Assembly (NCBI GenBank): GCA_964437445.1
Contig: CAYTGR010000009.1
Coordinates: 1-58,501, forward strand
Length of the DNA stretch: 58,501 bases
From: an uncultured Anaerolineales bacterium
GTDB lineage: Bacteria > Chloroflexota > Anaerolineae > B4-G1 > SLSP01
Direction: 5' to 3'
The notes under the pieces are model-generated. The model saw nothing but the letters and a program-made list of their open reading frames with translations. It was not told where the DNA came from and did not search any database. The position numbers were made by a program, and so were the translations under genes. Positions 1 through 58,501 of the stretch are shown here, one piece after another. Numbering within the stretch: the stretch's first letter is position 1; each line of letters begins with the position of its first letter.

Positions 1-86
1 CGTAGTGCCGCGCTTCAGCGTGGCTCAGACGGCGCTAAAGCGCCTCACTACAAACTTTTCACGCTATTTTCAGAGGAGGTGCCCCA
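1..86 (+). repeat. Copy of a dispersed intergenic repeat (module M2). An imperfect hairpin GTAGTG..GCGCTTCAGCG..GGCGCTAAAGCGCC..CACTAC is followed by ACTACAAA..TTTTCAGAGGAGGTG, which supplies the SD for radC.
   Basis: Near-identical sequence recurs at 28265-28312, 30556-30620 and 30675-30752, and a hairpin variant at 5691-5738. The element ends with the GGAGGTG RBS 6 nt before the radC ATG. Confidence 0.7.
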
Positions 87-782
87 ATGACCTATTTAAC
101 CGTCAAAGAGATGCCCTCCGAGGAACGGCCCCGGGAGCGCCTGGCCCATGCCGGGCCGCAGGCGCTGGCTACCACCGAATTGCTGGCGATCATTTTGCGC
201 ACCGGCACGCCGGGCGAAAATGTGCTGACCCTGGCCACCCGGCTGCTCAAGCAGTACGGCGGGCTGGGAGGGCTGGCCCGGGCCGAGGTGGCCCAATTGA
301 CGGCCGAACACGGCCTCGGCCCCGCCAAAGCCGCCCAACTTCTGGCCGCCCTGGAACTGGGTCGGCGCTTGTTGGCGGCCGCGCCCGAAGAACGCTTTCA
401 AATCAAGATGCCCTCTGATGCCGCTGATATCCTGATGCCACTCATCGGCTACAAAGAGCAAGAACACTTTGTCGTGCTTTACCTGGACACCCGCAACCGG
501 GTATTGGATCAGGAAATCCTGTACAAAGGGAGCCTCAATACGTCACTGGTACGCATAGCGGAGGTATTCAGAGGGGCGATTCGCCGCAACTGCGCAGCGG
601 TGATTGTCGCGCATAACCACCCTTCGGGCGATCCCAGCCCCTCCCCCGAAGATGTGGCATTGACGCGGCGCCTGGTTGAGGCCGGCAAACTGATTGAAGT
701 AGACGTGCTGGACCATGTCGTCATCGGCCACAACCGCTACGTCAGCCTGCGCGAACGCGGGTTGGGGTTTGATGGCGTGTAG
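87..782 (+). CDS. radC: RadC-like JAB/MPN domain protein (UPF0758)
   Basis: 231 aa with an N-terminal HhH segment. The JAB metalloprotease motif [21 protein letters not shown] is typical of RadC. A strong SD (GAGGAGGTG) precedes the ATG. Confidence 0.85.
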
Positions 783-800
783 GGCCTGGAGCCTTTCATG

Positions 801-838
801 ATAATAAAAGCGCCGGCCACTCTCCAAGTGACCGGCGC
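801..838 (-). terminator. Rho-independent terminator on the minus strand, downstream of the small ORF pair
   Basis: Hairpin GCGCCGGCCAC-tctccaa-GTGACCGGCGC (11 bp, one mismatch). On the minus strand it is followed by TTTTATTAT. Confidence 0.5.
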
Positions 839-982
839 GGGGCTGACCTCAGGCTACTTTCGCGGTCCCCGCACTCCCTGATGCGGTTCGGGTTGCCCCA
901 CCTGGATCAACGCTTCATTGACAATTTCCACCGCCATGTGCTGCCGGCTGTCCATCTTGACCTCCTGGTTCTGATCTGCTCC

Positions 983-1105
983 TTACCGAACCGACGGGAC
1001 CTTTTTTGTCACCTGCGCCGCCCGGATCAGGCGCATTCGCTGCGCTTCCAGCTGCTTTTCCTGTGCGTAGAACACCGCCAGCCGTAGAAATAAATCCGCG
1101 TTCAT
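983..1105 (-). CDS. Small hypothetical protein, 40 aa (MNADLFLRLAVFYAQEKQLEAQRMRLIRAAQVTKKVPSVR). It is a paralog of the adjacent 40-aa ORF.
   Basis: ATG preceded by GGAGGTG SD. ~45% identical to the neighbouring small ORF, with a shared motif Y-x-QEKQ-x3-R-x2-RLIRAA. Not in the supplied track (<60 aa). Confidence 0.4.
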   Translation of the reverse strand: MNADLFLRLAVFYAQEKQLEAQRMRLIRAAQVTKKVPSVR

Positions 1106-1132
1106 CCACGCACCTCCATCATCCCTTGACGA

Positions 1133-1255
1133 TTACCGGCGACCTTGCCGGGTCCCCTTAGCCGCCCGAATCAGGCGGGTCTGCCGAGCCGCTTGCTGCT
1201 TTTCCTGCGTGTAGCTCGCCACTATCTGCTGCATCTCAAACAGGTTCCCGTTCAT
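1133..1255 (-). CDS. Small hypothetical protein, 40 aa (MNGNLFEMQQIVASYTQEKQQAARQTRLIRAAKGTRQGRR). It is a paralog of ORF 983-1105.
   Basis: ATG preceded by GGGAGG SD. A minus-strand sigma70-like promoter lies upstream at 1307-1335. Confidence 0.4.
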   Translation of the reverse strand: MNGNLFEMQQIVASYTQEKQQAARQTRLIRAAKGTRQGRR

Positions 1256-1306
1256 CTTTTTCCTCCCGCCGTTTCCGGCTTAATTTACTCACCCTCAACT
1301 GTTATT

Positions 1307-1335
1307 ATTTTAACACATAATATCAATTTTGTCAA
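1307..1335 (-). promoter_or_regulatory. sigma70-type promoter on the minus strand (TTGACA-N17-TAAAAT) for the small-ORF pair
   Basis: The minus strand reads TTGACAaaattgatattatgtgtTAAAAT within an AT-rich intergenic island. It is divergent from the plus-strand promoter at 1430-1457. Confidence 0.45.
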
Positions 1336-1429
1336 TATGCAAACTAAAATAAACTCCCTTAAAATGAATTAATTTTAATGCAGTTCCCAATTATCCAAAA
1401 CCATCAGCACGGCGGCTGAAAAATTGACC

Positions 1430-1457
1430 TTGACAATTAAATTCCTTATGGCATAAT
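1430..1457 (+). promoter_or_regulatory. sigma70 promoter with extended -10 (TTGACA-N16-TGgCATAAT) driving the T-box leader
   Basis: TTGACA at 1430-1435, TG at 1449-1450 and CATAAT at 1452-1457. Confidence 0.6.
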
Positions 1458-1463
1458 CGCAGC

Positions 1464-1728
1464 TAATGGCGTTGATGGAGACGAGTAAGCGCGAGGCGCG
1501 GCCTCAGCGAGTCCGGGAGGGTGTGAGCCGGATGCCAGACGCGCGCCGAAGATCCCTCCGGAGCTGCTCGCCGAACGGTCAAACCCAGTAAGTGGAGCCG
1601 ACTTCGCCCCCCGTTAACGGGGCGCGGCGGTGATCGCCGCCGCCAGAGAGGCGCTGCTGTGGCAGTGCAACCAGGGTGGTACCGCGAGAGCAACCGCTCC
1701 CGTCCCTGTGGGACGGGAGCGGTTTTTT
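1464..1728 (+). ncRNA. T-box riboswitch leader (tRNA-sensing transcription attenuator), probably Ile-specific
   Basis: Canonical T-box sequence AGGGTGGTACCGCG at 1673-1686. The antiterminator helices GGG[UGGUACC]GCG-agagcaac-CGC-u-CCC compete with the terminator CCGCTCCCGTCCC-tgtg-GGACGGGAGCGG-TTTTTT (1694-1728). The stem I base resembles the GA/K-turn motif (GATGGAGACGAGTAAG). A possible specifier lies in a GAAGAUCC context, where AUC codes Ile. Confidence 0.8.
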
Positions 1729-1765
1729 GGTGGCTGCCGCCTATGAGCTCAATTAAAGAAGCAAC

Positions 1766-1924
1766 TTAAAAATTGAAGGTAGCCGGATCAACCAGGCTAA
1801 GACCAGGTACACGGGCAAAATGGACCTGGTTGCGAGTCACCAAAGGCACCTCATGAGCCAAACAGATGCCTGCAATGAGCATATCAGGCAATCCAATGTC
1901 AACTACCACGAACGTGGTTTCCAT
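1766..1924 (-). pseudogene. N-terminally truncated PIN-domain (VapC-like) toxin remnant, 52 aa
   Basis: METTFVVVDIGLPDMLIAGICLAHEVPLVTRNQVHFARVPGLSLVDPATFNF matches only the C-terminal half of VapC (D..IA..A..H...LVTRN..F.RVPGL). The N-terminal catalytic Asp region is absent. An in-frame stop lies 9 codons upstream of the ATG. It overlaps the antitoxin gene in a different frame. Confidence 0.4.
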
Positions 1925-2145
1925 GTTGCCCACATGGCTTCGCGTTGTTGATCAAAAGCAGCTTCATCCTCCGGTCCCCAACTGCCATAAAGCTGCTCTA
2001 GAACCTCGTCCAGCCGGTCAGGAACAGCCACGGCCGGCTCGGGTTTGATAATCAAGGGATCGCCAGGTTGCAATCCTAACCGCAGCAAACTATCGCGAGG
2101 AATGACCAAATCTGTACCTTGAAAGATCAACACTAATTCGCTCAT
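1903..2145 (-). CDS. AbrB/MazE-type (SpoVT_AbrB swapped-hairpin) antitoxin-like protein
   Basis: MSELVLIFQGTDLVIPRDSLLRLGLQPGDPLIIKPEP fits the AbrB/MazE N-terminal fold pattern. An own promoter lies on the minus strand at 2166-2194 (TTGTCA-N17-TATGAT), with a GAGAGG SD. The track's TTG start at 2163 would lie upstream of the predicted TSS. Confidence 0.45.
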   Translation of the reverse strand: MSELVLIFQGTDLVIPRDSLLRLGLQPGDPLIIKPEPAVAVPDRLDEVLEQLYGSWGPEDEAAFDQQREAMWATWKPRSW

Positions 2146-2165
2146 CTCCAACCTCTCTTTCAAAC

Positions 2166-2194
2166 ATCATAGCCCGAATTCAGGTTTTTGACAA
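2166..2194 (-). promoter_or_regulatory. sigma70-like promoter on the minus strand (TTGTCA-N17-TATGAT) for the toxin-antitoxin cassette
   Basis: The minus strand reads cTTGTCAaaaacctgaattcgggcTATGATg. Confidence 0.45.
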
Positions 2195-2235
2195 GAGTGA
2201 AAAGACATCCCTGGGGGAAGTTTTAAGGAGGAAAA

Positions 2236-5200
2236 ATGTTCAAACCTGTCAGCAATCAAGTAGATTTCGTGGCCCAGGAGCACGCCATGCTGGACTTCTG
2301 GCGAACGACGCGCGCGTTTGAGACGCTACGCGCGCTGCGTCGCGCAGCACCGCACTGGTCCTTCATTGACGGCCCTATCACCGCCAACAACCCCATGGGT
2401 GTCCATCACGGCTGGGGCCGTTCCTACAAGGACCTCTGGCAGCGTTTTTGGGCGATGCGCGGCTACCAGCTCCGCTACCAAAACGGCTTTGATTGCCAGG
2501 GCCTCTGGGTAGAAGTGGAAGTGGAGAAAGAAAAGGGGTTTAAGACCAAGCGGGAGATTGAAGCCCACGGGCTGGCCCGTTTTGTGCTGGATTGCAAGGC
2601 CCGCGTCCTGCGCCAGGCCGCCCGCCAGACTGAGCAATCTATCCGCCTGGGCTACTGGATGGACTGGAACGACCCCGCCACGCTCCGCTGGCTCGCCGAC
2701 AAATTGCAGGAAGACCCGCAGCAGCAGGTAACGGTTGCCGGGCCAGCCGGCCCCGTCACCGGCACCGTGGAACAGGTCGTCGGCCGGCTGGGCCTGCCGG
2801 AACTCGGCGGCTCTTATTTCACCTTTTCCACCGAGAACAACTACACCATCTGGTCTTTCCTCAAAAAGGTCTGGCAAAAAGGGTGGCTCTACAAAGGGCG
2901 CGATGTGATGCCCTGGTGCTCCCGTTGTGCCACCGGCCTCAGCCAGCACGAGATCGTCACCGAGGGCTACCAGGAGTTGACGCACGACTCGGTCGTGCTG
3001 CGCTTCCCGCTGCGGGGGCGTGAGCGCGAGGCGCTGCTCGTCTGGACAACCACGCCGTGGACGCTGACCAGCAACGTCGCCGCCGCCGTCGGACCGGCGC
3101 TGACCTACGTCCAGGTCCGGGCCGCCGACGGCTGGACCTACTACCTTTCCGAGGGGACGCTGCCCCGCGTGTTGAAGGGCAAGTATGAGATTGTGGCCCG
3201 GCTCAAGGGCGCGGACCTGGTCAGCTGGACTTACAGCGGCCCCTTTGACGACCTGTCCGCCGCGCAGCAGGCCGGCGTCCCGGCCCAGCATCGCGTCATC
3301 CCCTGGGACGCCGTCGGCGAGGAAGAAGGGACCGGCATCGTCCACATCGCTCCCGGCTGCGGTGCGGAGGACTTCCAGCTGGGGAAGGAATTTGGGCTGG
3401 CGGCGCTGGCCCCGCTGACGGAAGAAGGGCTCTTCCTGCCGGAGTTCGGCTGGCTGGCCGGGCGCGACGTCCACGAGGTTGCCCACGACATCTTCCACGC
3501 GCTGGAAGACAAGGGCCTGCTCTACCGGGTGGATGCTTACACACACCGCTACCCGGTCTGCTGGCGCTGCGCCTCACCGCTGGTCTTCCGCCTGGTGGAT
3601 GAGTGGTTTATCAGCATGGGGCCGCTCTACGACAAGCCGCGCGCCGAAGTCACGCCGGAGGAGAAAGAGCGCAGCCTGCGCTACCAGATCATGGATGTGG
3701 CCGATGAGATCCGGTGGATCCCCGAATTCGGCTACGAGCGCGAGCTGGACTGGCTGCGCAACATGTCCGACTGGATGATCTCCAAGAAACGGTACTGGGG
3801 GCTGGCCCTGCCGATCTGGGAATGTGCCTGCGGCCACCACGAGGTCATCGGCGACGAAGATGAACTCCACGCCCGCGCCATCGCCGGCTGGGAGGAGTTC
3901 GCCGGGCACACGCCCCACCGCCCCTACGTGGACGCGGTAAAAATCGCCTGTCCCCGCTGCGGCGGCGTGATGTCCCGCATCCCCGATGTCGGCAACCCCT
4001 GGCTGGATGCCGGCTCGGTCGCCTACTCCACGCTCCAATATCGCACCAACCGCGACTTCTGGGCGCAGTGGTTCCCGGCGAGCTGGATCAGCGAATCGTT
4101 CCCCGGCCAGTTCCGCAACTGGTTCTATAGCCTGATCACCATGAGCACCGTCTTTGAGCGGCGTGCACCGACCCAAATCATCCACGGCTACGCCACGCTG
4201 CTGGCCGAGGATGGCCGTCCCATGCACAAATCCTGGGGGAACGCCATCTGGTTTGACGACGCCGCCGAAAAGATGGGCGTAGATACCATGCGCTGGCTCT
4301 ATCTCAACCAGAAACTGGATGCCAACCTGCTCTTCGGCTACACCAAAGCCGATGAGACCCGCCGCCGCTTCCTCATCCCGCTGTGGAATGTCTATGCGTT
4401 CCTGGTGAACTATGCCCGCACAGATGATTGGCAGCCGCCAGCCGAATGGCGAATGGCGAATGGCGAGCAAATGGCGAATGGCGAATGGCAAATGGCAAAT
4501 GGCGAATGGCGAATGGAAGCAGAGAATTCGCCATGCGCAACACGCAATTTGTTGGATAAGTGGATTCTTGCCCGCCTTAAGGAGACCGTCGCGGCCATGA
4601 CAGCCGGTTACGAAGCCTACATCCCGCTGGATATCGCCACGCCCGCCGAGGCCTTCTTAGATGACCTGAGCAACTGGTACATCCGCCGCAGCCGCCGCCG
4701 TTTCTGGCTCAAACGCGGGCTGGATGCCGCCGCCGACGCCGACAAAGAGGCTGCTTACCGGACGCTTTACACCGTCCTGGTGACTTTCACCAAGCTGCTG
4801 GCGCCGGTCATTCCCTTCGTCACCGAGGCGATGTACCAGAATCTGGTGCGGGCCGTGGATGAGAGCGCGCCCGCCAGTGTCCACCACTGCGATTGGCCCA
4901 CCGCCGCCCCGCTGACTGCCGAGGAGCAAGAGCTGGTGGCGACGATGGCCGCCGTCCGGCAAGCGGCCGCGTTGGGCCACTCGGTGCGCGCCACGCAAAA
5001 CCTCAAGGTGCGCCAGCCGCTCGCACGCGCGTTGATCGCTGCTGATCCGCGCCGCCGGGCCGAACTGGCGCAGCTGCTGGACCTGCTGGCCGATGAGTTG
5101 AACGTCAAAGAGGTCGCCTTTGTGGAGCGCGAAAGCGAGCTGGTCACCTACCGCCTGTTGCCGGTGAACAAGACCTTAGGGCCGAAATTCGGCGCGCGCT

Positions 5201-5679
5201 TCCCGCTGGTGCGCAAGGCACTGGAAGCGGTGGACGCCACCGCCGCCGTGGCCCAACTGCACGCGGGCGAGCCGCTCACGCTAACCCTGGCCGATGGCAG
5301 TGAGGCGGTTCTCATGCCCGACGAGGTGCTCATCCAGAGCCAGCCGCGCGCCGGCTATGGCGTGGCCGGCGAAGGGGGCATCGTCGTCGCACTGGATACC
5401 ACGCTCACGCCGGAGTTGCTCGCCGAGGGACTGGCGCGCGAGGTCATCCGCCGGGTGCAGGACCTGCGCAAGGAGGCTGATTACGCCCTCACCGACCGCA
5501 TCGTCGTCCAGTACCGGGCCGCCGGGTCCCTGGCCGAAGCCATCACCGCCTTCCGCGCCACCATCGCCGGGGAAGTCCTGGCCGACGCTTTAGAGGCCGT
5601 GGACGCCCCCGTTGGCGATGCCACGTTGGAAGACACCGTGGAAGGACAACCGCTGCTCCTGGCAGTTAAACGCTCGTAA
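2236..5679 (+). CDS. ileS: Isoleucine--tRNA ligase, type 2 (eukaryote/archaeal-like IleRS)
   Basis: 1147 aa. The N-terminus MFKPV..FVAQEH..LDFWR is type-2 IleRS-like. Other motifs are HHGWGRSYKD (HIGH-like region), WTTTPWTLTSN, the editing domain, a KMSKS-like PMHKSWGN, and a C-terminal Cys-rich/anticodon-binding region. A strong SD (AAGGAGG) is present. Confidence 0.93.
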   Translation: MFKPVSNQVDFVAQEHAMLDFWRTTRAFETLRALRRAAPHWSFIDGPITANNPMGVHHGWGRSYKDLWQRFWAMRGYQLRYQNGFDCQGLWVEVEVEKEKGFKTKREIEAHGLARFVLDCKARVLRQAARQTEQSIRLGYWMDWNDPATLRWLADKLQEDPQQQVTVAGPAGPVTGTVEQVVGRLGLPELGGSYFTFSTENNYTIWSFLKKVWQKGWLYKGRDVMPWCSRCATGLSQHEIVTEGYQELTHDSVVLRFPLRGREREALLVWTTTPWTLTSNVAAAVGPALTYVQVRAADGWTYYLSEGTLPRVLKGKYEIVARLKGADLVSWTYSGPFDDLSAAQQAGVPAQHRVIPWDAVGEEEGTGIVHIAPGCGAEDFQLGKEFGLAALAPLTEEGLFLPEFGWLAGRDVHEVAHDIFHALEDKGLLYRVDAYTHRYPVCWRCASPLVFRLVDEWFISMGPLYDKPRAEVTPEEKERSLRYQIMDVADEIRWIPEFGYERELDWLRNMSDWMISKKRYWGLALPIWECACGHHEVIGDEDELHARAIAGWEEFAGHTPHRPYVDAVKIACPRCGGVMSRIPDVGNPWLDAGSVAYSTLQYRTNRDFWAQWFPASWISESFPGQFRNWFYSLITMSTVFERRAPTQIIHGYATLLAEDGRPMHKSWGNAIWFDDAAEKMGVDTMRWLYLNQKLDANLLFGYTKADETRRRFLIPLWNVYAFLVNYARTDDWQPPAEWRMANGEQMANGEWQMANGEWRMEAENSPCATRNLLDKWILARLKETVAAMTAGYEAYIPLDIATPAEAFLDDLSNWYIRRSRRRFWLKRGLDAAADADKEAAYRTLYTVLVTFTKLLAPVIPFVTEAMYQNLVRAVDESAPASVHHCDWPTAAPLTAEEQELVATMAAVRQAAALGHSVRATQNLKVRQPLARALIAADPRRRAELAQLLDLLADELNVKEVAFVERESELVTYRLLPVNKTLGPKFGARFPLVRKALEAVDATAAVAQLHAGEPLTLTLADGSEAVLMPDEVLIQSQPRAGYGVAGEGGIVVALDTTLTPELLAEGLAREVIRRVQDLRKEADYALTDRIVVQYRAAGSLAEAITAFRATIAGEVLADALEAVDAPVGDATLEDTVEGQPLLLAVKRS
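4444..4516 (+). repeat. About 10.4 copies of the heptanucleotide tandem repeat GAATGGC / AAATGGC, inside the ileS reading frame
   Basis: Sequence gaatggc x3, gagcaaatggc, gaatggc x2, aaatggc x2, gaatggc, gaatgg. It translates in-frame as ...PAEWRMANGEQMANGEWQMANGEWRME... with a 7-aa periodicity (3 units = 21 nt). It is followed by an inverted partial copy, gaattcgccat. Confidence 0.9.
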
Positions 5680-5690
5680 CGTGAATATTG

Positions 5691-5845
5691 GTAGTGAGGC
5701 GCTTGAGCGCGTTGGACGGCGCTCAAGCGCCTCGCTAAACCGGCGTTCACCAGCCGTGGGATAAAAATGTGAGCGGTGAGCAGGAAACAGAAACTTCTGC
5801 CTGCTGCTCTCTGCTCACCCCTTAACTGGTTTCTATATTTCAGAG
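5691..5845 (+). repeat. Copy of the dispersed intergenic repeat: M2 hairpin variant, then M1, then M3
   Basis: Perfect 12-bp hairpin GCGCTTGAGCGC-gttggacg-GCGCTCAAGCGC, then GGCGTTCACCAGCCGTGGGATAAAAATG (M1), then GTGAGCGGTGAGCAGG..CCTGCTGCTCTCTGCTCAC..TTAACTGGTTTCTAT (M3). M3 also occurs at 51850-51932. Confidence 0.7.
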
Positions 5846-5868
5846 AAGTTATAGACGCCCCAACACCA

Positions 5869-5902
5869 CCGCCCGGCCAGCTCTCTGCCGGGCGGTTTTT
5901 TG
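5869..5902 (+). terminator. Rho-independent terminator of ileS
   Basis: CCGCCCGGC-cagctctct-GCCGGGCGG followed by TTTTTT. Confidence 0.75.
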
Positions 5903-6034
5903 TCGGCCGCGGCGGGCTGTTGAGGTGGGCATGTCATTGCACTTTTTCATAAACACTCATATAATCAAGTTGTCAGAACATTCACGGAGTAAAGTGGCTT
6001 TCCAATCGTCATTCTGACAGAAAGGATCACCGGT

Positions 6035-7699
6035 ATGGGCTTTGTCCTGCTTGTGGAGCTGGTTCTGGCGTTGGGATTGGTCTTAATCCTGGGATTCAGA
6101 TTGGAGAAGTGGCGCGGCGCGCTGGCACTGGCCGAGTACACGATCCTGCCGTTGGTCGGGCTTCTGGTAGTCATGGTATTAGCCTGGCAGCTCTGGGACA
6201 TTTTCCCCCTCCACCAAATCCCGGCTGCCAATTGGCTCCCCTTTAACTATGTGGGGATGACCCTACTGGTCATGGAGATCTCTCTCTGGACCCTGGTCTT
6301 GAGTGCCTTGATCGGCTATTTCTTCAACGGCCGCATGGGGGCCTGGCTGCTCACCGACAGCTGGATCCTGCCCATCCCCACCTTCACGGTGCTCCTCGGC
6401 ATTGGCTTAGGCTGGCTGGGGATCTCGCAGAGCGGCCTGCTGATCGTGCTGGCGGCCCTCGGCGTCGGCTGTCTGACCACCTGGCTGACCACCACCTTTG
6501 CCAAAATCAAGCGCGTCTGGCCCTTCCTCGCCGTCTGGTTGACCTTTTATCTGTTCTGCGTAGCCGGCTATGCGGTAGCCGGGCGCATAGGCCTGCTCCT
6601 CCTCACCCTGCCGGCGCTGGCACTCTTTTTCTACCTGCTTTACACCTACGCCGGCCTCATCCTGCCCTCCGAACCGGACCAACAGCGAGATATTTTCCAG
6701 AGTTTGCTGACCTTTGGCCTGGGCACCAACTACCCTTTCTACCTGGTGGATGATTGGAAGACCCAGGCCCACAAAGACCGGGCTTTTCCGCCACCGCGCG
6801 TGGCCGGCAACCCCTTCGGGCAATTCCTGTCCGGGCCGGGGATCATCCTTAACGATTGCAACCATGTAGCCGTGGTCTATGAAGCCAACCGCTACCGGCT
6901 GCTGCCCCCTGGCCTGAACTTCACGCGCCAGTATGAACAATTCCACACCGCCGTAGACCTGCGCCCGCAGCTGCGGATCACCACCGTGGAGGCGGAGACC
7001 AAGGATGGCATCGTCACTAAAACCCTGGTTTTCATGCCCCATCGCATCCAAAACGGCGGGCATGAACCCCAGCTGGGGCAATCTTATCCCTACGACCCTG
7101 AAGCCATCCTCAAAGTCATCAGCCAACAGGCGATAGTAGAACACCGCTGGCAGCGCGACCCGCAGGGCGTCGCCAGCGAAGAGCTCCAGCCCATTCCCTG
7201 GGACGAACGGGTCGTTCCGGTGGGTACCGCCGTGCTAAAAGAGCTCATCGTCCAGTATACCTGCAACGAACTCCACACCCCCGGTGATCCGCGCGTCAAG
7301 ATTGCCGACGCTTTCCGCAGCCAGCTACGCCAGCGGCTCCCGGCCCTGGGGATTGACCTGGTGGGCGGCGGGCTCAGCAACATCAAACCTCCCGAATCGG
7401 TGGAACAACAGCGGATCGCCAACTGGCAGGCCAAATGGAAAAAGCGCATTGAGATGGAGATCGGTCTGACTGAGGCCGAGATCACTCGCCAGTTAGAGAA
7501 AGTCTGGCCCGAAGTGCAACTGGATATTATCAGAGAACTGGCCCAGATTCTGAGCCAGGCGGGCACTGTGAAAGATGACATGTTGGCATTGCAACTGGTG
7601 GAGTCTTTGGGTGCCATCCCGCCCAAAGAGGCCTCCGAGCCCAGCCAACCGGAAATCCCCTATGGCTTCCTGCGCGCCCTGATGCGCCGGGGGCGCTAA
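6035..7699 (+). CDS. Polytopic membrane protein with a C-terminal divergent SPFH/band-7-like domain and a coiled-coil tail. It is a paralog of the next gene.
   Basis: About 6-7 N-terminal TM helices. The segment GPGIILNDCNHVAVVYEANRYRLLPPGLNF..FHTAVDLRPQLRITTVEAETKDGIVTKTLVFMP aligns with the SPFH core of the downstream paralog (G-P-x-G-hh-L..N-x-V-V..L-x-PG..F...E-x-F..AVDLRPQ...T-x-DGI). A C-terminal helical or coiled region follows. Confidence 0.5.
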   Translation: MGFVLLVELVLALGLVLILGFRLEKWRGALALAEYTILPLVGLLVVMVLAWQLWDIFPLHQIPAANWLPFNYVGMTLLVMEISLWTLVLSALIGYFFNGRMGAWLLTDSWILPIPTFTVLLGIGLGWLGISQSGLLIVLAALGVGCLTTWLTTTFAKIKRVWPFLAVWLTFYLFCVAGYAVAGRIGLLLLTLPALALFFYLLYTYAGLILPSEPDQQRDIFQSLLTFGLGTNYPFYLVDDWKTQAHKDRAFPPPRVAGNPFGQFLSGPGIILNDCNHVAVVYEANRYRLLPPGLNFTRQYEQFHTAVDLRPQLRITTVEAETKDGIVTKTLVFMPHRIQNGGHEPQLGQSYPYDPEAILKVISQQAIVEHRWQRDPQGVASEELQPIPWDERVVPVGTAVLKELIVQYTCNELHTPGDPRVKIADAFRSQLRQRLPALGIDLVGGGLSNIKPPESVEQQRIANWQAKWKKRIEMEIGLTEAEITRQLEKVWPEVQLDIIRELAQILSQAGTVKDDMLALQLVESLGAIPPKEASEPSQPEIPYGFLRALMRRGR

Positions 7700-7747
7700 G
7701 CTGCCCCCCGAACCACTAACTTTGAATGCCAGACTTTAAGGAGAGCC

Positions 7748-9031
7748 ATGTTCAATCTCAAACGTTACCTGGACTTTGAACAAGCGCGACTGCGCAAGCG
7801 GCTGCCGTTCCTGGCGTTGGGGTTGCTCTTGCCGCTGCTGGCGCTGCTGCTGGCCGGGCCGGAACGTTGGAGTGGGATGTTAACGCCGCCAGGGTTGCTC
7901 TTCTGGTTGTTCGTGGCGTTGACTCCCCTCCCGCTGGCCGCCTGGCTGGCCCGGCAGCTGGTCATCCGTTTTATCAGCGCCTTCTATGGGATCAACCGGG
8001 AAAGCGCAGCCGAATTTCTGACTCACCGCTGGGTGGGCCAGCGGCCCAGTTTTCTGCCTTTCGTCATGGTCAAAGAAGGAGCGCTGGCCGGCGGGAAACC
8101 AGCGCCGCAGAAAATCGGCGGGCCAGCGGGCCTGGTACTTTACCAGTATAACGCCGTAGTGCTGGAAAAGGCCGGACAGCTGACCAGAGTCGTTTCAGGG
8201 CCTAAATTCCTGGAGCTGGAAGCGTTTGAGAAAGTCTGGGCGGTGATTGACCTGCGCCCCCAACGGTGGGTCTTTTCCGTCAGCGCCATCACGCAAGACG
8301 GTATTCCGATTGAGTACGACGCCGACATCCAGTTCCAGATAGGCGACGCCCAGGACGACTCGGCGGCCGCGCTGGAAGCGGCCATCTTCAAAGCGGCCAC
8401 CTGCACCTGGATCCGGGACGCCTGGCGGACCGAACCGGACCGCTTCATGAACTGGCCCAAGCGCGTCGTCATCGGCGACACTGAAGGAGCGCTGCGCTCC
8501 ATCCTCGCCCGCTTCACGCTGGATCAGCTGATTGAGCCGGCCCAGCGCGAGCTGGTCCGCCAACAGCTGGAGACCAGCCTGCGCGGCTCGGTGCCCCGGT
8601 TTGGCGTGAAAATCTTGAATGTCGCCCTGCTCAACTTAAAGTTACAGGGCAAGATCATTGATAGCTGGTTTGAGGCCTGGCGCGCGGAACGGACCCGGGT
8701 GATGCAGACGGAGCTCGCCCAAGGCGCTATGGCGCGTACCCTGGCGCTGGAACGGGCCCGGGCCGACGTCCGCCGCGAAATTCTGCACAAGACCGCGGAG
8801 ACCTTCAAAGAGCTGGCGGCCCGGTATGGTGAGGCCACCCCCGAAACCATGGTCATTCTGAGCTGCATTGAGGTCATTAAGCGAACGGCGTTTGACCTGA
8901 ACGTTTTCCTGCCGGCCGACATCCTACGTACCCTGGAAACGGTCAGGGCTACGATTGATGACAATAGCACGGATGCTGACAATGGCACGAAATCAACAAC
9001 CACCGATGATATGATCTCCTTTGCCCTGTAA
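7748..9031 (+). CDS. SPFH/band-7 (stomatin/flotillin-like) domain membrane protein
   Basis: N-terminal TM hairpin. LVLYQYNAVVLEKAGQLTRVVSGPKFLELEAFEKVWAVIDLRPQRWVFSVSAITQDGIPIEYDADIQFQIGD matches the SPFH core (compare HflK ..TKDGLSVTVDAVVQYRITD). A flotillin-like C-terminal coiled coil is present. Confidence 0.6.
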   Translation: MFNLKRYLDFEQARLRKRLPFLALGLLLPLLALLLAGPERWSGMLTPPGLLFWLFVALTPLPLAAWLARQLVIRFISAFYGINRESAAEFLTHRWVGQRPSFLPFVMVKEGALAGGKPAPQKIGGPAGLVLYQYNAVVLEKAGQLTRVVSGPKFLELEAFEKVWAVIDLRPQRWVFSVSAITQDGIPIEYDADIQFQIGDAQDDSAAALEAAIFKAATCTWIRDAWRTEPDRFMNWPKRVVIGDTEGALRSILARFTLDQLIEPAQRELVRQQLETSLRGSVPRFGVKILNVALLNLKLQGKIIDSWFEAWRAERTRVMQTELAQGAMARTLALERARADVRREILHKTAETFKELAARYGEATPETMVILSCIEVIKRTAFDLNVFLPADILRTLETVRATIDDNSTDADNGTKSTTTDDMISFAL

Positions 9032-9102
9032 TGCCCTGTAAGTGCCATGTAAATTTTGTCATCACGCGCGCGCAAGAGGGAAAATAGCGAAAGGGACATG
9101 CC

Positions 9103-10257
9103 ATGCCACCACCGGTGCAACGGCAAACCTACGCTGCGGGCGAAATTATCCTGCGGCGCGGGGTGCGCGGCCCTTTTTCCTGCCTGGTAGAAACCGGTGA
9201 AATTCAGCTCCTGTACCAAACGCCGGGCGGACGTTCCCGCGTGGTGATTTTGCACCCCGGCGAGCGTTTGGCGCTGGGTGACCACGCTATCAGTGCCGCC
9301 ACCCTCCAGGCCCGCCTGCCGAGTGTCCTTCAGGTCTCCAGCCGGGCCGCCGCCGGCAGCGGGCCGCGGCCGGTGGTCCAGCGTGTGCCGTCGCCCCCCG
9401 CGACCTGGTTCTGGATGAGGCTGGGGCTGGCTCTGGGCCTGCTCGCGCTGGTGCTGCTGGCCCGTTCGCCAGGCGGGCGCGCCTTCCTGGCCGACCTGGC
9501 TTATGCGCGTGGCCAGCTTGAGCTCCGGCAAGGCCACAGCGACCGCGCCCTGCGCAGCTTCCAGACCGCTCTGACCCTGAATGCCGCGCACGCGCTCAGC
9601 TACAACGCCCTGGGCTACCTCTGGCAACAACGGGGAGCGTCAGCGCAGGCCCTGGTGGCCCTGGAACAAGCGGCTCGCCTGGATCGTCATTCAGACGTGA
9701 TTCAGAATAACTTAGGCGTGGTTTGGGCCACGTTGAATCAAAGCGACCTGGCCCTGGCCGCGCTCCAGCGGGCCGCGGAGCTGACTCAGGCCGCGCCAGA
9801 GGTCTACGTGAACCTTGGTGATTGCTACCTGGCCCGCGCGGACTGGCTCAATGCCGGACGTGCCTACCGCGAGGCGCTGCGGCTGAACCCCAAACTGGCC
9901 GTGACGCATCACAATCTGGGTGCGGTCTACTACCATCTCCACCAGCCAGACCAGGCCGTCGCAGAGTTTAAGGAAGCGCTCTGGCTCAAGCCGGACCTGG
10001 AGGCCGCTCACGTGGGATGGGGGATCGTGGCCTTTGAACAGGCGGATTTCACCACAGCCCAAGCGGCTTTCCAGCAAGCCGTGGAATTAAATCCGCAGGA
10101 TGCCCTGGCGCACTTCTATCTGGGACTGGTCTACAAAAGCACCTCCTCCCCGGCCCTCGCCGTGATTGCCTTTGAGCGCGCCTTAGGTTTGACTTCCGAT
10201 CCCGCCCTCCACGCTCAGGCGGAAGCCTACTTGAAGGAACTGTGGAGTCTGCCCTGA
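9103..10257 (+). CDS. TPR-repeat protein with an N-terminal cupin/cNMP-binding-like beta-barrel segment and one TM helix
   Basis: The N-terminus AAGEIILRRGVRG..LVETGEIQLL..GERLALGD resembles cNMP-binding or cupin strands. A TM helix (WFWMRLGLALGLLALVLLA) is followed by about 7 TPR repeats (repeated motifs A-x2-Y-x2-AL-x-L-NP). Confidence 0.7.
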   Translation: MPPPVQRQTYAAGEIILRRGVRGPFSCLVETGEIQLLYQTPGGRSRVVILHPGERLALGDHAISAATLQARLPSVLQVSSRAAAGSGPRPVVQRVPSPPATWFWMRLGLALGLLALVLLARSPGGRAFLADLAYARGQLELRQGHSDRALRSFQTALTLNAAHALSYNALGYLWQQRGASAQALVALEQAARLDRHSDVIQNNLGVVWATLNQSDLALAALQRAAELTQAAPEVYVNLGDCYLARADWLNAGRAYREALRLNPKLAVTHHNLGAVYYHLHQPDQAVAEFKEALWLKPDLEAAHVGWGIVAFEQADFTTAQAAFQQAVELNPQDALAHFYLGLVYKSTSSPALAVIAFERALGLTSDPALHAQAEAYLKELWSLP

Positions 10258-10440
10258 GCAAGCGCCCGATTCCCTTGCTACACAGGTGACGATGACGATA
10301 AGGAAGTAAAAGCGACTGCACTGCAAAAATACGAACTGCTCACGCTATGGTCAAGGAGGTGCACCCGAGAACAATCAAAGCTTAGCATCCAACACAACAT
10401 TACAAAAGCATTGCCAGGGTTTAGAATCAAGGAGGGCGCG

Positions 10441-10842
10441 ATGAACCGCATTCTAAAATTAGCTTTCTATGGCGGACTGGTCATACTGCTGTTGGCGCTG
10501 GCGCTACCGGTCGCGGCAGAACCCGGTTGCCCGCCCCAAAACAAAGTTTATTTTGGCGGCCCCGTGACCAACGCGGCCGCGGTCAAAGGCAGCCGGGATA
10601 ATCCAGCCGCGACAATCAACGAAGCCTGGAACATCTGCAACGAGTGCCGGGCAGGAGGGTTTATCTGGGAATATCAGACGACCACCCAAAAATACGTCGG
10701 CCGCGGCAGCTGCGGGCAGGAAATCGCCGAACAGACCGGGGTGCCGCTGGCGCAGACGGTCCTGCTGGGCCTGTTGGGGCTATTGGCCGTCGGCGGCTTG
10801 ACCTGGAGCCTGTGGATCCGGCGTCGTCTGAGCCATTCCTGA
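10441..10842 (+). CDS. Small Cys-rich exported protein with a C-terminal sortase-type sorting signal (LAQTV + TM + RRR)
   Basis: Signal peptide MNRILKLAFYGGLVILLLALALPVAAEP, about 5 Cys in the mature part, and a C-terminus GVPLAQTVLLGLLGLLAVGGLTWSLWIRRRLSHS (motif, hydrophobic span, basic tail). SD AAGGAGG sits before the ATG at 10441. The track start at 10411 is upstream of the SD. Confidence 0.55.
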   Translation: MNRILKLAFYGGLVILLLALALPVAAEPGCPPQNKVYFGGPVTNAAAVKGSRDNPAATINEAWNICNECRAGGFIWEYQTTTQKYVGRGSCGQEIAEQTGVPLAQTVLLGLLGLLAVGGLTWSLWIRRRLSHS

Positions 10843-10876
10843 GGGGACCGCCGCACGGCACGGCCCCTCTGAGAGT

Positions 10877-13800
10877 GTGATGAGGCCATCTCCCATCCTG
10901 TTACGCCCCCGGCATCTCTGGCGGATTCTGGGGACGGTGCTCCTGTTGAGTCTGACCGTCACCGCGTACCAGCTGACGCGGCCGGTGAACCTCACCTGGG
11001 AACCGGTGGCGGGGCCGGCGGGGAGCTACGTGTGGACGGTAACAGTAGATCCCACCACACCGGAGACGCTCTACGCCGGCCTCAATGCCGGAGGCGTCTA
11101 CAAGAGCACCGACGGCGGCCTGACCTGGCAACCCCAGAATGCCGGGTTGCAAAGCCTGGAAGGCGCGCGTACGGGCGTGGAACATGCGCTGGACGTGCGG
11201 GACCTCCTGCTCAGCCGCGCCCACCCTGGCACGCTCTACGCGGCGACCTGGGGCGGTGAGGGCCTCTACGCCAGCACCGACGGCGGAGCATCCTGGGCCC
11301 CGGAGTTCATGGACGTTTGGAGCGGCGATCCGGCCGACAGCGAGCAACTCGTCAACAGCCGGCGATATGTCCGGGTCCTGGCCGATAACGGGACCGATCT
11401 GTTTGCCGGCACGCAAGGGGGCGTCTTCAAGCAGGTCATGGGCGAAGACGGGCCGGCCTGGCAGCCGGTTGCACTGAAAGGGGCCAACCGCTCAGTGCGC
11501 GCCCTGGTGATCCACCCCACCTACACCCAGACAGTCTACGCCGCGACGCTGCAAGCCGGTATCTTCAAGAGCAACGACGGCGGACTCTCCTGGCAACCCC
11601 AAAACGTCGGTCTGGAAAGCGCAACGGCCCGCGCGGTCAACGCCCTCGTCCTGGACCCGGCGCAGCCGGCCGTCCTGTACGCCGGGACGTGGGGCGCTGG
11701 CGTCTACCGCAGTTCCGACGGCGGAGCGCACTGGTCGGCCTGGAACGACGGACTGCCGCCAGAGGCTTTCGTCTGGTCGTTGCTGCTGACGCCCGATGGC
11801 ACGCTCTTCGCCGGGCTGCGCTCCGGCGGAACCTTCAAACGAGCAGGCCAGGGTGAATGGCAGCCGGCGGCTTTCCCTTACAGCGCCCTGACCCTGAGCC
11901 GTGATCCGCGCACCGGCGCGCTCTACGCCGGCACCTGGGGCAGCGGCCTCTTCCGCGACACCACCGGCCAGGATGGCACGTCGGAGGCCTGGCAAGCCCT
12001 GGGGTTGCCGGCCAACCTCCCGCTCCGGCTGCGGGCCGCAGTGGTGCGCGGGCCGGCTCCCGGCACCCTCTACGTCGCCACCGACAGCAACGGTATCTAC
12101 GCCAGCCCGGACGGCGGTCGGCACTGGGAACGGCGCAGCCAGGGTCTGACCGGTCCGGGGCTGATGGTTCAGACATTAGCCGTGGGTTCCGACGGGCAAA
12201 CGCTATATGCCGGGACGGGGGCCGGGCTTTTCGTCAGCACCGACGGGAGCCAATGGCAGCCCCTCGGCGCAGCCTCAGTCAAAGCGGCGGCAACCCCGGA
12301 GCCGGCGACGCCCTCCCCTGAATCTGAGGAACCACCCCCCACCGGAGCCATTTCCATCCTGGCGCTGGCCGTAAACCACACCGCCCCGGACGGCGACATC
12401 GTATACGCCGGGACGCCAGAGGGCCTGTGGCGCTTTGAGACCGGCCAGCGGCAGGAGATCGTCGCCTCCGTCCTGAAACCGGAGACGGGCCTGGTGCCGG
12501 CAGTGCTGATCCAGGAGCAGACCATCTATGCCAGCGTGTGGGGAGAGGGGTTGCGCCGCAGCAGCGACGGGGGACAACACTGGCAACCCGTGCTGTGGGC
12601 CTCGGACGTTCTGACCGGGGCCGAAGAGACGCCGCGCTATATCCAGAGCCTGGCGCACTCCGCGCGGCGCTGGTGGCAGGGAGGCGGGCCGCAATTGTAC
12701 GCCCTGACCGAATACGGCCTGTATGGAACTGCCGGCCGGGATAGCGCCGGGTGGCAGCTTCTCTACCCAGGGGCAGCCGGCACGCTAACCGTTGACCCCC
12801 GTCACCCGGAGGTGGCCTACGTGGGCCTCCTCACCACCACTGTGGCCGCTGAGTTTGCCCCCAGCGCAGTCTTGACTCCGACCTTTGGCGTCCTGGTGAG
12901 CCTGAACCATGGTCAACGCTGGGCCAACGCCGGCGCGCTCGCGGAGCGGCCGGCGGCGTTAGTGCGCGACCCTTACGATCCGCAGCGGATTTTCGCGCTG
13001 TCGGCCGGCGGCGCGCTTTACCGGGGGCAAGTCAGGTTGCCCTGGCTGCCCGGTGACGTGCTGAACGGGTGGCTGCTCGCTCTCCTCGGCCTGTTCCTGC
13101 TCGTGGTGATGCCTTACGGCTATGGCTATCTCCACTGGACTTATGACCTTTCACCTGCCCAGATCGCCGGGGTCGCCCTCCATCCCGATCTGTTGCGCCG
13201 GCTGTGGAGCCCACGCTTCCAAAATCGGCTCAAACCGCTGGAGAAGGTGATCCTCACCGCCGTGGACCGGCCCAGCTTCAGCCTGGTAGAAATCTGGGAG
13301 CAGCTGCGCGCGCTCGGTGCCCCGGCCTCGCACTCGCAACTGGTGGAAGCGCTCAAAGACCTGCAGGACCTGGGTCTCCTGAAGGAAGAGGACGAAACCT
13401 TCCGCTATGTCGCGCCGGGCTTACAGCGGGTGGCCGCCGTGGAGTTCCAACCCGGCCGCGAAGCGCTGATTGAGAATGTGCGCGAAGAAAATCGCCTGTT
13501 GGCCGAGGTGGCGCGCTTCTTTGAGGAGGCCGGGTTTGAGGTGGGCCAGGACTTCCCCCGCCATCTGACCAAGTTTGTGCTCCTCCCACGCCGCCCCTTG
13601 TACCGGGATTACCCCCGCCTGCACGCCTGGGTCCGGGCGGAGGGGCAGCTCCAGGCCGCCGAGGTGGAAGCGCTCTGCCGCGAGCTCCGCGCGTCCGCCC
13701 CGGAACTGGTCCCGCTGGCCTTCGTCGTGGTCACCGAACTCCCCACCCTTGAGGCGCTCCAACGGCTCCGCACCTGGCAAAACCAGGTACGGTTGATTTT

Positions 13801-14848
13801 GCTGAGTGCCTGTACCATCCGCAGCGCGTTGCGAGAGCACTCCGCGCTGCGTGATCTGGACCTGCTGGTCCAGCAAGAGCGCGGCAAGGCCGATCTTTAC
13901 GACATCCGTACCCCCATCGTGGATCCGCTGGACTTCTATGGCCGGCAACCGGCCAGGGCCGCCCTGGCAACCGCCTGGAGTCAAACTCCCTGCGTGGATC
14001 TATGGGGACTGCCGGGCGTGGGGAAGACTTCATTCCTCTGGCACTTGAAAGAGACGTTGCCCGGCCCGGTAGTCGCCTACGCCGACCTCGCCTACGGCTG
14101 GCAGGGTGAGGCGCTTTTCCAGGAGCAGCTCCTCGCCGACCTGAGCAGCGATCTGCGGCTGAAGTACAACATCTTTGTGGAAACCCCGCCCGGGGCCTTT
14201 GAGACACGGCTGGCAGCCTTGCTGTCAGCAGTTCCGGCCCGCAGTATTCCCCGCATTGGGCTGCTGCTGGATGGCGCTTCAGCGGGCAACCCCGAGCCCT
14301 ATCAGGCCCTGGCACGGCTGCGCCATTTAGCCGGGTCACACCCCGGTCTGGCGCTGGTCGTGACCTGGCAGGATTCCATCGTGACGGGCGCGACCTGGCA
14401 GTCGTTGGGGCCTTTGGATGAGAAAGAGAGTGCCGAGCTGCTGACTACATCAGGCATTCAGTTAGGCCTGGAATTCACACCCGAAGGGCTGGCGGCGCTC
14501 TACCGGGAAACCGGCGGTCATCCCCGGCTCCTGCGCCAGCTGGGCAGCGCGCTATTGCGGCAGCTACCGGACCGTTCGCCGGCGGAACCTGTGACGATCA
14601 CGGCGGCGAGGGTTGAAGCGGCGCTACCCGATTACAGACCGGTGCGGGAGGACTACTTCGCAGACCTCTGGCGGTGGTGGGTTCCGGCACAGCAAGCCAC
14701 GTTGCGCACCTGGTCCACCTTGACCGGCGAGGACCAGGCGCGCCAGCTCACCGATGATCCCGGCCTGCGCGCCTTCCTGGAAACGGCGCCGACCCTGGCG
14801 GCTTTGTTCACGGCCTGGCTCCGCGCAGCTTCAGAAGCATTGCCATGA
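10877..14848 (+). CDS. Giant single-pass membrane protein with an extracellular multi-BNR (Asp-box) beta-propeller region, a TM helix, a cytoplasmic wHTH-like and unassigned alpha/beta segment, and a C-terminal P-loop AAA+ ATPase (archaeal-ATPase/PF01637-like, GGHP motif)
   Basis: N-terminal signal anchor. At least 8 Asp-box repeats (STDGGLTW, STDGGASW, SNDGGLSW, SSDGGAHW, SPDGGRHW, STDGSQW, SSDGGQHW, NHGQRW) within about 700 aa. TM helix NGWLLALLGLFLLVVMPYGYGYL. Cytoplasmic part with Walker A DLWGLPGVGKTSF, Walker B RIGLLLDGAS, and a sensor-like ETGGHPRLLRQLG. Confidence 0.75.
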   Translation: MMRPSPILLRPRHLWRILGTVLLLSLTVTAYQLTRPVNLTWEPVAGPAGSYVWTVTVDPTTPETLYAGLNAGGVYKSTDGGLTWQPQNAGLQSLEGARTGVEHALDVRDLLLSRAHPGTLYAATWGGEGLYASTDGGASWAPEFMDVWSGDPADSEQLVNSRRYVRVLADNGTDLFAGTQGGVFKQVMGEDGPAWQPVALKGANRSVRALVIHPTYTQTVYAATLQAGIFKSNDGGLSWQPQNVGLESATARAVNALVLDPAQPAVLYAGTWGAGVYRSSDGGAHWSAWNDGLPPEAFVWSLLLTPDGTLFAGLRSGGTFKRAGQGEWQPAAFPYSALTLSRDPRTGALYAGTWGSGLFRDTTGQDGTSEAWQALGLPANLPLRLRAAVVRGPAPGTLYVATDSNGIYASPDGGRHWERRSQGLTGPGLMVQTLAVGSDGQTLYAGTGAGLFVSTDGSQWQPLGAASVKAAATPEPATPSPESEEPPPTGAISILALAVNHTAPDGDIVYAGTPEGLWRFETGQRQEIVASVLKPETGLVPAVLIQEQTIYASVWGEGLRRSSDGGQHWQPVLWASDVLTGAEETPRYIQSLAHSARRWWQGGGPQLYALTEYGLYGTAGRDSAGWQLLYPGAAGTLTVDPRHPEVAYVGLLTTTVAAEFAPSAVLTPTFGVLVSLNHGQRWANAGALAERPAALVRDPYDPQRIFALSAGGALYRGQVRLPWLPGDVLNGWLLALLGLFLLVVMPYGYGYLHWTYDLSPAQIAGVALHPDLLRRLWSPRFQNRLKPLEKVILTAVDRPSFSLVEIWEQLRALGAPASHSQLVEALKDLQDLGLLKEEDETFRYVAPGLQRVAAVEFQPGREALIENVREENRLLAEVARFFEEAGFEVGQDFPRHLTKFVLLPRRPLYRDYPRLHAWVRAEGQLQAAEVEALCRELRASAPELVPLAFVVVTELPTLEALQRLRTWQNQVRLILLSACTIRSALREHSALRDLDLLVQQERGKADLYDIRTPIVDPLDFYGRQPARAALATAWSQTPCVDLWGLPGVGKTSFLWHLKETLPGPVVAYADLAYGWQGEALFQEQLLADLSSDLRLKYNIFVETPPGAFETRLAALLSAVPARSIPRIGLLLDGASAGNPEPYQALARLRHLAGSHPGLALVVTWQDSIVTGATWQSLGPLDEKESAELLTTSGIQLGLEFTPEGLAALYRETGGHPRLLRQLGSALLRQLPDRSPAEPVTITAARVEAALPDYRPVREDYFADLWRWWVPAQQATLRTWSTLTGEDQARQLTDDPGLRAFLETAPTLAALFTAWLRAASEALP

Positions 14849-14949
14849 CAAATTCAACAACGGAGTAAAACGGGGCCAACTTCAGTTTGCCCTCTAAGAC
14901 GCAAACGAAAGTTTGCGCCACCTTGATCAGCGGAAGGACGTTGGCAATC

Positions 14950-17292
14950 ATGACGGATGCTGGCTACGATTTAGAATTCTGTCGCCCCTGGATCCAGTGC
15001 CGCCTGGGGCAATTAAAACAGACCTGCCGCGACTTTTTGACCTCGCAGGAGGGCGGGCGGTTCTATGCGCTGTTGGGCGGGCCACAGAGCGGCAAAACGG
15101 TGTTGCTGAACAGCATCCAACAAGACCTGATTGTAAACCAGCGTTCGTTGCCGGTGCTGATTGACCTGGCCGAGCAGGTCGGCGCGTTAGCTTCGCCCCC
15201 CGACTTCTTCAAGCTGATCTTCCAGGAGATGCGCAGCCAATTGGGCATCTGCTACATCGCGCCCGAGGAAACGGCGCGTCTGTTCCAGGATCCCCGCGCC
15301 ACGTTACTGGATTTCAAGCAGGCCTTCGGCTTCATCGCCCAGAATCCGCAATCTAAAGTCCAGGGTAAACGGTTCGCGCTGCTGTTGGATAATGCCGACG
15401 GACTGGCCGCAGCGCCTTTTGCCGCCGAGCTGTTCAACCATCTGGTCACGCTCTTTTCCAACCTGACTTACATCACCTCGGTCACCCGCCAGCTGGACAT
15501 TGTCCTGACCGGCGGCGTACCGCTCTACAACCGCCTGGCCGAGACCCGCTTTGCCCGCCGCGATCAGCTGCAACGCTATCACCTCACGGTGCTACCGGCA
15601 GAGGCCGTTGAGGCCCTGCTCGCCACGCTGCCGGCGCTCACAGACCAGCCGGCGCTCAGCCAAACGATCTGGCGCTACACCGGCGGTCACCCCTACCTGC
15701 TGCGCCACTTCCTGGGAGAATTGGCGGCTCAGACCGCTCACGCCGAGCCGCTCACCGCGGAACTGATAGAACAAATTGCCTCTGCCAGCCTGGACGAGCT
15801 GAGCGCCACCGGGCGCTGGTTCCACGCCTGCGCCCAGACCTTAGCCGCCCAGGGAGCAGAGCCCATCTATGCAGTGCTGGCCGCCGGCCAGCCGCTGGCC
15901 TGGCCGCAGATCAAAGAGGCCATCGCCAGGCAGAGGCTGGGAGACCCTGCCGTGTGGCGCGACCCGGCCGCCGTAGATCGCGCCTTAGACACGCTGCTAT
16001 TTCATGGCATGATCCAGACCGTGCCCCAGGCCGGCGCCACCGGCTACGCCGTCACCGGGGAGCTGTTCCGCCGCTGGTTTGCGGCCAACGTCCCCCCACC
16101 CGCTACCGCCGGCCGTCTTGGGGCGGGAAGCGGCCAGCCCCTGACACATTTTGAGCTGCAAATTCGCATCGGCCCCCAGGATTTAACCACCCAGGTTTAT
16201 CCGGTGGAAGCTTGGCTCAAGGACGGCAGCCATTTTGAGGACAGTGCTTTTCAGCTGGATGAAGCGCGGCTACAAGCCGCGGAGAACGACCCGCAGGAGT
16301 ATGGCCTGATCCTGTATGACACCTTGTTCACAGGGCCAATCCTCCGCGCCTACGACAAAGCGACGACCTGCGCAGAGACCCAAACCGGCGGGCGGTTGCG
16401 GCTCCGGCTCTGGGTGGATGACGACGCGGCCGAGCTGCACGCCCTGGCCTGGGAACGCTTACATCACCGGGTCCAGGGAGCCGCGGTGCCGGTGGCAGCC
16501 TCCGCCGAGCTGCCCTTTTCACGCTACATTGATCTGGAAAAACCGGAACCGTCCCCCATCGCCGAACGGCCCATCCGGCTGTTATTGGCAGTCGCCAACC
16601 CCGCCAATCTCAGCCAGTTGAACCTCGCTACCCTGAACGTAGAGCAGGAAATCACGACCCTGGTGGAAGCCTGGGGCGATCTCCAGCAGAGCGGGCAGCT
16701 CCAGGTCACGCTACTGCCGGGGCGGACTGGCCTCTCCGATGCCGTGCGGGCCCAATTGGCAGGGGCGGGCTACCGCATCCAGGATGGCGTCACCAGCACC
16801 GAGGCACTCATCCGCTTGCTTTCGCAGGGCGCGGGGTACCATGTGCTGCACTTCGTGGGGCACGGCACGTTCAGCCGCCAACGCCAGCAAGCTATGCTCA
16901 TCTTTGAGAATGAAGCCGGCAACTCCGCTCCGGTTAAGGACGAGCAACTGGCAACGCTGTTGAATTCAACCGGCTCGCAGCTACGGCTGGTCTTCCTGGC
17001 AGCCTGCGAAAGCGCGCACCGCGATCCAATGCGAGGCAACCCCTTCGTGGGGCTGGCTCCCCGCTTAGTGCAGCTGGGCATCCCGGCGGTGATTGCCATG
17101 CAGGATCGCGTTTCCATGGCGTTGGCCCGCCGGCTGGCCCATGATTTTTATTGCTCCTTGTTAGAACACGGGAGCGTGGATCGGGCGCTCAACCAGGCCC
17201 GGCTCCTGGCCTGGAATGCAGGCGATCCAGACTGGGCCACGCCGGTGCTCTTCATGCGACTGAAAGAGGGGCAGCTGTTCGGGGCAGGGTAA
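14950..17292 (+). CDS. P-loop AAA+ ATPase (a paralog of the upstream gene's C-terminal ATPase) fused to a C-terminal CHAT (caspase-family) protease domain
   Basis: Walker A LLGGPQSGKTVLL, Walker B RFALLLDNADGL, YTGGHPYLLRHF (same GGHP motif as the upstream gene). CHAT domain with catalytic His in YHVLHFVGHGTF and Cys in LRLVFLAACESAH. Start taken at ATG 14950 (MTDAGYDLEF, GGAAGGA SD). The track TTG at 14887 is an alternative. Confidence 0.8.
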   Translation: MTDAGYDLEFCRPWIQCRLGQLKQTCRDFLTSQEGGRFYALLGGPQSGKTVLLNSIQQDLIVNQRSLPVLIDLAEQVGALASPPDFFKLIFQEMRSQLGICYIAPEETARLFQDPRATLLDFKQAFGFIAQNPQSKVQGKRFALLLDNADGLAAAPFAAELFNHLVTLFSNLTYITSVTRQLDIVLTGGVPLYNRLAETRFARRDQLQRYHLTVLPAEAVEALLATLPALTDQPALSQTIWRYTGGHPYLLRHFLGELAAQTAHAEPLTAELIEQIASASLDELSATGRWFHACAQTLAAQGAEPIYAVLAAGQPLAWPQIKEAIARQRLGDPAVWRDPAAVDRALDTLLFHGMIQTVPQAGATGYAVTGELFRRWFAANVPPPATAGRLGAGSGQPLTHFELQIRIGPQDLTTQVYPVEAWLKDGSHFEDSAFQLDEARLQAAENDPQEYGLILYDTLFTGPILRAYDKATTCAETQTGGRLRLRLWVDDDAAELHALAWERLHHRVQGAAVPVAASAELPFSRYIDLEKPEPSPIAERPIRLLLAVANPANLSQLNLATLNVEQEITTLVEAWGDLQQSGQLQVTLLPGRTGLSDAVRAQLAGAGYRIQDGVTSTEALIRLLSQGAGYHVLHFVGHGTFSRQRQQAMLIFENEAGNSAPVKDEQLATLLNSTGSQLRLVFLAACESAHRDPMRGNPFVGLAPRLVQLGIPAVIAMQDRVSMALARRLAHDFYCSLLEHGSVDRALNQARLLAWNAGDPDWATPVLFMRLKEGQLFGAG

Positions 17293-17299
17293 CGCTGCG

Positions 17300-18034
17300 C
17301 TATTTGGCGGGTTTGGCGACGACGTAGATCCGGTGAGTATAGGTCGCGTAGGGCCAGCAGGAAACCAATGTCAACGTCTCATCCGGCGTGCGGGCCACGT
17401 AGGCGGCGTGCCTGGCCCGGTCGGCCTCGCTGGCCCCGACGGCCAGCACCAGATCTTTAGCCTGCACCACATACTTGAATTCCTTGTCCAGCGTGTAGAG
17501 ATAGATCTCGTCGCCGGGCTCCAGCTGGTTCAGGTCGCGGAAGACCTCTCCCAGCGTATTGTTGTGCCCGCTAAGCACGATGTTGCCCGGTTCCCCGGGG
17601 TCAGCGCTGCCCTCATGGTGGCCCACGGCATAGGCGGGCGTTTCCCAGAGATAGCGCGTGTTTTCCCCGCTGCCGGTCTGGATGATACTGATCTCGATGA
17701 TCTTCGCGTTGACCCCAATCTTGGGAATGATAATGCGGATGGCCGGCAACGGTTGCACTTCGGGCAGGGGAGTGGGGGTTGGCGAGGGCGCGGGTGTCGG
17801 CAAGGGCGTGAGCGTCGGCGTCAGGGGCGGGATGTCAAACCCGGCGATGCGTCCGGACATCAGGTATGGCTTCTGGCCGTCCAACCAATCGTAGAAGCCG
17901 GTGTAAGCGGCGTAAAGGACGAGCCAGATCAGAATCCCCAGGCTCGCGATCAACACTAATGTGCTCAACCGGCGTTGGGTTTCCGGGCTCAAGCGACCTC
18001 TTCCCCCTGAAGCCAGATTTAATCCCTTTGCCAA
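17300..18034 (-). CDS. Sortase-family transpeptidase (class E/F-like)
   Basis: N-terminal TM anchor and Pro/Thr-rich linker. Catalytic motifs are His in IVLSGHNNT, Cys in TLTLVSCWP (the TLxTC motif), and Arg in RIYVVA. Confidence 0.8.
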   Translation of the reverse strand: MAKGLNLASGGRGRLSPETQRRLSTLVLIASLGILIWLVLYAAYTGFYDWLDGQKPYLMSGRIAGFDIPPLTPTLTPLPTPAPSPTPTPLPEVQPLPAIRIIIPKIGVNAKIIEISIIQTGSGENTRYLWETPAYAVGHHEGSADPGEPGNIVLSGHNNTLGEVFRDLNQLEPGDEIYLYTLDKEFKYVVQAKDLVLAVGASEADRARHAAYVARTPDETLTLVSCWPYATYTHRIYVVAKPAK

Positions 18035-18126
18035 CCACCCGGCGGCTTTAAGTAAAGTAGCATGGTTTGGTCAAATTGTCCAGCCGTGGCATGGCGGATG
18101 CCTTCATACTTCGTGAGGATTTTCTC

Positions 18127-18155
18127 TTGCCCTTTCGCCTGCTCAAGAGTACAAT
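18127..18155 (+). promoter_or_regulatory. sigma70-like promoter (TTGCCC-N17-TACAAT) for the SHMT-GcvT fusion gene
   Basis: ttgccctttcgcctgctcaagagtacaat. A ~95-nt 5' UTR precedes the GAAAGGAG SD. Confidence 0.45.
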
Positions 18156-18251
18156 ACCCTTAGACACCCGATAGCTACACGCTAACCCGGTGGTCGTCAC
18201 GCTAAACTCTCCGGTGAAAGACCGGTTATTGCACTACGAAAGGAGCTCTGA

Positions 18252-21200
18252 ATGGACGATTTTCTCTTCCGTGAACCTTTAGCCCAATTGGACCCCGACC
18301 TGGCCGCGCTCATCGGCTACGAGGCCGAACGGCAGGCCCGGCGGCTGATCATGATCCCCTCTGAATCGCTGGCCTCCCCGGCCGTCCATGAAGCGGTCGG
18401 GTCTGTCTTCTCGCACCTCTACGCCGAGGGCTACCCCGACGAGGAAACCCGCACGATGACACCGGCGGCACTCCTGGATTACGAAGAACGGCTGGGCCAC
18501 TACCGGCGCTACTCCGATCCCCGCTACTACAAGGGGATGGACTACGTGGACATCCTGGAACCGCTGGCCCGCCGTCGCGTGGCCGAAGCCTTCGCCACCT
18601 CCAAATTCCCCGCCGAAAAGCTCTTCGTCAACGTGCAAACGCTCTCCGGCGCGCCGGCCAACACCGCCGTGCAGTATGCCCTGCTCCAGCCCGGCGATAC
18701 CATGCTGGCGATGGCACTCCACGTCGGCGGCCACCTCAGCCACGGCAGCAAGGTCGCCTACTCCGGTAAAACCTACAACGTCGTCTACTATTCTGTGGAC
18801 GAGAAAACCGAGCGGCTGGATTACGAGGCCATCCGCGCCCTGGCGCTGGAGCACAAGCCCAAACTGATCATCGGCGGCTACACTTCCTATCCCTGGGCAC
18901 CCGATTGGGAGCGGCTGAAGGCCATCGCCAAAGAGGTCGGCGCCTACCTGCTGGCCGACATCGCCCATGTCGCCGGCCTGGTGATCGCGGGCGTCTACCC
19001 CAGCCCGGTCGGCATTGCCGACGCCATCACCTTCACCACCCACAAGACCTTTGACGGCCCGCGCGGCGCCGTCATCCTCACCACCGACGCGGCGCTGGCG
19101 AAGAAGTTTGACCGCGCGGTCTTCCCCGGCTTCCAGGGCGGCCCGCACATGGAGACCATCGCCGGCATCGCCGTCGCCGCCCACCTGGCGCGCACCGAAC
19201 AGTTCCGCGCGCTGCAACAGCAGACCGTCGCCAATGCCCAGGCTTTCGCCGCCGCGCTGGCACAGGCCGGTATCCGCGTGGCCTACGGCGGCACCGATAC
19301 GCACATGGTGCTGATAGATTGCAAGCCGATCAAAGGGCCCGATGGCACGCCGTTGATGGGCGATGCCGCCGCCCGGCTGCTGGAACTGGCGGGCATCGTC
19401 GCCAACCGCAACACCATCCCCGGCGATACCACCGCCGCCTACCCTTCGGGTGTCCGCTTTGGCACCCCCTGGATCACGCAGCGCGGGATGAAAGAACCGG
19501 AGATGGCGCAGATCGCGCAGGCCGTCGCCCGACTGCTCAAGGCCACCCAGCCCTACAAACTGGTCACCCGCGACGGGCTGGAATATCGCGCCCGCGTGGA
19601 TTTTGACGTGCTGGAAGCGGTCAAAGTGGAGATCGCGGCCCTGGCCGCCCGCTTTGACCCTCAGCCTCCCCAGCGGAGCGGCTACCCGCACTTCTATTTC
19701 ATCAACGACGCCCCGCAAGGGCAGGCGGCCTACGAGCGGCTGGAACTGGAAGGCCGCTTAGCGCGCGCCTTTGTGGAATGGCTCACCCCCTCCTCTGTGA
19801 CCGACATGGCCGACGGCGACAGCCGCCCCATCACCCTGCTGGAGGCCAACGGCGCCGTGATGGCTGCCGGGCTGCTCACCCGTTGCGCCGCCGACCGCTA
19901 CACGCTGGACCTGCCGACCGCGCAAGCCATCCGCGTCGCTACCTGGCTACGGGCGCTGGTAGAAGGCTACGTCGCCACCGATGACGTCTACGGACGGCTG
20001 CCTTTCATCAAGGCGGTGCGCGACCTGGGCGCGGCGCCCACCCCGGCCGTCGCCCCGCAACCCGAGACCGGGCCGTTTACCAAGCCCTACTTCATCGGCG
20101 CCTGGTCACACCGTGAGCCCGCCGGGTCGGCGCTGCCCAAATTTGAATGGCGCGAGCCGGAGAACGCCCCGCTGCGCAAGACCCACCTCAACGCCGTCCA
20201 CCGCGAGATGGGCGGCCGAATGGTTCCTTTCGCCGGCTGGGAGATGCCCGTCTGGTACAGCGGGGCGCTGGAAGAACACCGCGTCGTCCGCGAGGCCGCC
20301 GGTCTCTTTGATGTCAGCCACATGGGTTGCTGGGAAGTCAGCGGGCCGGAAGCCGCCACCTTCCTCAACCTGGTCATGGTCAACGACATCAACCTGCTGG
20401 AGGTAGGCCAATCCCAATACTCCGCCTTCTTTGACGTAGAAGGTATCCCGCTGGATGACCTGATGGTCTACCGGCTGGCCCCAGAGCGCTACCTGGTGGT
20501 GGTCAACGCCTCCAACAACGATAAAGATTGGGCCTGGGTCAACGCCGTGGCCCGGGGTGAGGTGATGATAGATCCCCATCGCCCCTGGGTCAAGTGGAGC
20601 GGCGCCGGCGTCACGCTGCGCGACCTGCGCGACCCGGCGGCCGGGGCCGACATGCGCGCCGAACTGGCGCTGCAAGGGCCGAAGTCTAAGGACATCCTGC
20701 TGGCGCTGGGCGGCAGCGCCGGCGACCTGGGGCAGGTCAAGGCGCTACCCTGGGCCGGCATCTGCCAGGTGACTTTAGGCGGCTTTGATGTGATCGTCAG
20801 CCGCACCGGCTACACCGGCGAGCGGGTGGCCTACGAGCTCTTCGTGCACCCCGACCGCTTAGCCGACTTCTGGTGGGCGCTGCTCAAGGCGGGCGAGCCG
20901 TTCGGCATCAAACCCTGCGGGCTGGCCGCGCGCGACAGCCTCCGCACCGAGGCCGGGTTGCCGCTCTACGGCCACGAGATGGCCGGGCCGCTCAATCTGA
21001 CGATGGCCGACGCCGGGTTTGGCACCTATGTCAAGACCTACAAACCGTTCTTCGTGGGCCGCGAGCCGTTCATCGCCCGCGAGGCGAAACGCAAGGCCGA
21101 AGTGACCCGCTTCCGCATCCCGGAGAAGGGGCTGCCCAAGCCAGAACAGCTGGACCGGCTGGTAGATGCCAAGGGGAAAGTGGTCGGACAGGTCCTCAGC

Positions 21201-21407
21201 TGCGCGGTGGACATTGACGGCTTCCTCTTGGGCCAGGCTTATCTGGACAAAGAATACCACGCCGAGGGGACCCAGCTCTTCGCCCTGGTCACGCCGCGCC
21301 GCGCGCCCAAAGCGCTGGATCAGCTCAAAGCGGGCGATAAAGTCCAGCTGCCCGTGCCGGTAGTCGTGCTCAGTCGCTTCCCCAAGAAACCGGCAGCGAA
21401 GAAGTAA
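18252..21407 (+). CDS. Fusion protein: N-terminal serine hydroxymethyltransferase-like PLP enzyme, plus a C-terminal GcvT-family (aminomethyltransferase-like) folate-binding domain
   Basis: The N-terminal ~430 aa align with SHMT (IPSESLASPAV, YAEGYP, LHVGGHLSHGS, PLP-Lys in FTTHKTFDGPRGAVI) with an insertion replacing the GKRYYGG loop. The C-terminal ~400 aa carry GcvT motifs (TPLRKTHLNAVHREMGGRMVPFAGWEMPVWYSGALEEHRVVREAAGLFDVSHMGCWEVSG). Single 1051-aa ORF. Confidence 0.8.
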   Translation: MDDFLFREPLAQLDPDLAALIGYEAERQARRLIMIPSESLASPAVHEAVGSVFSHLYAEGYPDEETRTMTPAALLDYEERLGHYRRYSDPRYYKGMDYVDILEPLARRRVAEAFATSKFPAEKLFVNVQTLSGAPANTAVQYALLQPGDTMLAMALHVGGHLSHGSKVAYSGKTYNVVYYSVDEKTERLDYEAIRALALEHKPKLIIGGYTSYPWAPDWERLKAIAKEVGAYLLADIAHVAGLVIAGVYPSPVGIADAITFTTHKTFDGPRGAVILTTDAALAKKFDRAVFPGFQGGPHMETIAGIAVAAHLARTEQFRALQQQTVANAQAFAAALAQAGIRVAYGGTDTHMVLIDCKPIKGPDGTPLMGDAAARLLELAGIVANRNTIPGDTTAAYPSGVRFGTPWITQRGMKEPEMAQIAQAVARLLKATQPYKLVTRDGLEYRARVDFDVLEAVKVEIAALAARFDPQPPQRSGYPHFYFINDAPQGQAAYERLELEGRLARAFVEWLTPSSVTDMADGDSRPITLLEANGAVMAAGLLTRCAADRYTLDLPTAQAIRVATWLRALVEGYVATDDVYGRLPFIKAVRDLGAAPTPAVAPQPETGPFTKPYFIGAWSHREPAGSALPKFEWREPENAPLRKTHLNAVHREMGGRMVPFAGWEMPVWYSGALEEHRVVREAAGLFDVSHMGCWEVSGPEAATFLNLVMVNDINLLEVGQSQYSAFFDVEGIPLDDLMVYRLAPERYLVVVNASNNDKDWAWVNAVARGEVMIDPHRPWVKWSGAGVTLRDLRDPAAGADMRAELALQGPKSKDILLALGGSAGDLGQVKALPWAGICQVTLGGFDVIVSRTGYTGERVAYELFVHPDRLADFWWALLKAGEPFGIKPCGLAARDSLRTEAGLPLYGHEMAGPLNLTMADAGFGTYVKTYKPFFVGREPFIAREAKRKAEVTRFRIPEKGLPKPEQLDRLVDAKGKVVGQVLSCAVDIDGFLLGQAYLDKEYHAEGTQLFALVTPRRAPKALDQLKAGDKVQLPVPVVVLSRFPKKPAAKK

Positions 21408-21430
21408 GCGCGGTTGCCGGCCCTAGCTCC

Positions 21431-21478
21431 AGAGCGCGCTTCAGCGTGAGCAAGACTGAAGCGCGCTCTTTCTCGTGT
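21431..21478. terminator. Bidirectional terminator hairpin between convergent genes
   Basis: Perfect 14-bp stem AGAGCGCGCTTCAG-cgtgagcaaga-CTGAAGCGCGCTCT, followed by TTCTCGTGTTCG on the plus strand. Confidence 0.6.
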
Positions 21479-21502
21479 TCGTCGTCAGGCGCTTCAGCGC
21501 CG

Positions 21503-23287
21503 TCAGCTCAGCGGCCACAGGAGCGGCACCAGGATCAGCGCCAGCAGATAGACCACCCCCGTTAGCAAGCCACCCACGCGCAAGAAATCCCGGAAACGAT
21601 AGTGCCCCGGCCCGTACACCATCAGACAGGCCGGCTCCAGGGGCGTCAGATAGGAGGTGCTGGCGGCGATGGCGATCATGATAGCAAAGGGGCGCGGATT
21701 CCACCCCAACCGCGCTGCCGTCTCCAACGCTACCGGCACCACCACCGCCGCCGCCGCCTGGTTAGACATCGGTTGCGTCAACAGCACGGTCAGCACAAAG
21801 AAGCCGGTCAACAGCCAGCGCGGATGCCAGGTCCCCACCAGGGCAGCCAGCCCATCAGCCAGGAACTCCGCCGTACCGGTCGTCTGCATCGCCACCCCCA
21901 GCCCCAACATGCTGCCGATGAGGATCAAGACCTTCCAATCCACCTGCCGGTAAGCCTCCTCCGGGGTGATACAGCGCGTCAGGAAGACCAACAGCGCGCC
22001 AGCCAACATGGCCACCGGCAAGGCGAGTACCTTCAGCGCGCCCAGCAGCAACGCCCCGGCAAAAATTCCCGCCACCAGGATGGCCTGACGGCGGTTGAAG
22101 CGCCGGGGGTTGAGCACGCCCAACACATCCAACACGTTTTCAGTTTGCAGCGCCGCAATCTGCTTTTCATCGCCCTGCACCAGCAGCACATCCCCCATCT
22201 GCAAGCGTGTCTCCGCAATCTTACAGCGGACGGTGCCGGTGCGCCGGTTAATCGCCAGCACCTGCAAGTGGTAACGCTCGCGCATTTGCAACTCTTTGGG
22301 GGTGTGGCCGATGAACGGTGAGCGCGGCAACAGTACCACCTCGGCCAACCGCATCCCGGCTCCCTGCAAATCCCCATCGGAAAAGCGAGCATCGGCCTGG
22401 AGTTCCAGCCCGGTCACATCCCTGACCCGCAAGATCGCCGCCGAAGACCCCTCCACCAGCAGCGCATCCCCCACCTGCAACCGGGTCTCGGCGGGCGGAT
22501 CCAGCCGGCGCTCCCCCTGCCGGATAACCGCCAGCACAATCAGGTCGTAATCCCGGCCCAGAGCCGCCTGCGCCAGGGTGCGCCCGGCCAGGTTGGAGCC
22601 AGGGACAATCCGCAGCTCTGCCAGATAGGAGCGCAGGCCAAAGCTCTCGGTCAGCGTGGGGGCTACAGCCCGCTGTGGAAGCAACCGTTGCCCGGCGAAT
22701 TGCATATAGAGCACCCCCGCCACCAGAATGGGTAGCCCCACGGGGGTCAGTTCCAACATGCCTATGGGCGGCAGGCCGGCCTGCTGCATCAGGCCGCTCA
22801 CCACCACGTTGGTGGAGGTGCTGATCAGGGTCACGGAGCTGGCCAAGATCGCCGCAAAGGCCATCGGCATCAGCAAGCGCGCCGCGTTCAGGTTGGCGCG
22901 CCGGCTGAGACCCAGGATCACCGGCAAAAAGAAAGCCGCCGCGGCCGTATTGTTGATCAAGGCGCTCAACAGCCCCACCGCGATCATCGTGGCCGGCAAC
23001 AGCCGCTCCGGGTGGTTGCCGGTCACTTGCAAGAGCTGGCGGCTGACCACCTCCACAATCCCGGTCTGCATCAGCGCAGCCGTGATAATCAGCAGCCCCA
23101 GCAACAACATGACCGTATCGCTGCCAAAGCCGGCAAAGGCCTGCTCCGGCGGGACCAGGCGCAGCACGATGAGGGCCAGCAAGACCCCCAAAGCCGTCAC
23201 GTCGGGCGGTATCCACTCAAACGAAAAGAGGACCAGGGCCGCCACCAGGATAACCAGCAAGAGCAAAACAGGTAGTGTCATCGCCAT
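21503..23287 (-). CDS. DASS/SLC13-type (CitMHS/ArsB-superfamily) anion permease with two central TrkA-C (RCK_C) domains
   Basis: 594 aa. Multi-TM N- and C-terminal halves flank two soluble ~70-aa RCK_C-like repeats (LAEL..VPGSNLAGRTLAQAALGRDYDLIVLAVIRQGE and LAEVVLLPRSPFIGHTPKELQMRERYHLQVLAINR). Confidence 0.8.
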   Translation of the reverse strand: MAMTLPVLLLLVILVAALVLFSFEWIPPDVTALGVLLALIVLRLVPPEQAFAGFGSDTVMLLLGLLIITAALMQTGIVEVVSRQLLQVTGNHPERLLPATMIAVGLLSALINNTAAAAFFLPVILGLSRRANLNAARLLMPMAFAAILASSVTLISTSTNVVVSGLMQQAGLPPIGMLELTPVGLPILVAGVLYMQFAGQRLLPQRAVAPTLTESFGLRSYLAELRIVPGSNLAGRTLAQAALGRDYDLIVLAVIRQGERRLDPPAETRLQVGDALLVEGSSAAILRVRDVTGLELQADARFSDGDLQGAGMRLAEVVLLPRSPFIGHTPKELQMRERYHLQVLAINRRTGTVRCKIAETRLQMGDVLLVQGDEKQIAALQTENVLDVLGVLNPRRFNRRQAILVAGIFAGALLLGALKVLALPVAMLAGALLVFLTRCITPEEAYRQVDWKVLILIGSMLGLGVAMQTTGTAEFLADGLAALVGTWHPRWLLTGFFVLTVLLTQPMSNQAAAAVVVPVALETAARLGWNPRPFAIMIAIAASTSYLTPLEPACLMVYGPGHYRFRDFLRVGGLLTGVVYLLALILVPLLWPLS

Positions 23288-23368
23288 CCCCTCAAGGTTA
23301 CTACGATTTTTTCAGAACTGTGTTAAACTTAGCCTGCTGAATTCTCATCATGTCAGGAGGTCAAACGA

Positions 23369-24085
23369 ATGCCCACACTTTCCATCGTGTTACCGGCCTA
23401 CAACGAAGAGGCAAACGCAGAACGCGCCGTCACCACCGTCTCTGAAGTGGCTGAACGGTTGGGAATGGAATACGAAATTATCCTGGTGAACGATGGCAGC
23501 AAGGATCGCACCGGCGAGATCGGCCGGGAGCTGGCCCAGCGAATCCCCTATTTCAAACTGGTAGAGCATTATCCCAACCGGGGCTATGGCGGCGCGCTGA
23601 AGGCCGGGTTTGCGGCCGCGACGAAGGAATGGATCACCTTCGTGCCGGCCGATAACCAGTTTGTCTTCAGCGAAATTGAGCGGTTCCTGGCTAAAATCAA
23701 CGAGGCCGATATTATCTGCGGCTGGCGCGTGGACCGTCAGGACCCCTTCATTCGCAAAGTCAACGCTTTCGGCTGGAACACCGTGGTGCGATTGCTCTTT
23801 GGCTTCCTCTGCCACGATATTGATTGCGGCTTCAAGCTCTTCCGCCGCGAAATTCTGGAGCACGTCACCATTGTCTCCAACGGCGCAATGATTGATACCG
23901 AATTTCTGGCCGGCGCCCGGGCGCGCCATTACCGCATCGCCGAAGTCCCGGTAACGCATCTGCCCCGGCAGAAGGGTGCTGCCACCGGCGCTAATCCCCG
24001 CGTGATCCTGCGGGCCTTCCGCGACCTGGCGCGTTTCCGCCTGCGGCTGAGCCGCGAACTGCGTGCCGAGCACGAACAGAAATAA
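23369..24085 (+). CDS. Family 2 glycosyltransferase (polyprenyl-phosphate sugar synthase-like)
   Basis: LSIVLPAYNEE..ILVNDGSKDRTGEI, the GT2 DxD region. 238 aa, typical of DPM1-like enzymes. Confidence 0.8.
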   Translation: MPTLSIVLPAYNEEANAERAVTTVSEVAERLGMEYEIILVNDGSKDRTGEIGRELAQRIPYFKLVEHYPNRGYGGALKAGFAAATKEWITFVPADNQFVFSEIERFLAKINEADIICGWRVDRQDPFIRKVNAFGWNTVVRLLFGFLCHDIDCGFKLFRREILEHVTIVSNGAMIDTEFLAGARARHYRIAEVPVTHLPRQKGAATGANPRVILRAFRDLARFRLRLSRELRAEHEQK

Positions 24086-24091
24086 GGGCAG

Positions 24092-24781
24092 CTATCGTCC
24101 CTGGCAACGCGCCGCCACCGGTTGAAAGGTATACCGGTGCAGCGGGCAAGGTCCGGCCTGCTCTAATGCCGCGCGATGTTCAGCCGTCCCGTAGCCTTTG
24201 TGCCGGGCAAAGCCATAACCGGGGTATTGGCTTTCGGCCACCTCGGCCATCCAGGTATCGCGATAAACCTTAGCCACGATGCTGGCGGCCGCCACCGAAA
24301 GCGAGCGGGCATCGGCATAAGGGAAGACCGCCTGAGGCAAAGCGCTTTCCGGCAGGGGGAGCGCATCTATGATGAGCGCCTGAGCCGGCAGGGAACCGGC
24401 TGCCAGCGCGCGGCGCATCGCCAGCCGCGTCGCCGGGACGATACCCAGGGAGTCAATCTCGGCGGCCTCGGCGCGCCCCACCCCTACGGATAACGCGACT
24501 TCCCGAACGCGCAGCGCCAGCGTGGCGCGCTGCCGGGGCGTCAGCTGCTTGGAATCGCGGACGCCCGCCAGGGCCGCCAGCACCGCCGGGTCCGGCGGGA
24601 GCATCACTGCTGCCGCGCAGACCGGGCCGGCCCAGCAGCCCCGCCCGACCTCATCCAGGCCGGCCACCCGCACCAGGCCCCGCGCCCAGAACTGCGCCTC
24701 TATTTCAACCGTGGGGATGAACCGGCAGTTTCGTCGGTGGGGAGAAGCCGTGGCTACGGCCATAGCAGATTCAGGACGCAA
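24092..24781 (-). CDS. rnhB: Ribonuclease HII
   Basis: VAGLDEVGRGCWAGPVCAAAV (catalytic DEV-GRG motif). Confidence 0.85.
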   Translation of the reverse strand: MRPESAMAVATASPHRRNCRFIPTVEIEAQFWARGLVRVAGLDEVGRGCWAGPVCAAAVMLPPDPAVLAALAGVRDSKQLTPRQRATLALRVREVALSVGVGRAEAAEIDSLGIVPATRLAMRRALAAGSLPAQALIIDALPLPESALPQAVFPYADARSLSVAAASIVAKVYRDTWMAEVAESQYPGYGFARHKGYGTAEHRAALEQAGPCPLHRYTFQPVAARCQGR

Positions 24782-25124
24782 TGTAACGGTAGATGAACAA
24801 CGCGTGGACCAGCGTGCTCACCACCAGGACAATCCACATCGTGCGATGTTGCCTGGAGTTGGTTTTGTGATTGAACAGCCCCATCCCCATCCAGGCACCG
24901 AGAAAGCCACCCAACGCCGTCATCACGTTCAGCAGCAGCTCTGGGATGCGCAATCTGCCAATTTTGGACAAGCCCTTGTCCACGCCGTAGTTGAGGAACG
25001 TCAACAGCGTCAACGCACCGAGAAGGACAAAATAAGGGGCCCAGTTCGTATGCTGGTTGAAGGTAGCATAGAAGTAAGCAAAGAGCACAAAATCCACCGT
25101 ACCGAAAATCAAAAAGTAGAACAT
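24771..25124 (-). CDS. DUF1294-family small membrane protein
   Basis: YGVDKGLSKIGRLRIPELLLNVMTALGGFLGAWMGMGLFNHKTNS matches the DUF1294 signature. It overlaps the rnhB start by 11 nt. Confidence 0.65.
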   Translation of the reverse strand: MFYFLIFGTVDFVLFAYFYATFNQHTNWAPYFVLLGALTLLTFLNYGVDKGLSKIGRLRIPELLLNVMTALGGFLGAWMGMGLFNHKTNSRQHRTMWIVLVVSTLVHALFIYRYIAS

Positions 25125-25177
25125 GGCACCTGCTTTTCGTTGATCGGCAATCCTTAAACCGATTGAAAAAAAACCGG

Positions 25178-25450
25178 CTACGGCTCCTCATCTGGGGCCG
25201 CTTCCGGCACGCTGCCGAAGCGGTCCTCGGTCAAGAAACGGTGCAGGGCGTGCAACACCGCCTTGACCATCATCTCCCCCAGCGGCACCAGCTTCAGGTC
25301 AATGAAGAGTCGCTCCTCCGGCAGCTCGTCATCCAGCCGCTGCATCTCTTCCCGGAAAATCTGCAGCAGATCGTCCTCATGCTCATCCAAAAAGAGCGCC
25401 AGGTCACGGCGAGCCAACCGAAAAGCCATTTCACGCATCAGTCGTCGCAT
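25178..25450 (-). CDS. Hypothetical acidic protein (~90 aa)
   Basis: ORF MRRLMREMAFRLARRDLALFLDEHEDDLLQIF... The track's longer N-terminus (to 25531) runs through the clpC terminator hairpin, so an internal ATG at 25450 is used. Confidence 0.35.
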   Translation of the reverse strand: MRRLMREMAFRLARRDLALFLDEHEDDLLQIFREEMQRLDDELPEERLFIDLKLVPLGEMMVKAVLHALHRFLTEDRFGSVPEAAPDEEP

Positions 25451-25490
25451 ATCCTTAGTCCTTGTCGCTGAGTTGCCAGGAGCCGCCAGG

Positions 25491-25546
25491 AAAAAGTGAA
25501 TAGTGAGCAGTGAGCAGTAAATCCTGCTCACTGCTTCCTGCTCACA
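25491..25546 (-). terminator. Rho-independent terminator of clpC, built from an M3-like hairpin
   Basis: GTGAGCAGTGAGCAG-taaatc-CTGCTCACTGCTTCCTGCTCAC. The minus-strand reading is followed by TTCACTTTTT. Confidence 0.6.
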
Positions 25547-25555
25547 ACGCCCGGC

Positions 25556-28015
25556 TCACCCCCCTGCTACCGGCGCTACCTCTTCAGCGCGACGCAGCAC
25601 CAGCCCGGTAGCGTCGGCATCCACGGTCACCGTGTCGCCGGGATGAAATTCTCCCGCCAACAGCGCCTCGGAAAGCGGCGTCTCTATCTCCTGCTGGATC
25701 AGCCGCCGCAACGGACGCGCGCCGTAGAGCTCACTGTAGCCCTGAGCCGCCAGCCAGTCCTGGCCGGCATCGGTCAACGCCAGATTGAGCTCCTGGTCTT
25801 GCAGGCGGAGGCGGACCTTATCCACTTCCAGGTGCACAATCGCCCGCAATTGGTCCGGCCCCAGCGCGCGGAAAACGATGATGCCGTCCACCCGATTGAG
25901 AAATTCCGGCCGGAAGAGCTTACGCAGTTCCTCCAGCAGTTTACGGCGCATCTCGTCGTAGGAAACCTGGGAGTCGGTCAGGGCCGCTGGGACAAACCCA
26001 AACGTACTGCGGCGGATTTCTTCCGCACCCAGGTTGGAGGTCATAATGAGCAGGGTATTGCGGAAATCCACTTTGTGACCCCGGGCGTCCGAAAGCGCCC
26101 CCTCCTCCATCACCTGCAACAGCATGTTGAAAGCATCCGGGTGGGCCTTTTCAATCTCGTCAAAGACGACAATGGAATAGGGCCGCCGGCGTACCGCCTC
26201 GGTCAGCTGGCCGGCATCTTCGTAGCCCACGTAGCCCGGCGGCGCACCGACCAGACGGGCCACGGTATGCCGCTCCATAAATTCCGACATATCCAGCTGA
26301 ATCAGGGCCTCTTCGCTGCCGAACAGAAACTCCGCCAGCGCTTTGGCGAGCTCAGTCTTGCCCACCCCGGTCGGCCCGAGGAAGATGAACGAGCCGATAG
26401 GCCGGCGCGGATCCTTCAGGCCGGCGCGGGCGCGGCGCACAGCGCGGGCGATGGTGGTGATGGCCTCCTCCTGGCCGACGACGCGCTTGCGCAGCTCACT
26501 CTCCATCTCCAGCAGCCGCCGGGATTCCGCCTGCGCGACCTGGTTTAAGGGGATGCCCGTCCACATGGCGATGATCTCCGCGATGTCCGCGGCCTCCACG
26601 ATCAGCCCCTCTTCGCGCTCCTGCAGCTGGCGCAGATGGGCCATTTCGGCCTCCAGCGTCTGCTCCTGGGCCAGCAACGGCTCCGCCTCGCGGCTGGGAC
26701 GACCCTCGGCCAGGAGCCGGGCGCGCCGGAGACGGACCGCCTGCAGCTGCTCAAAGGTCTCCCGCAGCCGGCGGGCCAACGGCGACTTGTACATCCGCAC
26801 GCGCGAGGCCGCCTCGTCAATCGCGTCAATCGCCTTGTCGGGCAGATAGCGTTCGGTCACGTAACGGGCCGAGAGCCGGGCCGCCGCCTCCAGCGCTGCG
26901 TCCTCAATCTGCACCTTGTGGTGCTGCTCGTAGGCGTATTTGATGCCCTGCAAGATGGCGATGGTCTCCTCAACGCTGGGCTCGTCCACCATTACCGGTT
27001 GGAACCGGCGCTCCAACGCCGCATCAGACTCAATGTGCTTGCGGTATTCCTCCAACGTCGTCGCGCCGATACACTGGAGCTCGCCCCGCGCCAGCGCCGG
27101 TTTGAGGATATTGGCAGCATCCATAGAGGAGCCAGCCGACCCGGCCCCGACGATCATGTGAATTTCATCAATAAATGTGATGGTGCTGGAACCGCGCAGT
27201 TCATCCACCACCCGCTTCAACCGCTCCTCAAACTGGCCGCGGTACATCGTGCCGGCCACCAGCGACCCCATATCCAGCTGGATCACCCGTTTACCCAGAA
27301 TTGGCCCCGGCACTTCTCCAGCGACGATCCGCTGCGCCAGCCCCTCCACGATGGCCGTTTTGCCCACGCCGGGCTGCCCGATCAAGGCCGGATTGTTCTT
27401 GGTTCGGCGCGCTAAAATCTGAATGACGCGCTCAATCTCCTTCTGGCGGCCGATGACCGGATCCAGCCGCCCCTGCCGGGCCAGCTCGGTCAGATCCACC
27501 GCCAGTTGATCCAGCAGGGAAGGCTGGCTGCCACGCCGGGGCTCAGGACGGGAAGGGGCCGCCGGCTGGGCCGCCGGGACCGGAGCAAATTGCTCAATCC
27601 GCCGCCGCAACAGATCAGCCGTCAACCCAAACTGCGCCAGAATAGCCAGCACCAGCCCTTCCTGCTGCCGCAACAAAGCCAGCAGCAAGTGATGGGTATC
27701 CACCACGGAGCTGTTGCGCCGTTTGGCCTCATCCACGGCCACTTCAATCAGCATCTGGGTGCTGGGCAGCAATTCCGGCTCGGCGGCGCGAAGCGGCAGC
27801 GCGTTGGAGAGCCGTTCCACCGTGCGCTGTACCTGCTGGGGCCGCATCCCCGCGTCCCGCAGGATCCGCCCGGCCAGCCCCTCGCTTTCCATAAGCAGGC
27901 CCAAAAGCACATGCTCCGGCCCAATGGAGGCATGGTGCATCCGCGTCGCCTCCATGTGGGCAAAGCCAAAAACCTCGCGGGCTGCTGCTGTGAACCGTTC
28001 CAAACTGTTTGCCAT
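25556..28015 (-). CDS. clpC: ATP-dependent Clp protease ATP-binding subunit ClpC (class III stress Clp ATPase)
   Basis: Two Clp_N repeats, two AAA+ modules ([15 protein letters not shown]; [17 protein letters not shown]), a UVR-like linker and a ClpB_D2-small domain. 819 aa. Confidence 0.9.
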
Positions 28016-28216
28016 GGCCGTATCCTTATAATTATAATCGTGACTTAACCGCTACCCTTGGGACACGCTATAAAAAACGCTGCTGGCGCTGCGTTATAAT
28101 CAGCTCTTTGCTCTGTATTATATACCACCTGTGCAAGAAGCAAGAGCAAGCCCATGGACCGGCAAGTCCATTTGCCCCCCAGCCTGATTGACGTTATACT
28201 TGGGAGATGTCGTCAA

Positions 28217-28312
28217 GGGCATTCCCCCTGAACTGGCGTTCACCAGCAGGGAGATGAAAATTAGGTTCGTAGTGCCGCGCTTCAGCGCGGCTAAGACGGC
28301 GCTAAAGCGCAG
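28217..28312 (+). repeat. Copy of the dispersed intergenic repeat (M1 + M2), upstream of rfbD
   Basis: GGGCATTCCCCCTGAACTGGCGTTCACCAGCAGGGAGATGAAAATT + GGTTCGTAGTGCCGCGCTTCAGCGCGGCTAAGACGGCGCTAAAGCGC. Confidence 0.7.
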
Positions 28313-28441
28313 GAACGCCTGAAGACATCACTACAGTTCTACGAGGTTAAGCGTTACACAGAGTCCTGAAAATTAAAAAGCGCAAGGTAACCGCGACTTC
28401 CTAATCCCTAACCCCGATTTTCACAAGGAGAAATCATCAGG

Positions 28442-29281
28442 ATGAGAATTCTATTGACCGGCCACCGGGGCCAGCTGGGCCAGGCATTGCTGCCCGTGCT
28501 CGCGGCACACGACTTGTTGGGGGTAGACTACCCGGAAGGTGACATCACCGACCGGGCCAGCTTCCGGGCCACGGCGCAACAGTTCCGGCCCGACCTGATC
28601 CTCCATGCCGCGGCCATGACCGATGTGGACGGTTGTGCCCGCAATCCCGCCGAAGCCTACCGTGTCAACGGCCTGGGGACTCAAAACGTGGCCCTGACCG
28701 CCGCCGAGCTGGGCGCCGAGCTGCTCACCATCAGCACCAACGAGGTCTTTGACGGGCAGGCAACCGAGCCGTATCACGAATGGGCCACCACCCATCCCAT
28801 CAACGCCTATGGGCGCTCCAAGCTGGCCGGAGAATGGTACACCCTCCACCTGACCCCGCGCAGCTACGTCGTCCGCACGGCCTGGCTCTATGCACCCGGT
28901 GGACGGAACTTCCCCCACCGCATTCTCCGCCTGGCCGATGAACGCGGCAGCCTGCGCGTGGTTGCCGACGAGGTCGGCTCGCCCACCTATGTGGTGGACC
29001 TGGCCGCAGCGCTGGCCGCGCTGATCCAGACCCACGCTTACGGTGTCTACCACCTGGTCAATGCGGGTGTTGCCTCACGCTACGAATTCGCGCGCGAGAT
29101 CCTGCAGCGCAGCGGCCGGGGGCAGATTCCGGTGGAGCCGGTCACGCTGGCGGAGTTCAAGCGCGACAGTACCCCGCCGCCCTACGCCCCGCTGGCCAAC
29201 AACGCGGCGGCGGCGCTGGGCATTACCCTGCGGCCCTGGCAGGCCGCGTTAGCTGAGTTTCTGACCACCTATCCGCATTAA
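28442..29281 (+). CDS. rfbD: dTDP-4-dehydrorhamnose reductase
   Basis: MRILLTGHRGQLGQAL.. Rossmann N-terminus. 279 aa, RmlD-like throughout. Confidence 0.85.
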   Translation: MRILLTGHRGQLGQALLPVLAAHDLLGVDYPEGDITDRASFRATAQQFRPDLILHAAAMTDVDGCARNPAEAYRVNGLGTQNVALTAAELGAELLTISTNEVFDGQATEPYHEWATTHPINAYGRSKLAGEWYTLHLTPRSYVVRTAWLYAPGGRNFPHRILRLADERGSLRVVADEVGSPTYVVDLAAALAALIQTHAYGVYHLVNAGVASRYEFAREILQRSGRGQIPVEPVTLAEFKRDSTPPPYAPLANNAAAALGITLRPWQAALAEFLTTYPH

Positions 29282-29300
29282 CAGAAAAGAGTCTTTTCCC

Positions 29301-30287
29301 TTGTCCGCGGCCCAACCCTTGTTTTCGGTCATTGTGCCCAATTGGAACGGCGCGCAACACCTGCCCACCTGTCTGGAGAGCCTGCGCCGCCAGACCTGGC
29401 GCGACTTTGAGCTGCTGATCCCCGATAACGGCTCCACCGACGGTTCCCTGACGCTGTTGGCCGGCTATCCTGAAGCGCAGGTCTTGCCCCTGGGCCGCAA
29501 CCTCGGCTTCACCGGGGCCTGCAACGCCGGTTTGCGCGCCGCGCGGGGCGAGTTTTGCGTGCTGTTGAACAACGACACGGAGGCCGATCCGCGCTGGCTG
29601 GAGGAGCTGGCCGCCGCCTTTGCCCGCCACCCGGAAGTCGGATTGGTGGCCTCCAAAATGCGCCTTTTTGACCGGCGCGACACCTTCCACACGGCGGGCG
29701 ATTACGTCAGCCTGGACGGTTTGCCGCATAACCGGGGGGTCTGGGAACAGGACACCGGCCAATACGACCACGAAGCCTACGTCTTCAGCGCGTGTGGCGG
29801 GAGCGCAGCGTATCGCCGGGCGCTGTTAGACGAGCTCGGGCCGCTGGACGAAGACTTCTTTTTCTCCTGCGAGGACGTGGACCTGGCCTGGCGGGCGCAG
29901 CTGGCGGGTTGGCGCTGCCTCTTTGCCCCGCCAGCCATCGTTTACCACAAATTGAGCGCCACCGGCGGCGGGACGACGGCCTCTTTCTACGACGGGCGCA
30001 ACCGGCTCTACCTGTTAGTCAAGAATTACCCGGCCGACCTCTGGCACCGTTACAGGGGACGAGTCATTGCCGCCCAGCTGCGGATCGCCTGGACGGCGCT
30101 CCGGGCCTGGCGTGGGGCGGCCGCCCGCGCCACCCTGCGCGGCCAGCTGGCCGGTCTGGCCGCCCTGCCCCGGCTGCGCCGCAAGCGCGCGGGCATCCAG
30201 ACACGCCGCCGGGTGGAGATCGCTTATCTGGAGCGCCTGATGACCCCACCCTACGAAATCCCGGTGGAATCGTCCAGCTCGGGTTAG
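29301..30287 (+). CDS. Family 2 glycosyltransferase (rhamnosyltransferase-like)
   Basis: FSVIVPNWNGAQHLPTCLESLRRQTWRDFELLIPDNGSTDGS, with DxD/ED motifs. TTG start. Confidence 0.75.
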   Translation: MSAAQPLFSVIVPNWNGAQHLPTCLESLRRQTWRDFELLIPDNGSTDGSLTLLAGYPEAQVLPLGRNLGFTGACNAGLRAARGEFCVLLNNDTEADPRWLEELAAAFARHPEVGLVASKMRLFDRRDTFHTAGDYVSLDGLPHNRGVWEQDTGQYDHEAYVFSACGGSAAYRRALLDELGPLDEDFFFSCEDVDLAWRAQLAGWRCLFAPPAIVYHKLSATGGGTTASFYDGRNRLYLLVKNYPADLWHRYRGRVIAAQLRIAWTALRAWRGAAARATLRGQLAGLAALPRLRRKRAGIQTRRRVEIAYLERLMTPPYEIPVESSSSG

Positions 30288-30555
30288 CGTTGCAGCAGCC
30301 AGCGTCGTCTCAGTGGTTCAGTGTTTTTTGGTTCAGTGTTTTTAAGGAATTCACCGTGGACTGGCGTCCACCAGCGGTGGAATGCAAATTGGCTCGTAGT
30401 AACGCGCTTATGAAGTTTAACTAAATAATCCGGATATTTTGCTCTGAAGAGCTACCGCCAAATATGGGGCATCCTATGTCACCACCATCAAATTAGCCCA
30501 AATATGGGATAGGCTTCGCAAATAAGGATATCCGAATTTATTTGTCAAATTTCAT

Positions 30556-30752
30556 TAGCGCGTTGGACAGCGCTAAAGCGCCTGACTACAAGCCAAGCGC
30601 TATTTTCAAGGGAGATTTCATCCTTCCGCCTTCATCCTTTCAGAAGGCGTTCACCAGCCGTGGGATGAAAATTGGCTCGTAGTAACGCGCTTCAGCGCGT
30701 TGGACGGCGCTAAAGCGCCTGACTACAAGCAAAGCGCTATTTTCAAAGGAGG
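30556..30752 (+). repeat. Two tandem copies of the dispersed intergenic repeat (M2 partial, M1, M2), directly upstream of the patatin gene
   Basis: 30556-30620 is TAGCGCGTTGGACAGCGCTAAAGCGCCTGACTACAAGCCAAGCGCTATTTTCAAGGGAGAT. 30646-30752 is GGCGTTCACCAGCCGTGGGATGAAAATTGGCTCGTAGTAACGCGCTTCAGCGCGTTGGACGGCGCTAAAGCGCCTGACTACAAGCAAAGCGCTATTTTCAAAGGAGGTG. A further partial copy lies at 30351-30410. Confidence 0.8.
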
Positions 30753-30757
30753 TGACT

Positions 30758-31624
30758 ATGCCGGCCAAAACACCAGTGACGTTTGGATTAGCCTTAGGGG
30801 GCGGCGGGGCGCGCGGAGCGGCGCACATCGGCGTGCTGCGAGTGCTGGAACGTGAAGGGATCCCCCTCGGCCCGATTGCCGGCACCAGCATAGGCGGGGT
30901 GGTCGCCGTTCTCTACGCCGCCGGGCACACGCCCGACCAGATCGGCACACTGATGTCGCAGCTAGACCCCGACCTGTTGAAACTGGACCCGGAACGGCGG
31001 GCGCTCTTCTCGCTGGAACGGATCCGGCCGCGATTGGAAGAAGTCCTCGGCGAAGTGCGCCTGGAGCAGCTGGCGCGCCCCTGCGCCGTCGTGGCCGTGG
31101 ACGTAGACCACGGTGAGGAAGTCATCATCACCACCGGACCGGCCGTGGAGGCGATCCTGGCGACGGGCGCGGTGCCGGGCCTCTTCCCACCGGTACGGCT
31201 CCTGGGGCGCGTGTTGGTGGATGGCGGCATTCTCAACCCGGTCCCGGTCAATGCCGTGCGCCAGCTCGGGGCCACCGAGATCATCGCCGTCAACATCAAC
31301 AGCAACCGCTCCCGCCCTCACACCGAAATCGGCGGCGTCGTGGCGCTGCCAGCCTTAGGCGGCGGCAAGCCACTCATGGAGCTTTTCCCCTGGCGTGACG
31401 CCATCCGGCTCTACTCCAAAGCCAGCATGATCACCACGATTGAGCTGGCAGAACGCCGGCTGGCGATGGAGCAGCCCACCGTCGTCATCCGCCCGGCGGT
31501 GGGCGACATGGGTCTCTTAGACACCGAGACCATCCCGGCCGGGATCATGGCCGGCGAGGCCGCGACGCTGGCAGCGCTCCCCCAGATCAAAGCCCGGCTG
31601 CAGCGCCGCCGCCGCTTGCTTTAA
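30758..31624 (+). CDS. Patatin-like phospholipase
   Basis: Oxyanion motif GGGGARG and nucleophile GTSIGG (GxSxG). A catalytic Asp in a DGG context lies downstream. The SD AAGGAGGTG is supplied by the repeat element. Confidence 0.8.
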   Translation: MPAKTPVTFGLALGGGGARGAAHIGVLRVLEREGIPLGPIAGTSIGGVVAVLYAAGHTPDQIGTLMSQLDPDLLKLDPERRALFSLERIRPRLEEVLGEVRLEQLARPCAVVAVDVDHGEEVIITTGPAVEAILATGAVPGLFPPVRLLGRVLVDGGILNPVPVNAVRQLGATEIIAVNINSNRSRPHTEIGGVVALPALGGGKPLMELFPWRDAIRLYSKASMITTIELAERRLAMEQPTVVIRPAVGDMGLLDTETIPAGIMAGEAATLAALPQIKARLQRRRRLL

Positions 31625-31703
31625 GTCCCGTTCCCAACGTAAAAACAGTGCGGGGCGGATCTACATCCGCCCCGCACTGCACGAAAGGAGGTGCCACGAC
31701 GGC

Positions 31704-32003
31704 TCACTTGCTCTCGCCCGCGCTGGTAGCGGGAGCTTTAGCCTCACTCGGTTCTTTGGAGCTGGCAGCAGCGGCCGTATGCTCCTTGTCCTCTTTGCGA
31801 GTACCCGGAGTGGCCGTCGGCGACGCGCTCCGGTGATCGGTAACGTAAAAGCCGGATCCTTTGAAAATAATGCCGGCCGGCTGGATCAGGCGGATCACCT
31901 GCCCTCCACAATCCGGGCACTCCGTGATCGGAGCATCGGAAAAGGACTGGCGCCGCTCAAACCGCAGCCCACACGTTTTGCATTGATATTCGTATAGCGG
32001 CAT
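31704..32003 (-). CDS. FmdB-family zinc-ribbon protein (CxxC-x17-CxxC) with a disordered C-terminal tail
   Basis: MPLYEYQCKTCGLRFE..ITECPDCGG matches the FmdB/Zn-ribbon_8 signature. Confidence 0.7.
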   Translation of the reverse strand: MPLYEYQCKTCGLRFERRQSFSDAPITECPDCGGQVIRLIQPAGIIFKGSGFYVTDHRSASPTATPGTRKEDKEHTAAAASSKEPSEAKAPATSAGESK

Positions 32004-32115
32004 ACATCATCCTCCCTATATGACCCCTATTCCAAAAGTTATTATAGCCCGTTTAAGCCAATTGGCAAGACCCGCGCGGGTTGCTCTCTGGGCAATTTCA
32101 GGCATAATCCCTCCC

Positions 32116-34518
32116 ATGTTAAAACGAACCTGGTGGTTACTCTGGTTATTGATCCTGCTGGCAGGCTGCGCCGGCCTGGCACAACCTGTGACCCCTTCGC
32201 CGGCTGAGACCACGATGGCCTCCCTCCCTCTGTCGCCCACCGCGACGCCGGCACCAACCGCCACCCTCCCGCCAACGCCGACCCCAACGCCTGTGCCCGG
32301 CGTGTTGCTGGCCGAGGCCGAGCAGGCCTACGCTCTCGGCGATTACGAAGCCGCCGAAGCGCGCTTCCGGCAGGCCACGGCGGCCCCGCTGGCGCCGGAG
32401 GAGCGCAGGCAGGCCGTCCTGGGCCTGGGGCGGACGTTGCTGGCGCGCGGGGTCGCCAGTGAAGCCGTGGACCTGCTCCGCGCCTATCTGGCGGCCGCGC
32501 CGGCCGATCCCGCCGCCGGTGAAGCGCACCTCCTGCTGGCCAAGGCGTTGACCGCTGCCAGCGATCCCGCCGGGGCCGCCGACGAATACCGCATAGCGCT
32601 CACCGCTTACCCGACGCTGGCAGCTTACATCAACGAATGGTTAGGCGACGCTGAACGCGCCGCCGGCCGGGACACCGGCGCAGTGGAAGCCTATGGCGCT
32701 GCGCTGGCGGCCGCCGGGCGCACCGACCAACAGGTCTTCCTGCACGAAAAGCGCGCGCTGGCTTACACCGGGCTGCTCTCCTACACCGAAGCGCTGGCCG
32801 AGTATGACGCCATTCTGGCGCTCGCACAGATCCCCGGCTACCGCGCCCGGATCGGCTACCAGGCCGCGCAGACCGCGCTCCTGGCCGGCGACAGCACTGA
32901 GGCTTACCGGCGGCTGCAAGAGATCACCCTGGCTTACCCGGATCAAACTTACGGCTACGAGGCCCTGAAGTCGCTGGTGGAAGCGGCTCAGCCGGTAGAT
33001 GACTTACTGCGCGGCAAGATTGATTACTACGCCGAGGCCTACGGTCCCGCCGTGGAAGCTTTTTACCGCTACTTGCAGGCCACGCCGGATCATACCGGCG
33101 AGGCGCATTACTACGCGGGGCTGTCCTATCTGGAGGCCGGCAGCCCCGAACTGGCGTTGAAGGAATTTGACAGCCTGCTAAAGACCCATCCCGGTGACGA
33201 CTATTGGGGCAGCGCGCTCTACCGCAAGGGGCAGGCCCTCGCGGCGTTAGGCCGGGTGGACGAGGCCATCACTGCCTACCGGGCGCTGCCGGAAGCGCTG
33301 CCGGAACATCCCCGCGCCGCGGGAGCGCTCTGGGCGGCCGCCGAGTTGCTGGAGCAGCAAGGGGACCTGGCGGGGGCCGCCGCCGGCTTCCTGGACTTAG
33401 CCGCGCGCTATCCCAACGACGAGGGCGCGCCGGAGGCCCGGTTCCGCGCCGGGCTGGATGACTACCGCGCCGGTCTGTTACCGGAGGCGCAGGCCGCCTG
33501 GCTGGATTTGACGAGCTGGTACCCGGCCCACGAGCGGGCCGCCGCCGCCGGCTACTGGTTGGGCAAGACCTTTTTACAGACCGGGGCCACCCTCAGCGCG
33601 ACCGAGGCGCTGACGCAGGTGGTAAGGGCCGCACCGTGGGATTACTACGGGCTGCGCGCGGCCGAGCTGCTGGCCGGACAGACCCCGTTCAACGATTATA
33701 GCGCGCCGCGCCCTTGTGGGACTCTGGAGGAGCAGCAGGCCACCGAGACCTGGCTGGCCGGCTGGTTGGGGATCACCCAGACGGCCACCCTGGCCACGCT
33801 CTCGCCGGAGCTCCAGGCCGACCCGCGCCTGCAACGGGGGACGTTGCTCTTGCAGCTGGGCTACTTTGACGACGGCCGCACCGAATTGGAGGCCCTGCGT
33901 GCCGCCACCGCCGCCGAGGCCCTGACCCAATACCGGCTGGCGCTCTACTTTCGCGACCTCGGGCTCTATCGCTCCTCCATCCTCGCCGCCGGGACAGTCA
34001 TCCGGCTCTCCCCGGCGACCGATTTCAGCCAGGTGCCGCGCTTCCTCGGCTGCCTGAATTACCCCACCTATTACGCGGAGCTGGTGGAGAAAGAGGCCGC
34101 CGAATTTGCGCTGCCGCCGCTCTTCACCTACGCCCTTCTACGGCAGGAGAGCCTCTTTGAAGGCGCGGCGACTTCCTACGCGGCGGCCCATGGCCTCATG
34201 CAGGTGATCCCGGAGACGGGGCAGCAAATCGCGACGGCGCTTGGCTGGCCCCCGGATTACGAGACGGCGGACCTCTACCGCCCGCTGGTCAGCGTCCGCT
34301 TCGGCACCTGGTACCTGGCCCAGCAGCGAGACCGCTTCAACGGCAACCTCTTCGTAGCGATGGCCGGCTACAACGGCGGCCCCGGCAACGCCGCTCGCTG
34401 GTGGGAAGCCGCCGGTCAGGATACCGATCTGTTCGTGGAGCTGATCGGCTTCCAGGAGACGCGCACCTACGTAGAGCGAATCACGGAGCATTACGCCCGT
34501 TACCGGTGGTTATATTAA
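32116..34518 (+). CDS. Lipoprotein with TPR repeats and a C-terminal SLT-family lytic transglycosylase domain
   Basis: Lipobox LLAGCAG after MLKRTWWLLWLLIL. A Pro/Thr-rich linker and TPR-like helical repeats follow. The SLT core is LLRQESLFEGAATSYAAAHGLMQVIPETG..YNGGPGN. The start is moved to ATG 32116 so that the signal peptide is N-terminal. Confidence 0.75.
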   Translation: MLKRTWWLLWLLILLAGCAGLAQPVTPSPAETTMASLPLSPTATPAPTATLPPTPTPTPVPGVLLAEAEQAYALGDYEAAEARFRQATAAPLAPEERRQAVLGLGRTLLARGVASEAVDLLRAYLAAAPADPAAGEAHLLLAKALTAASDPAGAADEYRIALTAYPTLAAYINEWLGDAERAAGRDTGAVEAYGAALAAAGRTDQQVFLHEKRALAYTGLLSYTEALAEYDAILALAQIPGYRARIGYQAAQTALLAGDSTEAYRRLQEITLAYPDQTYGYEALKSLVEAAQPVDDLLRGKIDYYAEAYGPAVEAFYRYLQATPDHTGEAHYYAGLSYLEAGSPELALKEFDSLLKTHPGDDYWGSALYRKGQALAALGRVDEAITAYRALPEALPEHPRAAGALWAAAELLEQQGDLAGAAAGFLDLAARYPNDEGAPEARFRAGLDDYRAGLLPEAQAAWLDLTSWYPAHERAAAAGYWLGKTFLQTGATLSATEALTQVVRAAPWDYYGLRAAELLAGQTPFNDYSAPRPCGTLEEQQATETWLAGWLGITQTATLATLSPELQADPRLQRGTLLLQLGYFDDGRTELEALRAATAAEALTQYRLALYFRDLGLYRSSILAAGTVIRLSPATDFSQVPRFLGCLNYPTYYAELVEKEAAEFALPPLFTYALLRQESLFEGAATSYAAAHGLMQVIPETGQQIATALGWPPDYETADLYRPLVSVRFGTWYLAQQRDRFNGNLFVAMAGYNGGPGNAARWWEAAGQDTDLFVELIGFQETRTYVERITEHYARYRWLY

Positions 34519-34805
34519 CCCAAGTTGCTACCTTATCGTTGGCAGGGGGCATTTTCTCTTTTGACCACTGACCACAAGACCGCAGACCACTCTATTTTAA
34601 CCGCCGGGGTCTGTGGTCAGTCGTCCGTGGTCTCCTGGCAGTGCAGGTGGCAATTTGAGTTATATTACCCCACTGGCAGCACCCCACCCACGAGCTGACT
34701 GCAAACAGCCCGCCAGCTCACGCTAAGGCGCAAGGCCCGCACGGGTTTTCTTGTCACCAGAGGGTACCCGGCGTCCTGGCGTGAGACTTTTTTCAGCGAG
34801 GTCTT

Positions 34806-35192
34806 TTAACCTTCCCCGGCCAGCGCAATCGCTTCAATCTCCACCAAGCCGCCCCGGGGCAGCGCGGCGACCTGCACGGCCGAGCGCGCCGGCGGTGCGC
34901 CGGGGAAAAACTCGGCGTAAACGGCGTTGACAATCTGGAAATCGGCCATATCGGCCAGGAAGACAGTGGTTTTGACCACCCGGTCCAGCCCACTGCCGGC
35001 GGCCTCTAAGATGGCCCGGAGGTTGCACAGCGCCTGCCGGGCCTGGGTGGCGACATCCGGCCCGGCAAACTGCATGGTAGCAGGGTCCAGCCCCAGCTGG
35101 CCGGCAGTGAAAACCAGGCCGCCGGCCTGGATGCCCTGTGAATAAGGGCCGATGGCCTGCGGCGCGTCGGGGGTAACAATCACAGTTCTCAT
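34806..35192 (-). CDS. ridA: RidA/YjgF-family reactive-intermediate deaminase
   Basis: APQAIGPYSQGIQAGGLVFTAGQ..TVFLADMADF..NAVYAEFF matches the RidA signature. Confidence 0.85.
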   Translation of the reverse strand: MRTVIVTPDAPQAIGPYSQGIQAGGLVFTAGQLGLDPATMQFAGPDVATQARQALCNLRAILEAAGSGLDRVVKTTVFLADMADFQIVNAVYAEFFPGAPPARSAVQVAALPRGGLVEIEAIALAGEG

Positions 35193-35313
35193 GCGTGCCT
35201 CCCTGAAGAGAGTTCAATCGTCGCTTAGTCACCCGGTCAGTTGCCCGTGGAACGCGAACTTCAGTCCGCCATGCCCATCCCACCACCGGCAAACACCAGG
35301 GACATGGCGGACC

Positions 35314-36285
35314 CTAAAGCTCCGACGTCGTCTTCACAAAATCCAGCACTTCGTCAAGATAGGCAAACGCCAGGGCAGTCACGGTATCGGCGCCGCCGTA
35401 ATAGATGGCGATTCGTCCCGTGTCTGCATCATAGAGCGCCGCACAGGGGAACGCCACGTTCGGCACGTCGCCAACACATTCATAGTAAGTCTGCGGGGAA
35501 AGAAGGTAGGGCCCCCCCCGATAAATCACCTTCCAGGGCTGATCCAGGTCAAGCAGAGCCGCGCCAAAGCTGTAAACGAAGCCGTTGCAGGAAGTCAGTA
35601 CCCCGTGGTAAAACAACAGCCACCCTTCAGGGGTCTCAATCGGAATCGGCCCGGCGCCAATTTTCGTGCTCTGCCATCCCCCTTTAACCCCCATCACAAA
35701 ACGGTGCTGCCCCCAATGGACCAGGTCCGGGCTTTGGCTGACATAAATATCCCCAAAGGGGGTGTGGCCGTTATCGCTGGGCCGGCTGAGCATAAAGTAC
35801 CGGTCATGGATCCGCCGGGGGAATAATACACCATTGCGGTTAAACGGCAAGAAGGCATTTTCAAGGAAATAAAAGTCGTTGAAATCAAAGGTGTAGCCGA
35901 TGCCGATGGTCGGGCCATGATAGCCATTGCACCAGGTCACATAATAACGGTCCTCCAGCCAGACCACGCGCGGATCATAGCGATATTGGAAGCGGCCGAT
36001 TTCAGGATCGTCACACTGCCACACAATCGGATCGTTATCCAGCTGCCAATCTATGCCGTTCTGGCTGAAACCGCGATGCAGGTTCATGTCGCGTTTTTTG
36101 TTATCGCAGCGAAAGACACCGGCAAAATGGCCTTGAAACGGTACGACGGCGCTATTGAAAATACTGTTGGACGAGGGAATCAAATTACGAGGAATAATCG
36201 GGTTAGCACTGTACCGCCAGACCACATCAGAACAGCCCGCAGGTCGCTCTTCCCAGGGCAAATGAGAGAGGGGTGAATTCATCAT
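35314..36285 (-). CDS. Glycoside hydrolase family 130 (beta-mannoside phosphorylase or hydrolase-like)
   Basis: [56 protein letters not shown] is the GH130 five-bladed propeller signature. An AGGAGG SD is present. Confidence 0.8.
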
Positions 36286-36330
36286 GGTAAACCTCCTGAT
36301 AAGAAAATTTGTTTTTTTATCACAAAGTAG

Positions 36331-36359
36331 TTGACTTGTACCAGAAAATCTGGTATAAT
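36331..36359 (+). promoter_or_regulatory. Consensus sigma70 promoter with extended -10 (TTGACT-N17-TGgTATAAT) upstream of the LacI-family gene
   Basis: ttgacttgtaccagaaaatctggtataat. The palindromic operator at 36409-36422 lies in the 5' UTR. Confidence 0.6.
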
Positions 36360-36408
36360 AAGTACCGGTAACGAAACGGAAAAAATCCGTTTTTTTTAAG
36401 CCATCAAT

Positions 36409-36422
36409 TGGGAGCGCTCCCA
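36409..36422. promoter_or_regulatory. Perfect 14-bp palindrome TGGGAGCGCTCCCA, a putative LacI-family operator between divergent GH130 and lacI-family genes
   Basis: Perfect dyad centred on AGCGCT. The same GGGAGCGCTCC core recurs at 37542-37553 and 37700-37710, upstream of the ABC substrate-binding gene. Confidence 0.55.
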
Positions 36423-36440
36423 GATATTATAGCATATAAC

Positions 36441-37502
36441 ATGGACAAGCGCAATCACTCCAAGGCAGGACACTATGTAACCGAGCTGACGCTGGAAGAC
36501 GTCGCAAGACAGGCCGGCGTCTCTCGCTCCACTGTCTCGCGAGTGGTGAACAACCATCCTGATGTGCGTGAAGATGTGCGGAAACATGTGCTGGAAATCA
36601 TTCAGAATACCGGCTATCACCCTCATGCGGCAGCACGCGCGTTGGCCTCACAACGGTCAGGGACGATTGGCCTGGTATTGCCCCATAGCGTGAGTTTCTT
36701 TTTTACCGACCCCTACTTTCCCCACCTGGTCAAAGGGGTCGCCCAGGGGTGTAACCAATACGATTATACCTTAGCGTTCTTTCTTGGCGGCACCAAAGAG
36801 GACGAGAAGAAGATCTTTCCGCGTGTCGCCCGCAGTGGTCTGGTAGATGGGGTTTTGGTCCAGGCCGGTCACCACGGCGACCAGTGGATTGTGGGACGCT
36901 TAATTGATTCCAACATGCCGTTGGTCATTATCGGTCGCCCATTCCAGGGCGAAGGGGTGAGTTATATTGATATTGATAACGTCAAAGCCGCCTACAACGC
37001 CGTGAGTTACCTGGTCCGGTTGGGATACCAACGCATCGGGACCATTGCCGGCCCGGCCAATAGCACCGTTGGCCTGGATCGCAAGGCCGGCTATCTGAAA
37101 GCTTTGACGGAAAGTGGGCTGGAAATTGATCAGGCCCTGATTACCGAGGGTGATTTTACCGAGGTGGGGGGCTATGAAGCCATGACGCGCTTGTTGAGCG
37201 CCAGGCCGAACGCGATCTTTGCGGCCTCTGACATTATGGCTATCGGGGCCATGCGGGCAGCGCGCGATGCCGGCCTGAAGATTCCACAAGACATTGCCTT
37301 TATCGGGTTTGATGATCTGCCCATCGCGGTTTTGTCAGACATTAAGTTGACCACCGTTCGACAGCCGGTCGTTCAATTCGGCGTCAAAGCGGTTGAGCTC
37401 CTGATAGACCTGCTGGAAAATGGCGTCAACCCGCCACGCCGGATTATCATGGATACGGAACTCATTGTCCGCGAATCTTGCGGGGGCGTCCAGAGACAAT
37501 AA
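36441..37502 (+). CDS. LacI-family transcriptional regulator
   Basis: HTH LEDVARQAGVSRSTVSRVVNN and a periplasmic-binding-fold sugar-binding core. The start is ambiguous (TTG 36408 or ATG 36441). Confidence 0.85.
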   Translation: MDKRNHSKAGHYVTELTLEDVARQAGVSRSTVSRVVNNHPDVREDVRKHVLEIIQNTGYHPHAAARALASQRSGTIGLVLPHSVSFFFTDPYFPHLVKGVAQGCNQYDYTLAFFLGGTKEDEKKIFPRVARSGLVDGVLVQAGHHGDQWIVGRLIDSNMPLVIIGRPFQGEGVSYIDIDNVKAAYNAVSYLVRLGYQRIGTIAGPANSTVGLDRKAGYLKALTESGLEIDQALITEGDFTEVGGYEAMTRLLSARPNAIFAASDIMAIGAMRAARDAGLKIPQDIAFIGFDDLPIAVLSDIKLTTVRQPVVQFGVKAVELLIDLLENGVNPPRRIIMDTELIVRESCGGVQRQ

Positions 37503-37536
37503 AAAAAACCTCGTAGAGGGGATTGTTTTTTACGTT

Positions 37537-37551
37537 GCGCCGGGAGCGCTC
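37537..37551. promoter_or_regulatory. Operator-like half-palindrome GCGCCGGGAGCGCTC (copy 2)
   Basis: The same 15-mer recurs at 37695-37709. It shares the core with the 36409 palindrome. Confidence 0.4.
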
Positions 37552-37694
37552 TCATTAAATTATCATGCTCCGTTTTTGCAGAAGAGAAGGGATCGCAGCT
37601 TAGAAAGTGCATAAAAGCTCCCAACTCTCAGAGGGCATTCACAAGTCTGGTGTGCGTCTCAAGAGCGATAGGCAGGAGTGGCTTTTTTTAGGCC

Positions 37695-37715
37695 GCGCCG
37701 GGAGCGCTCCTGGGA
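37695..37715. promoter_or_regulatory. Operator-like palindrome CCGGGAGCGCTCCTGGG (copy 3), about 140 nt upstream of the substrate-binding gene
   Basis: GGGAGCGCTCC core with imperfect extended dyad. Confidence 0.4.
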
Positions 37716-37851
37716 CCGCTTGATTCTTGGGGATAGCAAAAATTCGTGACGGATAAGTGTGGAAGGAGGTGATACACAATTCACTGTGCCGATCAAATAA
37801 GGTCTAAGCTTATTTTCCATCATTCCCATAAACCAAAAGGAGTAAGGAGAA

Positions 37852-39669
37852 ATGAAACGCGCATTGACTGTTCTGTCTATCCTGGCTGTCTTCAGCCTGC
37901 TGCTGACAGCCTGCGGGACTACCCCGACCGCAGCCCCGGCTACCACTGAAGCCCCGGCCACCACGCAAGCTCCGGCCAAGACCGAAGCGCCCGCTACGAC
38001 TGAGGCTCCCTCCACCCCGGCCCCGACCGAGGCTCCCGCCACCCCCACCGAATACCCGCGCAATGAGACCATCTATGTGAGCGGCGCGGCCTGGGGTCCG
38101 GCTTCCACCTGGAATCCCTTCCAGCCCGGCTCGCTGGCCAACACCACCGGCAGCATCGGCTTCGTCTACGAGTTCCTCTTCAACTACGATCCGCTGACCG
38201 GCAAGTTTATCCCCTGGCTGGCGGAGAGCGGCAAATGGACCGACGCCACCACCTATGAAGTCGTGCTGCGCAAGGGCCTGACCTGGAGCGATGGCAAGCC
38301 GTTGACGGCCGATGATGTCAAGTTCACCTTTGAACTGGGGCAGAAGTACAGCGCCCTCTGGTTCGCGCCCCTCTGGACCAACACCGGTCTGAAGAGCGTC
38401 GAAGCCGTGGATGATACGCACCTGAAATTCACCCTGCAAGATCCGCTCTACCAGGAATGGGACAACTATCTGTTCAACCTGCCCATCGTTCCCAAGCACC
38501 TGTGGGAAGGCCGGACCGAGGAAGAAGTGACCGTCGGCGCCAATGAGAAACCGGTCGGCTCTGGGGCCTATATGTACCTGACCAACGCTGAAGACCGCAA
38601 CGTCTGGGTGCGCAACGACAACTGGTGGGGCATCAGCGTCTTCGGCAAGCCCGCGCCCAAGTATATCGTGGACATCCGCACCTCCAGCAACAACGTCGCT
38701 CTGGGCATGGTCATCAAAGGCGAACTGGATCTGAGCAACAACTTCCTGCCGGGTATTGCGACACTGGCCGATAAGGGCTATGTCAAGACCTTCTATGCCC
38801 AGCCCCCTTACATGCTCTCGGCCAACACCGCCGTGCTGTTCCTGAACACCACCAAGAAACCGATGGACGATGCCGCCTTCCGCAAGGCGCTGGCCTTCGC
38901 CATTGACGTGCCTTCCATCGTCAATGTTGCGTATGCCAATCTGGTCAAGGCCGCCAGCCCCTCTGGTTTGCTGCCCACCCTGAGCAAGTACGAAGATCAG
39001 GCCGTGCTGGCGAAACTGGGGTACACTTTTGACACGGCCAAAGCCAAGCAAATCCTGGCCGATGCCGGCTACAAGGATGTAAACGGCGATGGGTTTGTGG
39101 AAGCTCCCGATGGCTCCAAGATTGAACTGGAGGTCACCTGCCCGAGCGGTTGGACCGACTGGATGGCCGCGATTGACATCATCGCCACCAGCGCTCAGGC
39201 CGCCGGGATCAACATCAAGTCGGCCTACCCCGATTACGGCGCCTGGAACACGGCGCTGCAGGGCGGCACGTTTGATATGACCCTGAACAACTGGGCGCAA
39301 ATGAGCAATACGCCCTGGACGCTGTACAACCTGTTGTTCCGGCACCCGATTCAGGAGCAAATGCAAAGCGGTAACTTCGGCCGCTACGCCAACCAGCAGA
39401 TGTTTGACCTGGTGGATGCCCTGGCTAAAGTGCCGACCGACGATGAGGCGGGTATGAAGGCCGCTTGCTCCAAGATCCAGGAACTGATGCTGACCGACAT
39501 GCCCATGATCCCGCTCTGGTATAACGGCCTGTGGGCGCAGTTCAGTGAGTCCTCCTGGACGAACTGGCCCAGTGAGAACAACGCGGTGTCCCTGCCGACC
39601 ACCTGGTCCGGGTACTGGCAGATGGGCGGCCTGCAAACGCTCCTCAATCTGAAGCCGGTAACGCCCTAA
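37852..39669 (+). CDS. ABC transporter substrate-binding lipoprotein, family 5 (oligopeptide/oligosaccharide DppA/OppA-like)
   Basis: Lipobox LLLTACGT, a Pro/Thr/Ala-rich linker and the SBP_bac_5 fold. 605 aa. Strong SD. Confidence 0.85.
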   Translation: MKRALTVLSILAVFSLLLTACGTTPTAAPATTEAPATTQAPAKTEAPATTEAPSTPAPTEAPATPTEYPRNETIYVSGAAWGPASTWNPFQPGSLANTTGSIGFVYEFLFNYDPLTGKFIPWLAESGKWTDATTYEVVLRKGLTWSDGKPLTADDVKFTFELGQKYSALWFAPLWTNTGLKSVEAVDDTHLKFTLQDPLYQEWDNYLFNLPIVPKHLWEGRTEEEVTVGANEKPVGSGAYMYLTNAEDRNVWVRNDNWWGISVFGKPAPKYIVDIRTSSNNVALGMVIKGELDLSNNFLPGIATLADKGYVKTFYAQPPYMLSANTAVLFLNTTKKPMDDAAFRKALAFAIDVPSIVNVAYANLVKAASPSGLLPTLSKYEDQAVLAKLGYTFDTAKAKQILADAGYKDVNGDGFVEAPDGSKIELEVTCPSGWTDWMAAIDIIATSAQAAGINIKSAYPDYGAWNTALQGGTFDMTLNNWAQMSNTPWTLYNLLFRHPIQEQMQSGNFGRYANQQMFDLVDALAKVPTDDEAGMKAACSKIQELMLTDMPMIPLWYNGLWAQFSESSWTNWPSENNAVSLPTTWSGYWQMGGLQTLLNLKPVTP

Positions 39670-39771
39670 CCCTCTAACATCAGGTTAAGTCAAGCCGCCC
39701 CTCCTGGGCTGCTCAGGTCGGGAGGGGCGGCACTGTAAAGTAGTAATGACTCGTGACACCGAGGAGCGCTT

Positions 39772-40770
39772 ATGAAGAAATATTTTGGCCGGAAAATTGT
39801 GATTTATCTGCTCACTTTTTTTCTGGCGGTAACCATTGATTGGATGATTCCGCGTTTTATGCCCGGCGACCCGATCCGCAACATGTTGACCCGGGTCTCG
39901 GTCAGTTCCAACCCCAGCGCTATTCAGATGATGTATGACTACTATGCGCATTTGTTTGGGCTGGACCTCCCTATCTGGCAACAATATCTCAATTTCTGGC
40001 AAGCCCTGTTCAAAGGCGACCTGGGGATCAGCACGTATCTCTTTCCTACCCCGGTGAAGCAAGTGCTTTTGCGAGCCGTCCCCTACGATCTTCTGCTGCT
40101 CATCCCGGCCATTCTGTTGGCCTGGTATACAGGCAACAAATTCGGGGCCTTCGCCGCCCGCTCAAAATGGCTGGACAACACCATTTCGCCTGTTTCCTAC
40201 GTGCTCACGGCCACACCTTATATGTGGTTGGGCATTCTGTTGGCCTGGCTCTTTGGCATTGTTTTGGGGATTTTCCCGATTGCCGGCGCCTATGCTTTTT
40301 CTTTGCGGCCCACTTTTTCTCTCAAATTCATTTTGAGCGCCCTGCACCACTGGTTCTTGCCTTTCATCTCTATCTTCATGGTTGGATTTGGTGGCTGGTC
40401 CATTGGTATGCGCAATATGATTATTTATGAACTGGAATCAGATTATTCCCACTACCTGACCACGTTAGGGGCGCCCAAAAAGTTGATCCGCCGGTATGCC
40501 TTCAACAATGCGGTGCTCCCCCAAATTACCGGTCTGGCCCTGCAGTTGGGCGTTGTGGTAGCCGGCGCCCTGGTCACGGAAGTGGTATTTTCGTATCCGG
40601 GCATCGGGTATCTGCTCCTGGCAGCCATTCAGAATCAGGACTACTTTCTCATCCAGGGGTGTTTCCTGTTCATCATCATCGGCGTCCTGCTGGCGAATTT
40701 CACCCTGGATGTCATCTACGTGCTGGTTGACCCGCGTACCCGCCGCGGCATGACAGGAGAGACAGCATGA
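39772..40770 (+). CDS. ABC transporter permease (DppB/OppB-like)
   Basis: 6 TM helices and a BPD_transp_1 EAA-like loop. 4-nt overlap with the next permease gene. Confidence 0.85.
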   Translation: MKKYFGRKIVIYLLTFFLAVTIDWMIPRFMPGDPIRNMLTRVSVSSNPSAIQMMYDYYAHLFGLDLPIWQQYLNFWQALFKGDLGISTYLFPTPVKQVLLRAVPYDLLLLIPAILLAWYTGNKFGAFAARSKWLDNTISPVSYVLTATPYMWLGILLAWLFGIVLGIFPIAGAYAFSLRPTFSLKFILSALHHWFLPFISIFMVGFGGWSIGMRNMIIYELESDYSHYLTTLGAPKKLIRRYAFNNAVLPQITGLALQLGVVVAGALVTEVVFSYPGIGYLLLAAIQNQDYFLIQGCFLFIIIGVLLANFTLDVIYVLVDPRTRRGMTGETA

Positions 40771-41627
40771 GCACACAGAAGAAGAAAAACGAATTTCTCT
40801 ACTTTGGTCTGCGCAACAAAAAACTCCTGGTGGGGTCAGCCATCATCCTTTTCTTCCTCATCCTGAGCCTGGTAGGGCCATGGTTGGCGCAAAACGATCC
40901 CTTTAAGTTTGTCAATCCGCTGGGGGCGGAGGCCCCTTCTTCTAAGTACTGGTTCGGCACGACCTTTTTCGGGCAGGATGTCTTTTCCCAGTTTGTCAAT
41001 GGCCTGCGCGCCACCTTTGTAGTGGGCCTCATTGGCGGCGGGTTAGGCACGCTCCTGGGGATACTGATTGGCTTTACGGCCGGTTATCGGGGGGGTCTCG
41101 TAGATGAAGTGCTCAACGCGCTGACCAACATCGTGCTGGTAATCCCCACGCTGGCCGTGCTGCTGATTGTTGCGGCCTACCTGAAGGTACGCAGTGTCTG
41201 GACGGAATGCCTGTTCATCGGGTTCACCGCTTGGCCCTGGGTGGCCAGAGCCATCCGCGCCCAGACCTTTTCCCTGCGCACGCGGGATTTCGTTGACCTG
41301 GCCCGGATGAGTGGGATGAAAGCCACTCAAATCATCTTCCGGGAAATCGCCCCGAACATGATGTCTTACTTGCTGCTGGTATTCATCCTGCAATTCGGGG
41401 GCGCCATCCTCACGGCGGCCACGCTGGATTTCATCGGCCTGGGACCAACCAACGCGATTTCGCTGGGCTTGATGATGCAATATGCGGTCCTCTGGGGCGC
41501 TTTGCAACTGGGGATCTGGTGGTGGTTTATTCCACCCGGCCTGGCGATCACCGCCATCGTCGGCGCGCTGTACAGCATGAACGTAGGCCTGGACGAAGTC
41601 TTCAATCCTAAGTTGAGGGAGATGTAG
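40767..41627 (+). CDS. ABC transporter permease (DppC/OppC-like)
   Basis: N-terminal OppC_N-like region plus 5-6 TM helices. Confidence 0.85.
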   Translation: MSTQKKKNEFLYFGLRNKKLLVGSAIILFFLILSLVGPWLAQNDPFKFVNPLGAEAPSSKYWFGTTFFGQDVFSQFVNGLRATFVVGLIGGGLGTLLGILIGFTAGYRGGLVDEVLNALTNIVLVIPTLAVLLIVAAYLKVRSVWTECLFIGFTAWPWVARAIRAQTFSLRTRDFVDLARMSGMKATQIIFREIAPNMMSYLLLVFILQFGGAILTAATLDFIGLGPTNAISLGLMMQYAVLWGALQLGIWWWFIPPGLAITAIVGALYSMNVGLDEVFNPKLREM

Positions 41628-41629
41628 CC

Positions 41630-42592
41630 ATGGCTTTGCAAGTAGAAAATCTCACCCTCTACTATCAAACGCTGCGCGGTGATGTGCACGCGCTGGAAAA
41701 TGCCACGTTCACAATCGGGGACGGTGAAATCATGGGACTGGCCGGCGAATCGGGCTGCGGCAAAACCACCCTGGGGCATGGTTTGATTCTGCTGGTCCCG
41801 CCCATGAAATATGTGACGGGTCAAGTGACGCTGGACGGTGAGCCGCTCCCCATCTGGGATACCGACAAGATGGATGCCTTCCGCTTCAGCCGGATCTCCA
41901 TCATCCCCCAGTATGCGATGAACGCCATGAACCCTATCCGCAAAATTGGGAAGATGATTGAGGAACTGCTGACCGCCAAAAAAGTGGATTATCAGGCCAT
42001 GCTCCCGGAACTAAAGCGCCGGTTGGACCTGGTCAAATTGCCGCATGAAGTGCTCAAGATGTATCCCATTGAGTTATCGGGCGGGATGAAGCAACGCATG
42101 GTGATGGTCATCTCTTCACTCCTGGACCCTTCCCTGCTGATCGCCGACGAGATCACTTCGGCCCTGGATGTCGCCAGCCAGAAAGCCGTGGCCGAGATGT
42201 TAGTGGAATTCCGTGACCAGGGTTGCTGCAAAAGCGCCATGGTCATCACCCACGATATTTCCATCCTCTACCAGATTGCCGACAGCATCCTGATCATGTA
42301 TGCCGGGCAACTGGCCGAGAAGGCGACTACCACCACCATTATCCACGCTCCCCGCCACCCCTACACCCAACTGCTGATCTCCTCTCTGCCCGAAATCGGC
42401 GTCAAATACACCGACCGGAGACTGAGCGGCATCCCGGGCAAGCCGCCGCTGCTCCTCGACCCCCCCACCGGTTGCCGGTTCAAGGCGCGCTGTCCGGTGG
42501 CTTTTGAAAAATGCAACGAGGTCCCGCCCTTGATTGAAGTTGAACCCGGTCATTTCATTGCTTGCTGGAAGGAGACTGAACGCCATGCTTAA
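41630..42592 (+). CDS. ABC transporter ATP-binding protein (DppD/OppD-like)
   Basis: Walker A GESGCGKTT, signature LSGGMKQR, Walker B LLIADE, and a C-terminal oligopeptide-ABC extension with Cys pairs. Confidence 0.88.
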   Translation: MALQVENLTLYYQTLRGDVHALENATFTIGDGEIMGLAGESGCGKTTLGHGLILLVPPMKYVTGQVTLDGEPLPIWDTDKMDAFRFSRISIIPQYAMNAMNPIRKIGKMIEELLTAKKVDYQAMLPELKRRLDLVKLPHEVLKMYPIELSGGMKQRMVMVISSLLDPSLLIADEITSALDVASQKAVAEMLVEFRDQGCCKSAMVITHDISILYQIADSILIMYAGQLAEKATTTTIIHAPRHPYTQLLISSLPEIGVKYTDRRLSGIPGKPPLLLDPPTGCRFKARCPVAFEKCNEVPPLIEVEPGHFIACWKETERHA

Positions 42593-43538
42593 ACTTGAAA
42601 ATGTCTCCAAAACCTATAAGGTGGGTACCTTCGGCGGCAAGGAGCTCCATGCCGTCAACGGAGTTAGCTTCACGGTCCAGGATGGGGAAGTCGCCGCGCT
42701 GATTGGCGAGAGCGGCAGCGGTAAAAGCACCATCGGCAAGATGATTCTGCGCCTGATTTCCATCACTTCGGGGACGATTTCATTGAACGGTGTGGATATT
42801 GCCACCCTCCGGGGGACCGCCCTCAAAGAATATTACCGCAAGGTGCAGGGCATCTTCCAGGACCCGTTCAGTTCCTACAATCCGATTTTCAAGGCCGACC
42901 GCATCTTCCAAATCGTGCACGATGAGTTTTACCCGCAGGTGGACGCTGGCGAGTGGCAGCAAAAAGTAGAAAAGACCCTGCGAGATGTCGGCCTGAACCC
43001 GGAACATGTCCTGAACAAATACCCTCACCAGTTGAGCGGCGGACAGCTCCAGCGCTTCCTCATCGCCCGCGCCCTGCTGCTGGATATTGAGTTCCTGGTC
43101 GCGGACGAAATCATCAGCATGTTGGACGCTTCTACCCGCATTGACGTGCTCAACCTGCTGGCCGAACTGAAAAAGCGCGGCCTCTCCATTCTTTTCATCA
43201 CCCACGACCTTTCACTGGCTAACTACATCAGCGAAAGGGCCGTGATTCTCTATCACGGCTGCGTGACGGAAATGGGGATCACGGAGAAGATCTTCGCGGC
43301 TCCCCTGCACCCCTATACCCAAATGCTCATGGCTTCGGTGCCCCGCCTGGACCGGAAGTGGGAAGCAGCCACTACCAGCGTAGAGCAGGAAACGCAGCCG
43401 CTGACGGAGCTGCGGGGATGTGTCTACTATGGCCGCTGCCCTATCGCCGTCAAAAGTTGCGCCAGCGAGCAGCCTCCCCTGGTAGAGGTCAGCCCGGACC
43501 ACCTGGTGGCCTGCCCCTACGCCAGACGGCCCGACTGA
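42585..43538 (+). CDS. ABC transporter ATP-binding protein (DppF/OppF-like)
   Basis: Walker A GESGSGKST, signature LSGGQLQR, Walker B LVADE. The start is ATG 42585 (MLKLENV, GGAAGGAG SD), overlapping the upstream stop in ATGCTTAA. Confidence 0.88.
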   Translation: MLKLENVSKTYKVGTFGGKELHAVNGVSFTVQDGEVAALIGESGSGKSTIGKMILRLISITSGTISLNGVDIATLRGTALKEYYRKVQGIFQDPFSSYNPIFKADRIFQIVHDEFYPQVDAGEWQQKVEKTLRDVGLNPEHVLNKYPHQLSGGQLQRFLIARALLLDIEFLVADEIISMLDASTRIDVLNLLAELKKRGLSILFITHDLSLANYISERAVILYHGCVTEMGITEKIFAAPLHPYTQMLMASVPRLDRKWEAATTSVEQETQPLTELRGCVYYGRCPIAVKSCASEQPPLVEVSPDHLVACPYARRPD

Positions 43539-43623
43539 GGACTATTTTCCGCTCACAGCCACCGGGGCGGCCCTTGCTGGGCCGCCCCGGTAAGTTAAAG
43601 ATGCCCGAGGCGTCACTCCCCTC

Positions 43624-45648
43624 CTACTCATGGTCGCTCAAGCCGCAGGTTAGCTCCGCGATGACAACTACTTCATCCCGGTAAACCTCCCTGGTGCATT
43701 GCGGCAGGAAGGTCCCCTGCAAAAATTGGTAGGCGGCCCGTTGCTGCCCGGTCGGATCGTGGTATAAAAGCAGCCACGCCAGGTCACCGGCGCTGAAGAA
43801 CAAATGAGTCACTCCCTGCCGGTGCAATTCAGCGGCGATAGCCGTCGGGTCAGCATGATAGGACAGAAAGAGCCGGGTCCATTGCGTCTGATCGGCATCC
43901 GGCCGGCATTGCAGACCACAATAATAGCTCTGGCCGTTCCACAACAACAAGACCTGGGCCTCCGGCGGTAACGTCTCCCGGATAAATTGCTGGGCCGGAA
44001 AGACAAAATTACTACGGGCCAGAAATTCGTTCTTCGTTTCCTGCCCTAAAACAACTCGCCACGACTGGTTTTGGCGCAATGTGACCAGCTGATAAGCAAG
44101 CGTGGCCATCATCATGCCGGCCAGCAAACCGCGCCAAAGCAGGGACACCCGACCCGAACGCGAGATCAGCACGTCTGCCGCAAGCAACGCCACTACGGGG
44201 AACAGAGGCAGCAGGAAGCGTGTCTGTTGCGAACCCTGGGCCCAGATCAAGAACCACAGGCCGGCGTACAACGCTAACCCGATACTCAGCCGGTTCCGGT
44301 CTCGCTTGAATAATATCCCCAGGCCGGCAAAAAAGAGGGGATTGGGAATCTCAATGGAAAAAGTCCCAAACTGTTGCCGGCGGAGGTAGAAATTAAGCGG
44401 CAACAACAGGTAAGCCACGACGCTCCGGCCAGCACCGAAACTGTGCAGGTAAGCCAGCAAAAGCTCCTGGCGGGTAGTGTCCCAACCGGGCGTGGTGAGA
44501 ACAAAGGGGTAGATGGGGTTGCCGGACCAAAGCCAGCTCTTGAGATACCAGGGTGCGCCTGCCAGTAGCGCCGGCAGCGCGAACCACCAGGCATTGCGCA
44601 GCAGTGCGGGGCGGTCGTTACGCCAGCTCTGCCAGACGATCCAAAGTCCCAACAGGGCCGTCCCGCCCAGGGCCAACACTTTGTTACCCAGTGCCAGCCC
44701 GGCCAGTATCCCCACCAGCGCCAATAACTCACGCCGGGGCCTGGCCAACCAGAGGCAGAGCAGATAGACCGCCACGAACTCGTACACGGCCCAGGCCAGG
44801 TCGGTGTAGGCCCAAGTCGCCCACAACGGCAGCATGGGCACGCCCAGCAGCAACGCCGCTGCTACAGCACCGTGGGTCACGCTCCAAAATCGCCGTCCTA
44901 AGCTCCAGGTGGCCAGCACCAGGATGAGGGCGTAGGTCAGGTGTAGCAGGCCGGCCAGGGTGTCGCTGCCCAACGCCAGGCCGAGAGTGAAGAGCATCTC
45001 CAGCAAGAACGGGCCGTTAGCCTGCCAGAGATCAGGCAGAAAATAAATGCGACCAGCCGCCAAAAAGCGTTGGGGGGCAGCCAGGTGATACATCAGACCG
45101 TCATAATCCCAGGGCGGCGCCAGCGCCTGAAACAAGGCCAGAGCCAGCATTCCACCGCCCATGACGGCCAGAGCTTTGCCATCCAATCCCCAACGCCGGA
45201 AGGCCGAAACGGCGGCGGTAATCCGTGCCGGGATCTTCCCCAGCTCAGCACTCCATTCCCGCCAGGTCCATACCGCCGCCAGCGACAACCACAACAACAG
45301 GCTGACAGGTCGCAGCCAGCCTGCCAGCCCCAAGACAAGGACTCCATAGGCCAGGATGCCCCATCCCAGCGGCAACGCCAGCAACCAGCGCTCCAGGGAA
45401 GTCAGCTCTGGCAGCGTGAAGCGGGCGAGCACTTGGCGGCCTAACGCCCCACCCAACAGGACCAGCCCGCCCCACAGTCCCAGCGCAAACCCGTTATCCA
45501 GCCAGGCGTGCAGGCCCGCCACATTCAGGGGGCGCTCTGGAAAGGCCCATCGCATCCCCGCCAGTAAGAAGACACCGCCGATGACCAGGATCACTTCAAG
45601 CAGCGGTGCTTTACCTTTTAGCCCAATTGGTCCACGTTGTGTGACCAC
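43624..45648 (-). CDS. Large polytopic membrane protein, probably a GT-C fold glycosyltransferase (GT39/ArnT/DUF2029-like)
   Basis: 674 aa with at least 12 predicted TM helices and a C-terminal soluble domain. The gene is adjacent to a clearer GT-C paralog. No decisive motif was seen. Confidence 0.45.
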   Translation of the reverse strand: MVTQRGPIGLKGKAPLLEVILVIGGVFLLAGMRWAFPERPLNVAGLHAWLDNGFALGLWGGLVLLGGALGRQVLARFTLPELTSLERWLLALPLGWGILAYGVLVLGLAGWLRPVSLLLWLSLAAVWTWREWSAELGKIPARITAAVSAFRRWGLDGKALAVMGGGMLALALFQALAPPWDYDGLMYHLAAPQRFLAAGRIYFLPDLWQANGPFLLEMLFTLGLALGSDTLAGLLHLTYALILVLATWSLGRRFWSVTHGAVAAALLLGVPMLPLWATWAYTDLAWAVYEFVAVYLLCLWLARPRRELLALVGILAGLALGNKVLALGGTALLGLWIVWQSWRNDRPALLRNAWWFALPALLAGAPWYLKSWLWSGNPIYPFVLTTPGWDTTRQELLLAYLHSFGAGRSVVAYLLLPLNFYLRRQQFGTFSIEIPNPLFFAGLGILFKRDRNRLSIGLALYAGLWFLIWAQGSQQTRFLLPLFPVVALLAADVLISRSGRVSLLWRGLLAGMMMATLAYQLVTLRQNQSWRVVLGQETKNEFLARSNFVFPAQQFIRETLPPEAQVLLLWNGQSYYCGLQCRPDADQTQWTRLFLSYHADPTAIAAELHRQGVTHLFFSAGDLAWLLLYHDPTGQQRAAYQFLQGTFLPQCTREVYRDEVVVIAELTCGLSDHE

Positions 45649-45821
45649 AGGTCTCTCCTCTTGTCACCGGCCGTGATCCCTCTCAATCTACCACGATGTC
45701 AATGTCATTAAGCCAGAGGGTGCTGGCCGCCCACGAGCACGCTTTCACCGCAGTCAACCGCTCCAGAGAGCATCGTGGAAGAAGTATGAAAATCCTGGGC
45801 GCCAGCTGAATTTTCTTGACT

Positions 45822-47144
45822 TCACAGGTCGCGGCGAAGCAGGATCCGAGCCACTATTTCTACCCCTTGCGCTACCCCCAAGGCCATACACCACAGACTG
45901 AAAATCACCGGAAAGAGGTAATACCGATCCCAATCCAAAGGGCTCAACAACATGGGAACCACTAAACCCAATGCCATCGCCGCCGAGACAATGCTGGGAT
46001 AAAACTGCCTCCCCCCTCGCCACCATCGGTAAGTGGTCCACAATAAATATCCCAGGCCGAGTAGACACAAAGCGCCGTTCACTAAGGGAGCCCCTGGGAA
46101 GCGCCACGTGGCATAGTCCTGAAAAACACGTTCTGCTACTTGCGCGATCCGGGCCGCGCCTTCCTGACTATGCGTTTCGGGGTATGCAACCAACTGTTGT
46201 TGCATTTCCTGGGTCCGCATTTTCAACATCCTGGCGGTGCGGCCCAACGGGTCAGGGTAAAGGTAAGGATTAACCACCATGAAAGCCACGCCGGTAGCCA
46301 GTAACACCCAGAGAAGCGAGCGTTCCAGCACCTCAAGCCGGGAGCGGCGGGCTACCGTTCCCCGGTACCGCAGGGGAGCTAACACGGCCAGCCCACCGGC
46401 AGCCATTCCTGCCAATGCACCGTTCAACTTGACCGCCGCCGCCAGCCCAGAAAAAAGTCCGGCCAACAGCCACCACCGTTCCACGCCGGGAAAACGTCGG
46501 GCAGACGGGGCGGCCGCCGCCGCAGGCATCGCAGCAGTCCGCTGCCAGGACTGGATAGCTTTGGCGCTGGCCCAGCCGGCCAGCAACGTGAATAACAGCA
46601 AAGGGGCTTCGGCCATGGCGCGCCGCAGAGTATAAGCCAGGTAGCCATTGGCCGCATATAAGACCAGCAACGTGTAGGCGGCCACCCGGTTACGAGCTGC
46701 GCGCATCAGCTCAAACAGCAGCAGTCCACACCCGGCGGCGATCACTGCCATCGGCAACCGGGACCACCAAAGCAGGCCGGACTCGGGTAAAGCGTGGCGC
46801 GCCAGGTTTTCCTCATCGCTCAATGAGAACTCCCAGGTCGCGTTAAGCTCGGCAGCCGTATACCTTCCTAACCGACGGCCAACGCCAATCAGATAGCGTG
46901 TCAACGGAGGCTGCGTGAGCGTCCAATACGATTCCCGCCAGAGTGGAGAACTCAACTGACCTGAAAAGAACGCCTCGAACACACCACTGGAACCAATCCA
47001 ATGGCTTTCATCCGGAAAAAACGGGACTGCAGCCAGCTGGGTGCAAAAGATAATCAGCAATACAGCCCCGATTAGCCAAGCCTCTAACCAGGGCCTCAAA
47101 CGCCTGCCTCCGATTTTCCCCATCAGTCCTTTTCCTGTTCTCAA
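45822..47144 (-). CDS. GT-C fold membrane glycosyltransferase (GT39/GT83 PMT/ArnT-like)
   Basis: The first extracytoplasmic loop motif FFPDESHWI resembles the DE..Y/H motif of the PMT/ArnT family. About 11 TM helices. Confidence 0.55.
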   Translation of the reverse strand: MRTGKGLMGKIGGRRLRPWLEAWLIGAVLLIIFCTQLAAVPFFPDESHWIGSSGVFEAFFSGQLSSPLWRESYWTLTQPPLTRYLIGVGRRLGRYTAAELNATWEFSLSDEENLARHALPESGLLWWSRLPMAVIAAGCGLLLFELMRAARNRVAAYTLLVLYAANGYLAYTLRRAMAEAPLLLFTLLAGWASAKAIQSWQRTAAMPAAAAAPSARRFPGVERWWLLAGLFSGLAAAVKLNGALAGMAAGGLAVLAPLRYRGTVARRSRLEVLERSLLWVLLATGVAFMVVNPYLYPDPLGRTARMLKMRTQEMQQQLVAYPETHSQEGAARIAQVAERVFQDYATWRFPGAPLVNGALCLLGLGYLLWTTYRWWRGGRQFYPSIVSAAMALGLVVPMLLSPLDWDRYYLFPVIFSLWCMALGVAQGVEIVARILLRRDL

Positions 47145-47163
47145 ACAATGGAGCAGAAGGGGA

Positions 47164-49287
47164 TTACCTCAACAACCCCGCCAGCGCCGCCGGGGTGTAC
47201 GGTTTGAGCACGACATCGCGCACGCCGCGCTGGAGCAGGGCAGTGGTCCGCTCCACCCGGAGGTAGGAAGCCACCACGATCAGCTTGCCACCTGCCCCGG
47301 CGGCCGTTAGCTGCTTGACGAGCGCCGTGCTGTCGGCGGTTTCCAGTGCATCGTCTACGAGAATAAGGTCATAGGCTGCCGGCTCCACCGCCTCGGTCGC
47401 GCGCGCGACCTGATTACCGGCCCCGATGAGCGTCGCCGCTGCCCAGCGACTCCAGGCATCGTCGTCATCCACCAGCAAAATGGAGCGGCCGTGGGGTAGC
47501 GTGGTCATGGGCAGCTCACCGCTGAAGGCCGGAATGAGCATTTCAAAGAGGGCCCCACCCCCTGGCACGTTGCGCGCCGTGATCTGCCCGTCAATCTGCC
47601 TGAGGATCTGCACACAAGCCGAGAGCCCCAGCCCCGCATGAGTGGCCCCCTTGGTGCTGTGGAAGGCGGCCCAGAGCTTGTCTAACTCCGCTTCGGGAAT
47701 GCCGGGACCGGTGTCAATGATACGAATATCCACAAAGCGCCCCTCGTTAGTTGGGGCGATCTCCACGCGGATCTCCTGGCGCGGCGCCCCCACTAAAGCC
47801 TCCACCGCGTTCTGCAGGATGTAGCCGCACGCCCGGCCCAGTTGGGTGCTATCGGCAATGGCCAGGGGCGTGTTCTCCGCCACGGTGTACTGCACCAACC
47901 CGGCCGGCAGGCCCAACCGGGCCACCGTATCCTTGACCACGTCTTCTACCAGCGTCGGGCGCGGTTGTTGCTCCCGCGCGGGGCCAATCAGATGCTCCTG
48001 GACGGCCAGGATCAGCCGGACACTCTCTTCAATCATGGTGAGGTCTTCCTGCATGGAGGCGACCCGTTCCGGGTCGGCCGATGCCAGGGCGGCCAGATCG
48101 GTGCGTAAGCGCGCCACACTGGACGAGACCGGCAGCGCCTTGTTGCCGATCCAGTGAATGGCCTCCAGGGTGGCCGTCGCCAGTGCCTCAAAGGTCTTGG
48201 TGCGGAGCAACTCGGCGTGCGCCACCTCCAGGTCGCGCAACAGGCGGGCGTTATCCAGTGCAATCGCCAGCTGGTCGGCCATGGCCTGCAATGAGGCGAT
48301 ATCTTCCTCACTAAACGCAGCTTCCTCAACGCTCTGCACCGTCAGCGCGCCGATGACCCGATCGCCCACCAGGAGCGGCAGCGCCATCTCGGAGCGCGTT
48401 AAGGGCAGGTAAGGGTTCTTGAAGTGAACCGGTTCCTCCCCCACGTCCAGGGCGATGAGCGCCCGCCGCTGGCTGATCGCCGTGCCGATCATGGAGATAC
48501 CACCCACCTTCAGCTTGTGGCCGGCCATGAGCATCCGCGCTCCGGCCTCCCCCCGGCCGGCCCGCAGGACGGCCCACTCGCCCAGCTCATCCAGCAAGAA
48601 GACCCCGGCGTAATAAAAGCCGTAAGCATCGCAGATGATGTCTACCGTTTCGTTAATCAGCGCGTGCCAATCCAGGATGGAGGTCACGTCGCGCCCCACC
48701 TGAGCGGCAGCGGCCAGCAGGCGAGCCCGGCGTTCGGCCTGGGCCAACAGCTGGCGGTTCTGCGCATACAGCCGGGCGTTGTGAATCGCAATGGCCAGCT
48801 GATCGGCCATGGCCTGGAGGGCCGTAATGTCGTCTTCGGTGAAGGCGGCCTCTTCAGTGCTCTGGACCGTCAGGGCGCCGATCACCTGGTCGCCCACACA
48901 GAGCGGCAGTGCCATCTCAGAGCGGGTCAACGGCAGGTAGGGGTTTTTGAAGTGGACCGGCTCCTCGCCTACATCCAGGGCGATGAGTGCTCGCCGCTGC
49001 CCGGTCGCCACCCCGATCATGGAAAGCCCGCCGACCTTCAGCTTGTGGCCGGCAGCGACCATCTGAGCGCCGGCCGCGCCCCGGCCGGTCCGCAGGACGG
49101 CCCACTCCCTCGTTTCATCCAGCAAGAAGACCCCGGCGTAATAAAAGCCAAATTCATCGCAGATGATATCCACCACCTGCTGCAAGAGTTCCTCAGGATC
49201 CAAAATAGAAATGACCCGCCGGCTCACCTGGGCCCCGGCATGAAGCAGGGCGGCACGGCGCTCAGCAATCGTCGTGTTTTGCGGCAT
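47164..49287 (-). CDS. Hybrid sensor histidine kinase: GAF-GAF-dimerization/H-box-HATPase_c-REC
   Basis: Two ~90% identical GAF domains (DIICDEFGFYYAGVFLLDE.., DIICDAYGFYYAGVFLLDE..). H-region TKTFEALATATLEAIHWIGNKA. HATPase_c with N-box QNAVEAL and G-boxes IDTGPGI, GLGLS. C-terminal receiver (LLVDDDD..LILVDD). Confidence 0.8.
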   Translation of the reverse strand: MPQNTTIAERRAALLHAGAQVSRRVISILDPEELLQQVVDIICDEFGFYYAGVFLLDETREWAVLRTGRGAAGAQMVAAGHKLKVGGLSMIGVATGQRRALIALDVGEEPVHFKNPYLPLTRSEMALPLCVGDQVIGALTVQSTEEAAFTEDDITALQAMADQLAIAIHNARLYAQNRQLLAQAERRARLLAAAAQVGRDVTSILDWHALINETVDIICDAYGFYYAGVFLLDELGEWAVLRAGRGEAGARMLMAGHKLKVGGISMIGTAISQRRALIALDVGEEPVHFKNPYLPLTRSEMALPLLVGDRVIGALTVQSVEEAAFSEEDIASLQAMADQLAIALDNARLLRDLEVAHAELLRTKTFEALATATLEAIHWIGNKALPVSSSVARLRTDLAALASADPERVASMQEDLTMIEESVRLILAVQEHLIGPAREQQPRPTLVEDVVKDTVARLGLPAGLVQYTVAENTPLAIADSTQLGRACGYILQNAVEALVGAPRQEIRVEIAPTNEGRFVDIRIIDTGPGIPEAELDKLWAAFHSTKGATHAGLGLSACVQILRQIDGQITARNVPGGGALFEMLIPAFSGELPMTTLPHGRSILLVDDDDAWSRWAAATLIGAGNQVARATEAVEPAAYDLILVDDALETADSTALVKQLTAAGAGGKLIVVASYLRVERTTALLQRGVRDVVLKPYTPAALAGLLR

Positions 49288-49302
49288 CGTTCTTCTCCTC
49301 CA

Positions 49303-49707
49303 TCAAGGATTGAAAATTTCGTTGACAATTTCCACCAGACCGGCCTCGCGCCCTTTGACGAAGTACGCGCGCGCCCCCCGGGCGACCGCCTCTTTGGCCC
49401 GGCTCACCTCATCAAAGGCCGAAAGGACGATGACCGGCAGCGTCGGTTCCACTGCCAGCAAGACACTGAGCAGCTGCAGGCCGGCGTTGGGATCATCCTG
49501 GTCGTTGAGATTGGGCATGTGCAGGTCCAGGATCGCCAGGTCAAAGGGGGCCTGATCGGTACGGGCCTCTTCAAACCGAAATCGGCCGGCCCTGGCGCTG
49601 CCGGCAGTTTCCACGTCAAAGCCCGCCCGCAGTAACGTTTTCTCCATACTGCGCAAGACCAGGGGTTCGTCATCCACCAGCAAAATCTTAATCGCATCCT
49701 TCACCAT
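49303..49707 (-). CDS. Stand-alone response-regulator receiver (CheY-like)
   Basis: ILLVDDEPLV..FDLAILDLHMP..VIVLSA.. with a conserved K. 134 aa. Confidence 0.8.
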   Translation of the reverse strand: MVKDAIKILLVDDEPLVLRSMEKTLLRAGFDVETAGSARAGRFRFEEARTDQAPFDLAILDLHMPNLNDQDDPNAGLQLLSVLLAVEPTLPVIVLSAFDEVSRAKEAVARGARAYFVKGREAGLVEIVNEIFNP

Positions 49708-49776
49708 AAGAACTGTCCTTTCAGCAAAGAGTAATTTTTCAGCGGATTTTAAAAGCCGGTGGCAGGCGATGAGGCA

Positions 49777-51678
49777 CTACGACGGCTTGACCTGGGGCAA
49801 GATCACCACAAACGTGGTCCCTACCCCCACCTGACTATGCACCATGATCTTGCCACCCAACTGACCGATGATCTGGGCGCAGGCCGGCAACCCCAACCCG
49901 GTCCCCCCCCGGTCCCCTTTCGTTGTATAGAAGGCCATCCAGATTTTGTCCAGCTGGTCAGGCGGGATGCCGCAGCCGTTATCGCCCACTTCGGCCGCCA
50001 CAAACCCCGGTTCGGCCGGCCGGACCCGCAAGTGCAAACGCTTTTCTTCAACCTCGTGCATCGCCTCCATGGCATTCTTGATCAGATTGATAAAAACGCG
50101 CTCCAGCTGCACGGCATCGGCGCGGACGCGCAGCGCCTCCGGGGCAAAATCGGTGGTCACGATGGAAGAAGGGATCCCCATGGCAGCCACCGTCTCCTGC
50201 AACAGCTCCGCCAGGGCCACATCTTCCACCCGGTACTGGCGGGCCGGGCCAATTAAATCCTCTTTAAGGCTGAGAATGGCCCGCGCACTCTGTTCAATGA
50301 TGTGCAGATCCTCCAGGATAGAGTCCACGCTGAGCAGCCGCTGTAGCCGCTTGAGCGGCAACGGCTCCAGTTCGGCGCGAGTGGCCTCGGAAGAGAAGCC
50401 GTGCGCTGTTAACGCTTCGGCAGCCTGCAGCAACACCTGAGCATAGCGGTGCTCACGGAGTTCGGGCGGGGCTTCCGCCAACAACGCGGCTGCCAGCCAG
50501 AGATAGCGGCTCACGTCCTCGGTGATGCGGGCCACGCTGCCGGGAACGGGCGCAGCTTTGTTGCCCACCCAGTGAATGGCCTCGCCGGTAGCAGTGGCGA
50601 TAGCCTCAAACGTCTTGGTCCGCACGAGCTCGGCATGGGTGGCCTCTAAATCCTGCAACAGCCGGGCGTTTTTGATGGCCACGGCAAGCTGGTCGGCCAG
50701 CATCTGCAATGCCACAACGTCAGCTTCGCTGAAAGCCGCTTCCTCCGTGCTTTGCACGCTCAGCGCCCCGATCACCTCCCCACCGATGAAAAGCGGCAAC
50801 GCGACTTCGGAGCGGGTCAACGGCAACAAAGGGTTGTTGAAGCGGGCCGGTTCCTGCCCGACATCCAGGGCGATGCGCGCTTTCCCTAACCAGGCGGCCA
50901 TCCCGACCAACGACTGGCCGCCCACCCGCAAGCGGTGGCCCCGCTCCAACAGCGTCGCACCGGCCTCACCGCGTCCGGCCCGCAAAATGGCCCACTCGCC
51001 GGTCTCATCCAGCAGGAAAATGCCGGCATAGTAAAAGCCAAATTCGTCGCAGATGGTATCCACCGTGACCTTCAGCAGCAAATCCAGGTTGAGAATGGAG
51101 GTAATGCTGCGCCCCACCCGCGCTCCCGCCTCCAACAAATGGGCCTGCCGCTGAGCCTTCTTGAGCAGTTGAAAATTCTGCTCGTTCAGCTCGGCGTTGC
51201 GTTTGAGCGCCTCGGTCAGCTCACGGACTTTCTCCTCCAGCCGGGCGACCAACATCTGTTGGTAAGCCTGCCGGTGGCTCTCATCCTGCAATTGCTCCCT
51301 GGCTCCCGCCAGAAAGGAAGCGATCTGCTCCGGGAAACGGTCCACGTCCAGGGGCTTGGATATATAGCCGTCGCAGCCGGAAGCCAGCGCGCGCTCGCGG
51401 ACGTTGGCCGTTACATCGGCGGTCAAGGCCACAATTGGGACCTGGGGCAGGAGCGACTTGAGGCGCGTGGCTACCTCGTAACCGGTCAGGTGCGGCATGT
51501 GAAGGTCCACCAGAATGAGATCAGGCCGGTGCTTTGTCGCGGTGTCAATCCCCTGGAGACCATCGGTGGCTTCCAGCACGACATAATCGCCGGACAGCAG
51601 CCGCAACACCAAACGGCGCACCTCCGGAGTGTCGTCAATGCAGAGAATCTTTTTCCGCGAACTGGGCTGGTCCATCAC
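49777..51678 (-). CDS. Hybrid histidine kinase: N-terminal REC, coiled coil, GAF, H-box, HATPase_c
   Basis: REC KILCIDDTPEV..DLILVDLHMP. GAF VDTICDEFGFYYAGIFLLDE. H-region TKTFEAIATATGEAIHWVGNKAAP. HATPase_c NLIKNAMEAM..VGDNGCGIP..GTGLGL. Confidence 0.8.
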   Translation of the reverse strand: MMDQPSSRKKILCIDDTPEVRRLVLRLLSGDYVVLEATDGLQGIDTATKHRPDLILVDLHMPHLTGYEVATRLKSLLPQVPIVALTADVTANVRERALASGCDGYISKPLDVDRFPEQIASFLAGAREQLQDESHRQAYQQMLVARLEEKVRELTEALKRNAELNEQNFQLLKKAQRQAHLLEAGARVGRSITSILNLDLLLKVTVDTICDEFGFYYAGIFLLDETGEWAILRAGRGEAGATLLERGHRLRVGGQSLVGMAAWLGKARIALDVGQEPARFNNPLLPLTRSEVALPLFIGGEVIGALSVQSTEEAAFSEADVVALQMLADQLAVAIKNARLLQDLEATHAELVRTKTFEAIATATGEAIHWVGNKAAPVPGSVARITEDVSRYLWLAAALLAEAPPELREHRYAQVLLQAAEALTAHGFSSEATRAELEPLPLKRLQRLLSVDSILEDLHIIEQSARAILSLKEDLIGPARQYRVEDVALAELLQETVAAMGIPSSIVTTDFAPEALRVRADAVQLERVFINLIKNAMEAMHEVEEKRLHLRVRPAEPGFVAAEVGDNGCGIPPDQLDKIWMAFYTTKGDRGGTGLGLPACAQIIGQLGGKIMVHSQVGVGTTFVVILPQVKPS

Positions 51679-51795
51679 CCCAAATTATAGCGTGAGTGGG
51701 AAGAGAAGCAAATGAGGTTAAAAGGGGGTTGGGAGCCGGCGTCAGGCCTACCCGGTGAGGGCAAACACTTGGGCCGGGGAAGCCGACAGATTTTC

Positions 51796-51932
51796 GGGGA
51801 ATTCCCCATGAACCGGCATTCACCAGCGGTAGGATGAAAGTAGGATGAAAGATGAGAGCAGTGAGCGGTGAGCAGGAAACAGGAACTGCTACCCGCTGCT
51901 CTCTGCCCACTCTTTAACTGGTTTCTATGTCG
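51796..51932. repeat. Copy of the dispersed intergenic repeat (M1 + M3)
   Basis: GGGAATTCCCCATGAACCGGCATTCACCAGCGGTAGGATGAAAGT... + GAGCAGTGAGCGGTGAGCAGGAAACAGGAACTGCTACCCGCTGCTCTCTGCCCACTCTTTAACTGGTTTCTAT. It parallels 28217-28260 and 5765-5840. Confidence 0.7.
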
Positions 51933-51986
51933 CGTCGCGGAACCGGTCAGGAACGGCCGGCTACTCCGATACGAAATATCGGTCAC

Positions 51987-54900
51987 TCAAGCCGGCGCAT
52001 TTGAGCCGGTCATGATCGGCAACGTGACGGAGAAGGTGGTGCCGCGGCCCAGAACGCTGCGCACCGCCACTGTGCCGTGGTGGGCCTGGACGATCTCTTT
52101 GACCAGTGCCAGGCCCAGCCCGGTGCCACCGTAGCGCCGGCTCATGCTGCCATCTACCTGATAGAAGCGCTCAAAGACGCGCTCCAGCTTGTCCTGGGGA
52201 ATGCCAATCCCTGTATCAGCCACCTCCAACACCAGGTTGGCTCCAACCTGGCTCAATCGTAGCGTCACCGTGCCGCCAGCCGGCGTGAACTTGAGGGCGT
52301 TGCCAACCAGGTTATCCACCACCCGCCGGAGGTGGGCCGGATCGCCCCAGATGGGCGGTAAATCGGCGGCCATCTCGGTCACCAGCTGGAGCCCCACCTT
52401 TTCGGCATTCACCCGGAAATCTTCTGCCAGCGCCCGGACCAGGTCCACCATATCCAGGACTTCGTAATGCATCCGCTGCGTCTCGGCTTCCAGAATGGCG
52501 GTCAGATCCCCCACCATTTTGGTGAGCATTTGCACCCGGCGGACGATAATCGTCACCGGTTCACGCTGTTCCGGTTTGAGCTCACCCAGCTCGTCGGCCT
52601 CCAGCAGCTCGGCATAGCCACGGATGATCGCTAAAGGCGTGCGCAGCTCGTGCGAGACATTCTGGATAAACTCACTCTTCAGGCGATCCAACTCCTGCAG
52701 CTTTTCCAGGGCCGTGGTCAGTTCGGCAGTGCGCTGCTGGGCTTCAGCAAAGAGCCGGGCATTTTGGATGGCAACACCGGCCTGCCGCCCCACCGATTCG
52801 GCCAGCGCCAGGTCACGCTCGGTAAACCGATGGCCGGGGCTGCGGCTCCCCAACGCCAGTGCGCCAATGCGCTCCTCCCCTGCCAGCACCGGCACGATCA
52901 GGCAAGACGAGGCCCCTAACTCCTTGTGCAGCATTCTGGCCGAACGTTCATCATAGTCGCACCGGAAGATGGATTGGCCCGTGTTGAAAACCCGCCATAC
53001 CAACCCCTGCCCGGGCAAGAGGGATGAACGGGCTACCGCTTCAGGCAGGTTCCATACGCTAACATAATGTAACTCCGGTTGGTCAGGGGTCACCAGAGCC
53101 AAACCGCTGAGGTCAGCCCGGACCAGTTCCGTGGCCAGCCGCACCACATTGGATAACAGGACAGGCAGATCTAAGGCGCTGCTGATGATCCGGGCAACCT
53201 CGTTCAAACGCTGTTCCCGCCCCAACGCCTCGGCGATTTCGGCAAAGAGCCTGACCCTGGCAATCGCTGTCCCCAGCTGTCCAGCGAAGGTCGCCAGCAG
53301 CCGCTCATCAGCCTCGCTATAGGCATCCAGCTGCGCGCTCTCGGCGTTGACCACACCGATAATCTGCTCACCGGCGCGCAAGGGGACGCACAGTTCGGAA
53401 CGCATACTATGATCCATGGCGATGTAGGCAGCTTCCTGGGTCACATCGGCCAAGCGCCGGGGCCGCCCGCTCTCCACTACCTTGCCGCTCACGCCCTGGC
53501 CTACCGCGAGCACCAGGCGCGGCCCAAAGGCTTCCAATCCCCGGTAAGAAGGATGCATCTTGAGCTGGTGAGCCGTCTCGTCCAACAGGATGACCCCAAA
53601 GTTGTCTGGATACAAAGTCTCCCCGATCAGCTGCGTCGCGCGCTCAATCAAAGCATCTTCATCGGTAGCCTCAGCGCCGGCTTGGGCGACCGCATGTAAC
53701 ACCGAGAGCTCCTGCAACTGGCGTCGCAGCGCCTCAAATAACCGGGCGTTCTCCAGAGCCGCCGCAGCGTAAGCGGCCAACAGTTCCAACAGGTGCAGAT
53801 CATCCGTCGTATAAGCATTGGGTTGGTAACTCTGAGCCGACAGCATCCCAAAGGTCCTGTCACGCATCCGCAGCGGCACGGCCAACACCGAAACGACATG
53901 TTCTGAGGAGCCAAAATGGATCCCCGGGACGGTTGGTTCCTGCGCTTCGTTGCCGGACATAAATGATTGGCCGTGCGTAATCACGTAGCCGCTCATGGTC
54001 CCCTCCAGGGGAATATGGCGGGCGGGCACCACCCCGCTGCGGTCCACATGGTAAACCACCGCCACGTCCCCCCGGCGTTCGTCCAAAATGGAAAGCACAA
54101 AAGCCTCACTCGGCATCAGCTGGACGGTAGATTGATAAATGGCGACGTAGATGCGTTGCAAATCCAGGCCGGCACTGGCGATCTCCTGACTGGCCCAATG
54201 CAGAATCGCCTGCCGCTGGGCAGCTTCTACAGTGGATTGAAAGAGCCGGGCGTTCTCCAAGGCGATAGCGACCTGGCTTGCCAGGGACTCCAAAAAGCGG
54301 CTGTGCATATCATTGAAAGCGTGGGGTTGAGCGGCATACATGGCCACCGCTCCCACCAGGCGGCCACGGACGATCAAGGGCACTCCCAGACAGGACCGCG
54401 CCTGGCTCTGGAGCGCCAGTGGCTCGGCCGGGACCGGCTCGGCCGCCAGATCGCCCACCAGCAGCGGCCGGCGGTTGCGGATCAACCAGCCCATCAGCCC
54501 ACTTTCGGCCAGGGGCTGGTGGACGTTAACCCCATCAGACCGTAGCTTGCCCGCCTCCGCCGCCAGCGCCAGGGTGACCGTGGCGGTCTCAGCCTCATAG
54601 AGAGAAACAAAGAAAGCATCGGGCTTGAAGAGTTGCTGAACCTGATCATAGAGCCGTTGCAAAAGCAGGTCGGTTTCCAACACATTGCTGGTGGCGATGG
54701 CGGCGTTGTAGAGAGCCGCCAGCTCCCGCGTCTGACGTTGCAGCTCCTCAAACAGCTGCGCCGTCTGCACTGCCACGGCCACCTGATCAGCCATGATTTC
54801 CAACGTGGCGATGTCATCGGCCGAGATTCCCGCCACCCGGTCGCTTTTGATGTCCAGGACACCGATGACCTGCCCGCTGATCCGCAACGGCACGGCCGCC

Positions 54901-56945
54901 TCAGAGCGCACGTCTGGCAACGCCGCCACCGGGACATAATCGGCGCAGGCGCTCACATCCGTCACCTGTAACGGCTCGCCGGTGCTGGCCACCCGACCGG
55001 TAATCCCTTCGCCCAGCCGCTGGGAGGGCCCGCTCTGAAAACCCGTCTCAGCCATATATCCGCCACAACCGGCCCGGAAGACCAGGCGATCTTGCTCCAC
55101 CAGGGCAATTTCCACGTTGTAGAGCTGCATGGCCTCGGCGATCAGATGCGCCACTTCAGGGAGTAGTTTTTCCAGCGTCAGGATGGAGGTCACCCGCCGC
55201 CCGACGTCGTAAATCGTGGTCAGCTGGCGCATCCGCCGCCGCTGCGCGGCATCGGCCCGCAGGCGGTCAATCGCCGTCGCCAGCTGACCGGCAAAGGTAA
55301 CCAACAGCCGTTCATCCGCCGCGCTGAAGGCCGCCAGCCGGGGGCTTTCGGCGTTGAGCACCCCCAAGATCCGCTCCCCCACCTTCAACGGCACACAGAG
55401 CTCAGAGCGGGTCGTGGAATTCAGTTTGAGGTAAGCCGATTCCTGGCTCACATCATCTATCCGCAGCGGCTGCCCTGTCAGTGCCACCTGGCCGGTCAGC
55501 CCTTCCCCCAAGGGGATCAGGTGGCTATGAACAGGGGGCAGGCGTGAGTCCTGCAGCCGCAGTACACCTGCGGCTTCGTCCAGCAGGAGAACGCCAAAAT
55601 TTCCTTCGTAGAGCCCCCCGCCAATGATCTCCACCGCCCGGCGGACCAAAGCTGCCTCGTCGGTCGCTTCGGCCCCGGCCACAGCAATGGCGTGGAGGAC
55701 GCTGAGCTCTTGCAGTTGACGGCGCAGAGCCGCCTCCGCCCGGGCCAGCTCGGCCACCCGCTGTTCCAGGCTGGAGATCAGTTCGCGCAGGCGGGCGGTC
55801 ATCAGGTTGAAGGCTTCACTCACCGTCCCAATCTCATCACGGGATTTGACGGGTAAAGTCCGCGAAAAATCACCCTGGGCAATGGCGTCCGCCCCCTCCA
55901 CCAGGGCGCGAATGGACATAACGATAGGGCGGCTGGTCCACAGCGCCACGGCCACGCCGCCTATCCCCACCGCAGCGATCAAAAGGGCCAGATTAAAGAT
56001 CAGCCGGTTCTGGGCCGCAAAGAGGAGCGCGGCCGGTTGTTCTACCACAATTCCCCACTGGGGACCGGGAACAAAGGCGGAGGTGCCCATCACCTCTTCT
56101 CCCAGCAGGCCCACATACAGCTCGGCGGCCACCCCTTGCTGCTGATTCAACAACGCGGCAACCGTGGGCAGAGTCGTCAAGGTGCGGTTTTGTCTGACCA
56201 GCGCCAGGTCCTTATACCCGATGAGGGTGCCGCGCCGGTCCACGATGTAGATGTACCCCCCCTCGCCGATGTCCAGGTCGCTCAACAGCTGCCACAAATC
56301 CGCCAGGTTGACCTGAGCGATGATGATGTGCGGTCCGGTGGCCGTCTCCACGCGCTCGGAGACCCGTACCAGCGGTTCGCCGTTCACCGCAAAGGAAACG
56401 GTGCCGATGAACGTCTCACCCCGTTTGGCACGGAAAAACGGCTCGTCCGAGGCCCGCTGGCCCAACTGTTCGGCGGCGACGGGCTGGCATTCCACCAAAT
56501 GGGCCCGCTCCTGGCCCTGCTCATCGGTCACGACCAGGTCAAAATAGCGGCCCTGCCGATCCTGACAGAGGGTCCTCAAAGGCAAGGCGGGCTGGAGCGG
56601 GGTCTGGCCGGACAATACGGCCGCCACCCGCAGCTCCGACAGAATATCGTCCAGGTAATTGGCGATCAGGTGCTGGCCTAACGAGGCGGCCAGCTGCTGG
56701 CGGACGTTAGCATCCCGCCGCCCGATGGAAAAGCTGCTGTTAGAGGCCAGCAAGCCCCCCAACAGCAATGGCAGCATCGCCGCCAACACGAACAAGAGCG
56801 TCAAGCGCCAGGCCAATCGCCGGCTCCGTGGTAAAACAGTCATCGTTCCCCAGTTCCCTTCATCGCCACCCGACCCCACCGGTATAAGCCTGTCGGTCCA
56901 CCTGCGCGAGCAGCGGTCCTGCTTTAACGAGGACCGGCAATCCAT
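51987..56945 (-). CDS. Giant (1652 aa) membrane sensor histidine kinase: TM, periplasmic Cache-like region, TM, HAMP, about 6 GAF domains, HisKA, HATPase_c
   Basis: Two TM helices flank a ~250-aa extracytoplasmic domain. HAMP follows. Repeated GAF signatures carry ..LGVLNAES / ..IGVLDIKS / ..VGAVAMYA / ..FGMLSAQS / ..IGVVNAES / ..IGALALGS. Canonical H-box NVSHELRTPL. N/G boxes GNALKFT, DTGIGIP, GTGLGLA. Confidence 0.85.
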   Translation of the reverse strand: MDCRSSLKQDRCSRRWTDRLIPVGSGGDEGNWGTMTVLPRSRRLAWRLTLLFVLAAMLPLLLGGLLASNSSFSIGRRDANVRQQLAASLGQHLIANYLDDILSELRVAAVLSGQTPLQPALPLRTLCQDRQGRYFDLVVTDEQGQERAHLVECQPVAAEQLGQRASDEPFFRAKRGETFIGTVSFAVNGEPLVRVSERVETATGPHIIIAQVNLADLWQLLSDLDIGEGGYIYIVDRRGTLIGYKDLALVRQNRTLTTLPTVAALLNQQQGVAAELYVGLLGEEVMGTSAFVPGPQWGIVVEQPAALLFAAQNRLIFNLALLIAAVGIGGVAVALWTSRPIVMSIRALVEGADAIAQGDFSRTLPVKSRDEIGTVSEAFNLMTARLRELISSLEQRVAELARAEAALRRQLQELSVLHAIAVAGAEATDEAALVRRAVEIIGGGLYEGNFGVLLLDEAAGVLRLQDSRLPPVHSHLIPLGEGLTGQVALTGQPLRIDDVSQESAYLKLNSTTRSELCVPLKVGERILGVLNAESPRLAAFSAADERLLVTFAGQLATAIDRLRADAAQRRRMRQLTTIYDVGRRVTSILTLEKLLPEVAHLIAEAMQLYNVEIALVEQDRLVFRAGCGGYMAETGFQSGPSQRLGEGITGRVASTGEPLQVTDVSACADYVPVAALPDVRSEAAVPLRISGQVIGVLDIKSDRVAGISADDIATLEIMADQVAVAVQTAQLFEELQRQTRELAALYNAAIATSNVLETDLLLQRLYDQVQQLFKPDAFFVSLYEAETATVTLALAAEAGKLRSDGVNVHQPLAESGLMGWLIRNRRPLLVGDLAAEPVPAEPLALQSQARSCLGVPLIVRGRLVGAVAMYAAQPHAFNDMHSRFLESLASQVAIALENARLFQSTVEAAQRQAILHWASQEIASAGLDLQRIYVAIYQSTVQLMPSEAFVLSILDERRGDVAVVYHVDRSGVVPARHIPLEGTMSGYVITHGQSFMSGNEAQEPTVPGIHFGSSEHVVSVLAVPLRMRDRTFGMLSAQSYQPNAYTTDDLHLLELLAAYAAAALENARLFEALRRQLQELSVLHAVAQAGAEATDEDALIERATQLIGETLYPDNFGVILLDETAHQLKMHPSYRGLEAFGPRLVLAVGQGVSGKVVESGRPRRLADVTQEAAYIAMDHSMRSELCVPLRAGEQIIGVVNAESAQLDAYSEADERLLATFAGQLGTAIARVRLFAEIAEALGREQRLNEVARIISSALDLPVLLSNVVRLATELVRADLSGLALVTPDQPELHYVSVWNLPEAVARSSLLPGQGLVWRVFNTGQSIFRCDYDERSARMLHKELGASSCLIVPVLAGEERIGALALGSRSPGHRFTERDLALAESVGRQAGVAIQNARLFAEAQQRTAELTTALEKLQELDRLKSEFIQNVSHELRTPLAIIRGYAELLEADELGELKPEQREPVTIIVRRVQMLTKMVGDLTAILEAETQRMHYEVLDMVDLVRALAEDFRVNAEKVGLQLVTEMAADLPPIWGDPAHLRRVVDNLVGNALKFTPAGGTVTLRLSQVGANLVLEVADTGIGIPQDKLERVFERFYQVDGSMSRRYGGTGLGLALVKEIVQAHHGTVAVRSVLGRGTTFSVTLPIMTGSNAPA

Positions 56946-57745
56946 TGAGCGTAGAGCTTCTCCAGCGTTCCGGCATCGCGCAGGCTTTGCAAGACCTCAT
57001 TCACCAGCGCCAGGAGCTCGGTATCCCCCTGGCGTACTGCTATCCCCAAATCGGCCGGTTCCAAGATGTCGCCCACTATTTTTAAGTCGCGATGAGTCCT
57101 GATATATTCCATGGAGTTAATTTTGTCGTTCAACACGACATCTGCAAACCCGCGACTCAAATCTTCCAACGAGTCGCGCGTATCAGCGTACTCTTGAATT
57201 GTAAATGCCATTCCCTGATCCTGCAAGTGGCGGGCAAAACGAGCCCCGGTGGCCCCTTCTTTGACGCCTACCACCCGTCCCGCCAGATCATCCACCGTGT
57301 TGATGCCGGTCTCGGTGGCCCGCACCACCATGATCAGGCCGGTGCCGAGGTACGGATCGGACATAGCGACCCGCTGTTGGCGTTCCGGGGTGATATACAT
57401 GGCCGCGATCACCAGGTCCACCTCGCCCTTTTCCAGCGTCGGCAACAGGTCGGCAAAGGCCATCTCTTTCCACTCAACCGGCACCCCGAGCCGCGCTGCT
57501 ATCGCCCTGGCAATTTCTACATCAAAACCGACCAAAGCCCCGGTCTCTGGATCGTGAAATTCAAAGGGCGCGGTCAGAGCCGTTCCCACCGTCAGTCGGC
57601 CCTGTTGTTGGAGCTCCTGCAAGCGCGGAGCCAGGACAGCGTCCGGGGTAGCCGGCCGGGAAGCCCCGCGGCAGGCAACGGCCGCCATCAATATCAGCAT
57701 TCCTATCCCCACCCGGAAAGCCCACCACCCGCCTTGCCTGCTCAT
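56924..57745 (-). CDS. Family 3 solute-binding protein (amino-acid/polar-solute type), exported
   Basis: N-terminal signal or anchor. GTALTAPFEFHDPETGALVGFDVEIARAIAARLG..GEVDLVIAAMYITPER matches SBP_bac_3. Its stop overlaps the start of the giant kinase by 22 nt. Confidence 0.75.
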   Translation of the reverse strand: MSRQGGWWAFRVGIGMLILMAAVACRGASRPATPDAVLAPRLQELQQQGRLTVGTALTAPFEFHDPETGALVGFDVEIARAIAARLGVPVEWKEMAFADLLPTLEKGEVDLVIAAMYITPERQQRVAMSDPYLGTGLIMVVRATETGINTVDDLAGRVVGVKEGATGARFARHLQDQGMAFTIQEYADTRDSLEDLSRGFADVVLNDKINSMEYIRTHRDLKIVGDILEPADLGIAVRQGDTELLALVNEVLQSLRDAGTLEKLYAQWIAGPR

Positions 57746-57864
57746 TCACAACTCCCATGCAAGCCAGTTTTGACCGCTGAGGGCGCAAAACACGGAGTTT
57801 TCGTTTTCTTAATCGCCATTTGTCATTCGCATTTCGTGGTGGGCGAGGCCATCATGCGTGACTC

Positions 57865-58497
57865 CTATGGATTGCCCGGCCGCTCCGGCCGCACTGTGAG
57901 GGTGCGCCCGTCAGAAATGACCGTCACCGCCCCGTGTTGATCGGTACGATAAACCGGCTTATCCATGACCCGCGCCAACACGACCGTGGCCGGATCCCCG
58001 GCCGGGTTATCCGCCCCCACCGTGATGATCACCTGCTCTGGAGCCACTGCCTGCAAAAAAGCCGGGGTAGATGAAGTCTTCGTCCCGTGACGGGGCAGTG
58101 CCAGGACGGTACTCCGCAACGCCGTCGCCTCACGTTGCACGAGAGCCGTTTCCACCACCGTAGTGGCCGCGCCGGGAAGCAAAATGGAGGTCGCGCCATA
58201 TTCCAGCCGCAACACCAGCGGGCCGGGAGACTCTGCGGCGGCGGGCCAGAAGACGTGCAGCGTCACACCCTGATCCAGCGGCCAGGCGGCCCCGGCCCAC
58301 AGTACCCCCACCGTCCCCGGTGGGCGCGCCGCCAGCAACTCGCTCCACCGCGCGTAGAAGTCACTGCCGCCACTCTCCGGCGCAGTGAGCACCCAATCCA
58401 CCGTGTAACGTTCCAGCACTGGGACCAGGCCGGCCACCCGCTCCGACTGCGGCGCGGTCAGGATCACCAGGTCCAGCCGGCGATCCCAGAACGGCAT
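57865..58497 (-). CDS. ComEC/Rec2-like C-terminal metallo-beta-lactamase-fold domain. Partial: the gene probably continues past the window edge.
   Basis: LALPRHGTKTSSTPAFLQAVAPEQVIITVGADN resembles the ComEC C-terminal HHGSKTSSS..P..aiiSvG region. The upstream MBL His motifs appear substituted (LTAPQSERVAGL instead of H.H.DH). The ORF abuts the window end. Confidence 0.5.
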   Translation of the reverse strand: MPFWDRRLDLVILTAPQSERVAGLVPVLERYTVDWVLTAPESGGSDFYARWSELLAARPPGTVGVLWAGAAWPLDQGVTLHVFWPAAAESPGPLVLRLEYGATSILLPGAATTVVETALVQREATALRSTVLALPRHGTKTSSTPAFLQAVAPEQVIITVGADNPAGDPATVVLARVMDKPVYRTDQHGAVTVISDGRTLTVRPERPGNP

Positions 58498-58501
58498 GAC
58501 C

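What the first reader, a model, noticed from the sequence alone, without database searches (positions are those of the whole stretch)
1430..2235. Ile-type T-box leader about 500 bp upstream of ileS, with a reverse-oriented toxin-antitoxin remnant inserted between leader and gene
A strong sigma70 promoter (1430-1457) drives a textbook T-box: stem I GA-motif, T-box AGGGTGGTACCGCG, and antiterminator/terminator alternatives at 1673-1728. No plus-strand gene follows until ileS at 2236, and ileS lacks a convincing promoter of its own (TTGACA at 2186 has no -10). The interval is occupied by a minus-strand VapB-like antitoxin gene and a truncated PIN fragment with their own promoter. Read-through from the T-box would therefore be antisense to the toxin-antitoxin cassette before reaching ileS. 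Possible explanations: (i) a toxin-antitoxin cassette inserted into a T-box-ileS leader, leaving an unusually long leader; (ii) deliberate antisense coupling of ileS induction to toxin-antitoxin silencing; or (iii) the T-box is decoupled.
Basis: partly seen in the sequence, partly recalled or inferred. Interest (0 to 1): 0.6.

Follow-up and report, generated by a model that had tools for sequence, protein, structure and literature searches.

The report
Ile T-box leader interrupted by toxin-antitoxin
A genuine isoleucine-sensing T-box RNA switch for the isoleucyl-tRNA synthetase gene has a small foreign toxin-antitoxin cassette, its toxin crippled here by a deletion, lodged backwards between switch and gene; related bacteria repeatedly carry such cassettes at this spot, which looks like a quirk of genome evolution and not a new mechanism.

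Summary
Window 1463-1730 is a full-length T-box (Rfam RF00230, 89.4 bits, E 7e-20). That is just under Rfam's cutoff of 93, but inside the 84-107 bit range of the same element in relatives. It has a strong promoter, an AUC (Ile) specifier at 1552-1554 that is identical in all 56 relatives examined, the T-box 14-mer, and a 15-bp terminator with a U-tract. In 37 of 64 related Chloroflexota loci this T-box sits 74-234 nt from ileS; here the distance is 562 nt.

The gap holds a compositionally foreign, reverse-oriented PIN (VapC-type) toxin cassette with its own promoter. Other strains of the same species carry an intact 133-aa PIN gene at this site. The window is a 243-bp in-frame deletion allele.

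No plus-strand terminator or promoter lies in the gap. This is inferred, not shown.

At least eight relatives also carry reverse TA-type cassettes (VapBC-like, TumE, ParE/RelB-like) at this site, and 18 carry a co-directional AlaXM-like gene. Adaptive antisense coupling is not excluded but is unlikely. Interest is moderate to low.

The parts
1430..1457 (+). Sigma-70-type promoter of the T-box leader (TTGACA, 16-nt spacer, TG-n-CATAAT); inferred transcription start near 1464
   Evidence: 11 of 12 matches, TG present; 3 sites found against 1.1 expected in shuffles
1463..1730 (+). T-box leader RNA, transcription-attenuation type, including the terminator and U-tract
   Evidence: RF00230, 89.4 bits, E 6.9e-20, model 1-219; relatives 84-107 bits; fold z-score -3.15
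1469..1564 (+). Stem I, with the AGUA/GAA specifier-loop motifs and the distal loop
   Evidence: 55 sequences, 21 pairs, 12 with compensatory changes
1552..1554 (+). Specifier codon AUC (Ile), in the context GAA-G-AUC-C
   Evidence: AUC in 56 of 56 relatives; the preceding base varies
1673..1686 (+). Conserved T-box sequence AGGGUGGUACCGCG. The UGGU bulge (1677-1680) would pair with the ACCA-3' end of a tRNA
1692..1730 (+). Intrinsic terminator: 15-bp stem, 3-nt loop and U-tract. Its 5' arm overlaps the 3' half of the antiterminator
1766..1924 (-). vapC (PIN toxin) remnant, a 52-aa ORF. It is an in-frame 243-bp (81-codon) internal deletion allele, with the junction at 1894-1897
   Evidence: intact 133-aa PIN in L085 and L086, Pfam PF01850 at 45.1 bits
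1903..2145 (-). 80-aa antitoxin-like gene. It overlaps the vapC start by 22 nt and has a GGAG ribosome-binding site
   Evidence: 60% identical partner of the intact PIN in L018; weak TIGR02609 hit
2166..2194 (-). Promoter of the cassette (TTGTCA-17-TATGAT), firing away from ileS and towards the T-box
   Evidence: An equivalent TTGCTA-17-TATGCT site is read directly from the L018 sequence
1731..2235 (+). 505-nt untranslated stretch that T-box read-through must cross to reach ileS, antisense to the cassette. It has no plus-strand terminator or promoter; 2091-2210 is C-rich and G-poor
2236..5679 (+). ileS, isoleucyl-tRNA synthetase (1147 aa); AAGGAGG ribosome-binding site at 2224-2230

Best explanation
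Window 1430-1730 is the promoter and Ile-specific T-box attenuator that controls ileS in this Chloroflexota (Anaerolineae-like) lineage. Uncharged tRNA-Ile(GAU) would pair with the AUC specifier and the UGGU bulge, stabilise the antiterminator, and let RNA polymerase pass the 1692-1730 terminator. A foreign type II toxin-antitoxin cassette (PIN/VapC toxin plus an 80-aa partner, with its own promoter) was inserted in reverse into the originally ~60-100-nt spacer between terminator and ileS. As a result, read-through transcripts must run ~505 nt antisense to the cassette before reaching the ileS ribosome-binding site. In this strain the toxin has since been inactivated by a 243-bp in-frame deletion, while the antitoxin-like gene and its promoter remain. 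The cassette is best seen as a selfish or neutral passenger. It may be hard to purge, because imprecise deletions would hit an essential gene or its leader. Shown here: the identity of the T-box, its Ile specificity by conservation, the foreign composition and reverse orientation of the cassette, and the intact, deleted and disrupted alleles in sister strains. Inferred: that ileS transcription still originates at 1430-1457 and crosses the cassette.
For: The T-box is real and Ile-type. The same T-box abuts ileS in 37 of 64 relatives (74-234 nt), and none shows it attached to another synthetase gene. The insert is foreign: G+C 0.49 against 0.65-0.68, third-position G+C 0.47-0.49 against 0.82. 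Cassette identity: an intact 133-aa PIN in L085 and L086 (same species, identical 80-aa partner) and a 134-aa PIN in L018, both above Pfam's cutoff. The window allele is a 243-bp in-frame deletion, also seen in independent assemblies L084 and L087. L082 is a third, differently disrupted allele. Coupling to ileS: no plus-strand terminator-like site and no credible promoter in 1731-2235. The T-box stays intact, with a score in the lineage's range, in loci where 0.8-2.4 kb separates it from ileS (L018 at 100.7 bits, L021 at 84.1), which argues for continued selection. A described precedent for accidental reverse insertion between a T-box and its target is PMC9943018.
Against: There are no transcript data. 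A 505-nt untranslated RNA with a C-rich, G-poor tract (C/G above 2 at 2091-2210) could be subject to Rho termination. Convergent transcription from the cassette promoter (2194-2166) could collide with read-through. The promoter scan is consensus-based and could miss a non-canonical ileS promoter. The Rfam score is below the curated cutoff (89.4 against 93). Whether the window and L018 cassettes share one ancestral insertion or were acquired separately is unresolved, so the argument from long persistence of the T-box is weaker than it looks.
Confidence: 0.7

Rival explanations
1. Adaptive antisense coupling. T-box read-through during Ile starvation is used to silence or destabilise the toxin-antitoxin mRNA, or to evict its repressor. 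That would free the toxin and tie growth arrest to tRNA-Ile charging. Conversely, cassette transcription could throttle ileS.
For: Reverse-oriented TA-type cassettes recur between this T-box and ileS in relatives: VapBC-like in L018; TumE pairs or remnants in L021, L018, L006, L014, L041, L070 and L039; ParE/RelB-like in L058 and L070. Only one plus-strand TA pair was seen (UPF0175/PIN in L018). Only about 0.7% of T-boxes in a broad survey have an antisense downstream gene. Riboswitch-driven antisense control has experimental precedents in C. acetobutylicum and Listeria (cited in PMC9943018).
Against: The toxin is dead in this window and differently disrupted in L082, and TumE cassettes are fragmentary in L018, L014, L006 and L070. 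That is the decay pattern of selfish elements, not of a maintained regulator. Independent insertion events are few (about 4-6 reverse against 1 forward), so the orientation bias is not significant. Most relatives (37 of 64) have no insert. The cassette families differ, so no specific partner is conserved. The tblastn control used queries taken from the gaps and is biased.
Confidence: 0.1
2. Decoupling. The insertion separated ileS from the T-box. ileS is now transcribed from an unrecognised promoter in or next to the cassette, and the T-box is vestigial or merely produces a terminated or antisense RNA.
For: The 505-nt untranslated gap with a possible Rho-loading tract. A plus-strand TTGACA at 2188-2193, 43 nt upstream of the ileS start. 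Chloroflexota promoters are poorly characterised, so a consensus scan may miss them.
Against: No -10 element lies at any allowed spacing from that TTGACA, which is mostly the reverse complement of the cassette's own -35. The T-box shows no decay: full-length model match, intact specifier, 14-mer, antiterminator and terminator. It is 98.5% identical between deleted and intact alleles. T-boxes in other insert-bearing loci are equally intact.
Confidence: 0.18
3. Not a real T-box: a chance resemblance that fails Rfam's curated threshold.
For: The gathering-score scan of the window returns nothing: 89.4 bits against a cutoff of 93.
Against: E 6.9e-20 with a full-length model match. The element is conserved with compensatory base changes in 55 relatives upstream of ileS. 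Relatives score up to 106.7 bits.
Confidence: 0.01

Closest known systems
Canonical transcriptional T-box leaders of aminoacyl-tRNA synthetase genes (Rfam RF00230; Firmicutes type, previously also reported in Chloroflexi, e.g. PMC2494555)
   Same: Stem I with a specifier loop, the conserved 14-mer with a UGGN bulge, mutually exclusive antiterminator and terminator, and a specifier that matches the downstream synthetase (AUC with ileS).
   Different: The regulated gene lies 505 nt beyond the terminator instead of a few tens of nt, and the interval is antisense to another operon. The base after the specifier is C rather than the usual purine (50 of 56 in this clade; the purine rule is from my own knowledge). 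The score falls slightly below Rfam's cutoff.
T-box followed by a reverse-oriented transposase inserted ahead of its canonical target (B. thuringiensis YBT-1518; Serrano-Gutierrez and Merino 2023, PMC9943018)
   Same: A mobile or selfish gene lies in reverse between a T-box and the gene that the T-box regulates canonically in relatives. The authors interpret it as an accidental insertion.
   Different: Here the passenger is a type II toxin-antitoxin cassette, not a transposase. It is polymorphic within the species, and similar cassettes recur at the same site across a clade. The supplements of that survey that are held as text list no T-box/TA case.
Riboswitch-controlled antisense RNAs (SAM riboswitch at the C. 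acetobutylicum ubiG operon; B12 riboswitch/AspocR in Listeria) and the excludon concept, as summarised in PMC9943018
   Same: Read-through of a ligand-controlled terminator produces RNA antisense to a neighbouring operon.
   Different: In those systems the antisense target is the regulated gene and there is a metabolic logic. Here a sense-oriented canonical target (ileS) follows, and the antisense target is a decaying selfish cassette.
VapBC-type type II toxin-antitoxin modules
   Same: A small upstream gene overlaps a PIN-domain toxin gene, with a promoter directly upstream. Intact alleles pass the Pfam PIN cutoff and resemble VapC models.
   Different: The partner protein belongs to a very small family: 4 clusters among 5.8 billion proteins by word-seeded search. 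It has no confident match to known antitoxin folds. The toxin is internally deleted in this window.

Membership tests
T-box leader (RF00230) | Covariance-model score at or above Rfam's gathering score (93 bits) | tested here: not met
   89.4 bits, E 6.9e-20, full model. Orthologous T-boxes in relatives score 83.7-106.7 bits, four of six above the cutoff.
T-box leader (RF00230) | Stem I with a specifier loop (AGUA/GAA S-turn motifs) presenting a codon that matches the regulated gene | tested here: met
   AUC at 1552-1554 in GAA-G-AUC-C. Identical in 56 of 56 ileS-linked relatives. 12 of 21 Stem I pairs covary.
T-box leader (RF00230) | Conserved 14-nt T-box sequence with a UGGN bulge inside an antiterminator that competes with a terminator | tested here: met
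   AGGGUGGUACCGCG at 1673-1686; antiterminator pairs in the Rfam alignment; 15-bp terminator with U-tract at 1692-1730.
T-box leader (RF00230) | Lies in the 5' leader of the gene it regulates | tested here: inconclusive
   It directly abuts ileS in 37 relatives. Here it is separated by 505 nt containing a reverse cassette. No intervening plus-strand terminator or promoter was found, but no transcript evidence exists.
T-box leader (RF00230) | Antitermination induced by uncharged cognate tRNA | not testable with these tools
   Needs in-vitro transcription or a reporter assay. No tRNA gene lies in the window.
VapBC type II toxin-antitoxin | PIN-domain toxin with a complete catalytic core | tested here: not met
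   The window ORF is 52 aa, Pfam PIN E 0.045, last 30 profile positions only. 81 residues are deleted. Intact alleles L085 and L086 (45.1 bits) and L018 (35.3 bits) meet it.
VapBC type II toxin-antitoxin | Small antitoxin gene immediately upstream of, and overlapping, the toxin gene, with its own promoter | tested here: met
   80-aa ORF at 2145..1903 overlaps the vapC start (1924) by 22 nt; promoter at 2194..2166.
VapBC type II toxin-antitoxin | Antitoxin belongs to a recognised DNA-binding antitoxin fold (AbrB/SpoVT, RHH, Phd/YefM, HTH) | tested here: inconclusive
   Only a weak TIGR02609 'addiction module antidote' hit (E 3e-4, 21 bits against a cutoff of 55.9). No Pfam, PDB or PADLOC hit. 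The AlphaFold model has pLDDT 54.5 and was not searched further.
VapBC type II toxin-antitoxin | Toxicity of the toxin and its neutralisation by the partner | not testable with these tools
   Needs expression experiments.
Antisense-acting riboswitch (sense of PMC9943018) | The gene immediately downstream of the riboswitch is on the opposite strand, so read-through is antisense to it | tested here: met
   vapC remnant and partner at 1766-2145 on the minus strand, directly after the terminator.
Antisense-acting riboswitch (sense of PMC9943018) | A functional logic links the sensed ligand to the antisense-regulated gene, and the arrangement is conserved | tested here: inconclusive
   Different TA families recur in reverse at this site in at least 8 relatives. 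Many are decayed, most relatives lack any, and the toxin is dead here.

The most novel reading that the evidence does not exclude
In Anaerolineae-type Chloroflexota the spacer between the ileS T-box and ileS is a preferred, orientation-biased home for translation-targeting toxin-antitoxin modules (VapBC-like, TumE/TumA, ParE/RelB-like). T-box read-through, meaning the charging state of tRNA-Ile, would control these modules by antisense transcription. That would give a direct, hard-wired link between amino-acid starvation and toxin activation, or conversely let the TA promoter throttle ileS.
Probability: 0.1. Interest if true: 0.7.

Novelty: new variant of a known kind. Interest (0 to 1): 0.38.

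Why it matters
The T-box itself is ordinary. What is mildly new is the architecture. An essential synthetase gene is apparently still served by a leader that has been stretched to about 770 nt by a reverse toxin-antitoxin cassette. The same site has collected at least three different reverse TA families plus other passengers across a clade of uncultured Chloroflexota. If ileS really is expressed by read-through, this shows how far a T-box can act and how much antisense and convergent transcription it tolerates. It also illustrates a plausible 'safe harbour' for selfish cassettes next to an essential gene, with toxin decay caught in progress as intact, in-frame-deleted and otherwise disrupted alleles within one species. 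For annotation, Rfam's T-box cutoff misses genuine members in this G+C-rich lineage.

Tried and rejected
(1) The Rfam gathering-score scan of the whole window gave no hits. The permissive scan was needed, and it showed no other RNA family in the window.

(2) Classifying the 80-aa partner failed. Pfam found nothing, PADLOC nothing, a PDB profile search nothing significant, and the AlphaFold2 model had pLDDT 54.5. I did not run a fold search because a low-confidence model gives meaningless matches.

(3) The metagenome scan for the partner protein returned only one extra locus, L082. The homolog search found only 4 clusters, so no wide comparative set exists for this cassette.

(4) I looked for target-site duplications or terminal inverted repeats around the insert. 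There are no direct repeats. A 10-nt, 90% inverted pair (1765-1774 and 2218-2227) is one of five similar pairs in 541 nt, so it was treated as chance.

(5) I looked for a hidden ileS promoter with relaxed criteria. The best candidate is GATAAT at 2047 with a 3-of-6 -35 and no TG, so it was rejected.

(6) I considered a bidirectional role for the T-box terminator in ending the cassette transcript. On the minus strand no U-tract follows the hairpin (sequence), so this is unlikely.

(7) Orientation bias of TA cassettes as evidence of function was rejected as non-significant, because independent events are few.

(8) The tblastn 'hotspot' control is biased, because the queries came from the gaps. 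I report it only as suggestive.

Full report
SOURCE AND SETTING

The window's ileS protein is found exactly on JGI metagenome contig Ga0248168_1002307. Its closest relatives, at 58-78% IleRS identity, are all uncultured Chloroflexota, mostly Anaerolineae, Thermoflexales or Caldilineae MAGs. Upstream lies a radC-like gene (87-782), then three tiny minus-strand ORFs, then an AT-rich divergent promoter region.

THE T-BOX IS REAL

A scan of the whole window at Rfam's gathering scores returns nothing. With permissive filters, RF00230 matches 1463-1710 on the plus strand over the entire model (positions 1-219) at 89.4 bits, E 6.9e-20. The cutoff is 93 (E 3.7e-18 for the whole window).

The orthologous element in six relatives scores 83.7-106.7 bits. 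T-boxes directly abutting ileS (L007 at 83.7, L012 at 94) are no better than ones separated from it by inserts (L018 at 100.7, L021 at 84.1). The low score is a property of the lineage, not decay.

All the parts are present:
- a promoter, TTGACA-16-TG-n-CATAAT, at 1430-1457 (11 of 12 matches);
- Stem I at 1469-1564;
- the 14-mer AGGGUGGUACCGCG at 1673-1686;
- an antiterminator whose 3' half is shared with a 15-bp terminator at 1692-1724, followed by a U-tract.

Across 55 relatives, 12 of 21 predicted Stem I pairs keep pairing through changes on both sides. So do 4 of the 12 pairs predicted in the terminator-region fold, 10 of which form the terminator helix.

SPECIFIER

The 3' side of the specifier loop reads GAA-G-AUC-C. 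In an unconstrained search, all 56 relatives with a retrievable Stem I have AUC at this position. The preceding base varies: A in 51, G in 3, U in 2. The codon is therefore AUC (Ile), not GAU. The UGGU bulge fits a tRNA with discriminator A73 (established T-box rules, my knowledge). The base after the codon is C in 50 of 56, not the usual purine.

WHAT THE T-BOX NORMALLY CONTROLS

In 64 of 80 related ileS loci the T-box 13-mer is found upstream of ileS. In 37 of these it is 74-234 nt from the start codon, the canonical arrangement. In the window the distance is 562 nt. It is never attached to another synthetase gene.

THE INSERT

Region 1731-2235 is 48.9% G+C, against 64.7% for ileS and 67.5% for the T-box. 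Third-position G+C is 47-49% for the cassette genes against 82% for ileS. The minus strand carries two ORFs:
- an 80-aa ORF at 2145..1903, with a GGAG ribosome-binding site and a promoter TTGTCA-17-TATGAT at 2194..2166;
- a 52-aa ORF at 1924..1766, overlapping the first by 22 nt, whose C-terminus weakly matches the end of the PIN domain (E 0.045).

Locus L018 (IleRS 72% identical) has a 60%-identical 80-aa partner and a full 134-aa PIN protein (Pfam 35.3 bits against a cutoff of 23.6; VapC-like in NCBIfam) at the same place and in the same orientation, right after its T-box terminator.

Exact-protein look-ups were decisive. Contigs L085 and L086, from other samples, carry the identical 80-aa protein followed by an intact 133-aa PIN gene (Pfam 45.1 bits), flanked by the same T-box and ileS. 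L084 and L087 carry the window's short form. Alignment shows that the window allele lacks 243 bp (81 codons, in frame), with the junction at 1894-1897. It retains only the first 9 and last ~42 residues. L082 is a third allele in which vapC diverges after about residue 88, at a contig end. The 'remnant' is therefore one allele of a cassette that is still intact in part of the population.

The partner protein is only contextually an antitoxin. It has a weak AbrB-type 'antidote' hit (TIGR02609, E 3e-4), no Pfam, PDB or PADLOC match and an unreliable structure model. The family comprises just four clusters in the 5.8-billion-protein collection.

DOES THE T-BOX STILL FEED ileS?

Evidence for:
- no plus-strand gene and no terminator-like site in 1731-2235;
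- no credible promoter there even with relaxed rules;
- the plus-strand TTGACA at 2188-2193 has no -10 and is essentially the mirror of the cassette's own -35;
- relatives with the canonical arrangement also lack a separate ileS promoter between terminator and start;
- the T-box is undecayed here and in other insert-bearing loci.

Evidence against:
- 505 nt of untranslated RNA with a C-rich, G-poor tract at 2091-2210 (C/G above 2) could recruit Rho;
- the cassette promoter fires head-on towards the T-box.

I put continued coupling at about 0.7, decoupling at about 0.18, and adaptive antisense coupling at about 0.1.

THE WIDER PATTERN

Twenty-seven of the 64 loci have gaps of 271-3725 nt. Their contents fall into three groups.
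- A plus-strand AlaXM-like editing protein in 18 loci (one of which, L037, has no identifiable T-box). It scores 282 bits, E 3e-84, just under that model's 300-bit cutoff, and all those T-boxes with a retrievable Stem I carry the AUC specifier. This is evidently a T-box-alaX-ileS operon.
- Other plus-strand passengers: GNAT, a 23S-rRNA-IVP protein, an HTH/LAGLIDADG-like ORF, and an unknown 226-230-aa protein.
- Small two-gene cassettes, almost all on the minus strand.

The minus-strand cassettes are:
- VapBC-like in L018;
- TumE (PF20126) pairs or fragments in L021, L018, L006, L014, L041 and L070, plus L039 immediately upstream of ileS;
- ParE with a RelB-like partner in L058 and L070.

One UPF0175/PIN pair lies on the plus strand in L018. 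TumE/TumA is an experimentally validated translation-targeting TA system (PMC10584680).

Homologs of these cassette proteins were found almost only in the gaps, which make up 37 kb of 780 kb, with one weak exception. That control is biased because the queries came from the gaps.

For comparison, a broad survey found 107 antisense against 15,851 sense T-boxes (0.7%). It interpreted a reverse transposase between a T-box and its normal target as accidental insertion (PMC9943018). Its supplements list one riboswitch-antisense PIN toxin, under a c-di-GMP riboswitch, and none under a T-box.

INTERPRETATION

The simplest account is a selfish cassette that landed in, or was recombined into, the short spacer of an essential gene's leader. 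There, imprecise deletions are counter-selected, so the cassette lingers and decays in place. The three vapC alleles here and the TumE fragments elsewhere fit that account. The recurrent reverse orientation is suggestive, but it rests on perhaps 4-6 independent events against one forward event. That is not significant. It could equally reflect selection against forward cassettes, whose promoters or terminators would deregulate ileS.

VERDICT

This is an ordinary Ile T-box in an unusual, but not unprecedented, configuration.

Noticed in passing
window 4443-4516 (inside ileS): A heptanucleotide tandem repeat (CGAATGG, 11 copies, 85% matches) lies in frame inside ileS. It encodes the odd 'MANGEQMANGEWQMANGEWRME' insertion between the catalytic and anticodon-binding domains. 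Similar heptamer arrays occur in the T-box variable regions or leaders of relatives (L003, L006, L007, L009, L041).
   Followed up: partly
window 854-1335, minus strand: Two paralogous 40-aa ORFs (983-1105 and 1133-1255, roughly 40% identical by eye) and a 33-aa ORF (854-955) lie downstream of a strong minus-strand promoter (1335-1307, 11 of 12 matches plus TG), divergent from the T-box promoter. They are called as genes in the JGI record and conserved in L084. No Pfam or NCBIfam hits. Function unknown.
   Followed up: partly
L004:1556-2272 and 17 other relatives (L005, L032, L037, L038, L040, L041, L058, L059, L060, L065, L068, L070, L072, L074, L076, L077, L079): An AlaXM-like alanyl-tRNA editing protein (closest model NF040865, 282 bits, E 3e-84, just under its 300-bit cutoff) is encoded between the Ile-specific (AUC) T-box and ileS. 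An alanine-family editing protein would then be co-regulated by tRNA-Ile charging, a pairing I have not seen described.
   Followed up: partly
L021:1325-1980, L041:3193-3968, L039:126-823, with fragments in L018, L006, L014, L070: TumE (DUF6516) toxin cassettes with partner genes sit in reverse orientation immediately upstream of ileS in seven relatives, several as decayed fragments.
   Followed up: partly
window 1555, and the same position in relatives (alignment A3): The nucleotide after the specifier codon is C in 50 of 56 T-boxes of this clade. Canonical T-boxes have a purine there (my knowledge), so this is a lineage-specific deviation.
   Followed up: no
L082 (Ga0067045_1028836), reverse complement 1-350: A third vapC allele in a ~97%-identical strain. 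The N-terminal ~88 codons are intact, then the sequence is unrelated up to the contig end. That could be an insertion, a rearrangement or an assembly break at a polymorphic site. Contig L088 also starts exactly at the deletion junction (window 1897).
   Followed up: partly
L057, L058, L070, L073, L078 T-box 14-mer: These T-boxes read UGGC instead of UGGU in the acceptor-pairing bulge. That would imply a G73 rather than an A73 discriminator on the cognate tRNA-Ile in those lineages.
   Followed up: no
L006:2788-3984: A 398-aa plus-strand ORF with multiple HTH domains and a LAGLIDADG_3 match lies between the T-box and ileS, another probable mobile passenger at this site.
   Followed up: no

Follow-up and report, generated by a model that had tools for sequence, protein, structure and literature searches.

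The (GAATGGC)n array in the isoleucyl-tRNA synthetase gene ileS of the stretch of DNA analysed here (58,501 nt, in the following called the window) is one arm of a tandem-repeat-armed hairpin, as seen from the inverted repeat that it forms (I1) and from the hairpins found in relatives, and not the entire feature as a sequence-only reading had taken it to be. The hairpin is probably neutral or selfish DNA, translated as part of a permissive loop of the enzyme in which it is tolerated, with the array as its expanded left arm. We infer that the enzyme gains no benefit from the insert, and that purifying selection acts as a filter for the reading frame. The features concerned are the following.

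2236..5679, plus strand: ileS, type-2 isoleucyl-tRNA synthetase, 1147 aa, intact (open reading frame, Pfam, PDB match and homologues)
4438..4554, plus strand: hypervariable inter-domain linker, aa 735–773, bounded by the invariant residues W732/P734 and D774/W776 (alignments, 8C8W and AlphaFold2)
4444..4517, plus strand: left arm, the (GAATGGC) array of about 10.5 units (GGCGAAT in the other register), encoding EWRMANG repeats (Tandem Repeats Finder, shuffles and codon reading)
4518..4525, plus strand: purine-rich loop AAGCAGAG, reading GGAAGCAGAGA with its neighbours (11 nt between the arms; fold)
4526..4551, plus strand: right arm, reading ATTCGCC ATgCGCA AcaCGCA AT (three reverse-complement units, decayed) and encoding (N)SPCATRN (inverted repeat I1)

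The product of ileS contains the Pfam domains tRNA-synt_1 (PF00133), Anticodon_1 (PF08264) and DUF5915 (PF19302), its nearest solved structure is IleRS2 of P. megaterium (8C8W, E = 2.8e-181, over the full protein length), and its homologues are IleRSs of Anaerolineae with 72–79% identity. It has the class I catalytic, anticodon-binding and type-2 C-terminal domains together with the full-length similarity to IleRS2 that are expected of a type-2 enzyme. The 1147-aa frame is unbroken in every assembly seen, and it is reasonable to call ileS essential in this genome, a second copy being possible outside the 58-kb window. No family was found when the whole window was compared with Rfam at gathering thresholds, no tRNA genes were found, and a promoter and terminator scan of positions 4000–6100 gave nothing, indicating that the ileS hairpin is not terminator-like.

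When the protein is aligned to 8C8W with HMMER the aligned stretches stop at query residue 739 and restart at residue 770 (chain residues 668 and 671), and the linker is thus an insertion of about 30 aa relative to this structure. AlphaFold2 predicts a coil with pLDDT below 50 for aa 740–768, flanked by confident helices at 705–729 and 772–794. Both results agree with the earlier idea of a tolerated linker in a surface loop, and the placing of the array between the catalytic core and the anticodon-binding region is also borne out. The hairpin is accordingly predicted to sit in a dispensable, disordered linker of IleRS.

Tandem Repeats Finder reports the array at 4443–4516 with period 7, 11.0 copies and 85% matches, and its score of 106 is the highest of the 34 rows obtained for the window. 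A two-unit 14-mer, allowing at most 2 mismatches, matches 8 times in 4444–4517 and once elsewhere in the window (57815); these 9 matches should be compared with 0.89 expected by chance, and none of 100 shuffles attained 9. The array is a simple sequence repeat, having a unit within the range of 1–9 nt that is repeated head-to-tail well above chance. The units follow each other as GAATGGC three times, GAGC, AAATGGC, GAATGGC twice, AAATGGC twice, GAATGGC and GAATGGa, so that the array is interrupted and the longest perfect run is three units. An in-frame heptamer array of about ten units in a full-length ileS had been proposed, with the translation EWRMANGEQMANGEWQMANGEWRME, and Tandem Repeats Finder, the shuffles and the open reading frame 2236–5679 all agree with this; the translation is right and in frame. 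The A-variants that had been noticed exist, but they are three and not two, and the GAGC that had been called a 4-nt indel is indeed an irregular unit but is better described as a unit lacking ATG, that is, an in-frame deletion of 3 nt. The unit GAATGGC/GGCGAAT has no run of three G and is free of stop codons in all six frames.

The arms of I1 are located at 4489–4514 and 4526–4551, 26 nt each, with 77% complementarity and an 11 nt spacer, and I1 is the longest of the 77 inverted repeats in the window. The inverted partial unit that had been suspected of forming a hairpin is consequently present but larger than described, with a 26-nt arm at 4526–4551. For 4425–4565 the DNA fold has z = -2.4 and is matched in stability by 2 of 200 shuffles, and the RNA fold over the linker has z = -1.4. 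The greater part of the left arm is without a pairing partner and the hairpin in the window is weak, which counts against its being an element.

Related Anaerolineae have a homologous (GGCGAAT)n/(ATTCGCM)n hairpin in the same linker, with 3–4 units compared to about 10.5 here. The arms are (RAATGGC)x4 and (ATTCGCM)x3 in L002 and L003, (GARNGGC)x4 and (TTCGCAG)x3 in L005, and (ATGGCGC)x3 and (ATTYGCA)x4 in L006, and the right arms of L002, L005 and L006, (ATTCGCM)x3–4, are less decayed than that of the window. Hairpins made of other units are found at the same codon positions in other lineages, namely CCCATCA (L007), 8-mers (L009 and L011), GGAGATT (L028), C-run/G-run hairpins (L017, L061 and L064) and GTGAGCA (L212), and the insert is therefore not unique to this strain, a point for which an alignment of orthologues had been proposed. 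The fold z of the hairpin linkers lies between -2.6 and -5.0, compared to about 0 for linkers of the conserved type, and the matrix of arm complementarity is block-diagonal by unit family. All repeat-bearing linkers examined at the DNA level have two complementary arms, and all hairpin linkers read keep the frame and have no stop codon. The linker of P0003 was considered as a decayed P0007 (CCCATCA) hairpin, but this was rejected as the DNA shows a hairpin of the GTGAGCA family. GTGAGCA contains TGA and is in frame in P0003 via unit variants, and the idea that a stop-free unit is strictly needed for residence in a coding region was rejected on this ground. Roughly half of random heptamers are estimated to be stop-free in all six frames.

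Most orthologues have a conserved, non-repetitive 33-aa linker ('PPAELLDNPSRLEEGQPNLWAPWT...'). Linkers of this type are found in 53 of 61 close sequences and 8 are of non-conserved type; residue 778 is L in all 8 of the latter and I, V or M in all 53 of the former. Two close sequences have short linkers of 14 aa. A segment of similar length without repeats in orthologues had been named as a sign that the region is ancestral, and most orthologues do have such a segment, but compared by eye it shows no resemblance to the repeat and it belongs to a different allele class, so that its presence is no sign of an ancestral repeat.

Hairpins that recur while their arms vary together might point to a structure under selection at the domain boundary. 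Such a structure of the ileS mRNA or DNA might be a translational pause that helps the protein to fold during synthesis, a determinant of RNase action or stability or a binding site for a protein, and the peptide would be incidental. In agreement with this, hairpins recur at one exact linker across many lineages, with unit families that are unrelated and number at least five, complementarity of the arms is kept within each family, and the encoded peptides (EWRMANG, GKLVNWET and PITHHPSPH) have nothing in common. Purine-rich loops similar to GGAARCAG are moreover present in coding and intergenic copies alike, the latter being the hairpins with loops at 5783 and 51875. On the other hand, 53 of the 61 close orthologues and most of the distant ones show no excess structure (z about 0), and two close ones manage with 14 aa, indicating that the hairpin is not required for the function of ileS. 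The stem in the window is decayed and one arm has far outgrown the other, unlike what would be expected of a maintained structure, and the site is not terminator-like and has no Rfam family. Selection for structure is hence an unlikely explanation.

Neutral or selfish hairpin DNA is a reading that also takes in the other repeat-armed hairpins of the window, which are of the same structural class and all intergenic.

5766..5822, no strand assigned: (GTGAGCR)n, loop and (CTGCTCW)n hairpin, directly downstream of ileS (inverted repeat I11)
25496..25545, no strand assigned: (GTGAGCA)n/(TGCTCAC)n hairpin (tandem repeats, inverted repeat I4)
34562..34632, no strand assigned: (TGACCAC)n followed by (GTGGTCx)n (same structural class as the ileS hairpin)
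51854..51912, no strand assigned: hairpin with GTGAGCA arms, a homologue of the one at 5766–5822 (same structural class)

A second GGCGAAT element was not found in the 58.5 kb of the window apart from the 14-mer with 2 mismatches at 57815; a local source of insertion is thus not apparent, which counts against an element. In metagenomes (GAATGGC)x3 is present in at least 120 contigs, and among the 120 matches listed at least two reverse-complement units are found downstream of the array in 29 and upstream of it in 2, a polarity indicating that the pairing of arms is not random. The repeat is in frame also in RACo, in an MrpA-like fusion protein and in an APH kinase. The metagenome elements with the GGCGAAT unit share the short unit alone, with loops and lengths that vary. 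There is no ileS among the matches listed, and they are therefore of no use as a population sample. A literature search by the repeat sequence gave only cloning-vector and lacZ sequences, and neither REP tags (GTAG/CGTC) nor target-site duplications next to terminal inverted repeats were evident when the sequences were read by eye.

The core of the sequence-only reading, a simple microsatellite born in place by slippage of the ancestral linker and with a coincidental right arm, has to be weighed against these data. The left arm alone gives a strong statistical signal, and arrays without a partner are in the majority, since 89 of the 120 metagenome matches listed contain at most one inverted unit within 120 nt. 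Against this, the right arm is homologous to the clearer arms in L002, L005 and L006 and belongs to the longest inverted repeat of the window, the other repeat-bearing linkers examined as DNA are all two-armed, and the bias of 29 to 2 among the matches listed would not be expected from chance pairing. An origin by slippage alone is therefore improbable.

A further possibility is that the Trp- and Glu-rich peptide is an adaptive insertion forming a surface for binding of tRNA or protein. The insert adjoins the anticodon-binding domain and the conserved-type linker also includes Trp (LWAPWT), but the linker peptides of relatives are unrelated and some are without Trp, and the segment is predicted by AlphaFold2 to be disordered. 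The periodicity is furthermore at the level of DNA, with a 7-nt unit and arms that are reverse complements of each other, all of which makes this explanation very unlikely.

The number of units can change in relatives. L011 and L214 have 99.3% identical DNA, and their sole indel is one of 48 nt in the left arm, corresponding to six 8-mers and with the frame kept. No variants in array length were found in this species, where an exact-protein look-up gave two contigs that are identical; the 90% protein cluster contained a C-terminal fragment alone, and a protein search with fragments gave only other species and broken genes. The description of the array as a hypermutable site holds by proxy, from a strain pair of a relative differing by six units, but not for the array of this species, which has no known variant and is interrupted. 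Every length difference observed is a multiple of 3 nt. This bears on whether ileS might be a contingency locus, in which a changed number of units would switch the gene on and off by frameshift or give a truncated catalytic fragment (phase variation). A change in the number of heptamers does shift the frame unless it occurs in threes, and unit number varies between the strains of a relative. The gene is however a housekeeping synthetase whose frame of 1147 aa is unbroken in all assemblies seen, the one observed polymorphism of 48 nt and the 3-nt deletion in GAGC both keep the frame, the interruptions reduce the rate of slippage, and the array is located mid-gene and not close to the 5' end, and phase variation is thus highly improbable. 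An assembly or sequencing artefact is very unlikely: repeats are prone to mis-assembly, but the array has a length of 73 nt, by estimate less than that of an ordinary short read, the frame is unbroken, homologous structures are present in several relatives from other samples, and another contig (JGI 3300022666, 19.7 kb) matches at 100% identity across 9.4 kb including the array, even if the two assemblies are possibly not independent.

Exchange between lineages is suggested by the pair L212 and L213, which are 94% identical. They differ at 1–7 positions per 90 nt over most of the gene, with 10–17 in three other segments, and at 22–44 positions per 90 nt in the linker together with the 120 nt or so that follow it, where the linker type also switches, giving a recombination-like patch. 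Linker types are interleaved in a neighbour-joining tree, where P0010 groups with P0030 and P0047, which are of the conserved type, in 41 of 60 bootstraps; the internal branches of this tree are short and the support is moderate.

For neutral or selfish hairpin DNA the most likely course of events would be as follows. The element would consist of (GGCGAAT)n, a purine-rich loop and (ATTCGCC)m, lying in frame in the linker and encoding a low-complexity loop. Hairpins of this kind would be common in these genomes, mostly between genes, and one may have come to lie in the linker, either inserted there or produced by a local inverted duplication, where it could be kept as the linker accepts almost any sequence and the unit is stop-free in six frames. 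Replication slippage would then alter the length of the arms with only multiples of 3 nt surviving, and in this species the left arm would have reached about 10.5 units and the right arm would have decayed. Homologous recombination would move the linker, along with some 120 nt of the flank downstream of it, among related lineages. Of the origins suggested from the sequence alone, both the tolerated linker expansion or slippage product and the remnant of an inserted element come near to what the evidence shows. In a tentative and rather doubtful extension, the repeat-armed hairpins, with tandem units of 7 or 8 nt, might be undescribed tiny self-propagating elements of free-living bacteria that are able to reside in coding regions and have repeatedly seized the IleRS linker (at least five unit families) and spread as a recombining 'cassette'.

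If the reading as neutral or selfish hairpin DNA is right, tandem-repeat hairpins are not limited to intergenic DNA but can settle in a housekeeping gene of free-living bacteria, expand there and pass between lineages, whereas colonisation of genes by hairpins has so far been best documented for Rickettsia palindromic elements (RPE). Type-2 IleRS would also have a naturally permissive, disordered insertion site of possible use in engineering, and the linker, with its many unit families and with strain pairs that differ by whole units, would be a compact natural system for the study of slippage, hairpin-templated repair and recombination in coding repeats. For annotation it should be kept in mind that low-complexity peptides such as 'EWRMANG' and 'IRHSPFA' are translated repeat DNA and not domains.

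Among known systems, heptameric simple sequence repeats in convergent inverted pairs have been described with the units GGGAATC in Xanthomonas and GGGGAYT in Nostoc; their unit number varies between related genomes, and the type, single or inverted pair, is usually kept (Rehm et al. 2015, PMC4692102). The ileS hairpin is similar to these pairs, and to the cyanobacterial STRR heptamers, in having two convergent 7-nt arrays capable of forming a stem-loop, and the intergenic hairpins of the window also match the description of convergent pairs. The Xanthomonas and Nostoc units are however G-tracts studied for G-quadruplex formation, whereas GGCGAAT has no GGG, and they are predominantly intergenic, as are the four other hairpins of the window, while the copy in ileS is in frame and translated. 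One protein linker recurrently filled by different unit families is not in PMC4692102.

Like contingency loci that are phase-variable, ileS has an intragenic repeat with a unit that is not a multiple of three and with copy changes of slippage type, but it differs from them as a housekeeping gene with an interrupted array in its middle, only frame-preserving changes and no evidence of on/off switching. Hairpin inserts that are passed by translational bypass (T4 gene 60 and the yeast mitochondrial 'byps') break the frame or contain stop codons. They share an embedded hairpin with the ileS insert, which is in frame and stop-free, as are the linkers of relatives.

RPE were reportedly presented by Ogata et al. 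in 2000 as 'selfish DNA in protein-coding genes'. According to the passage on them in PMC1779305 they are dispersed copies of 100–150 bp with a conserved family consensus, in an obligate intracellular genus, and a 63–84 bp insertion in the tRNA-synthetase gene pheT, mentioned right after that passage, is not stated there to be an RPE. The similarity lies in hairpin DNA that is found both between genes and within a gene, in frame and translated at a permissive position that tolerates it, here a predicted surface loop. The elements found here are on the other hand 50–110 bp, have no consensus beyond a tandem short unit that differs between lineages, change in length by units and reside in free-living Chloroflexota, and the many copies of a consensus that are characteristic of RPE have no counterpart in the window, with its single GGCGAAT element. 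Palindromes in coding sequence are also known from mitochondrial genes of Nematomorpha, where the arms encode conserved regions of proteins (PMC6649704). The ileS hairpin resembles these as an inverted repeat within a coding sequence, but its arms encode a loop that is predicted to be dispensable instead.

The heptamer array of ileS forms one half of a repeat-armed hairpin, which we consider fairly likely to be a selfish or neutral element tolerated in the linker of the IleRS. Tandem Repeats Finder places the array at 4443–4516 as 11.0 copies of a 7-nt period at 85% matches, and its score of 106 is the highest of 34 rows for the whole window. A 14-mer made of two units, when as many as 2 mismatches are allowed, has 8 matches within the array and 1 elsewhere in the window where 0.89 are expected, and this count of 9 was reached in none of 100 shuffles, so the array is real. 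The host ORF (2236–5679, 1147 aa) carries the Pfam domains tRNA-synt_1, Anticodon_1 and DUF5915 and is a type-2 IleRS, and codon reading within it gives an in-frame array with the translation of the sequence-only reading. The units are in order GAATGGC x3, GAGC, AAATGGC, GAATGGC x2, AAATGGC x2, GAATGGC and GAATGGa; read unit by unit there are three A-variants and not two, and GAGC, previously taken for a 4-nt indel, is best read as a unit without ATG, i.e. a frame-keeping 3-nt deletion. All departures from strict periodicity, this loss included, preserve the frame. The earlier observation of an in-frame microsatellite in ileS was thus confirmed, while the interpretation given with it is supported in part only.

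The longest inverted repeat of the whole window has arms at 4489–4514 and 4526–4551 (26 nt, 77% complementary, 11 nt spacer), and the right arm, reading ATTCGCC, ATgCGCA, AcaCGCA and a final AT, consists of three decayed reverse complements of the unit, written in the GGCGAAT register. An inverted partial unit with a possible hairpin had been proposed to follow the array; the hairpin is present, but the array itself had not been recognized as part of it. The DNA fold of 4425–4565 has z = -2.4, and the linker by itself folds weakly (z = -1.4) because the arms are lopsided in the window's species, with about 10.5 units to the left and about 3 degenerate units to the right. (GGCGAAT)n is stop-free in all six frames and translates as GEWRMAN from one strand and as IRHSPFA from the opposite one, which helps residence in genes without being a strict requirement.

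The best homologues of the window's IleRS have only 72–79% identity, the named ones being Anaerolineae/Chloroflexota MAGs, and the linker DNA was read for several of them.

Repeat arms in the ileS linkers of relatives (DNA loci, with the encoded protein in brackets)
L002/L003 (P0001): left arm (RAATGGC)x4, right arm (ATTCGCM)x3
L005 (P0010): left arm (GARNGGC)x4, right arm (TTCGCAG)x3
L006 (P0002): left arm (ATGGCGC)x3, right arm (ATTYGCA)x4
L007/L008 (P0007): left arm (xxATGGG)x3, right arm (CCCATCA)x3
L212 (P0003): left arm (GTGAGCA)-type, right arm (GCTCACY)x4
L009, L011 (P0100, P0102): left arm 8-mers, (GGTAAAYT) in L009 and (GTAGATTG) in L011, right arm (ACCAAYYT)n
L028 (Promineifilaceae MAG): left arm (GGAGATT)n, right arm (AATCTCC)n

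The linker thus holds both homologous and analogous hairpins: the window's element is also found in L002, L005 and L006 with a similar right end (...ATTCGCAATT...), the linker of L028 folds with z = -5.0, and near-perfect C-run/G-run hairpins are present in L017, L061 and L064. In all these relatives the hairpin starts 0–3 codons past a W-x-P motif and ends directly ahead of (L)LD-x-W, except in L017 and L064 where a conserved ...PGTPEGPxP... segment follows. In 53 of the 61 closest sequences the linker is of a conserved type, non-repetitive and about 33 aa long (PPAELLDNPSRLEEGQPNLWAPWTDAAAPTV), with DNA that shows no excess structure (z -0.8 to +0.4), and two have short linkers of 14 aa. The recurrence of hairpins at the linker and the co-variation of their arms speak for an RNA or DNA structure selected at the IleRS domain boundary, the main rival; it is nevertheless unlikely, as linker structure is absent from most orthologues, the stem has decayed in the window's species, the ileS site is not terminator-like and an Rfam match is absent. 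The complementarity matrix of left and right arms is block-diagonal, with arms matching within a family and not across families. A plain microsatellite in which the hairpin is not involved is likewise improbable.

The best solved relative, Priestia megaterium IleRS2 (8C8W), aligns in two stretches, residues 199–739 with chain 150–668 and 770–1121 with chain 671–1007, and therefore about 30 residues are inserted at a 2-residue junction of the solved enzyme. In the AlphaFold2 model (32-sequence alignment, mean pLDDT 73.5) residues 740–768 are coil with pLDDT below 50, flanked by the confidently predicted helices 705–729 and 772–794. Alignments of 120 homologues show length as well as sequence variation in the stretch bounded by the invariant W732/P734 and D774/W776. 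By model and alignment the linker is a permissive and probably disordered inter-domain loop. The peptide encoded by the array is probably functionless, and an adaptive peptide insertion is very improbable.

P0102 and P0147 are IleRS from a single microbial-mat project, each from its own assembly; their DNA has 24 mismatches in 3411 nt (99.3% identity), and the sole indel is 48 nt inside the left arm, corresponding to six 8-nt units or two 24-nt frame-preserving steps. This is direct evidence of unit slippage in relatives. Phase variation of ileS by unit-number change is hardly to be expected. A second public contig is identical (100%) to the window across 9.4 kb, array included, and an assembly or sequencing artefact is barely conceivable.

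The linker also appears to have been exchanged. P0003, with a hairpin linker, and P0146, with a conserved-type linker, are 94% identical proteins; their DNA has 1–7 differences per 90 nt over most of the gene (10–17 in three other 90-nt windows) versus 25, 44 and 22 from the linker to about 120 nt further downstream, and the divergent block has a sharp left boundary at ...GGGTGG, a pattern that fits an imported recombination patch. Among 61 close homologues residue 778 (window 4567–4569) is L (WILARL) in 8 of 8 non-conserved-type (hairpin or short) linkers and I, V or M in 53 of 53 conserved-type linkers, which suggests a linked haplotype block or, alternatively, a structural coupling between the linker and the helix that opens the anticodon-binding domain. 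A neighbour-joining tree built without the linker interleaves hairpin and conserved types, and in 41 of 60 bootstraps it places P0010 with P0030 and P0047, both of conserved type, a moderate support given the short internal branches; all three observations are consistent with linker recombination.

Several IleRS fragments, annotated as short "hypothetical proteins" on long contigs (P0123, P0126, P0129, P0131 and P0135), end or lose frame within the linker or soon after it, with P0129 already out of frame where it starts upstream; true frameshifts or errors of sequencing in the variable segment could account for them. Over its full length the window's IleRS is also 48–57% identical to IleRS on contigs assigned to archaeal bins (Thorarchaeota/Promethearchaeota, Bathyarchaeia, a Methanosarcinales MAG and a Nitrososphaerota MAG; loci L039, L042, L046, L049, L056, L059, L063, L065–L067, L069, L070, L073 and L091), a sequence likeness that suggests cross-domain shared ancestry of this IleRS type, or gene transfer.

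Similar hairpins are located between genes of the window.

Intergenic repeats of the window
5766–5822: heptamer-armed hairpin, GTGAGCA
25496–25545: heptamer-armed hairpin, GTGAGCA
51854–51912: heptamer-armed hairpin, GTGAGCA
34562–34632: heptamer-armed hairpin, TGACCAC
5746–5766, 28239–28259, 30650–30670 and 51819–51839, + strand: 21-nt motif TTCACCAGCCGTGGGATGAAA

The hairpins at 5766, 34562 and 25496 each lie shortly past a long ORF, on its 3' side, and the one at 51854 is flanked by two ORFs of the minus strand; that at 5766 is distinct from the likely true ileS terminator near 5868–5900. A GTGAGCA hairpin is also found inside ileS of P0003, and coding and intergenic hairpins are therefore tied to one pool. 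The 21-nt motif has 4 copies in the window with 0 expected by chance; those at 5746 and 51819 run on into homologous 90–120 bp repeats with a GTGAGCA-armed hairpin, ending "cttaactggtttctat", and those at 28239 and 30650 continue with "ttRgSTcgtagtRMcgcgcttcagcgcg". The motif repeats matched no Rfam family.

When JGI metagenome contigs (soil, sediment and mat) were searched for exact (GAATGGC)x3, at least 120 loci (L092–L211) were found, which should not be chance given about 4.4e12 possible 21-mers. None of the 120 matches listed is in ileS. Among them the arrays have 3 to 36 units, and at least two reverse-complement units lie within 120 nt downstream in 29 and upstream in 2, indicating a strongly preferred polarity (GGCGAAT)n, loop, (ATTCGCC)m; several of their loops have a T-run and then CC directly ahead of the right arm. 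Most of the copies listed appear intergenic by eye, and open frames of 80 aa or more flank the array on either side in only a minority.

In-frame heptamer arrays in other genes (metagenome contigs, Pfam)
L148, 9310–9405, + strand: RACo corrinoid activator, inside the ASKHA domain
L207, 4798–4917, - strand: MrpA-like antiporter fusion, between MbhE and MnhB, hairpin -52.5 kcal/mol
L150, 1957–2025, - strand: APH-family kinase

A long open frame in L167 (membrane protein, no Pfam match) spans an IRHSPFA-type array and has two more low-complexity repeat inserts, GTRGQGDRGTGGQGDRRTRRQGDKGTGGQGDK... and GGQRSRGAEEQRSRGATEQGG; this gene may have been colonised by several repeat elements.

As a tolerated element, the ileS hairpin would be translated and confer no benefit. 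Its arms would grow by replication slippage, filtered for reading frame, their complementarity might be kept or renewed via hairpin-templated processes or fresh insertion, and the linker block may spread by homologous recombination. It is unusual, and readily testable, that one IleRS linker is repeatedly occupied by differing repeat-armed hairpins; the direct evidence of unit slippage and of cassette-like exchange and the preferred polarity of the class are likewise unusual and testable.

In a literature search of incomplete coverage no report was found of GAATGGC-type repeats or repeat-armed hairpins within aaRS genes, and the ileS feature was rejected both as a contingency locus and as a translational bypass element. 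The closest likeness at the DNA level is to the convergent inverted heptameric SSR pairs of Xanthomonas, which vary in length between species with the pair type kept (PMC4692102); those heptamers contain G-tracts and are treated as G-quadruplex formers (PMC4692102), unlike GGCGAAT. In behaviour the closest likeness is to the Rickettsia palindromic elements, described as interspersed repeats of 100–150 bp that are abundant in intergenic and coding regions (PMC1779305); a pheT insertion of 63–84 bp is named there directly after the passage on these elements but is not called one at that point. Compared with the elements so described, the present ones are shorter, are made of a tandemly repeated unit without a conserved consensus, differ in unit between lineages and reside in free-living Chloroflexota. 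The ileS feature is not a new system; it is a further form of two kinds already described, inverted pairs of heptamer SSRs and palindromic selfish DNA lying in frame.

Follow-up and report, generated by a model that had tools for sequence, protein, structure and literature searches.

A single gene in DNA of an uncultured Anaerolineales bacterium was found to join an SHMT to a T-protein, and we consider it probable (roughly 65%) that its product is a bifunctional SHMT/T-protein served by separately encoded H, P and L proteins, with the two activities coupled through shared methylene-THF (CH2-THF). In the stretch analyzed (58,501 nt, referred to as the window), the gene forms one open reading frame on the plus strand, which starts with ATG, runs for 1051 codons and has no internal stops. 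A sequence-only reading of this DNA had put forward that an SHMT and a GcvT-fold domain are joined in one polypeptide; this fusion proved genuine, being backed by Pfam and NCBIfam matches and conserved over many genomes. Between the two catalytic modules lies a third part, designated T', which is the remnant of a second GcvT domain. The features discussed are as follows (all on the plus strand):

18127..18155, weak sigma-70-like promoter candidate TTGCCC-17-TACAAT (9/12 matches in a consensus scan)
18240..18245, ribosome-binding site AAGGAG, 6 nt 5' of the ATG (read directly from the sequence)
18252..21407, whole fusion gene, SHMT + T' remnant + T-protein (1051 aa plus stop)
18252..19541, SHMT module, residues 1-430, a fold-type I PLP enzyme (PF00464, NF000586)
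18441..18521, 27-aa insertion specific to the family, residues 64-90, separating YAEGYP from RYYKG (from alignments)
19044-19046, PLP lysine K265 in T-T-H-K-T-F-D-G-P-R-G, invariant in 120/120 relatives
19542..19661, predicted beta-hairpin and helix extending the SHMT C-terminus, residues ~431-470 (AF2)
19701..20051, T' remnant, residues ~484-600, an incomplete and degenerate copy of the folate-binding domain of GcvT, devoid of the catalytic residues
20082..20099, KPYFIG motif, residues 611-616, in which the C-terminal end of T' survives
20157..21404, T-protein module, residues ~636-1051, GCV_T folate-binding domain and C-terminal barrel
20457-20459, catalytic Asp D736, invariant in 120/120 relatives
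21431..21469, candidate terminator, a perfect 14-bp hairpin (AGAGCGCGCTTCAG / CTGAAGCGCGCTCT) with a T-rich run after it

Conservation and expression signals of the fusion gene

A search of relatives, named by the sequence-only reading as a check on the fusion, recovered full-length homologs in more than 120 protein clusters at 55-98% identity. The scan of species-representative genomes, coming from different projects and assemblers, showed the same fusion in all 80 of the 80 best loci, and the carriers included cultured Bellilinea, Longilinea and Thermoflexus relatives. The gene is widespread in Chloroflexota; divergent fusions were found at 37-51% identity, some of them in Planctomycetota. 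Within the clade the full length, SHMT insertion and middle region included, was conserved with almost no gaps or changes of length. Altogether, the full-length conservation over so many clusters and the existence of divergent versions point to long-term purifying selection acting on the whole architecture.

The probability that an assembly, frameshift or read-through artefact had united separate glyA and gcvT genes is negligible. The colinear architecture recurs throughout the clusters and loci mentioned above, the junction is conserved and folded, and GC3 is even over the three modules (0.83-0.85). The conservation data refute such an artefact and exclude misassembly whether or not separate glyA and gcvT genes exist in the genome, so the presence of such genes has no bearing on the question. 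A 479-aa ORF on the opposite strand (18279..19718) was disregarded as a shadow ORF of G+C-rich coding DNA. Database labels of the fusion genes vary between "GcvT", "SHMT" and even "sarcosine oxidase alpha", and no description of a natural SHMT-GcvT fusion was found in a full-text search of the literature lying outside subscription journals.

The near invariance of M1, D3, L5 and F6 among the relatives indicates that the start codon was assigned correctly. The promoter noticed in the sequence-only reading is present as a promoter-like candidate of weak match. Rfam scans, run on 17950-18350 with E <= 10 and on the entire window with the gathering thresholds, revealed no glycine, THF or ZTP riboswitch in the leader of ~95 nt. 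Downstream of the gene, the hairpin between the convergent genes is indeed perfect, as had been claimed. Its loop of more than 8 nt exceeds the limit of the hairpin scan, hence it was missed there. The 81-nt stretch folds at -33.5 kcal/mol, with z = -1.56 relative to shuffles, which is ordinary for DNA as G+C-rich as that of the window; the fold energy thus does not single it out, and we regard it as a candidate terminator.

Two catalytic modules and an eroded GcvT domain

The N-terminal module matched PF00464 at E 1.4e-117 (393 bits, the Pfam cut-off being 27) and NF000586 with 432 bits, above the curated NCBIfam cut-off of 335. Solved SHMTs matched it at E 7e-98, and in Foldseek the AF2 model of the module gave a target-normalised TM-score of 0.90 with E. 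coli SHMT (1dfo). The assignment of the PLP lysine to the THKTFDGPRG motif was borne out, the residue being K265. The active site was mapped via alignments to solved SHMTs, using the roles in substrate carboxylate and THF binding that we take the E. coli residues to have. The equivalents of S35, Y55, E57, Y64, Y65, L121, G125, H126, L127, D200, H203, K229, R235, N347 and R363 were invariant in 120/120 relatives; the set comprises the four positions singled out in the sequence-only reading (Y65, E57, H126 and R363), all of which are kept. The SHMT module of the fusions bears three substitutions throughout the family, with S in place of N37, A in place of S99 and K in place of G66.

These data contradict the earlier view of a divergent SHMT with an altered substrate loop, since every PLP, substrate and folate residue tested was invariant. 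The idea of a non-serine substrate is likewise without a basis in the sequence, the catalytic and ligand residues being unchanged. The insertion, described before as 30 aa replacing the substrate loop, comprises 27 conserved residues located just N-terminal to that loop, which is retained as R91-Y92-Y93-K94-G95. It breaks every SHMT alignment into two stretches and occurs in all divergent fusions, the Planctomycetota version included. Its residues R67, L75, L81, R85, R86 and D89 show little or no variation among the 120 relatives, and its pLDDT in the AF2 monomer model is low. At the other end of the module, AF2 predicted two strands (E432-439 and E442-449) and a helix (H451-467) with pLDDT of 84-97. 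This extension is conserved (RARVDFDVLE) and is covered by the model of the long SHMT subfamily, NF010094 (PRK13580), whose cut-off of 735 bits was not reached by the window protein (284 bits).

The C-terminal module matched PF01571 (GCV_T) at E 1.7e-82 with 277 bits (cut-off 25.6). It passed the equivalog cut-off of TIGR00528 by a narrow margin (249.9 bits vs 235.85) and stayed slightly under that of NF001567 (279.8 bits vs 300). The best solved relative was the B. subtilis T-protein 1YX2 (E 6e-65). D735, D736, N752, E857 and R894 were invariant in 120/120 relatives; the last four correspond to D97, N113, E195 and R223 of the E. coli T-protein, i.e., the catalytic Asp and the folate site. As to the contacts with the H-protein, the equivalent of K288 is a lysine in 114 of the 120 relatives and an arginine in the other 6, and the equivalent of R292 of the E. 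coli T-protein is variable (M in 81, K in 13, R in 11). PF08669 was not reported in the window protein at E <= 0.01 and was weak or present in several relatives; for the C-terminal barrel region, AF2 predicted beta strands at 949-1040 with pLDDT of 80-93.

The module had been described before as of the GcvT/DmdA/DMGO-C type. Only the GcvT part of this description held: TIGR00528 was passed, and DMGO and the other members of that class were far under their cut-offs. The scores were 66.7 bits vs 410 for DmdA (NF009133), 156.5 vs 1164 for soxA (TIGR01372), 136.9 vs 1100 for TMAO demethylase (NF053776), 34 vs 800 for DesA and 29 vs 580 for LigM. Since the module scored as a true T-protein, aminomethyl-H-protein is its expected substrate, rather than free formaldehyde to be captured. 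Of the channelling claimed earlier, the sharing of methylene-THF is kept as the most plausible reason for joining the two enzymes; the capture of formaldehyde finds no support.

The same evidence makes it very unlikely that an SHMT-like aldol cleavage of a non-serine substrate supplies formaldehyde or another one-carbon unit to a GcvT-like module that traps it with no H-protein, in the manner of DMGO, sarcosine oxidase or DmdA. Such an external trap would not be needed by a module whose SHMT ligands are invariant and whose own folate site is complete, and the equivalog cut-off was passed for the T-protein and for none of the trapping enzymes scored.

The region between the modules, taken before for a linker of ~200 aa, is a conserved folded region instead of a tether. 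It is an eroded second GcvT domain, left over from a duplication of the T domain and no longer catalytic. In some relatives T' is full-length, and in the window protein one lobe and a short motif are left. The motif, KPYFIG, aligns with the KPFFVG that closes the folate-binding domain of T and, in relatives with a complete T', that of T' as well; K611 and G616 do not vary, and P612 and Y613 hardly do. Further invariant residues of T' are W565, R567, L569 and D578. The top structural matches of T' were the GcvT-fold proteins of the DMGO, DMGDH, sarcosine oxidase alpha, TMAO demethylase and DmdA class. For the full chain, AF2 predicted one compact structure with mean pLDDT of 85.8 and pTM of 0.78.

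The decay of T' bears on another explanation, in which both modules are active and the fusion serves only co-expression and 1:1 stoichiometry, with neither kinetic coupling nor hand-over, T' being a leftover spacer. It accords with the visible loss of T' from a full-length domain to a lobe and a motif, and with the identity of ~0.5 in the middle region, under the ~0.7 of the catalytic modules. To our knowledge, physical channelling has not been demonstrated for GDC and SHMT of plant mitochondria, where the coupling is functional, and this was counted in its favor. Against it stand the invariant residues in T', in the SHMT insertion and in the hairpin extension, as well as the almost constant length within the clade. 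The confident fold predicted for the middle domain and the pTM value would also favor a fixed arrangement over beads on a string. On balance we regard co-expression alone as rather unlikely.

It is highly improbable that one module is catalytic and the other acts as a sensor of folate or amino acids, comparable with the non-catalytic GcvT-fold proteins YgfZ and IBA57. In its favor, a GcvT-fold domain of this family, T', is already dead, and in one divergent relative (P0153) both the PLP lysine and the YAEGYP motif of SHMT are gone. However, neither module shows any change of its catalytic residues in the window protein and in 120/120 close relatives, which is not expected of a sensor.

Genomic setting and proposed function

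Neither gcvH nor gcvP nor lpd adjoined the fusion in about 90 loci inspected, and the window has no gcvH or gcvP anywhere. The context survey of 80 loci combined clustering of flanking ORFs, a regular expression for the lipoyl motif of the H-protein, and tblastn for second copies of SHMT and GcvT. It revealed no conserved gcvH/gcvP/lpd operon and no second SHMT or GcvT copy nearby. The fusion gene is solitary amid housekeeping genes, in contexts unrelated between genomes, as expected of a core one-carbon enzyme. The contexts of the divergent and Planctomycetota fusions provided no informative neighbors.

Some neighbors recurred in the Anaerolineaceae clade and were absent from the window: a class I/II aminotransferase directly downstream (35 loci), an alpha/beta hydrolase upstream (about 20 loci) and fmt within 8 kb (27 loci). 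Being lineage-specific, they were read as shared synteny and rejected as functional evidence.

The KO table of Thermoflexus hugenholtzii, which covers roughly 70% of the genes, contains a gcvH-gcvPA-gcvPB cluster without gcvT, DLD, one glyA, and no entry for K00605 (gcvT). The listed glyA is followed by two genes without KO and then by K01622, and the fusion of Ca. T. japonica has the same gene order; on this ground we consider the listed glyA the syntenic ortholog of the fusion. At this coverage of the genes, the table is suggestive of a missing gcvT in Thermoflexus. The paper on T. hugenholtzii predicted no de novo phosphoserine/serine pathway and predicted that serine is made from glycine. 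The H and P genes of a genus that carries the fusion, with no T gene adjoining them, also argue against the trapping of formaldehyde by an H-protein-free module.

For the bifunctional SHMT/T-protein, the following scheme may be proposed. The N-terminal module, presumably dimeric like bacterial SHMTs, would act as a normal THF- and PLP-dependent SHMT (Ser + THF <-> Gly + CH2-THF). The C-terminal module would catalyze the reaction aminomethyl-H-protein + THF <-> CH2-THF + NH3 + reduced H-protein, with its partners, the H, P and L proteins, presumably encoded at other genomic sites. The fusion would ensure 1:1 stoichiometry and hold the enzymes side by side, with T', the SHMT insertion and the C-terminal hairpin possibly forming a structural bridge that fixes the relative position of the two folate sites. 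CH2-THF from one site could be consumed at the other, which would return THF for a further round, the net reaction being 2 Gly + NAD+ + H2O -> Ser + CO2 + NH3 + NADH. The SHMT/T pair could also operate backwards or as part of the reductive glycine route. On that route, and in serine cleavage, the two modules work on the same side of CH2-THF, so proximity would bring no gain from channelling. We infer both activities, the H-protein dependence, the passing of folate from site to site and the direction taken in the cell; the passing of folate is pure conjecture.

A stronger version of the scheme, which we consider unlikely, envisages a closed conduit built of the SHMT dimer core, the insertion, the hairpin and T'. 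One tightly bound (polyglutamylated) folate would shuttle in it between T and SHMT, and two glycines would be turned into serine on this catalytic folate. The conduit would be an adaptation of folate-scavenging Chloroflexota devoid of the phosphoserine pathway, and the fusion would be the sole glyA and the sole gcvT. Such a conduit, if real, would be the first case in nature of folate being channelled between SHMT and the glycine cleavage system.

For one-carbon units, the two central ways into folate metabolism are SHMT and the glycine cleavage system. Photorespiration, glycine fermentation and the reductive glycine pathway engineered for formate/CO2 assimilation all depend on the coupling of the two. 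It is debated whether methylene-THF passes directly between the T-protein and SHMT and how a tethered T-protein can still dock the H-protein; the fusion, natural, ancient and widespread, offers a ready-made test system for both questions. T', traceable among relatives from a full-length domain to a remnant, clearly illustrates the reuse of a duplicated catalytic domain as a scaffold. The Thermoflexus KO table names the fusion ortholog glyA alone. KO-based reconstructions give the fusion one function only, hence the glycine-cleavage capacity in Anaerolineae is probably under-called.

Comparison with known systems

The SHMT module shares the fold, the TTHK motif and ~40-50% identity with bacterial GlyA (E. 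coli 1DFO, B. stearothermophilus 1KKJ), and differs from it in the 27-aa insertion before RYY, the hairpin/helix extension of ~40 aa and the covalently attached T' and T. The match to the long SHMTs of NF010094/PRK13580 (496 aa) reaches model position 485/496, spanning the hairpin/helix extension, and its offset implies extra N-terminal sequence in that family as well; unlike the window protein, members of the family are not fused to GcvT.

In comparison with GcvT (B. subtilis 1YX2, T. maritima 1WOO, E. coli 1VLO/3A8I), the catalytic and folate residues and the K288 equivalent are kept, whereas the R292 equivalent is unconserved. The T module is not free-standing, its N-terminus being joined to T', and has no gcvH/gcvP operon around it; relative to the B. 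subtilis T-protein it carries an insertion of ~22 aa at about residues 775-797.

The layout in which a catalytic domain that generates one-carbon units precedes a GcvT-fold THF domain is shared with DMGO (1PJ5), DMGDH (4PAB), sarcosine oxidase alpha (2GAG), TMAO demethylase (9Q5A) and DmdA. In the DMGO-type enzymes the GcvT-fold domain traps an iminium or formaldehyde with no H-protein, and the fusion scores far under their models. It also differs from them in that the partner is itself a folate enzyme and that there are two GcvT-fold units, one of them dead.

In plant mitochondria, where photorespiration converts 2 Gly to Ser, and in glycine-fermenting anaerobes, GDC and SHMT share the CH2-THF/THF pool. 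The net chemistry proposed for the fusion is alike, but the enzymes are separate in those systems, and here they are united in one chain with a pseudo-enzyme as the spacer.

The fusion gene and its family

Both halves of the fusion protein scored far beyond chance. Pfam recognized SHMT (E 1.4e-117) and the GCV_T folate-binding domain (E 1.7e-82), and the NCBIfam models for the SHMT subfamily (NF000586) and the gcvT equivalog (TIGR00528) reached 432 bits (cut-off 335) and 249.9 bits (cut-off 235.85), respectively. Among 5.8 billion proteins searched, more than 120 full-length homologs of approximately 1040–1060 aa and 55–98% identity were found, all with both domains and, where the source was named, originating from Anaerolineae, Chloroflexi, or Thermoflexales. 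With each GTDB species represented by a single genome, scanning gave at least 594 candidate stretches; the best 80 were without exception colinear full-length fusions, and they include loci from several Thermoflexus species and from two cultured organisms, Bellilinea caldifistulae GOMI-1 and Longilinea arvoryzae KOME-1. The family alignment is nearly gap-free throughout, also across the junction. Hence the fusion, for which a junction artefact had been considered, is genuine and shared by relatives.

Features of the fusion gene and its product
18127–18155, + strand: candidate promoter-like site (9 of 12 consensus matches)
18252–21407, + strand: uninterrupted fusion ORF of 1051 codons (sequence translation)
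21431–21469, + strand: perfect 14-bp hairpin, then a T-rich run (sequence)
Residues ~431–470: beta-hairpin and helix extending the SHMT C-terminus (AF2 model)

The promoter-like site and the perfect hairpin claimed in the sequence-only reading were both present, the folding energy of the latter being unexceptional for such G+C-rich DNA (z = -1.56). The ATG is preceded at 6 nt by an AAGGAG ribosome-binding site, and the start codon is correct, since the N-terminal residues are nearly invariant among relatives. No riboswitch was detected in the gene leader. GC3 is uniform along the gene (0.83–0.85).

The T' domain between the two modules

For the entire protein the AF2 model was confident (mean pLDDT 85.8, pTM 0.78) and placed a folded alpha/beta domain with pLDDT near 90 at approximately residues 494–595, between the SHMT and the C-terminal T-protein (T) modules. 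What had been called a ~200-aa linker therefore holds a domain, which is also homologous to T: BLASTP aligned it gap-free with the core of the T domain of the same protein (E 8e-4), and profile–profile comparison with T family alignments gave a probability of 96.4% (E 1.3e-9, 97 columns), against 0.1% for the control SHMT profile. The catalytic Asp pair and Asn are replaced in this copy in all family members. Judged by these comparisons, the domain, designated T', is a GcvT-derived remnant.

An exhaustive phmmer search of 1.84 billion representatives with T' gave 95 matches, and all 10 checked were SHMT–GcvT fusions or their fragments. Divergent fusion members of 1064–1250 aa, one cluster of which is annotated from Planctomycetota MAGs, carry a nearly complete first GcvT domain at the T' position (hhalign probability 99.3–99.5%, E 1e-21 to 1e-23, 270–300 columns); the ancestral architecture was therefore presumably SHMT–T'–T. 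Catalytic motifs are degraded in most divergent full-length T' domains. In the window lineage, T' is eroded to one lobe (~484–600) and the terminal KPYFIG motif (611–616).

One divergent member of 1090 aa (P0153) retains the Asp-Asp and Asn motifs in T' and has a degenerate SHMT module in which neither the YAEGYP motif nor the PLP lysine remains (partial Pfam SHMT match, E 2.5e-18). The module that was inactivated thus seems to differ between lineages.

Active-site residues of the two modules and a possible coupling

The SHMT module aligned with solved bacterial SHMTs (E 7e-98) in two pieces because of a 27-residue insertion (residues 64–90) between YAEGYP and RYYKG, and its predicted structure superposed on that of E. 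coli SHMT (target-normalised TM-score 0.90). The substrate loop, earlier read as replaced, is kept: the insertion precedes the tyrosine-containing RYYKG loop, and R91, Y92, Y93, and G95 do not vary. The residues corresponding to E. coli S35, Y55, E57, Y64, Y65, L121, G125, H126, L127, D200, H203, T226, H228, K229, R235, N347, and R363, whose roles are known from SHMT structures, are identical in 120/120 aligned relatives, so a divergent SHMT with an altered site was not borne out. Four residues of the insertion (L81, R85, R86, and D89) never vary, and two more, R67 and L75, are kept in 119/120. Even the most divergent fusions retain the insertion, so that it is a family feature under selection.

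The best solved relatives of the C-terminal module were genuine T-proteins (top match B. subtilis 1YX2, E 6e-65), with much weaker matches to TMAO demethylase, sarcosine oxidase alpha, and DMGO. As the DmdA, SoxA, TMAO demethylase, LigM, and DesA models all stayed far under their own cut-offs while TIGR00528 was passed, the module is of T-protein type and not the mixed GcvT/DmdA/DMGO-C type first proposed. D735 and D736 (the catalytic Asp pair), N752, E857, and R894 are invariant; of the H-protein contacts, the K288 equivalent is conserved and the R292 equivalent is not. The fully canonical SHMT site and the T-protein character of the C-terminal module both speak against an H-independent formaldehyde trap acting on a non-serine substrate, the model of the sequence-only reading, which we now regard as very improbable.

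We infer, with a probability of about 0.65, that the fusion is a bifunctional SHMT/T-protein; the same inference extends to both activities, dependence on H-protein, hand-over of folate, and the direction. The SHMT active site is built with residues from both subunits, so the SHMT module probably dimerises in the usual way. The hairpin extension and the T' remnant, perhaps together with the insertion, would then position one T module per chain. T would make CH2-THF from aminomethyl-H-protein; SHMT would use it with a second glycine to form serine, THF going back to T, and the pair would be reversible. The main rival, in which both activities are real and kinetically uncoupled, seems to us rather unlikely. 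Extensive folate auxotrophy is predicted in Chloroflexota (PMC13408713), which suggests, speculatively, a selective reason for sharing a scarce cofactor between fused sites.

Genomic context, partner proteins and known enzymes

In the window the fusion gene has a sortase gene on one side and a convergent CitMHS/TrkA_C transporter gene on the other, and the 58.5 kb contain no other one-carbon or glycine-cleavage genes. Within 10 kb of the fusion, none of the 80 related loci had gcvH, gcvP, or a second copy of SHMT or GcvT.

Other features of the window
6035–10257, + strand: two SPFH/Band-7 proteins in tandem (554 and 427 aa), then a TPR protein whose N-terminus weakly matches a cyclic-nucleotide-binding domain
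10877–17292, + strand: possible NTPase–protease pair of signalling or defence type: a 1323-aa protein that combines BNR/Sortilin-type repeats with an AAA_16 (STAND-like) ATPase region and, immediately after it, an 801-aa protein whose N-terminus is AAA-like and which carries a CHAT (caspase-like protease) domain
35314–43538: GH130 beta-1,4-mannooligosaccharide phosphorylase (- strand), LacI-family regulator, and five-gene Opp/Dpp-type ABC transporter; probable mannoside-utilisation cluster
43624–45648 (674 aa) and 57865–58497 (210 aa), both - strand: ORFs with no Pfam match at E <= 1e-5
47164–56945, - strand: run of three GAF-rich genes for histidine kinases or hybrid kinases, the product of one having 1652 aa with dCache, HAMP, about six GAF, HisKA, and HATPase

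Recurrent neighbours were limited to the more distant Anaerolineaceae clade (52–56% identity to the window protein). In 35 loci among L033–L088 (e.g., L049 13229–14458; L059 9010–9852) the gene for a 409-aa class I/II aminotransferase (MocR-AT/LysN-like) lies 5–330 bp downstream on the same strand, and in approximately 20 loci of this clade an alpha/beta hydrolase (Hydrolase_4) gene lies upstream. The three genes may form a lineage-specific operon there; the aminotransferase and hydrolase genes are absent from the window. The fmt gene for methionyl-tRNA formyltransferase, another folate enzyme, lies within ~8 kb in 27/80 loci (e.g., L001/L002 20702–21661), probably by inherited synteny rather than as an operon because distance and orientation vary. 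In the closest long-contig relative (L007, 80% identity) L-serine dehydratase alpha and beta genes lie ~2 kb upstream (6405–7968, - strand), a single occurrence that fits a glycine–serine–pyruvate route.

For Thermoflexus hugenholtzii, a reconstruction has been published with a KO table, and the part of it examined covered ~70% of genes (PMC8129789). It places gcvH, gcvPA, and gcvPB adjacent, flanked by genes without KO, and lists a DLD gene; in this portion there is no entry for K00605 (gcvT) or for serA, serC, and serB, and a single glyA, followed by two genes without KO and K01622 (PMC8129789). In Ca. Thermoflexus japonica two small ORFs come after the fusion gene, and next to them a PF01950 FBP aldolase/phosphatase. 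The downstream gene order thus matches, which identifies the T. hugenholtzii "glyA", within the portion examined, as a syntenic ortholog of the fusion. The organism is predicted to be unable to make serine or phosphoserine de novo and to obtain serine from glycine (PMC8129789). Altogether, these partial data fit, indirectly and in a relative 56% identical to the window protein, a T-protein supplied by the fusion with H, P, and L encoded separately.

The public database names of the fusion proteins are single-function (GcvT, SHMT, or sarcosine oxidase alpha), and no description of a natural SHMT–GcvT fusion was found in the full-text literature searched, most subscription-journal papers lying outside its scope. 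SHMT and T-protein are individually textbook enzymes; what is new is their covalent joining, together with the conserved insertion in SHMT, the pseudo-T' domain, and how broad the family is.

Follow-up and report, generated by a model that had tools for sequence, protein, structure and literature searches.

GTAG-type REPINs in a probable mosaic of small intergenic repeats that faces gene starts in an Anaerolineales bacterium

The dispersed intergenic repeats in the 58.5-kb stretch of DNA analyzed here (the window) include REPINs: the module called M2 consists of two inverted GTAG-tagged REP arms of the form GGYTCGTAGTnn-GCGC-TTYA-GCGC. Together with their surroundings, these are probably parts of a REPIN-centred mosaic of several small repeats, which can be outlined in five steps. 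A single-copy HUH/Y1 transposase, the RAYT of subclass 2.8, would mobilize REPINs in trans, presumably recognizing the small REP hairpin and the GTAG foot on single-stranded DNA and then cutting and rejoining it, by analogy with work on the E. coli RAYT. In the lineage of the window (uncultured Anaerolineae), a REPIN would commonly fill a slot between two other repeats, M1 and a tail, where M3 or other cassettes could also reside. The M1-cassette-tail unit would prefer sites immediately 5′ of genes, where the GGAGG in its tail would be a Shine-Dalgarno (SD) sequence. Cassettes would be exchanged, most likely by recombination or gene conversion among the numerous M1 and tail blocks, or by REPIN excision and insertion at GTAG/CTAC. 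Finally, the repeats themselves would be targeted, by a MITE in the REP tetraloop and by an IS110-family element at the junction of M1 and cassette.

M1, M2 and M3 were all located in the window at the places given in a preliminary description, far above chance and with every copy on the + strand (Table 1). What had been counted there as seven loci are seven segments in five intergenic regions, which make up six units; 30351-30410 and 30556-30620, listed as separate loci, belong together as a single M1-M2-tail unit that a MITE interrupts. A degenerate M1 lies directly 5′ of REPIN copy 1, beyond the window edge, as seen in an overlapping contig (L162). Units 4 and 5 (30339-30757) are adjacent with a pairwise match of 91% and could be a tandem duplication. 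However, an explanation confined to the window, whether as chance similarity, assembly artefact or local duplication, is refuted and retains practically no probability, as public genomes and metagenomes contain the modules in hundreds of unrelated settings, and independent assemblies of the window locus reproduce them. Among the matches listed, the M2 core was found at more than 92 genome loci in Chloroflexota and filamentous cyanobacteria, with the stem conserved and the loop free, and M1 at more than 120 metagenome loci, these cross-genome copy counts being lower bounds that ignore kinship between copies. A blastn search of a plasmid collection with the focal region gave no match.

Table 1. 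Positions of the repeat modules in the window
Feature	Position	Strand	Remarks
REPIN copy 1 (M2, subfamily B)	1-55 (end also put at 56)	+	GTAG head 2-5, loop GGCTCAGACG, CTAC foot 48-51
Tail/SD block GCTATTTTCAGAGGAGGTG	63-81	+	radC ATG at 87, 5 nt downstream
REPIN copy 2	5691-5737	+	perfect 19-bp hairpin; TTGA/TCAA loop variants; degenerate 3′ foot; begins 12 nt past the ileS stop codon
M1 core, 3′ part only	5735-5768	+	fused to the foot of REPIN copy 2
M3 hairpin cassette	5769-5836	+	with degenerate tail CTATATTTCAGAGAAG, whole 5769-5850; no gene start downstream
M1	28214-28262	+	CTG where the mini-ORF start is expected
REPIN copy 3 (subfamily B)	28265-28335	+	18-nt insert (28311-28328) separates inner arm and CTAC foot
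Tail-like SD block GATTTTCACAAGGAG	28416-28430	+	rmlD ATG at 28442, 11 nt downstream
M1 of unit 4	30339-30389	+	GTG at start position; stop codon lost
REPIN copy 4, left REP arm to first tetraloop half (..GCGCTT^)	30390-30409	+
MITE, 146 nt, AT-rich	30410-30555	.	in REP tetraloop of REPIN copy 4
REPIN copy 4, rest	30556-30594	+	second half of left arm, loop GTTGGACA, right arm, CTAC foot
Tail of unit 4	30597-30614	+	next M1 downstream, not a gene
M1′ (variant ii)	30612-30672	+	5′ half composed of TTCATCC heptamers, the complement of the GGATGAA at its 3′ end
REPIN copy 5 (subfamily A)	30673-30730	+	loop GTTGGACG
Tail/SD block GCGCTATTTTCAAAGGAGGTG	30734-30754	+	patatin ATG at 30758, 3 nt downstream
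M1	51791-51850	+	tandem duplication of GTAGGATGAAA; between two minus-strand histidine-kinase genes, no co-directional gene after it
M3 cassette, second copy	51861-51928	+	without tail after ..GGTTTCTAT

Architecture of the REPINs

Each REP arm consists of the head GGYTCGTAGT, 1-3 nt, a GC stem of 4-6 bp and a TTYA tetraloop, and the two arms of a REPIN are parted by a free spacer of 6-12 nt, so that the complete fold is a hairpin of about 22-25 bp. The window contains five REPINs (10 arms), all intergenic, and every arm in it has GTAGT, 1-3 nt and GCGC-TTYA-GCG(C/T). Their spacers are 8-10 nt long and their folds have energies of -30 to -40 kcal/mol with z values of -4.5 to -8.7, copy 2 reaching -40.3 kcal/mol and z -8.7. 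The same pattern of a stem-loop with a GTAG foot characterizes the 56 elements compared across phyla, apart from an Oscillatoriales variant with GTTG, and 89% of the stem cells in these elements are Watson-Crick paired versus 71% in shuffles. Some dispersed copies share an identical loop, which is GTTGGACG in three of them and GGCTMAGACG in two, and several MAGs have at least 4-6 M2 loci each among the matches listed. In single-stranded notation the arm can be written GGTTCGTAGTn-GCGCTTCAGCGC.

M2 resembles REPIN-RAYT systems, reportedly described by Bertels and Rainey in 2011, in its GTAG foot with a short GC-rich hairpin, in the inverted doublet forming a long hairpin, and, apparently, in its distribution, with scattered intergenic copies as well as tandem clusters and singlets; REPINs were also found alone and in tandem arrays outside the slot between M1 and the tail. 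The suggestion of a dispersed MITE- or REP-like family was right: M2 is a GTAG-type REP doublet, and related genomes encode its cognate RAYT. GTAG REPs constitute a described superfamily that includes Cyanobacteria and Chloroflexi (PMC3733652), and the M2 REP may be identical with one of its numbered families, for example GTAG-12.

The long hairpin had also been thought to covary, as a sign of selection on it. At the polymorphic long-stem sites, however, the arms vary independently. The C.A versus G-C position read as compensatory change in the inner stem is the third base of each arm's own TTYA tetraloop; it is non-Watson-Crick in 41% of the 56 elements, with the arms independent (Fisher p = 0.10), which leaves no case for selection on the long hairpin from this position. 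Nor does the outer stem covary: GTAGTG/CACTAC versus GTAGTA/GACTAC distinguishes two REPIN subfamilies and is not a compensated pair, and the association between arms at the outer-stem site has p = 1.0.

The cognate RAYT and nested mobile elements

A RAYT profile made from the supplement of PMC3733652 matched only two of 3456 ORFs, both of which touch an M2 hairpin. Inverted arms of the M2-type REP bracket the RAYT in 6/6 independent genomes examined (L004, L095, L097, L220, L222 and L224), the first of these having the REPtron layout. The protein passes NCBIfam NF047646 (REP_Tyr_transpos, equivalog) with 83 bits at a cut-off of 80, and has the motifs LPNHYHLLV and YIHFNPVKHGW; that of L004 has NHYH as well as RGYPPHSPPHP in its N-terminus. 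Its 1249 homologues are 198-210 aa in length, with 65-77% identity between Anaerolineae and cyanobacteria; some are named RAYT by NCBI, and PF01797 is recorded for several.

The traits of the protein match those given for TnpA_REP subclass 2.8 (PMC6006769): an HYH motif, a Pro-rich N-terminus, a length of about 199 aa, a gene lying between long GT[AG]G REPs and occasional REP insertion. The likeness includes the last trait: a Stigonema RAYT gene is split by the REPIN, and a RAYT pseudogene (L043) has a REPIN inside it. The subclass was described there from eight cyanobacterial genes, with relatives outside Cyanobacteria. Unlike the subclass as described (PMC6006769), the present system has Anaerolineae as host, and two phyla have almost the same REP head and tetraloop in it. 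Across RAYT lineages the small stem shows covariation (GCGC/GCGC, GCAC/GTGC, CCGC/GCGG, GGAC/GTCC and CTCGC/GCGAG), with a constant head and TTYA loop over the six RAYT loci. Co-evolution of transposase and hairpin thus becomes directly comparable between phyla, the small stem covarying with head and loop fixed. REPIN-RAYT systems have been studied mostly in Proteobacteria, and it is debated whether they are long-lived, vertically inherited replicators; a REP head, tetraloop and RAYT common to Chloroflexota and filamentous cyanobacteria provide a cross-phylum case.

No gene for a subclass-2.8 RAYT was found in the window or among the 120 M1 metagenome loci listed; mobilization in trans is therefore putative for the host of the window, whose REPINs could be relics. 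Evidence of REPIN mobilization by the RAYT is indirect and consists of the loops shared by dispersed copies, a cassette difference between strains and the REPIN within the L043 pseudogene. The sole RAYT in the M1-bearing loci listed (L153) belongs to another type and has another REP. Conversely, M1 and the tail are absent from all six RAYT loci, and the RAYT therefore accounts for neither the frame around the cassettes nor M3.

The putative MITE that splits REPIN copy 4 has terminal inverted repeats (TIRs) of about 24-27 nt (ATGAAGTTTAAC.. and ..GTCAAATTTCAT). Copies of 146-174 nt in at least 20 distinct flank contexts always lie at GCGCTT^CAGCGC, have no target-site duplication, and leave GCGCTT|CAGCGC exactly restored when the flanks are joined. 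By inspection, the MITE lies both ways relative to M1, and the copy at another locus (L125) has 99% identity. Its termini have the sequence ATGAAGTTTGAAAATTAAATTCGG. The other intruder, an IS110-family element, is always at the junction of M1 and cassette; found after M1 in 11 loci and labelled Type D, it had been considered as the autonomous parent of the unit, to which it is unrelated. Insertion sequences that target REPs are known, IS1397 and ISKpn1 entering REP loops and IS110/IS1111-family elements entering REPs. The fixed positions of both elements here are similar, but the MITE is unlike those elements in that its long TIRs are not accompanied by a target-site duplication, and an autonomous parent was not found. 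REPINs, the MITE in the REP tetraloop and the RNA-guided element of IS110 type thus form layers of nested elements that use each other as landing sites.

The frame of M1, cassette and tail

The sequence of M1 is ..AGGAATTyyyCATGAACTGGCGTTCACCAGCGGTGGRATGAAAAT, and that of the tail is GCTATTTTCARRGGAGG (short form TATTTTCARRGGAGG). In the order M1, cassette, tail, the two enclose an exchangeable cassette of 52-86 nt (mode 73), which may be a REPIN, M3, another hairpin or a heptamer-repeat block; the term modular in the preliminary description was apt and is sharpened to this order. M1 is intergenic in 75/77 copies. The two M3 copies in the window have 90% identity. In sister strains (L193 and L094, 98% identity), M3 takes the place of REPIN copy 5 of the window, with breakpoints that coincide exactly with the frame borders, and the MITE is polymorphic between the window and the same strains. 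No pair of filled and empty orthologous sites was found in 220 loci, the window and L193 differing in cassette and not in presence, and one locus (L109) has by inspection a possibly empty slot.

It is possible, without being probable, that M1, cassette and tail together form a single non-autonomous element, a MITE- or PATE-like translation-initiation cassette that would insert into SD regions and regenerate them; such a view names no enzyme and makes the REPIN, M3 and other cassettes internal variants or passengers. The frame ends with a constant direct repeat of 13 nt, TATTTTCAGAGGA, which precedes both the ATG of M1 and the ATGs of host genes and is more degenerate in its upstream copy, as would be expected of a target versus an element-borne copy. 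Units in tandem (tail-M1-cassette-tail-M1-cassette-tail), strong polarity toward gene starts, and the presence of the frame in several distinct Anaerolineae populations with differing cassette repertoires are also in line with a single element, as is the narrow cassette length, which independent insertions into a landing pad would not predict. However, tested as a classical MITE, the unit has neither terminal inverted repeats nor a variable target-site duplication, and it has neither an associated transposase nor an empty orthologous site. Moreover, REPINs exist outside the frame, the 98%-identical strain differs in the cassette only with its frame unmoved, and M1 and tail also occur apart, as at 5735-5768 and in the tail-less 51791-51928.

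The probable mosaic has partial likenesses among other repeats. It resembles the BIMEs of E. coli and relatives as ordered intergenic combinations of REPs and short motifs that vary by locus and are IS targets, but M1 and the tail are unrelated in sequence, polar to the downstream gene and SD-bearing, and hairpins other than REPs can take the place of the central element. Among MITEs that bear a promoter or RBS, the Correia elements of Neisseria, ERIC/IRU and RUP are likewise small non-coding repeats of 5′ regions, provide adjacent genes with expression signals and are polymorphic between strains. They have TIRs and target-site duplications, unlike the M1..tail frame, the ends of which share TATTTTCAGAGGA as a direct repeat. 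REPs described so far are found mainly on the 3′ side of genes, and the present system differs from REPIN-RAYT systems elsewhere in that the REPIN often occupies a defined slot on the 5′ side. The frame around the REPIN is apparently undescribed: in the published literature, the sequence strings of M1, M2, M3 and the tail match only unrelated primers, and nothing specific was found on SD-bearing MITEs in Chloroflexi. By inspection, other classes were set aside: integron attC sites, since the copies are single, lie between housekeeping genes and have no core-site motif or integrase; CRISPR, with no arrays or cas genes; and terminators, as no U-tracts follow the hairpins.

Gene starts, the tail and M1

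The unit is polar: 40 copies face the start of a co-directional gene and 12 an opposing gene (p = 1.3e-4). In 24/58 cases (41%), the tail lies 4-13 nt 5′ of an ATG opening an ORF of at least 60 aa, versus a random expectation of 4.2% for this arrangement (p = 5e-18). The tail is thus positioned as the SD sequence of the downstream gene, and its GGAGG probably serves translation as such. This larger sample supports the preliminary claim that the family donates ready-made ribosome binding sites. Of the three genes named there, radC and patatin do have the SD so placed; that of rfbD (rmlD) is not the end of a copy but a separate, indel-bearing, tail-like motif about 80 nt past the REPIN. In the window, the tail motif TATTTTCARAGGAG occurs four times versus 0.21 expected; one of the four, at 31856 on the minus strand inside the coding sequence of a Zn-ribbon protein, is due to chance. 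A replication-strand effect of the Y1 enzyme was considered for the + strand bias, which is more simply explained by co-orientation of the units with downstream genes that are mostly on the + strand.

M1 itself reads as a putative SD site followed by a 9-codon mini-ORF, MNWRSPAVG*. A conserved AGGAAT and a variable spacer of 5-6 nt are followed by ATG (44 copies), ATT (21), CTG or TTG. The mini-ORF ends in TGA or TAA, and no core site varies more than the four-fold one in codon 7. No sigma-70 promoter match lies within M1; a sigma-70-like match at 28172-28200 is located just 5′ of the M1 copy at 28214-28262. A consensus fold was not obtained with RNAalifold, which for 49 M1 sequences gave an energy of -1.6 kcal/mol, two pairs without variation and a zero covariation term, and M1 was accordingly rejected as a structured RNA.

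Such an arrangement might make the unit a cis-acting 5′-UTR RNA, in which the leader ORF, a hairpin and the SD sequence would act by coupling, attenuation or 5′-hairpin protection, but we consider this unlikely. It would suit the AGGAAT-spacer-start-stop pattern, which appears at positions free of the search pattern, the variability of codon 7, the orientation of units toward genes downstream of the promoter-like site, and the very stable hairpins (z -4.5 to -8.7). However, most M1 core positions were set by the search pattern itself, their conservation being ascertainment, and ATT stands at the start position in one third of the copies. The minimum-free-energy structure of the unit leaves the SD sequence unpaired, although part of the tail region is paired in the centroid; M1 has neither consensus structure nor covariation, and the cassettes are interchangeable, some being heptamer-repeat blocks and not hairpins. 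Copies also precede unrelated genes in large numbers, probably hundreds per genome, and others have no gene behind them (5769-5850 and 51791-51928). Rfam 15 gave no match at gathering scores in the window or in L114/L118 and, at permissive thresholds, only sub-threshold chance matches in 30300-30800; no tRNA or tmRNA was found. The earlier idea of a mobile cis-regulatory RNA or attenuator is thus not borne out: M1 lacks a fold, the hairpins are interchangeable between strains, and Rfam has nothing.

A mobile polar translation-initiation module, with an SD site, a 9-codon leader ORF, a length-constrained slot and a second SD sequence before host genes, may be entertained tentatively. If so, the slot would take any hairpin-forming mobile element (REPINs, M3 and heptamer-repeat cassettes), and the selfish REPIN/RAYT and host 5′ UTRs would be structurally interlocked, shaping expression of many, perhaps hundreds of, genes.

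M1 was also considered as a dispersed DNA site through which one regulatory protein would be wired to many genes, which is very improbable. Its TGAACTGGCGTTCA is a 5+4+5 palindrome, and the core GAAC-N4-GTTC may resemble the SOS (Cheo) box, a LexA site, of Gram-positive and Chloroflexi type. The symmetric double change GGAC..GTCC at 30356-30371 in unit 4, conservation as sequence rather than as RNA fold, and a copy upstream of radC point the same way. Against this, about one third of the copies have TAAC on the left with the right half unchanged, variant ii replaces the left half entirely, and hundreds of sites would titrate a repressor.

Under the REPIN-centred mosaic, REPINs in a polar slot beside the ribosome binding sites of many genes offer a natural system for testing effects on expression. 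On the practical side, metagenome assemblies are broken by the repeats precisely where genes start.

Inverted REP arms and their transposase

The long hairpin of the intergenic repeats (module M2) aligns as GGTTCGTAGTn-GCGCTTYAGCGC-[free loop]-GCGCTRAAGCGC-nACTACGAACC, and reading its register shows that each arm has a GTAG head and, after it, a small GC hairpin. This is the signature of the GTAG-tagged REPs, a superfamily with Proteobacteria, Cyanobacteria and Chloroflexi among its hosts (PMC3733652), and the inverted doublet is a REPIN (an "HH dimer"). In a collection of species-representative genomes, a loosened core (GCGCTTNAGCG-N6-12-GNCGCTNAAGCGC, about two chance matches estimated) matched more than 92 stretches among those listed; the listed matches include Caldilineales, Anaerolineae, Ardenticatenaceae and Chloroflexia MAGs as well as many filamentous cyanobacteria (Calothrix, Rivularia, Microcoleus, Phormidium, Stigonema). 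As REPINs of the window's lineage are also found singly and in tandem arrays outside the frame formed with module M1, they are independent units.

A profile built from the RAYT (REP-associated tyrosine transposase)/TIRYT sequences in the supplement of PMC3733652 matched only two of 3456 ORFs from the window and the 92 M2 loci, and both adjoin the hairpin. In an Anaerolineae MAG (L004) a left and a right arm enclose the RAYT gene, and complete REPINs stand immediately beyond them; in a Stigonema (L043) the gene of a RAYT homologue is interrupted by a REPIN-containing element. The L004 protein passes the NCBI REP_Tyr_transpos equivalog and has 1249 homologues, some of which carry the NCBI name RAYT, with 65-77% identity between Anaerolineae and cyanobacteria. 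Set against the published description, it fits TnpA_REP subclass 2.8: an HYH motif, a proline-rich N-terminus, about 199 aa, flanking long GT[AG]G REPs and a REP insertion in some genes (PMC6006769). In that paper's sample the subclass occurs only in Cyanobacteria, yet it has close relatives in unrelated phyla. Inverted arms bracket the RAYT at all six independent loci (L004 and five further family members). The hairpin core in the window is a GTAG REPIN of the subclass-2.8 RAYT type, here in Anaerolineae; no RAYT was found in the available DNA of the window's host.

The preliminary description had argued from covariation for selection on the long hairpin, an argument that is not supported. 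The position it contrasted (C.A versus G-C) falls on base three of the tetraloop in each arm, where 59% of 56 non-redundant elements have a Watson-Crick pair, 23% a G.T pair and 18% a mismatch, and where the two arms vary nearly independently (Fisher p = 0.10); at a polymorphic outer-stem site the same test gave p = 1.0. Overall arm pairing is high (89% versus 71% in column shuffles) because lineage-specific arm variants sit on both sides, a trivial consequence if the two arms are a single REP copied in inverse orientation. The long hairpin is structured, and there is no evidence of selection on it as an RNA. Between RAYT loci, the small REP stem carries paired substitutions (GCGC/GCGC, GCAC/GTGC, CCGC/GCGG, GGAC/GTCC, CTCGC/GCGAG) while the GGTTCGTAGT head and TTYA tetraloop are invariant across the six, so that the small hairpin is the structural unit under constraint. 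Recognition by a Y1 transposase would lead one to expect such constraint, an expectation that rests on the E. coli work cited in PMC3733652 and PMC6006769.

A second RAYT occurs in an M1-bearing lineage (L153); on both sides it has a different GTAG REP (CGTAGCCTAGCCCCTTGTGGGCGTT) together with short tandem repeats of the GGGCACACGAC type, which resemble "type C" cassettes. At L220 a subclass-2.8 RAYT and six REPINs lie inside a BREX/Pgl-type defence locus, between pglY/brxC-like and pglZ genes. In a Stigonema (L048), ..GCGGATGAACGCAGATGAAATTGG precedes a REPIN and resembles the M1 3' end GGATGAAAATTGG at equal distance to the GTAG head, which may reflect chance or a shared junction preference.

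A frame of M1, exchangeable cassette and tail

M1 was not found in the 92 M2 genome loci. A single metagenome scan with the M1 pattern gave more than 120 loci among the matches listed, about one third of them fortuitous matches to a conserved protein-coding motif (assigned by eye, probably the histidine-kinase ATP-binding region) and the remainder genuine. The genuine loci run from ..TATTTTCAGAGGA and ATTCCCCATGAACTGGCGTTCACCAGCGGTGGGATGAAAAT (M1) through a cassette to GCTATTTTCARRGGAGG (tail), often followed by a start codon. Among 77 unique M1 copies the cassette is a REPIN in 22 (six interrupted), the alternative hairpin M3 in 12, a "type C" hairpin in 12, an IS110 element in 11 and one of various palindromic or heptamer-repeat sequences in 20. 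M1 and tail are 52-86 nt apart in 44 of 48 cases (mode 73).

Intergenic location was found for 75 of the 77 units. Downstream, the closest gene runs in the unit's own direction 40 times and against it 12 times (binomial p = 1.3e-4), with upstream neighbours split 34 to 30. Where no other M1 follows, 41% of tails have an ATG 4-13 nt downstream that begins an ORF of 60 aa or more, against 4.2% at random positions (p = 5e-18). As a statement about position, the proposal that the family gives Shine-Dalgarno (SD) sequences to unrelated genes is therefore well supported. A polar frame placing exchangeable hairpins and an SD ahead of genes appears to be undescribed in the searchable literature, and we class it as a variant among mosaic REP elements. 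No empty site was found for the unit. Independent short-read assemblies of the patatin locus terminate inside the unit; these repeats thus break up metagenome assemblies right at gene starts.

Two sister-strain contigs (L193, L094) are 96-98.5% identical to the window over 28144-32198. At their patatin locus M3 replaces the window's REPIN, with breakpoints exactly after ..GGGATGAAAAT and before CTATTTTCA.., and the patatin gene and its SD are identical. In the neighbouring unit, window and sister strain both have an insert at GCGCTT^; its termini agree, its cores are unrelated, and the REPIN loop differs. It is therefore the cassette that is labile, while the frame is stable.

The window's insert belongs to an AT-rich MITE family (146-174 nt, about 170; terminal inverted repeats of about 24-27 nt) whose site is always the REP tetraloop, GCGCTT^CAGCGC. 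Both orientations relative to M1 occur among the copies inspected, and there is no target-site duplication, since the joined flanks restore GCGCTTCAGCGC. The sister-strain core holds a second GTAG REPIN type (GGTAGTAACGCCTTCAGGCGTT..). An IS110-family RNA-guided transposase element lies exactly at the M1/cassette junction (..GGATGAAAATAG^GGGGGTGCACAG..) in 11 or more contigs, most of which stop a few tens of bases inside it.

M1 itself gave no structure in RNAalifold (49 distinct copies), folds on the plus strand no better than shuffles when alone, and contains no sigma-70-like promoter. At the positions left free by the search pattern AGGAAT is conserved, and after a spacer that varies from 5 to 6 nt comes ATG (44), ATT (21), CTG or TTG, followed by eight in-frame codons and TGA or TAA. 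This would give M1 a mini-ORF, MNWRSPAVG*, in the same SD context as host genes, a reading that is suggestive only because the search pattern fixed the core (ascertainment) and one third of copies lack the ATG. M1 also contains a GAAC-N4-GTTC palindrome, and a second 5' variant of it is made up of TTCATCC heptamers, to which the 3' end of the same M1 is complementary.

Copies in the window and their surroundings

All window copies lie in five intergenic regions of an otherwise ordinary chromosomal segment, beside radC, ileS, a ClpB-type ATPase gene, rmlD, a GT2 glycosyltransferase, a patatin-like lipase and two large histidine kinases. The module positions of the preliminary description were correct, every copy being on the plus strand. 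Of its seven copies, two are the halves of one unit, separated by an AT-rich insert of 146 nt that has long inverted repeats at its termini. M1 also precedes the copy truncated by the window start, as seen in an overlapping metagenome contig (L162).

Coordinates of repeat units, inserted elements and minor features
Sequence	Position	Strand	Feature
Window	30351-30410, 30556-30620	+	Halves of one split unit
Window	30410-30555		MITE; also L102, L114, L180, L193, L212, L213, others
Window	30316-30345		GGTTCAGTGTTTTT twice in tandem, directly 5' of M1, 3' of glycosyltransferase stop codon; also in sister strain
Window	28311-28328		18-nt insert between inner arm and CTAC foot of 28265 REPIN
Window	51829-51850		GTAGGATGAAA tandemly duplicated at 3' end of 51791 M1
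Window	25500-25550		M3-like hairpin of GTGAGCA heptamers (ATAGTGAGCAGTGAGCAG..CTGCTCACTGCTTCCTGCTCAC) between two minus-strand ORFs, without M1 or tail
Window	21435-21504		Pair of short GCGCTTCAGCG-type palindromes lacking a GTAG head
Window	2236-5679		ileS
Window	4442-4516		GGCGAAT/GGCAAAT heptanucleotide repeat tract
L114	1053-2521	-	IS110-family element; 412-aa ORF (NF033542, 301 bits), ~230-nt non-coding leader
L105, L118, L124, L129, L150, L157, L163, L169, L172, L182, L202			IS110-family element
L153	4184-4768		RAYT (NF047646, 93 bits)
L220	2204-11702		RAYT and REPIN array
L048	~1115-1150		GCGGATGAACGCAGATGAAATTGG and REPIN
L093	1-34		Contig end inside unit
L094	1-86		Contig end inside unit

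In the cyanobacterial locus L028, a REPIN is flanked by heptamers too (CTGCTCA). The GCGCTTCAGCG-type palindromes may be degenerate REP singlets; the genes that converge on them are a 1051-aa ORF and a CitMHS transporter. The window's IleRS has a best database identity of 79%, its named relatives all being Anaerolineae or Chloroflexota MAGs. The heptanucleotide tract in its gene is translated in frame into an ANGEW(R/Q)M peptide repeat between the catalytic domain and the anticodon-binding domain; in this closest homologue the stretch is 16 residues shorter.
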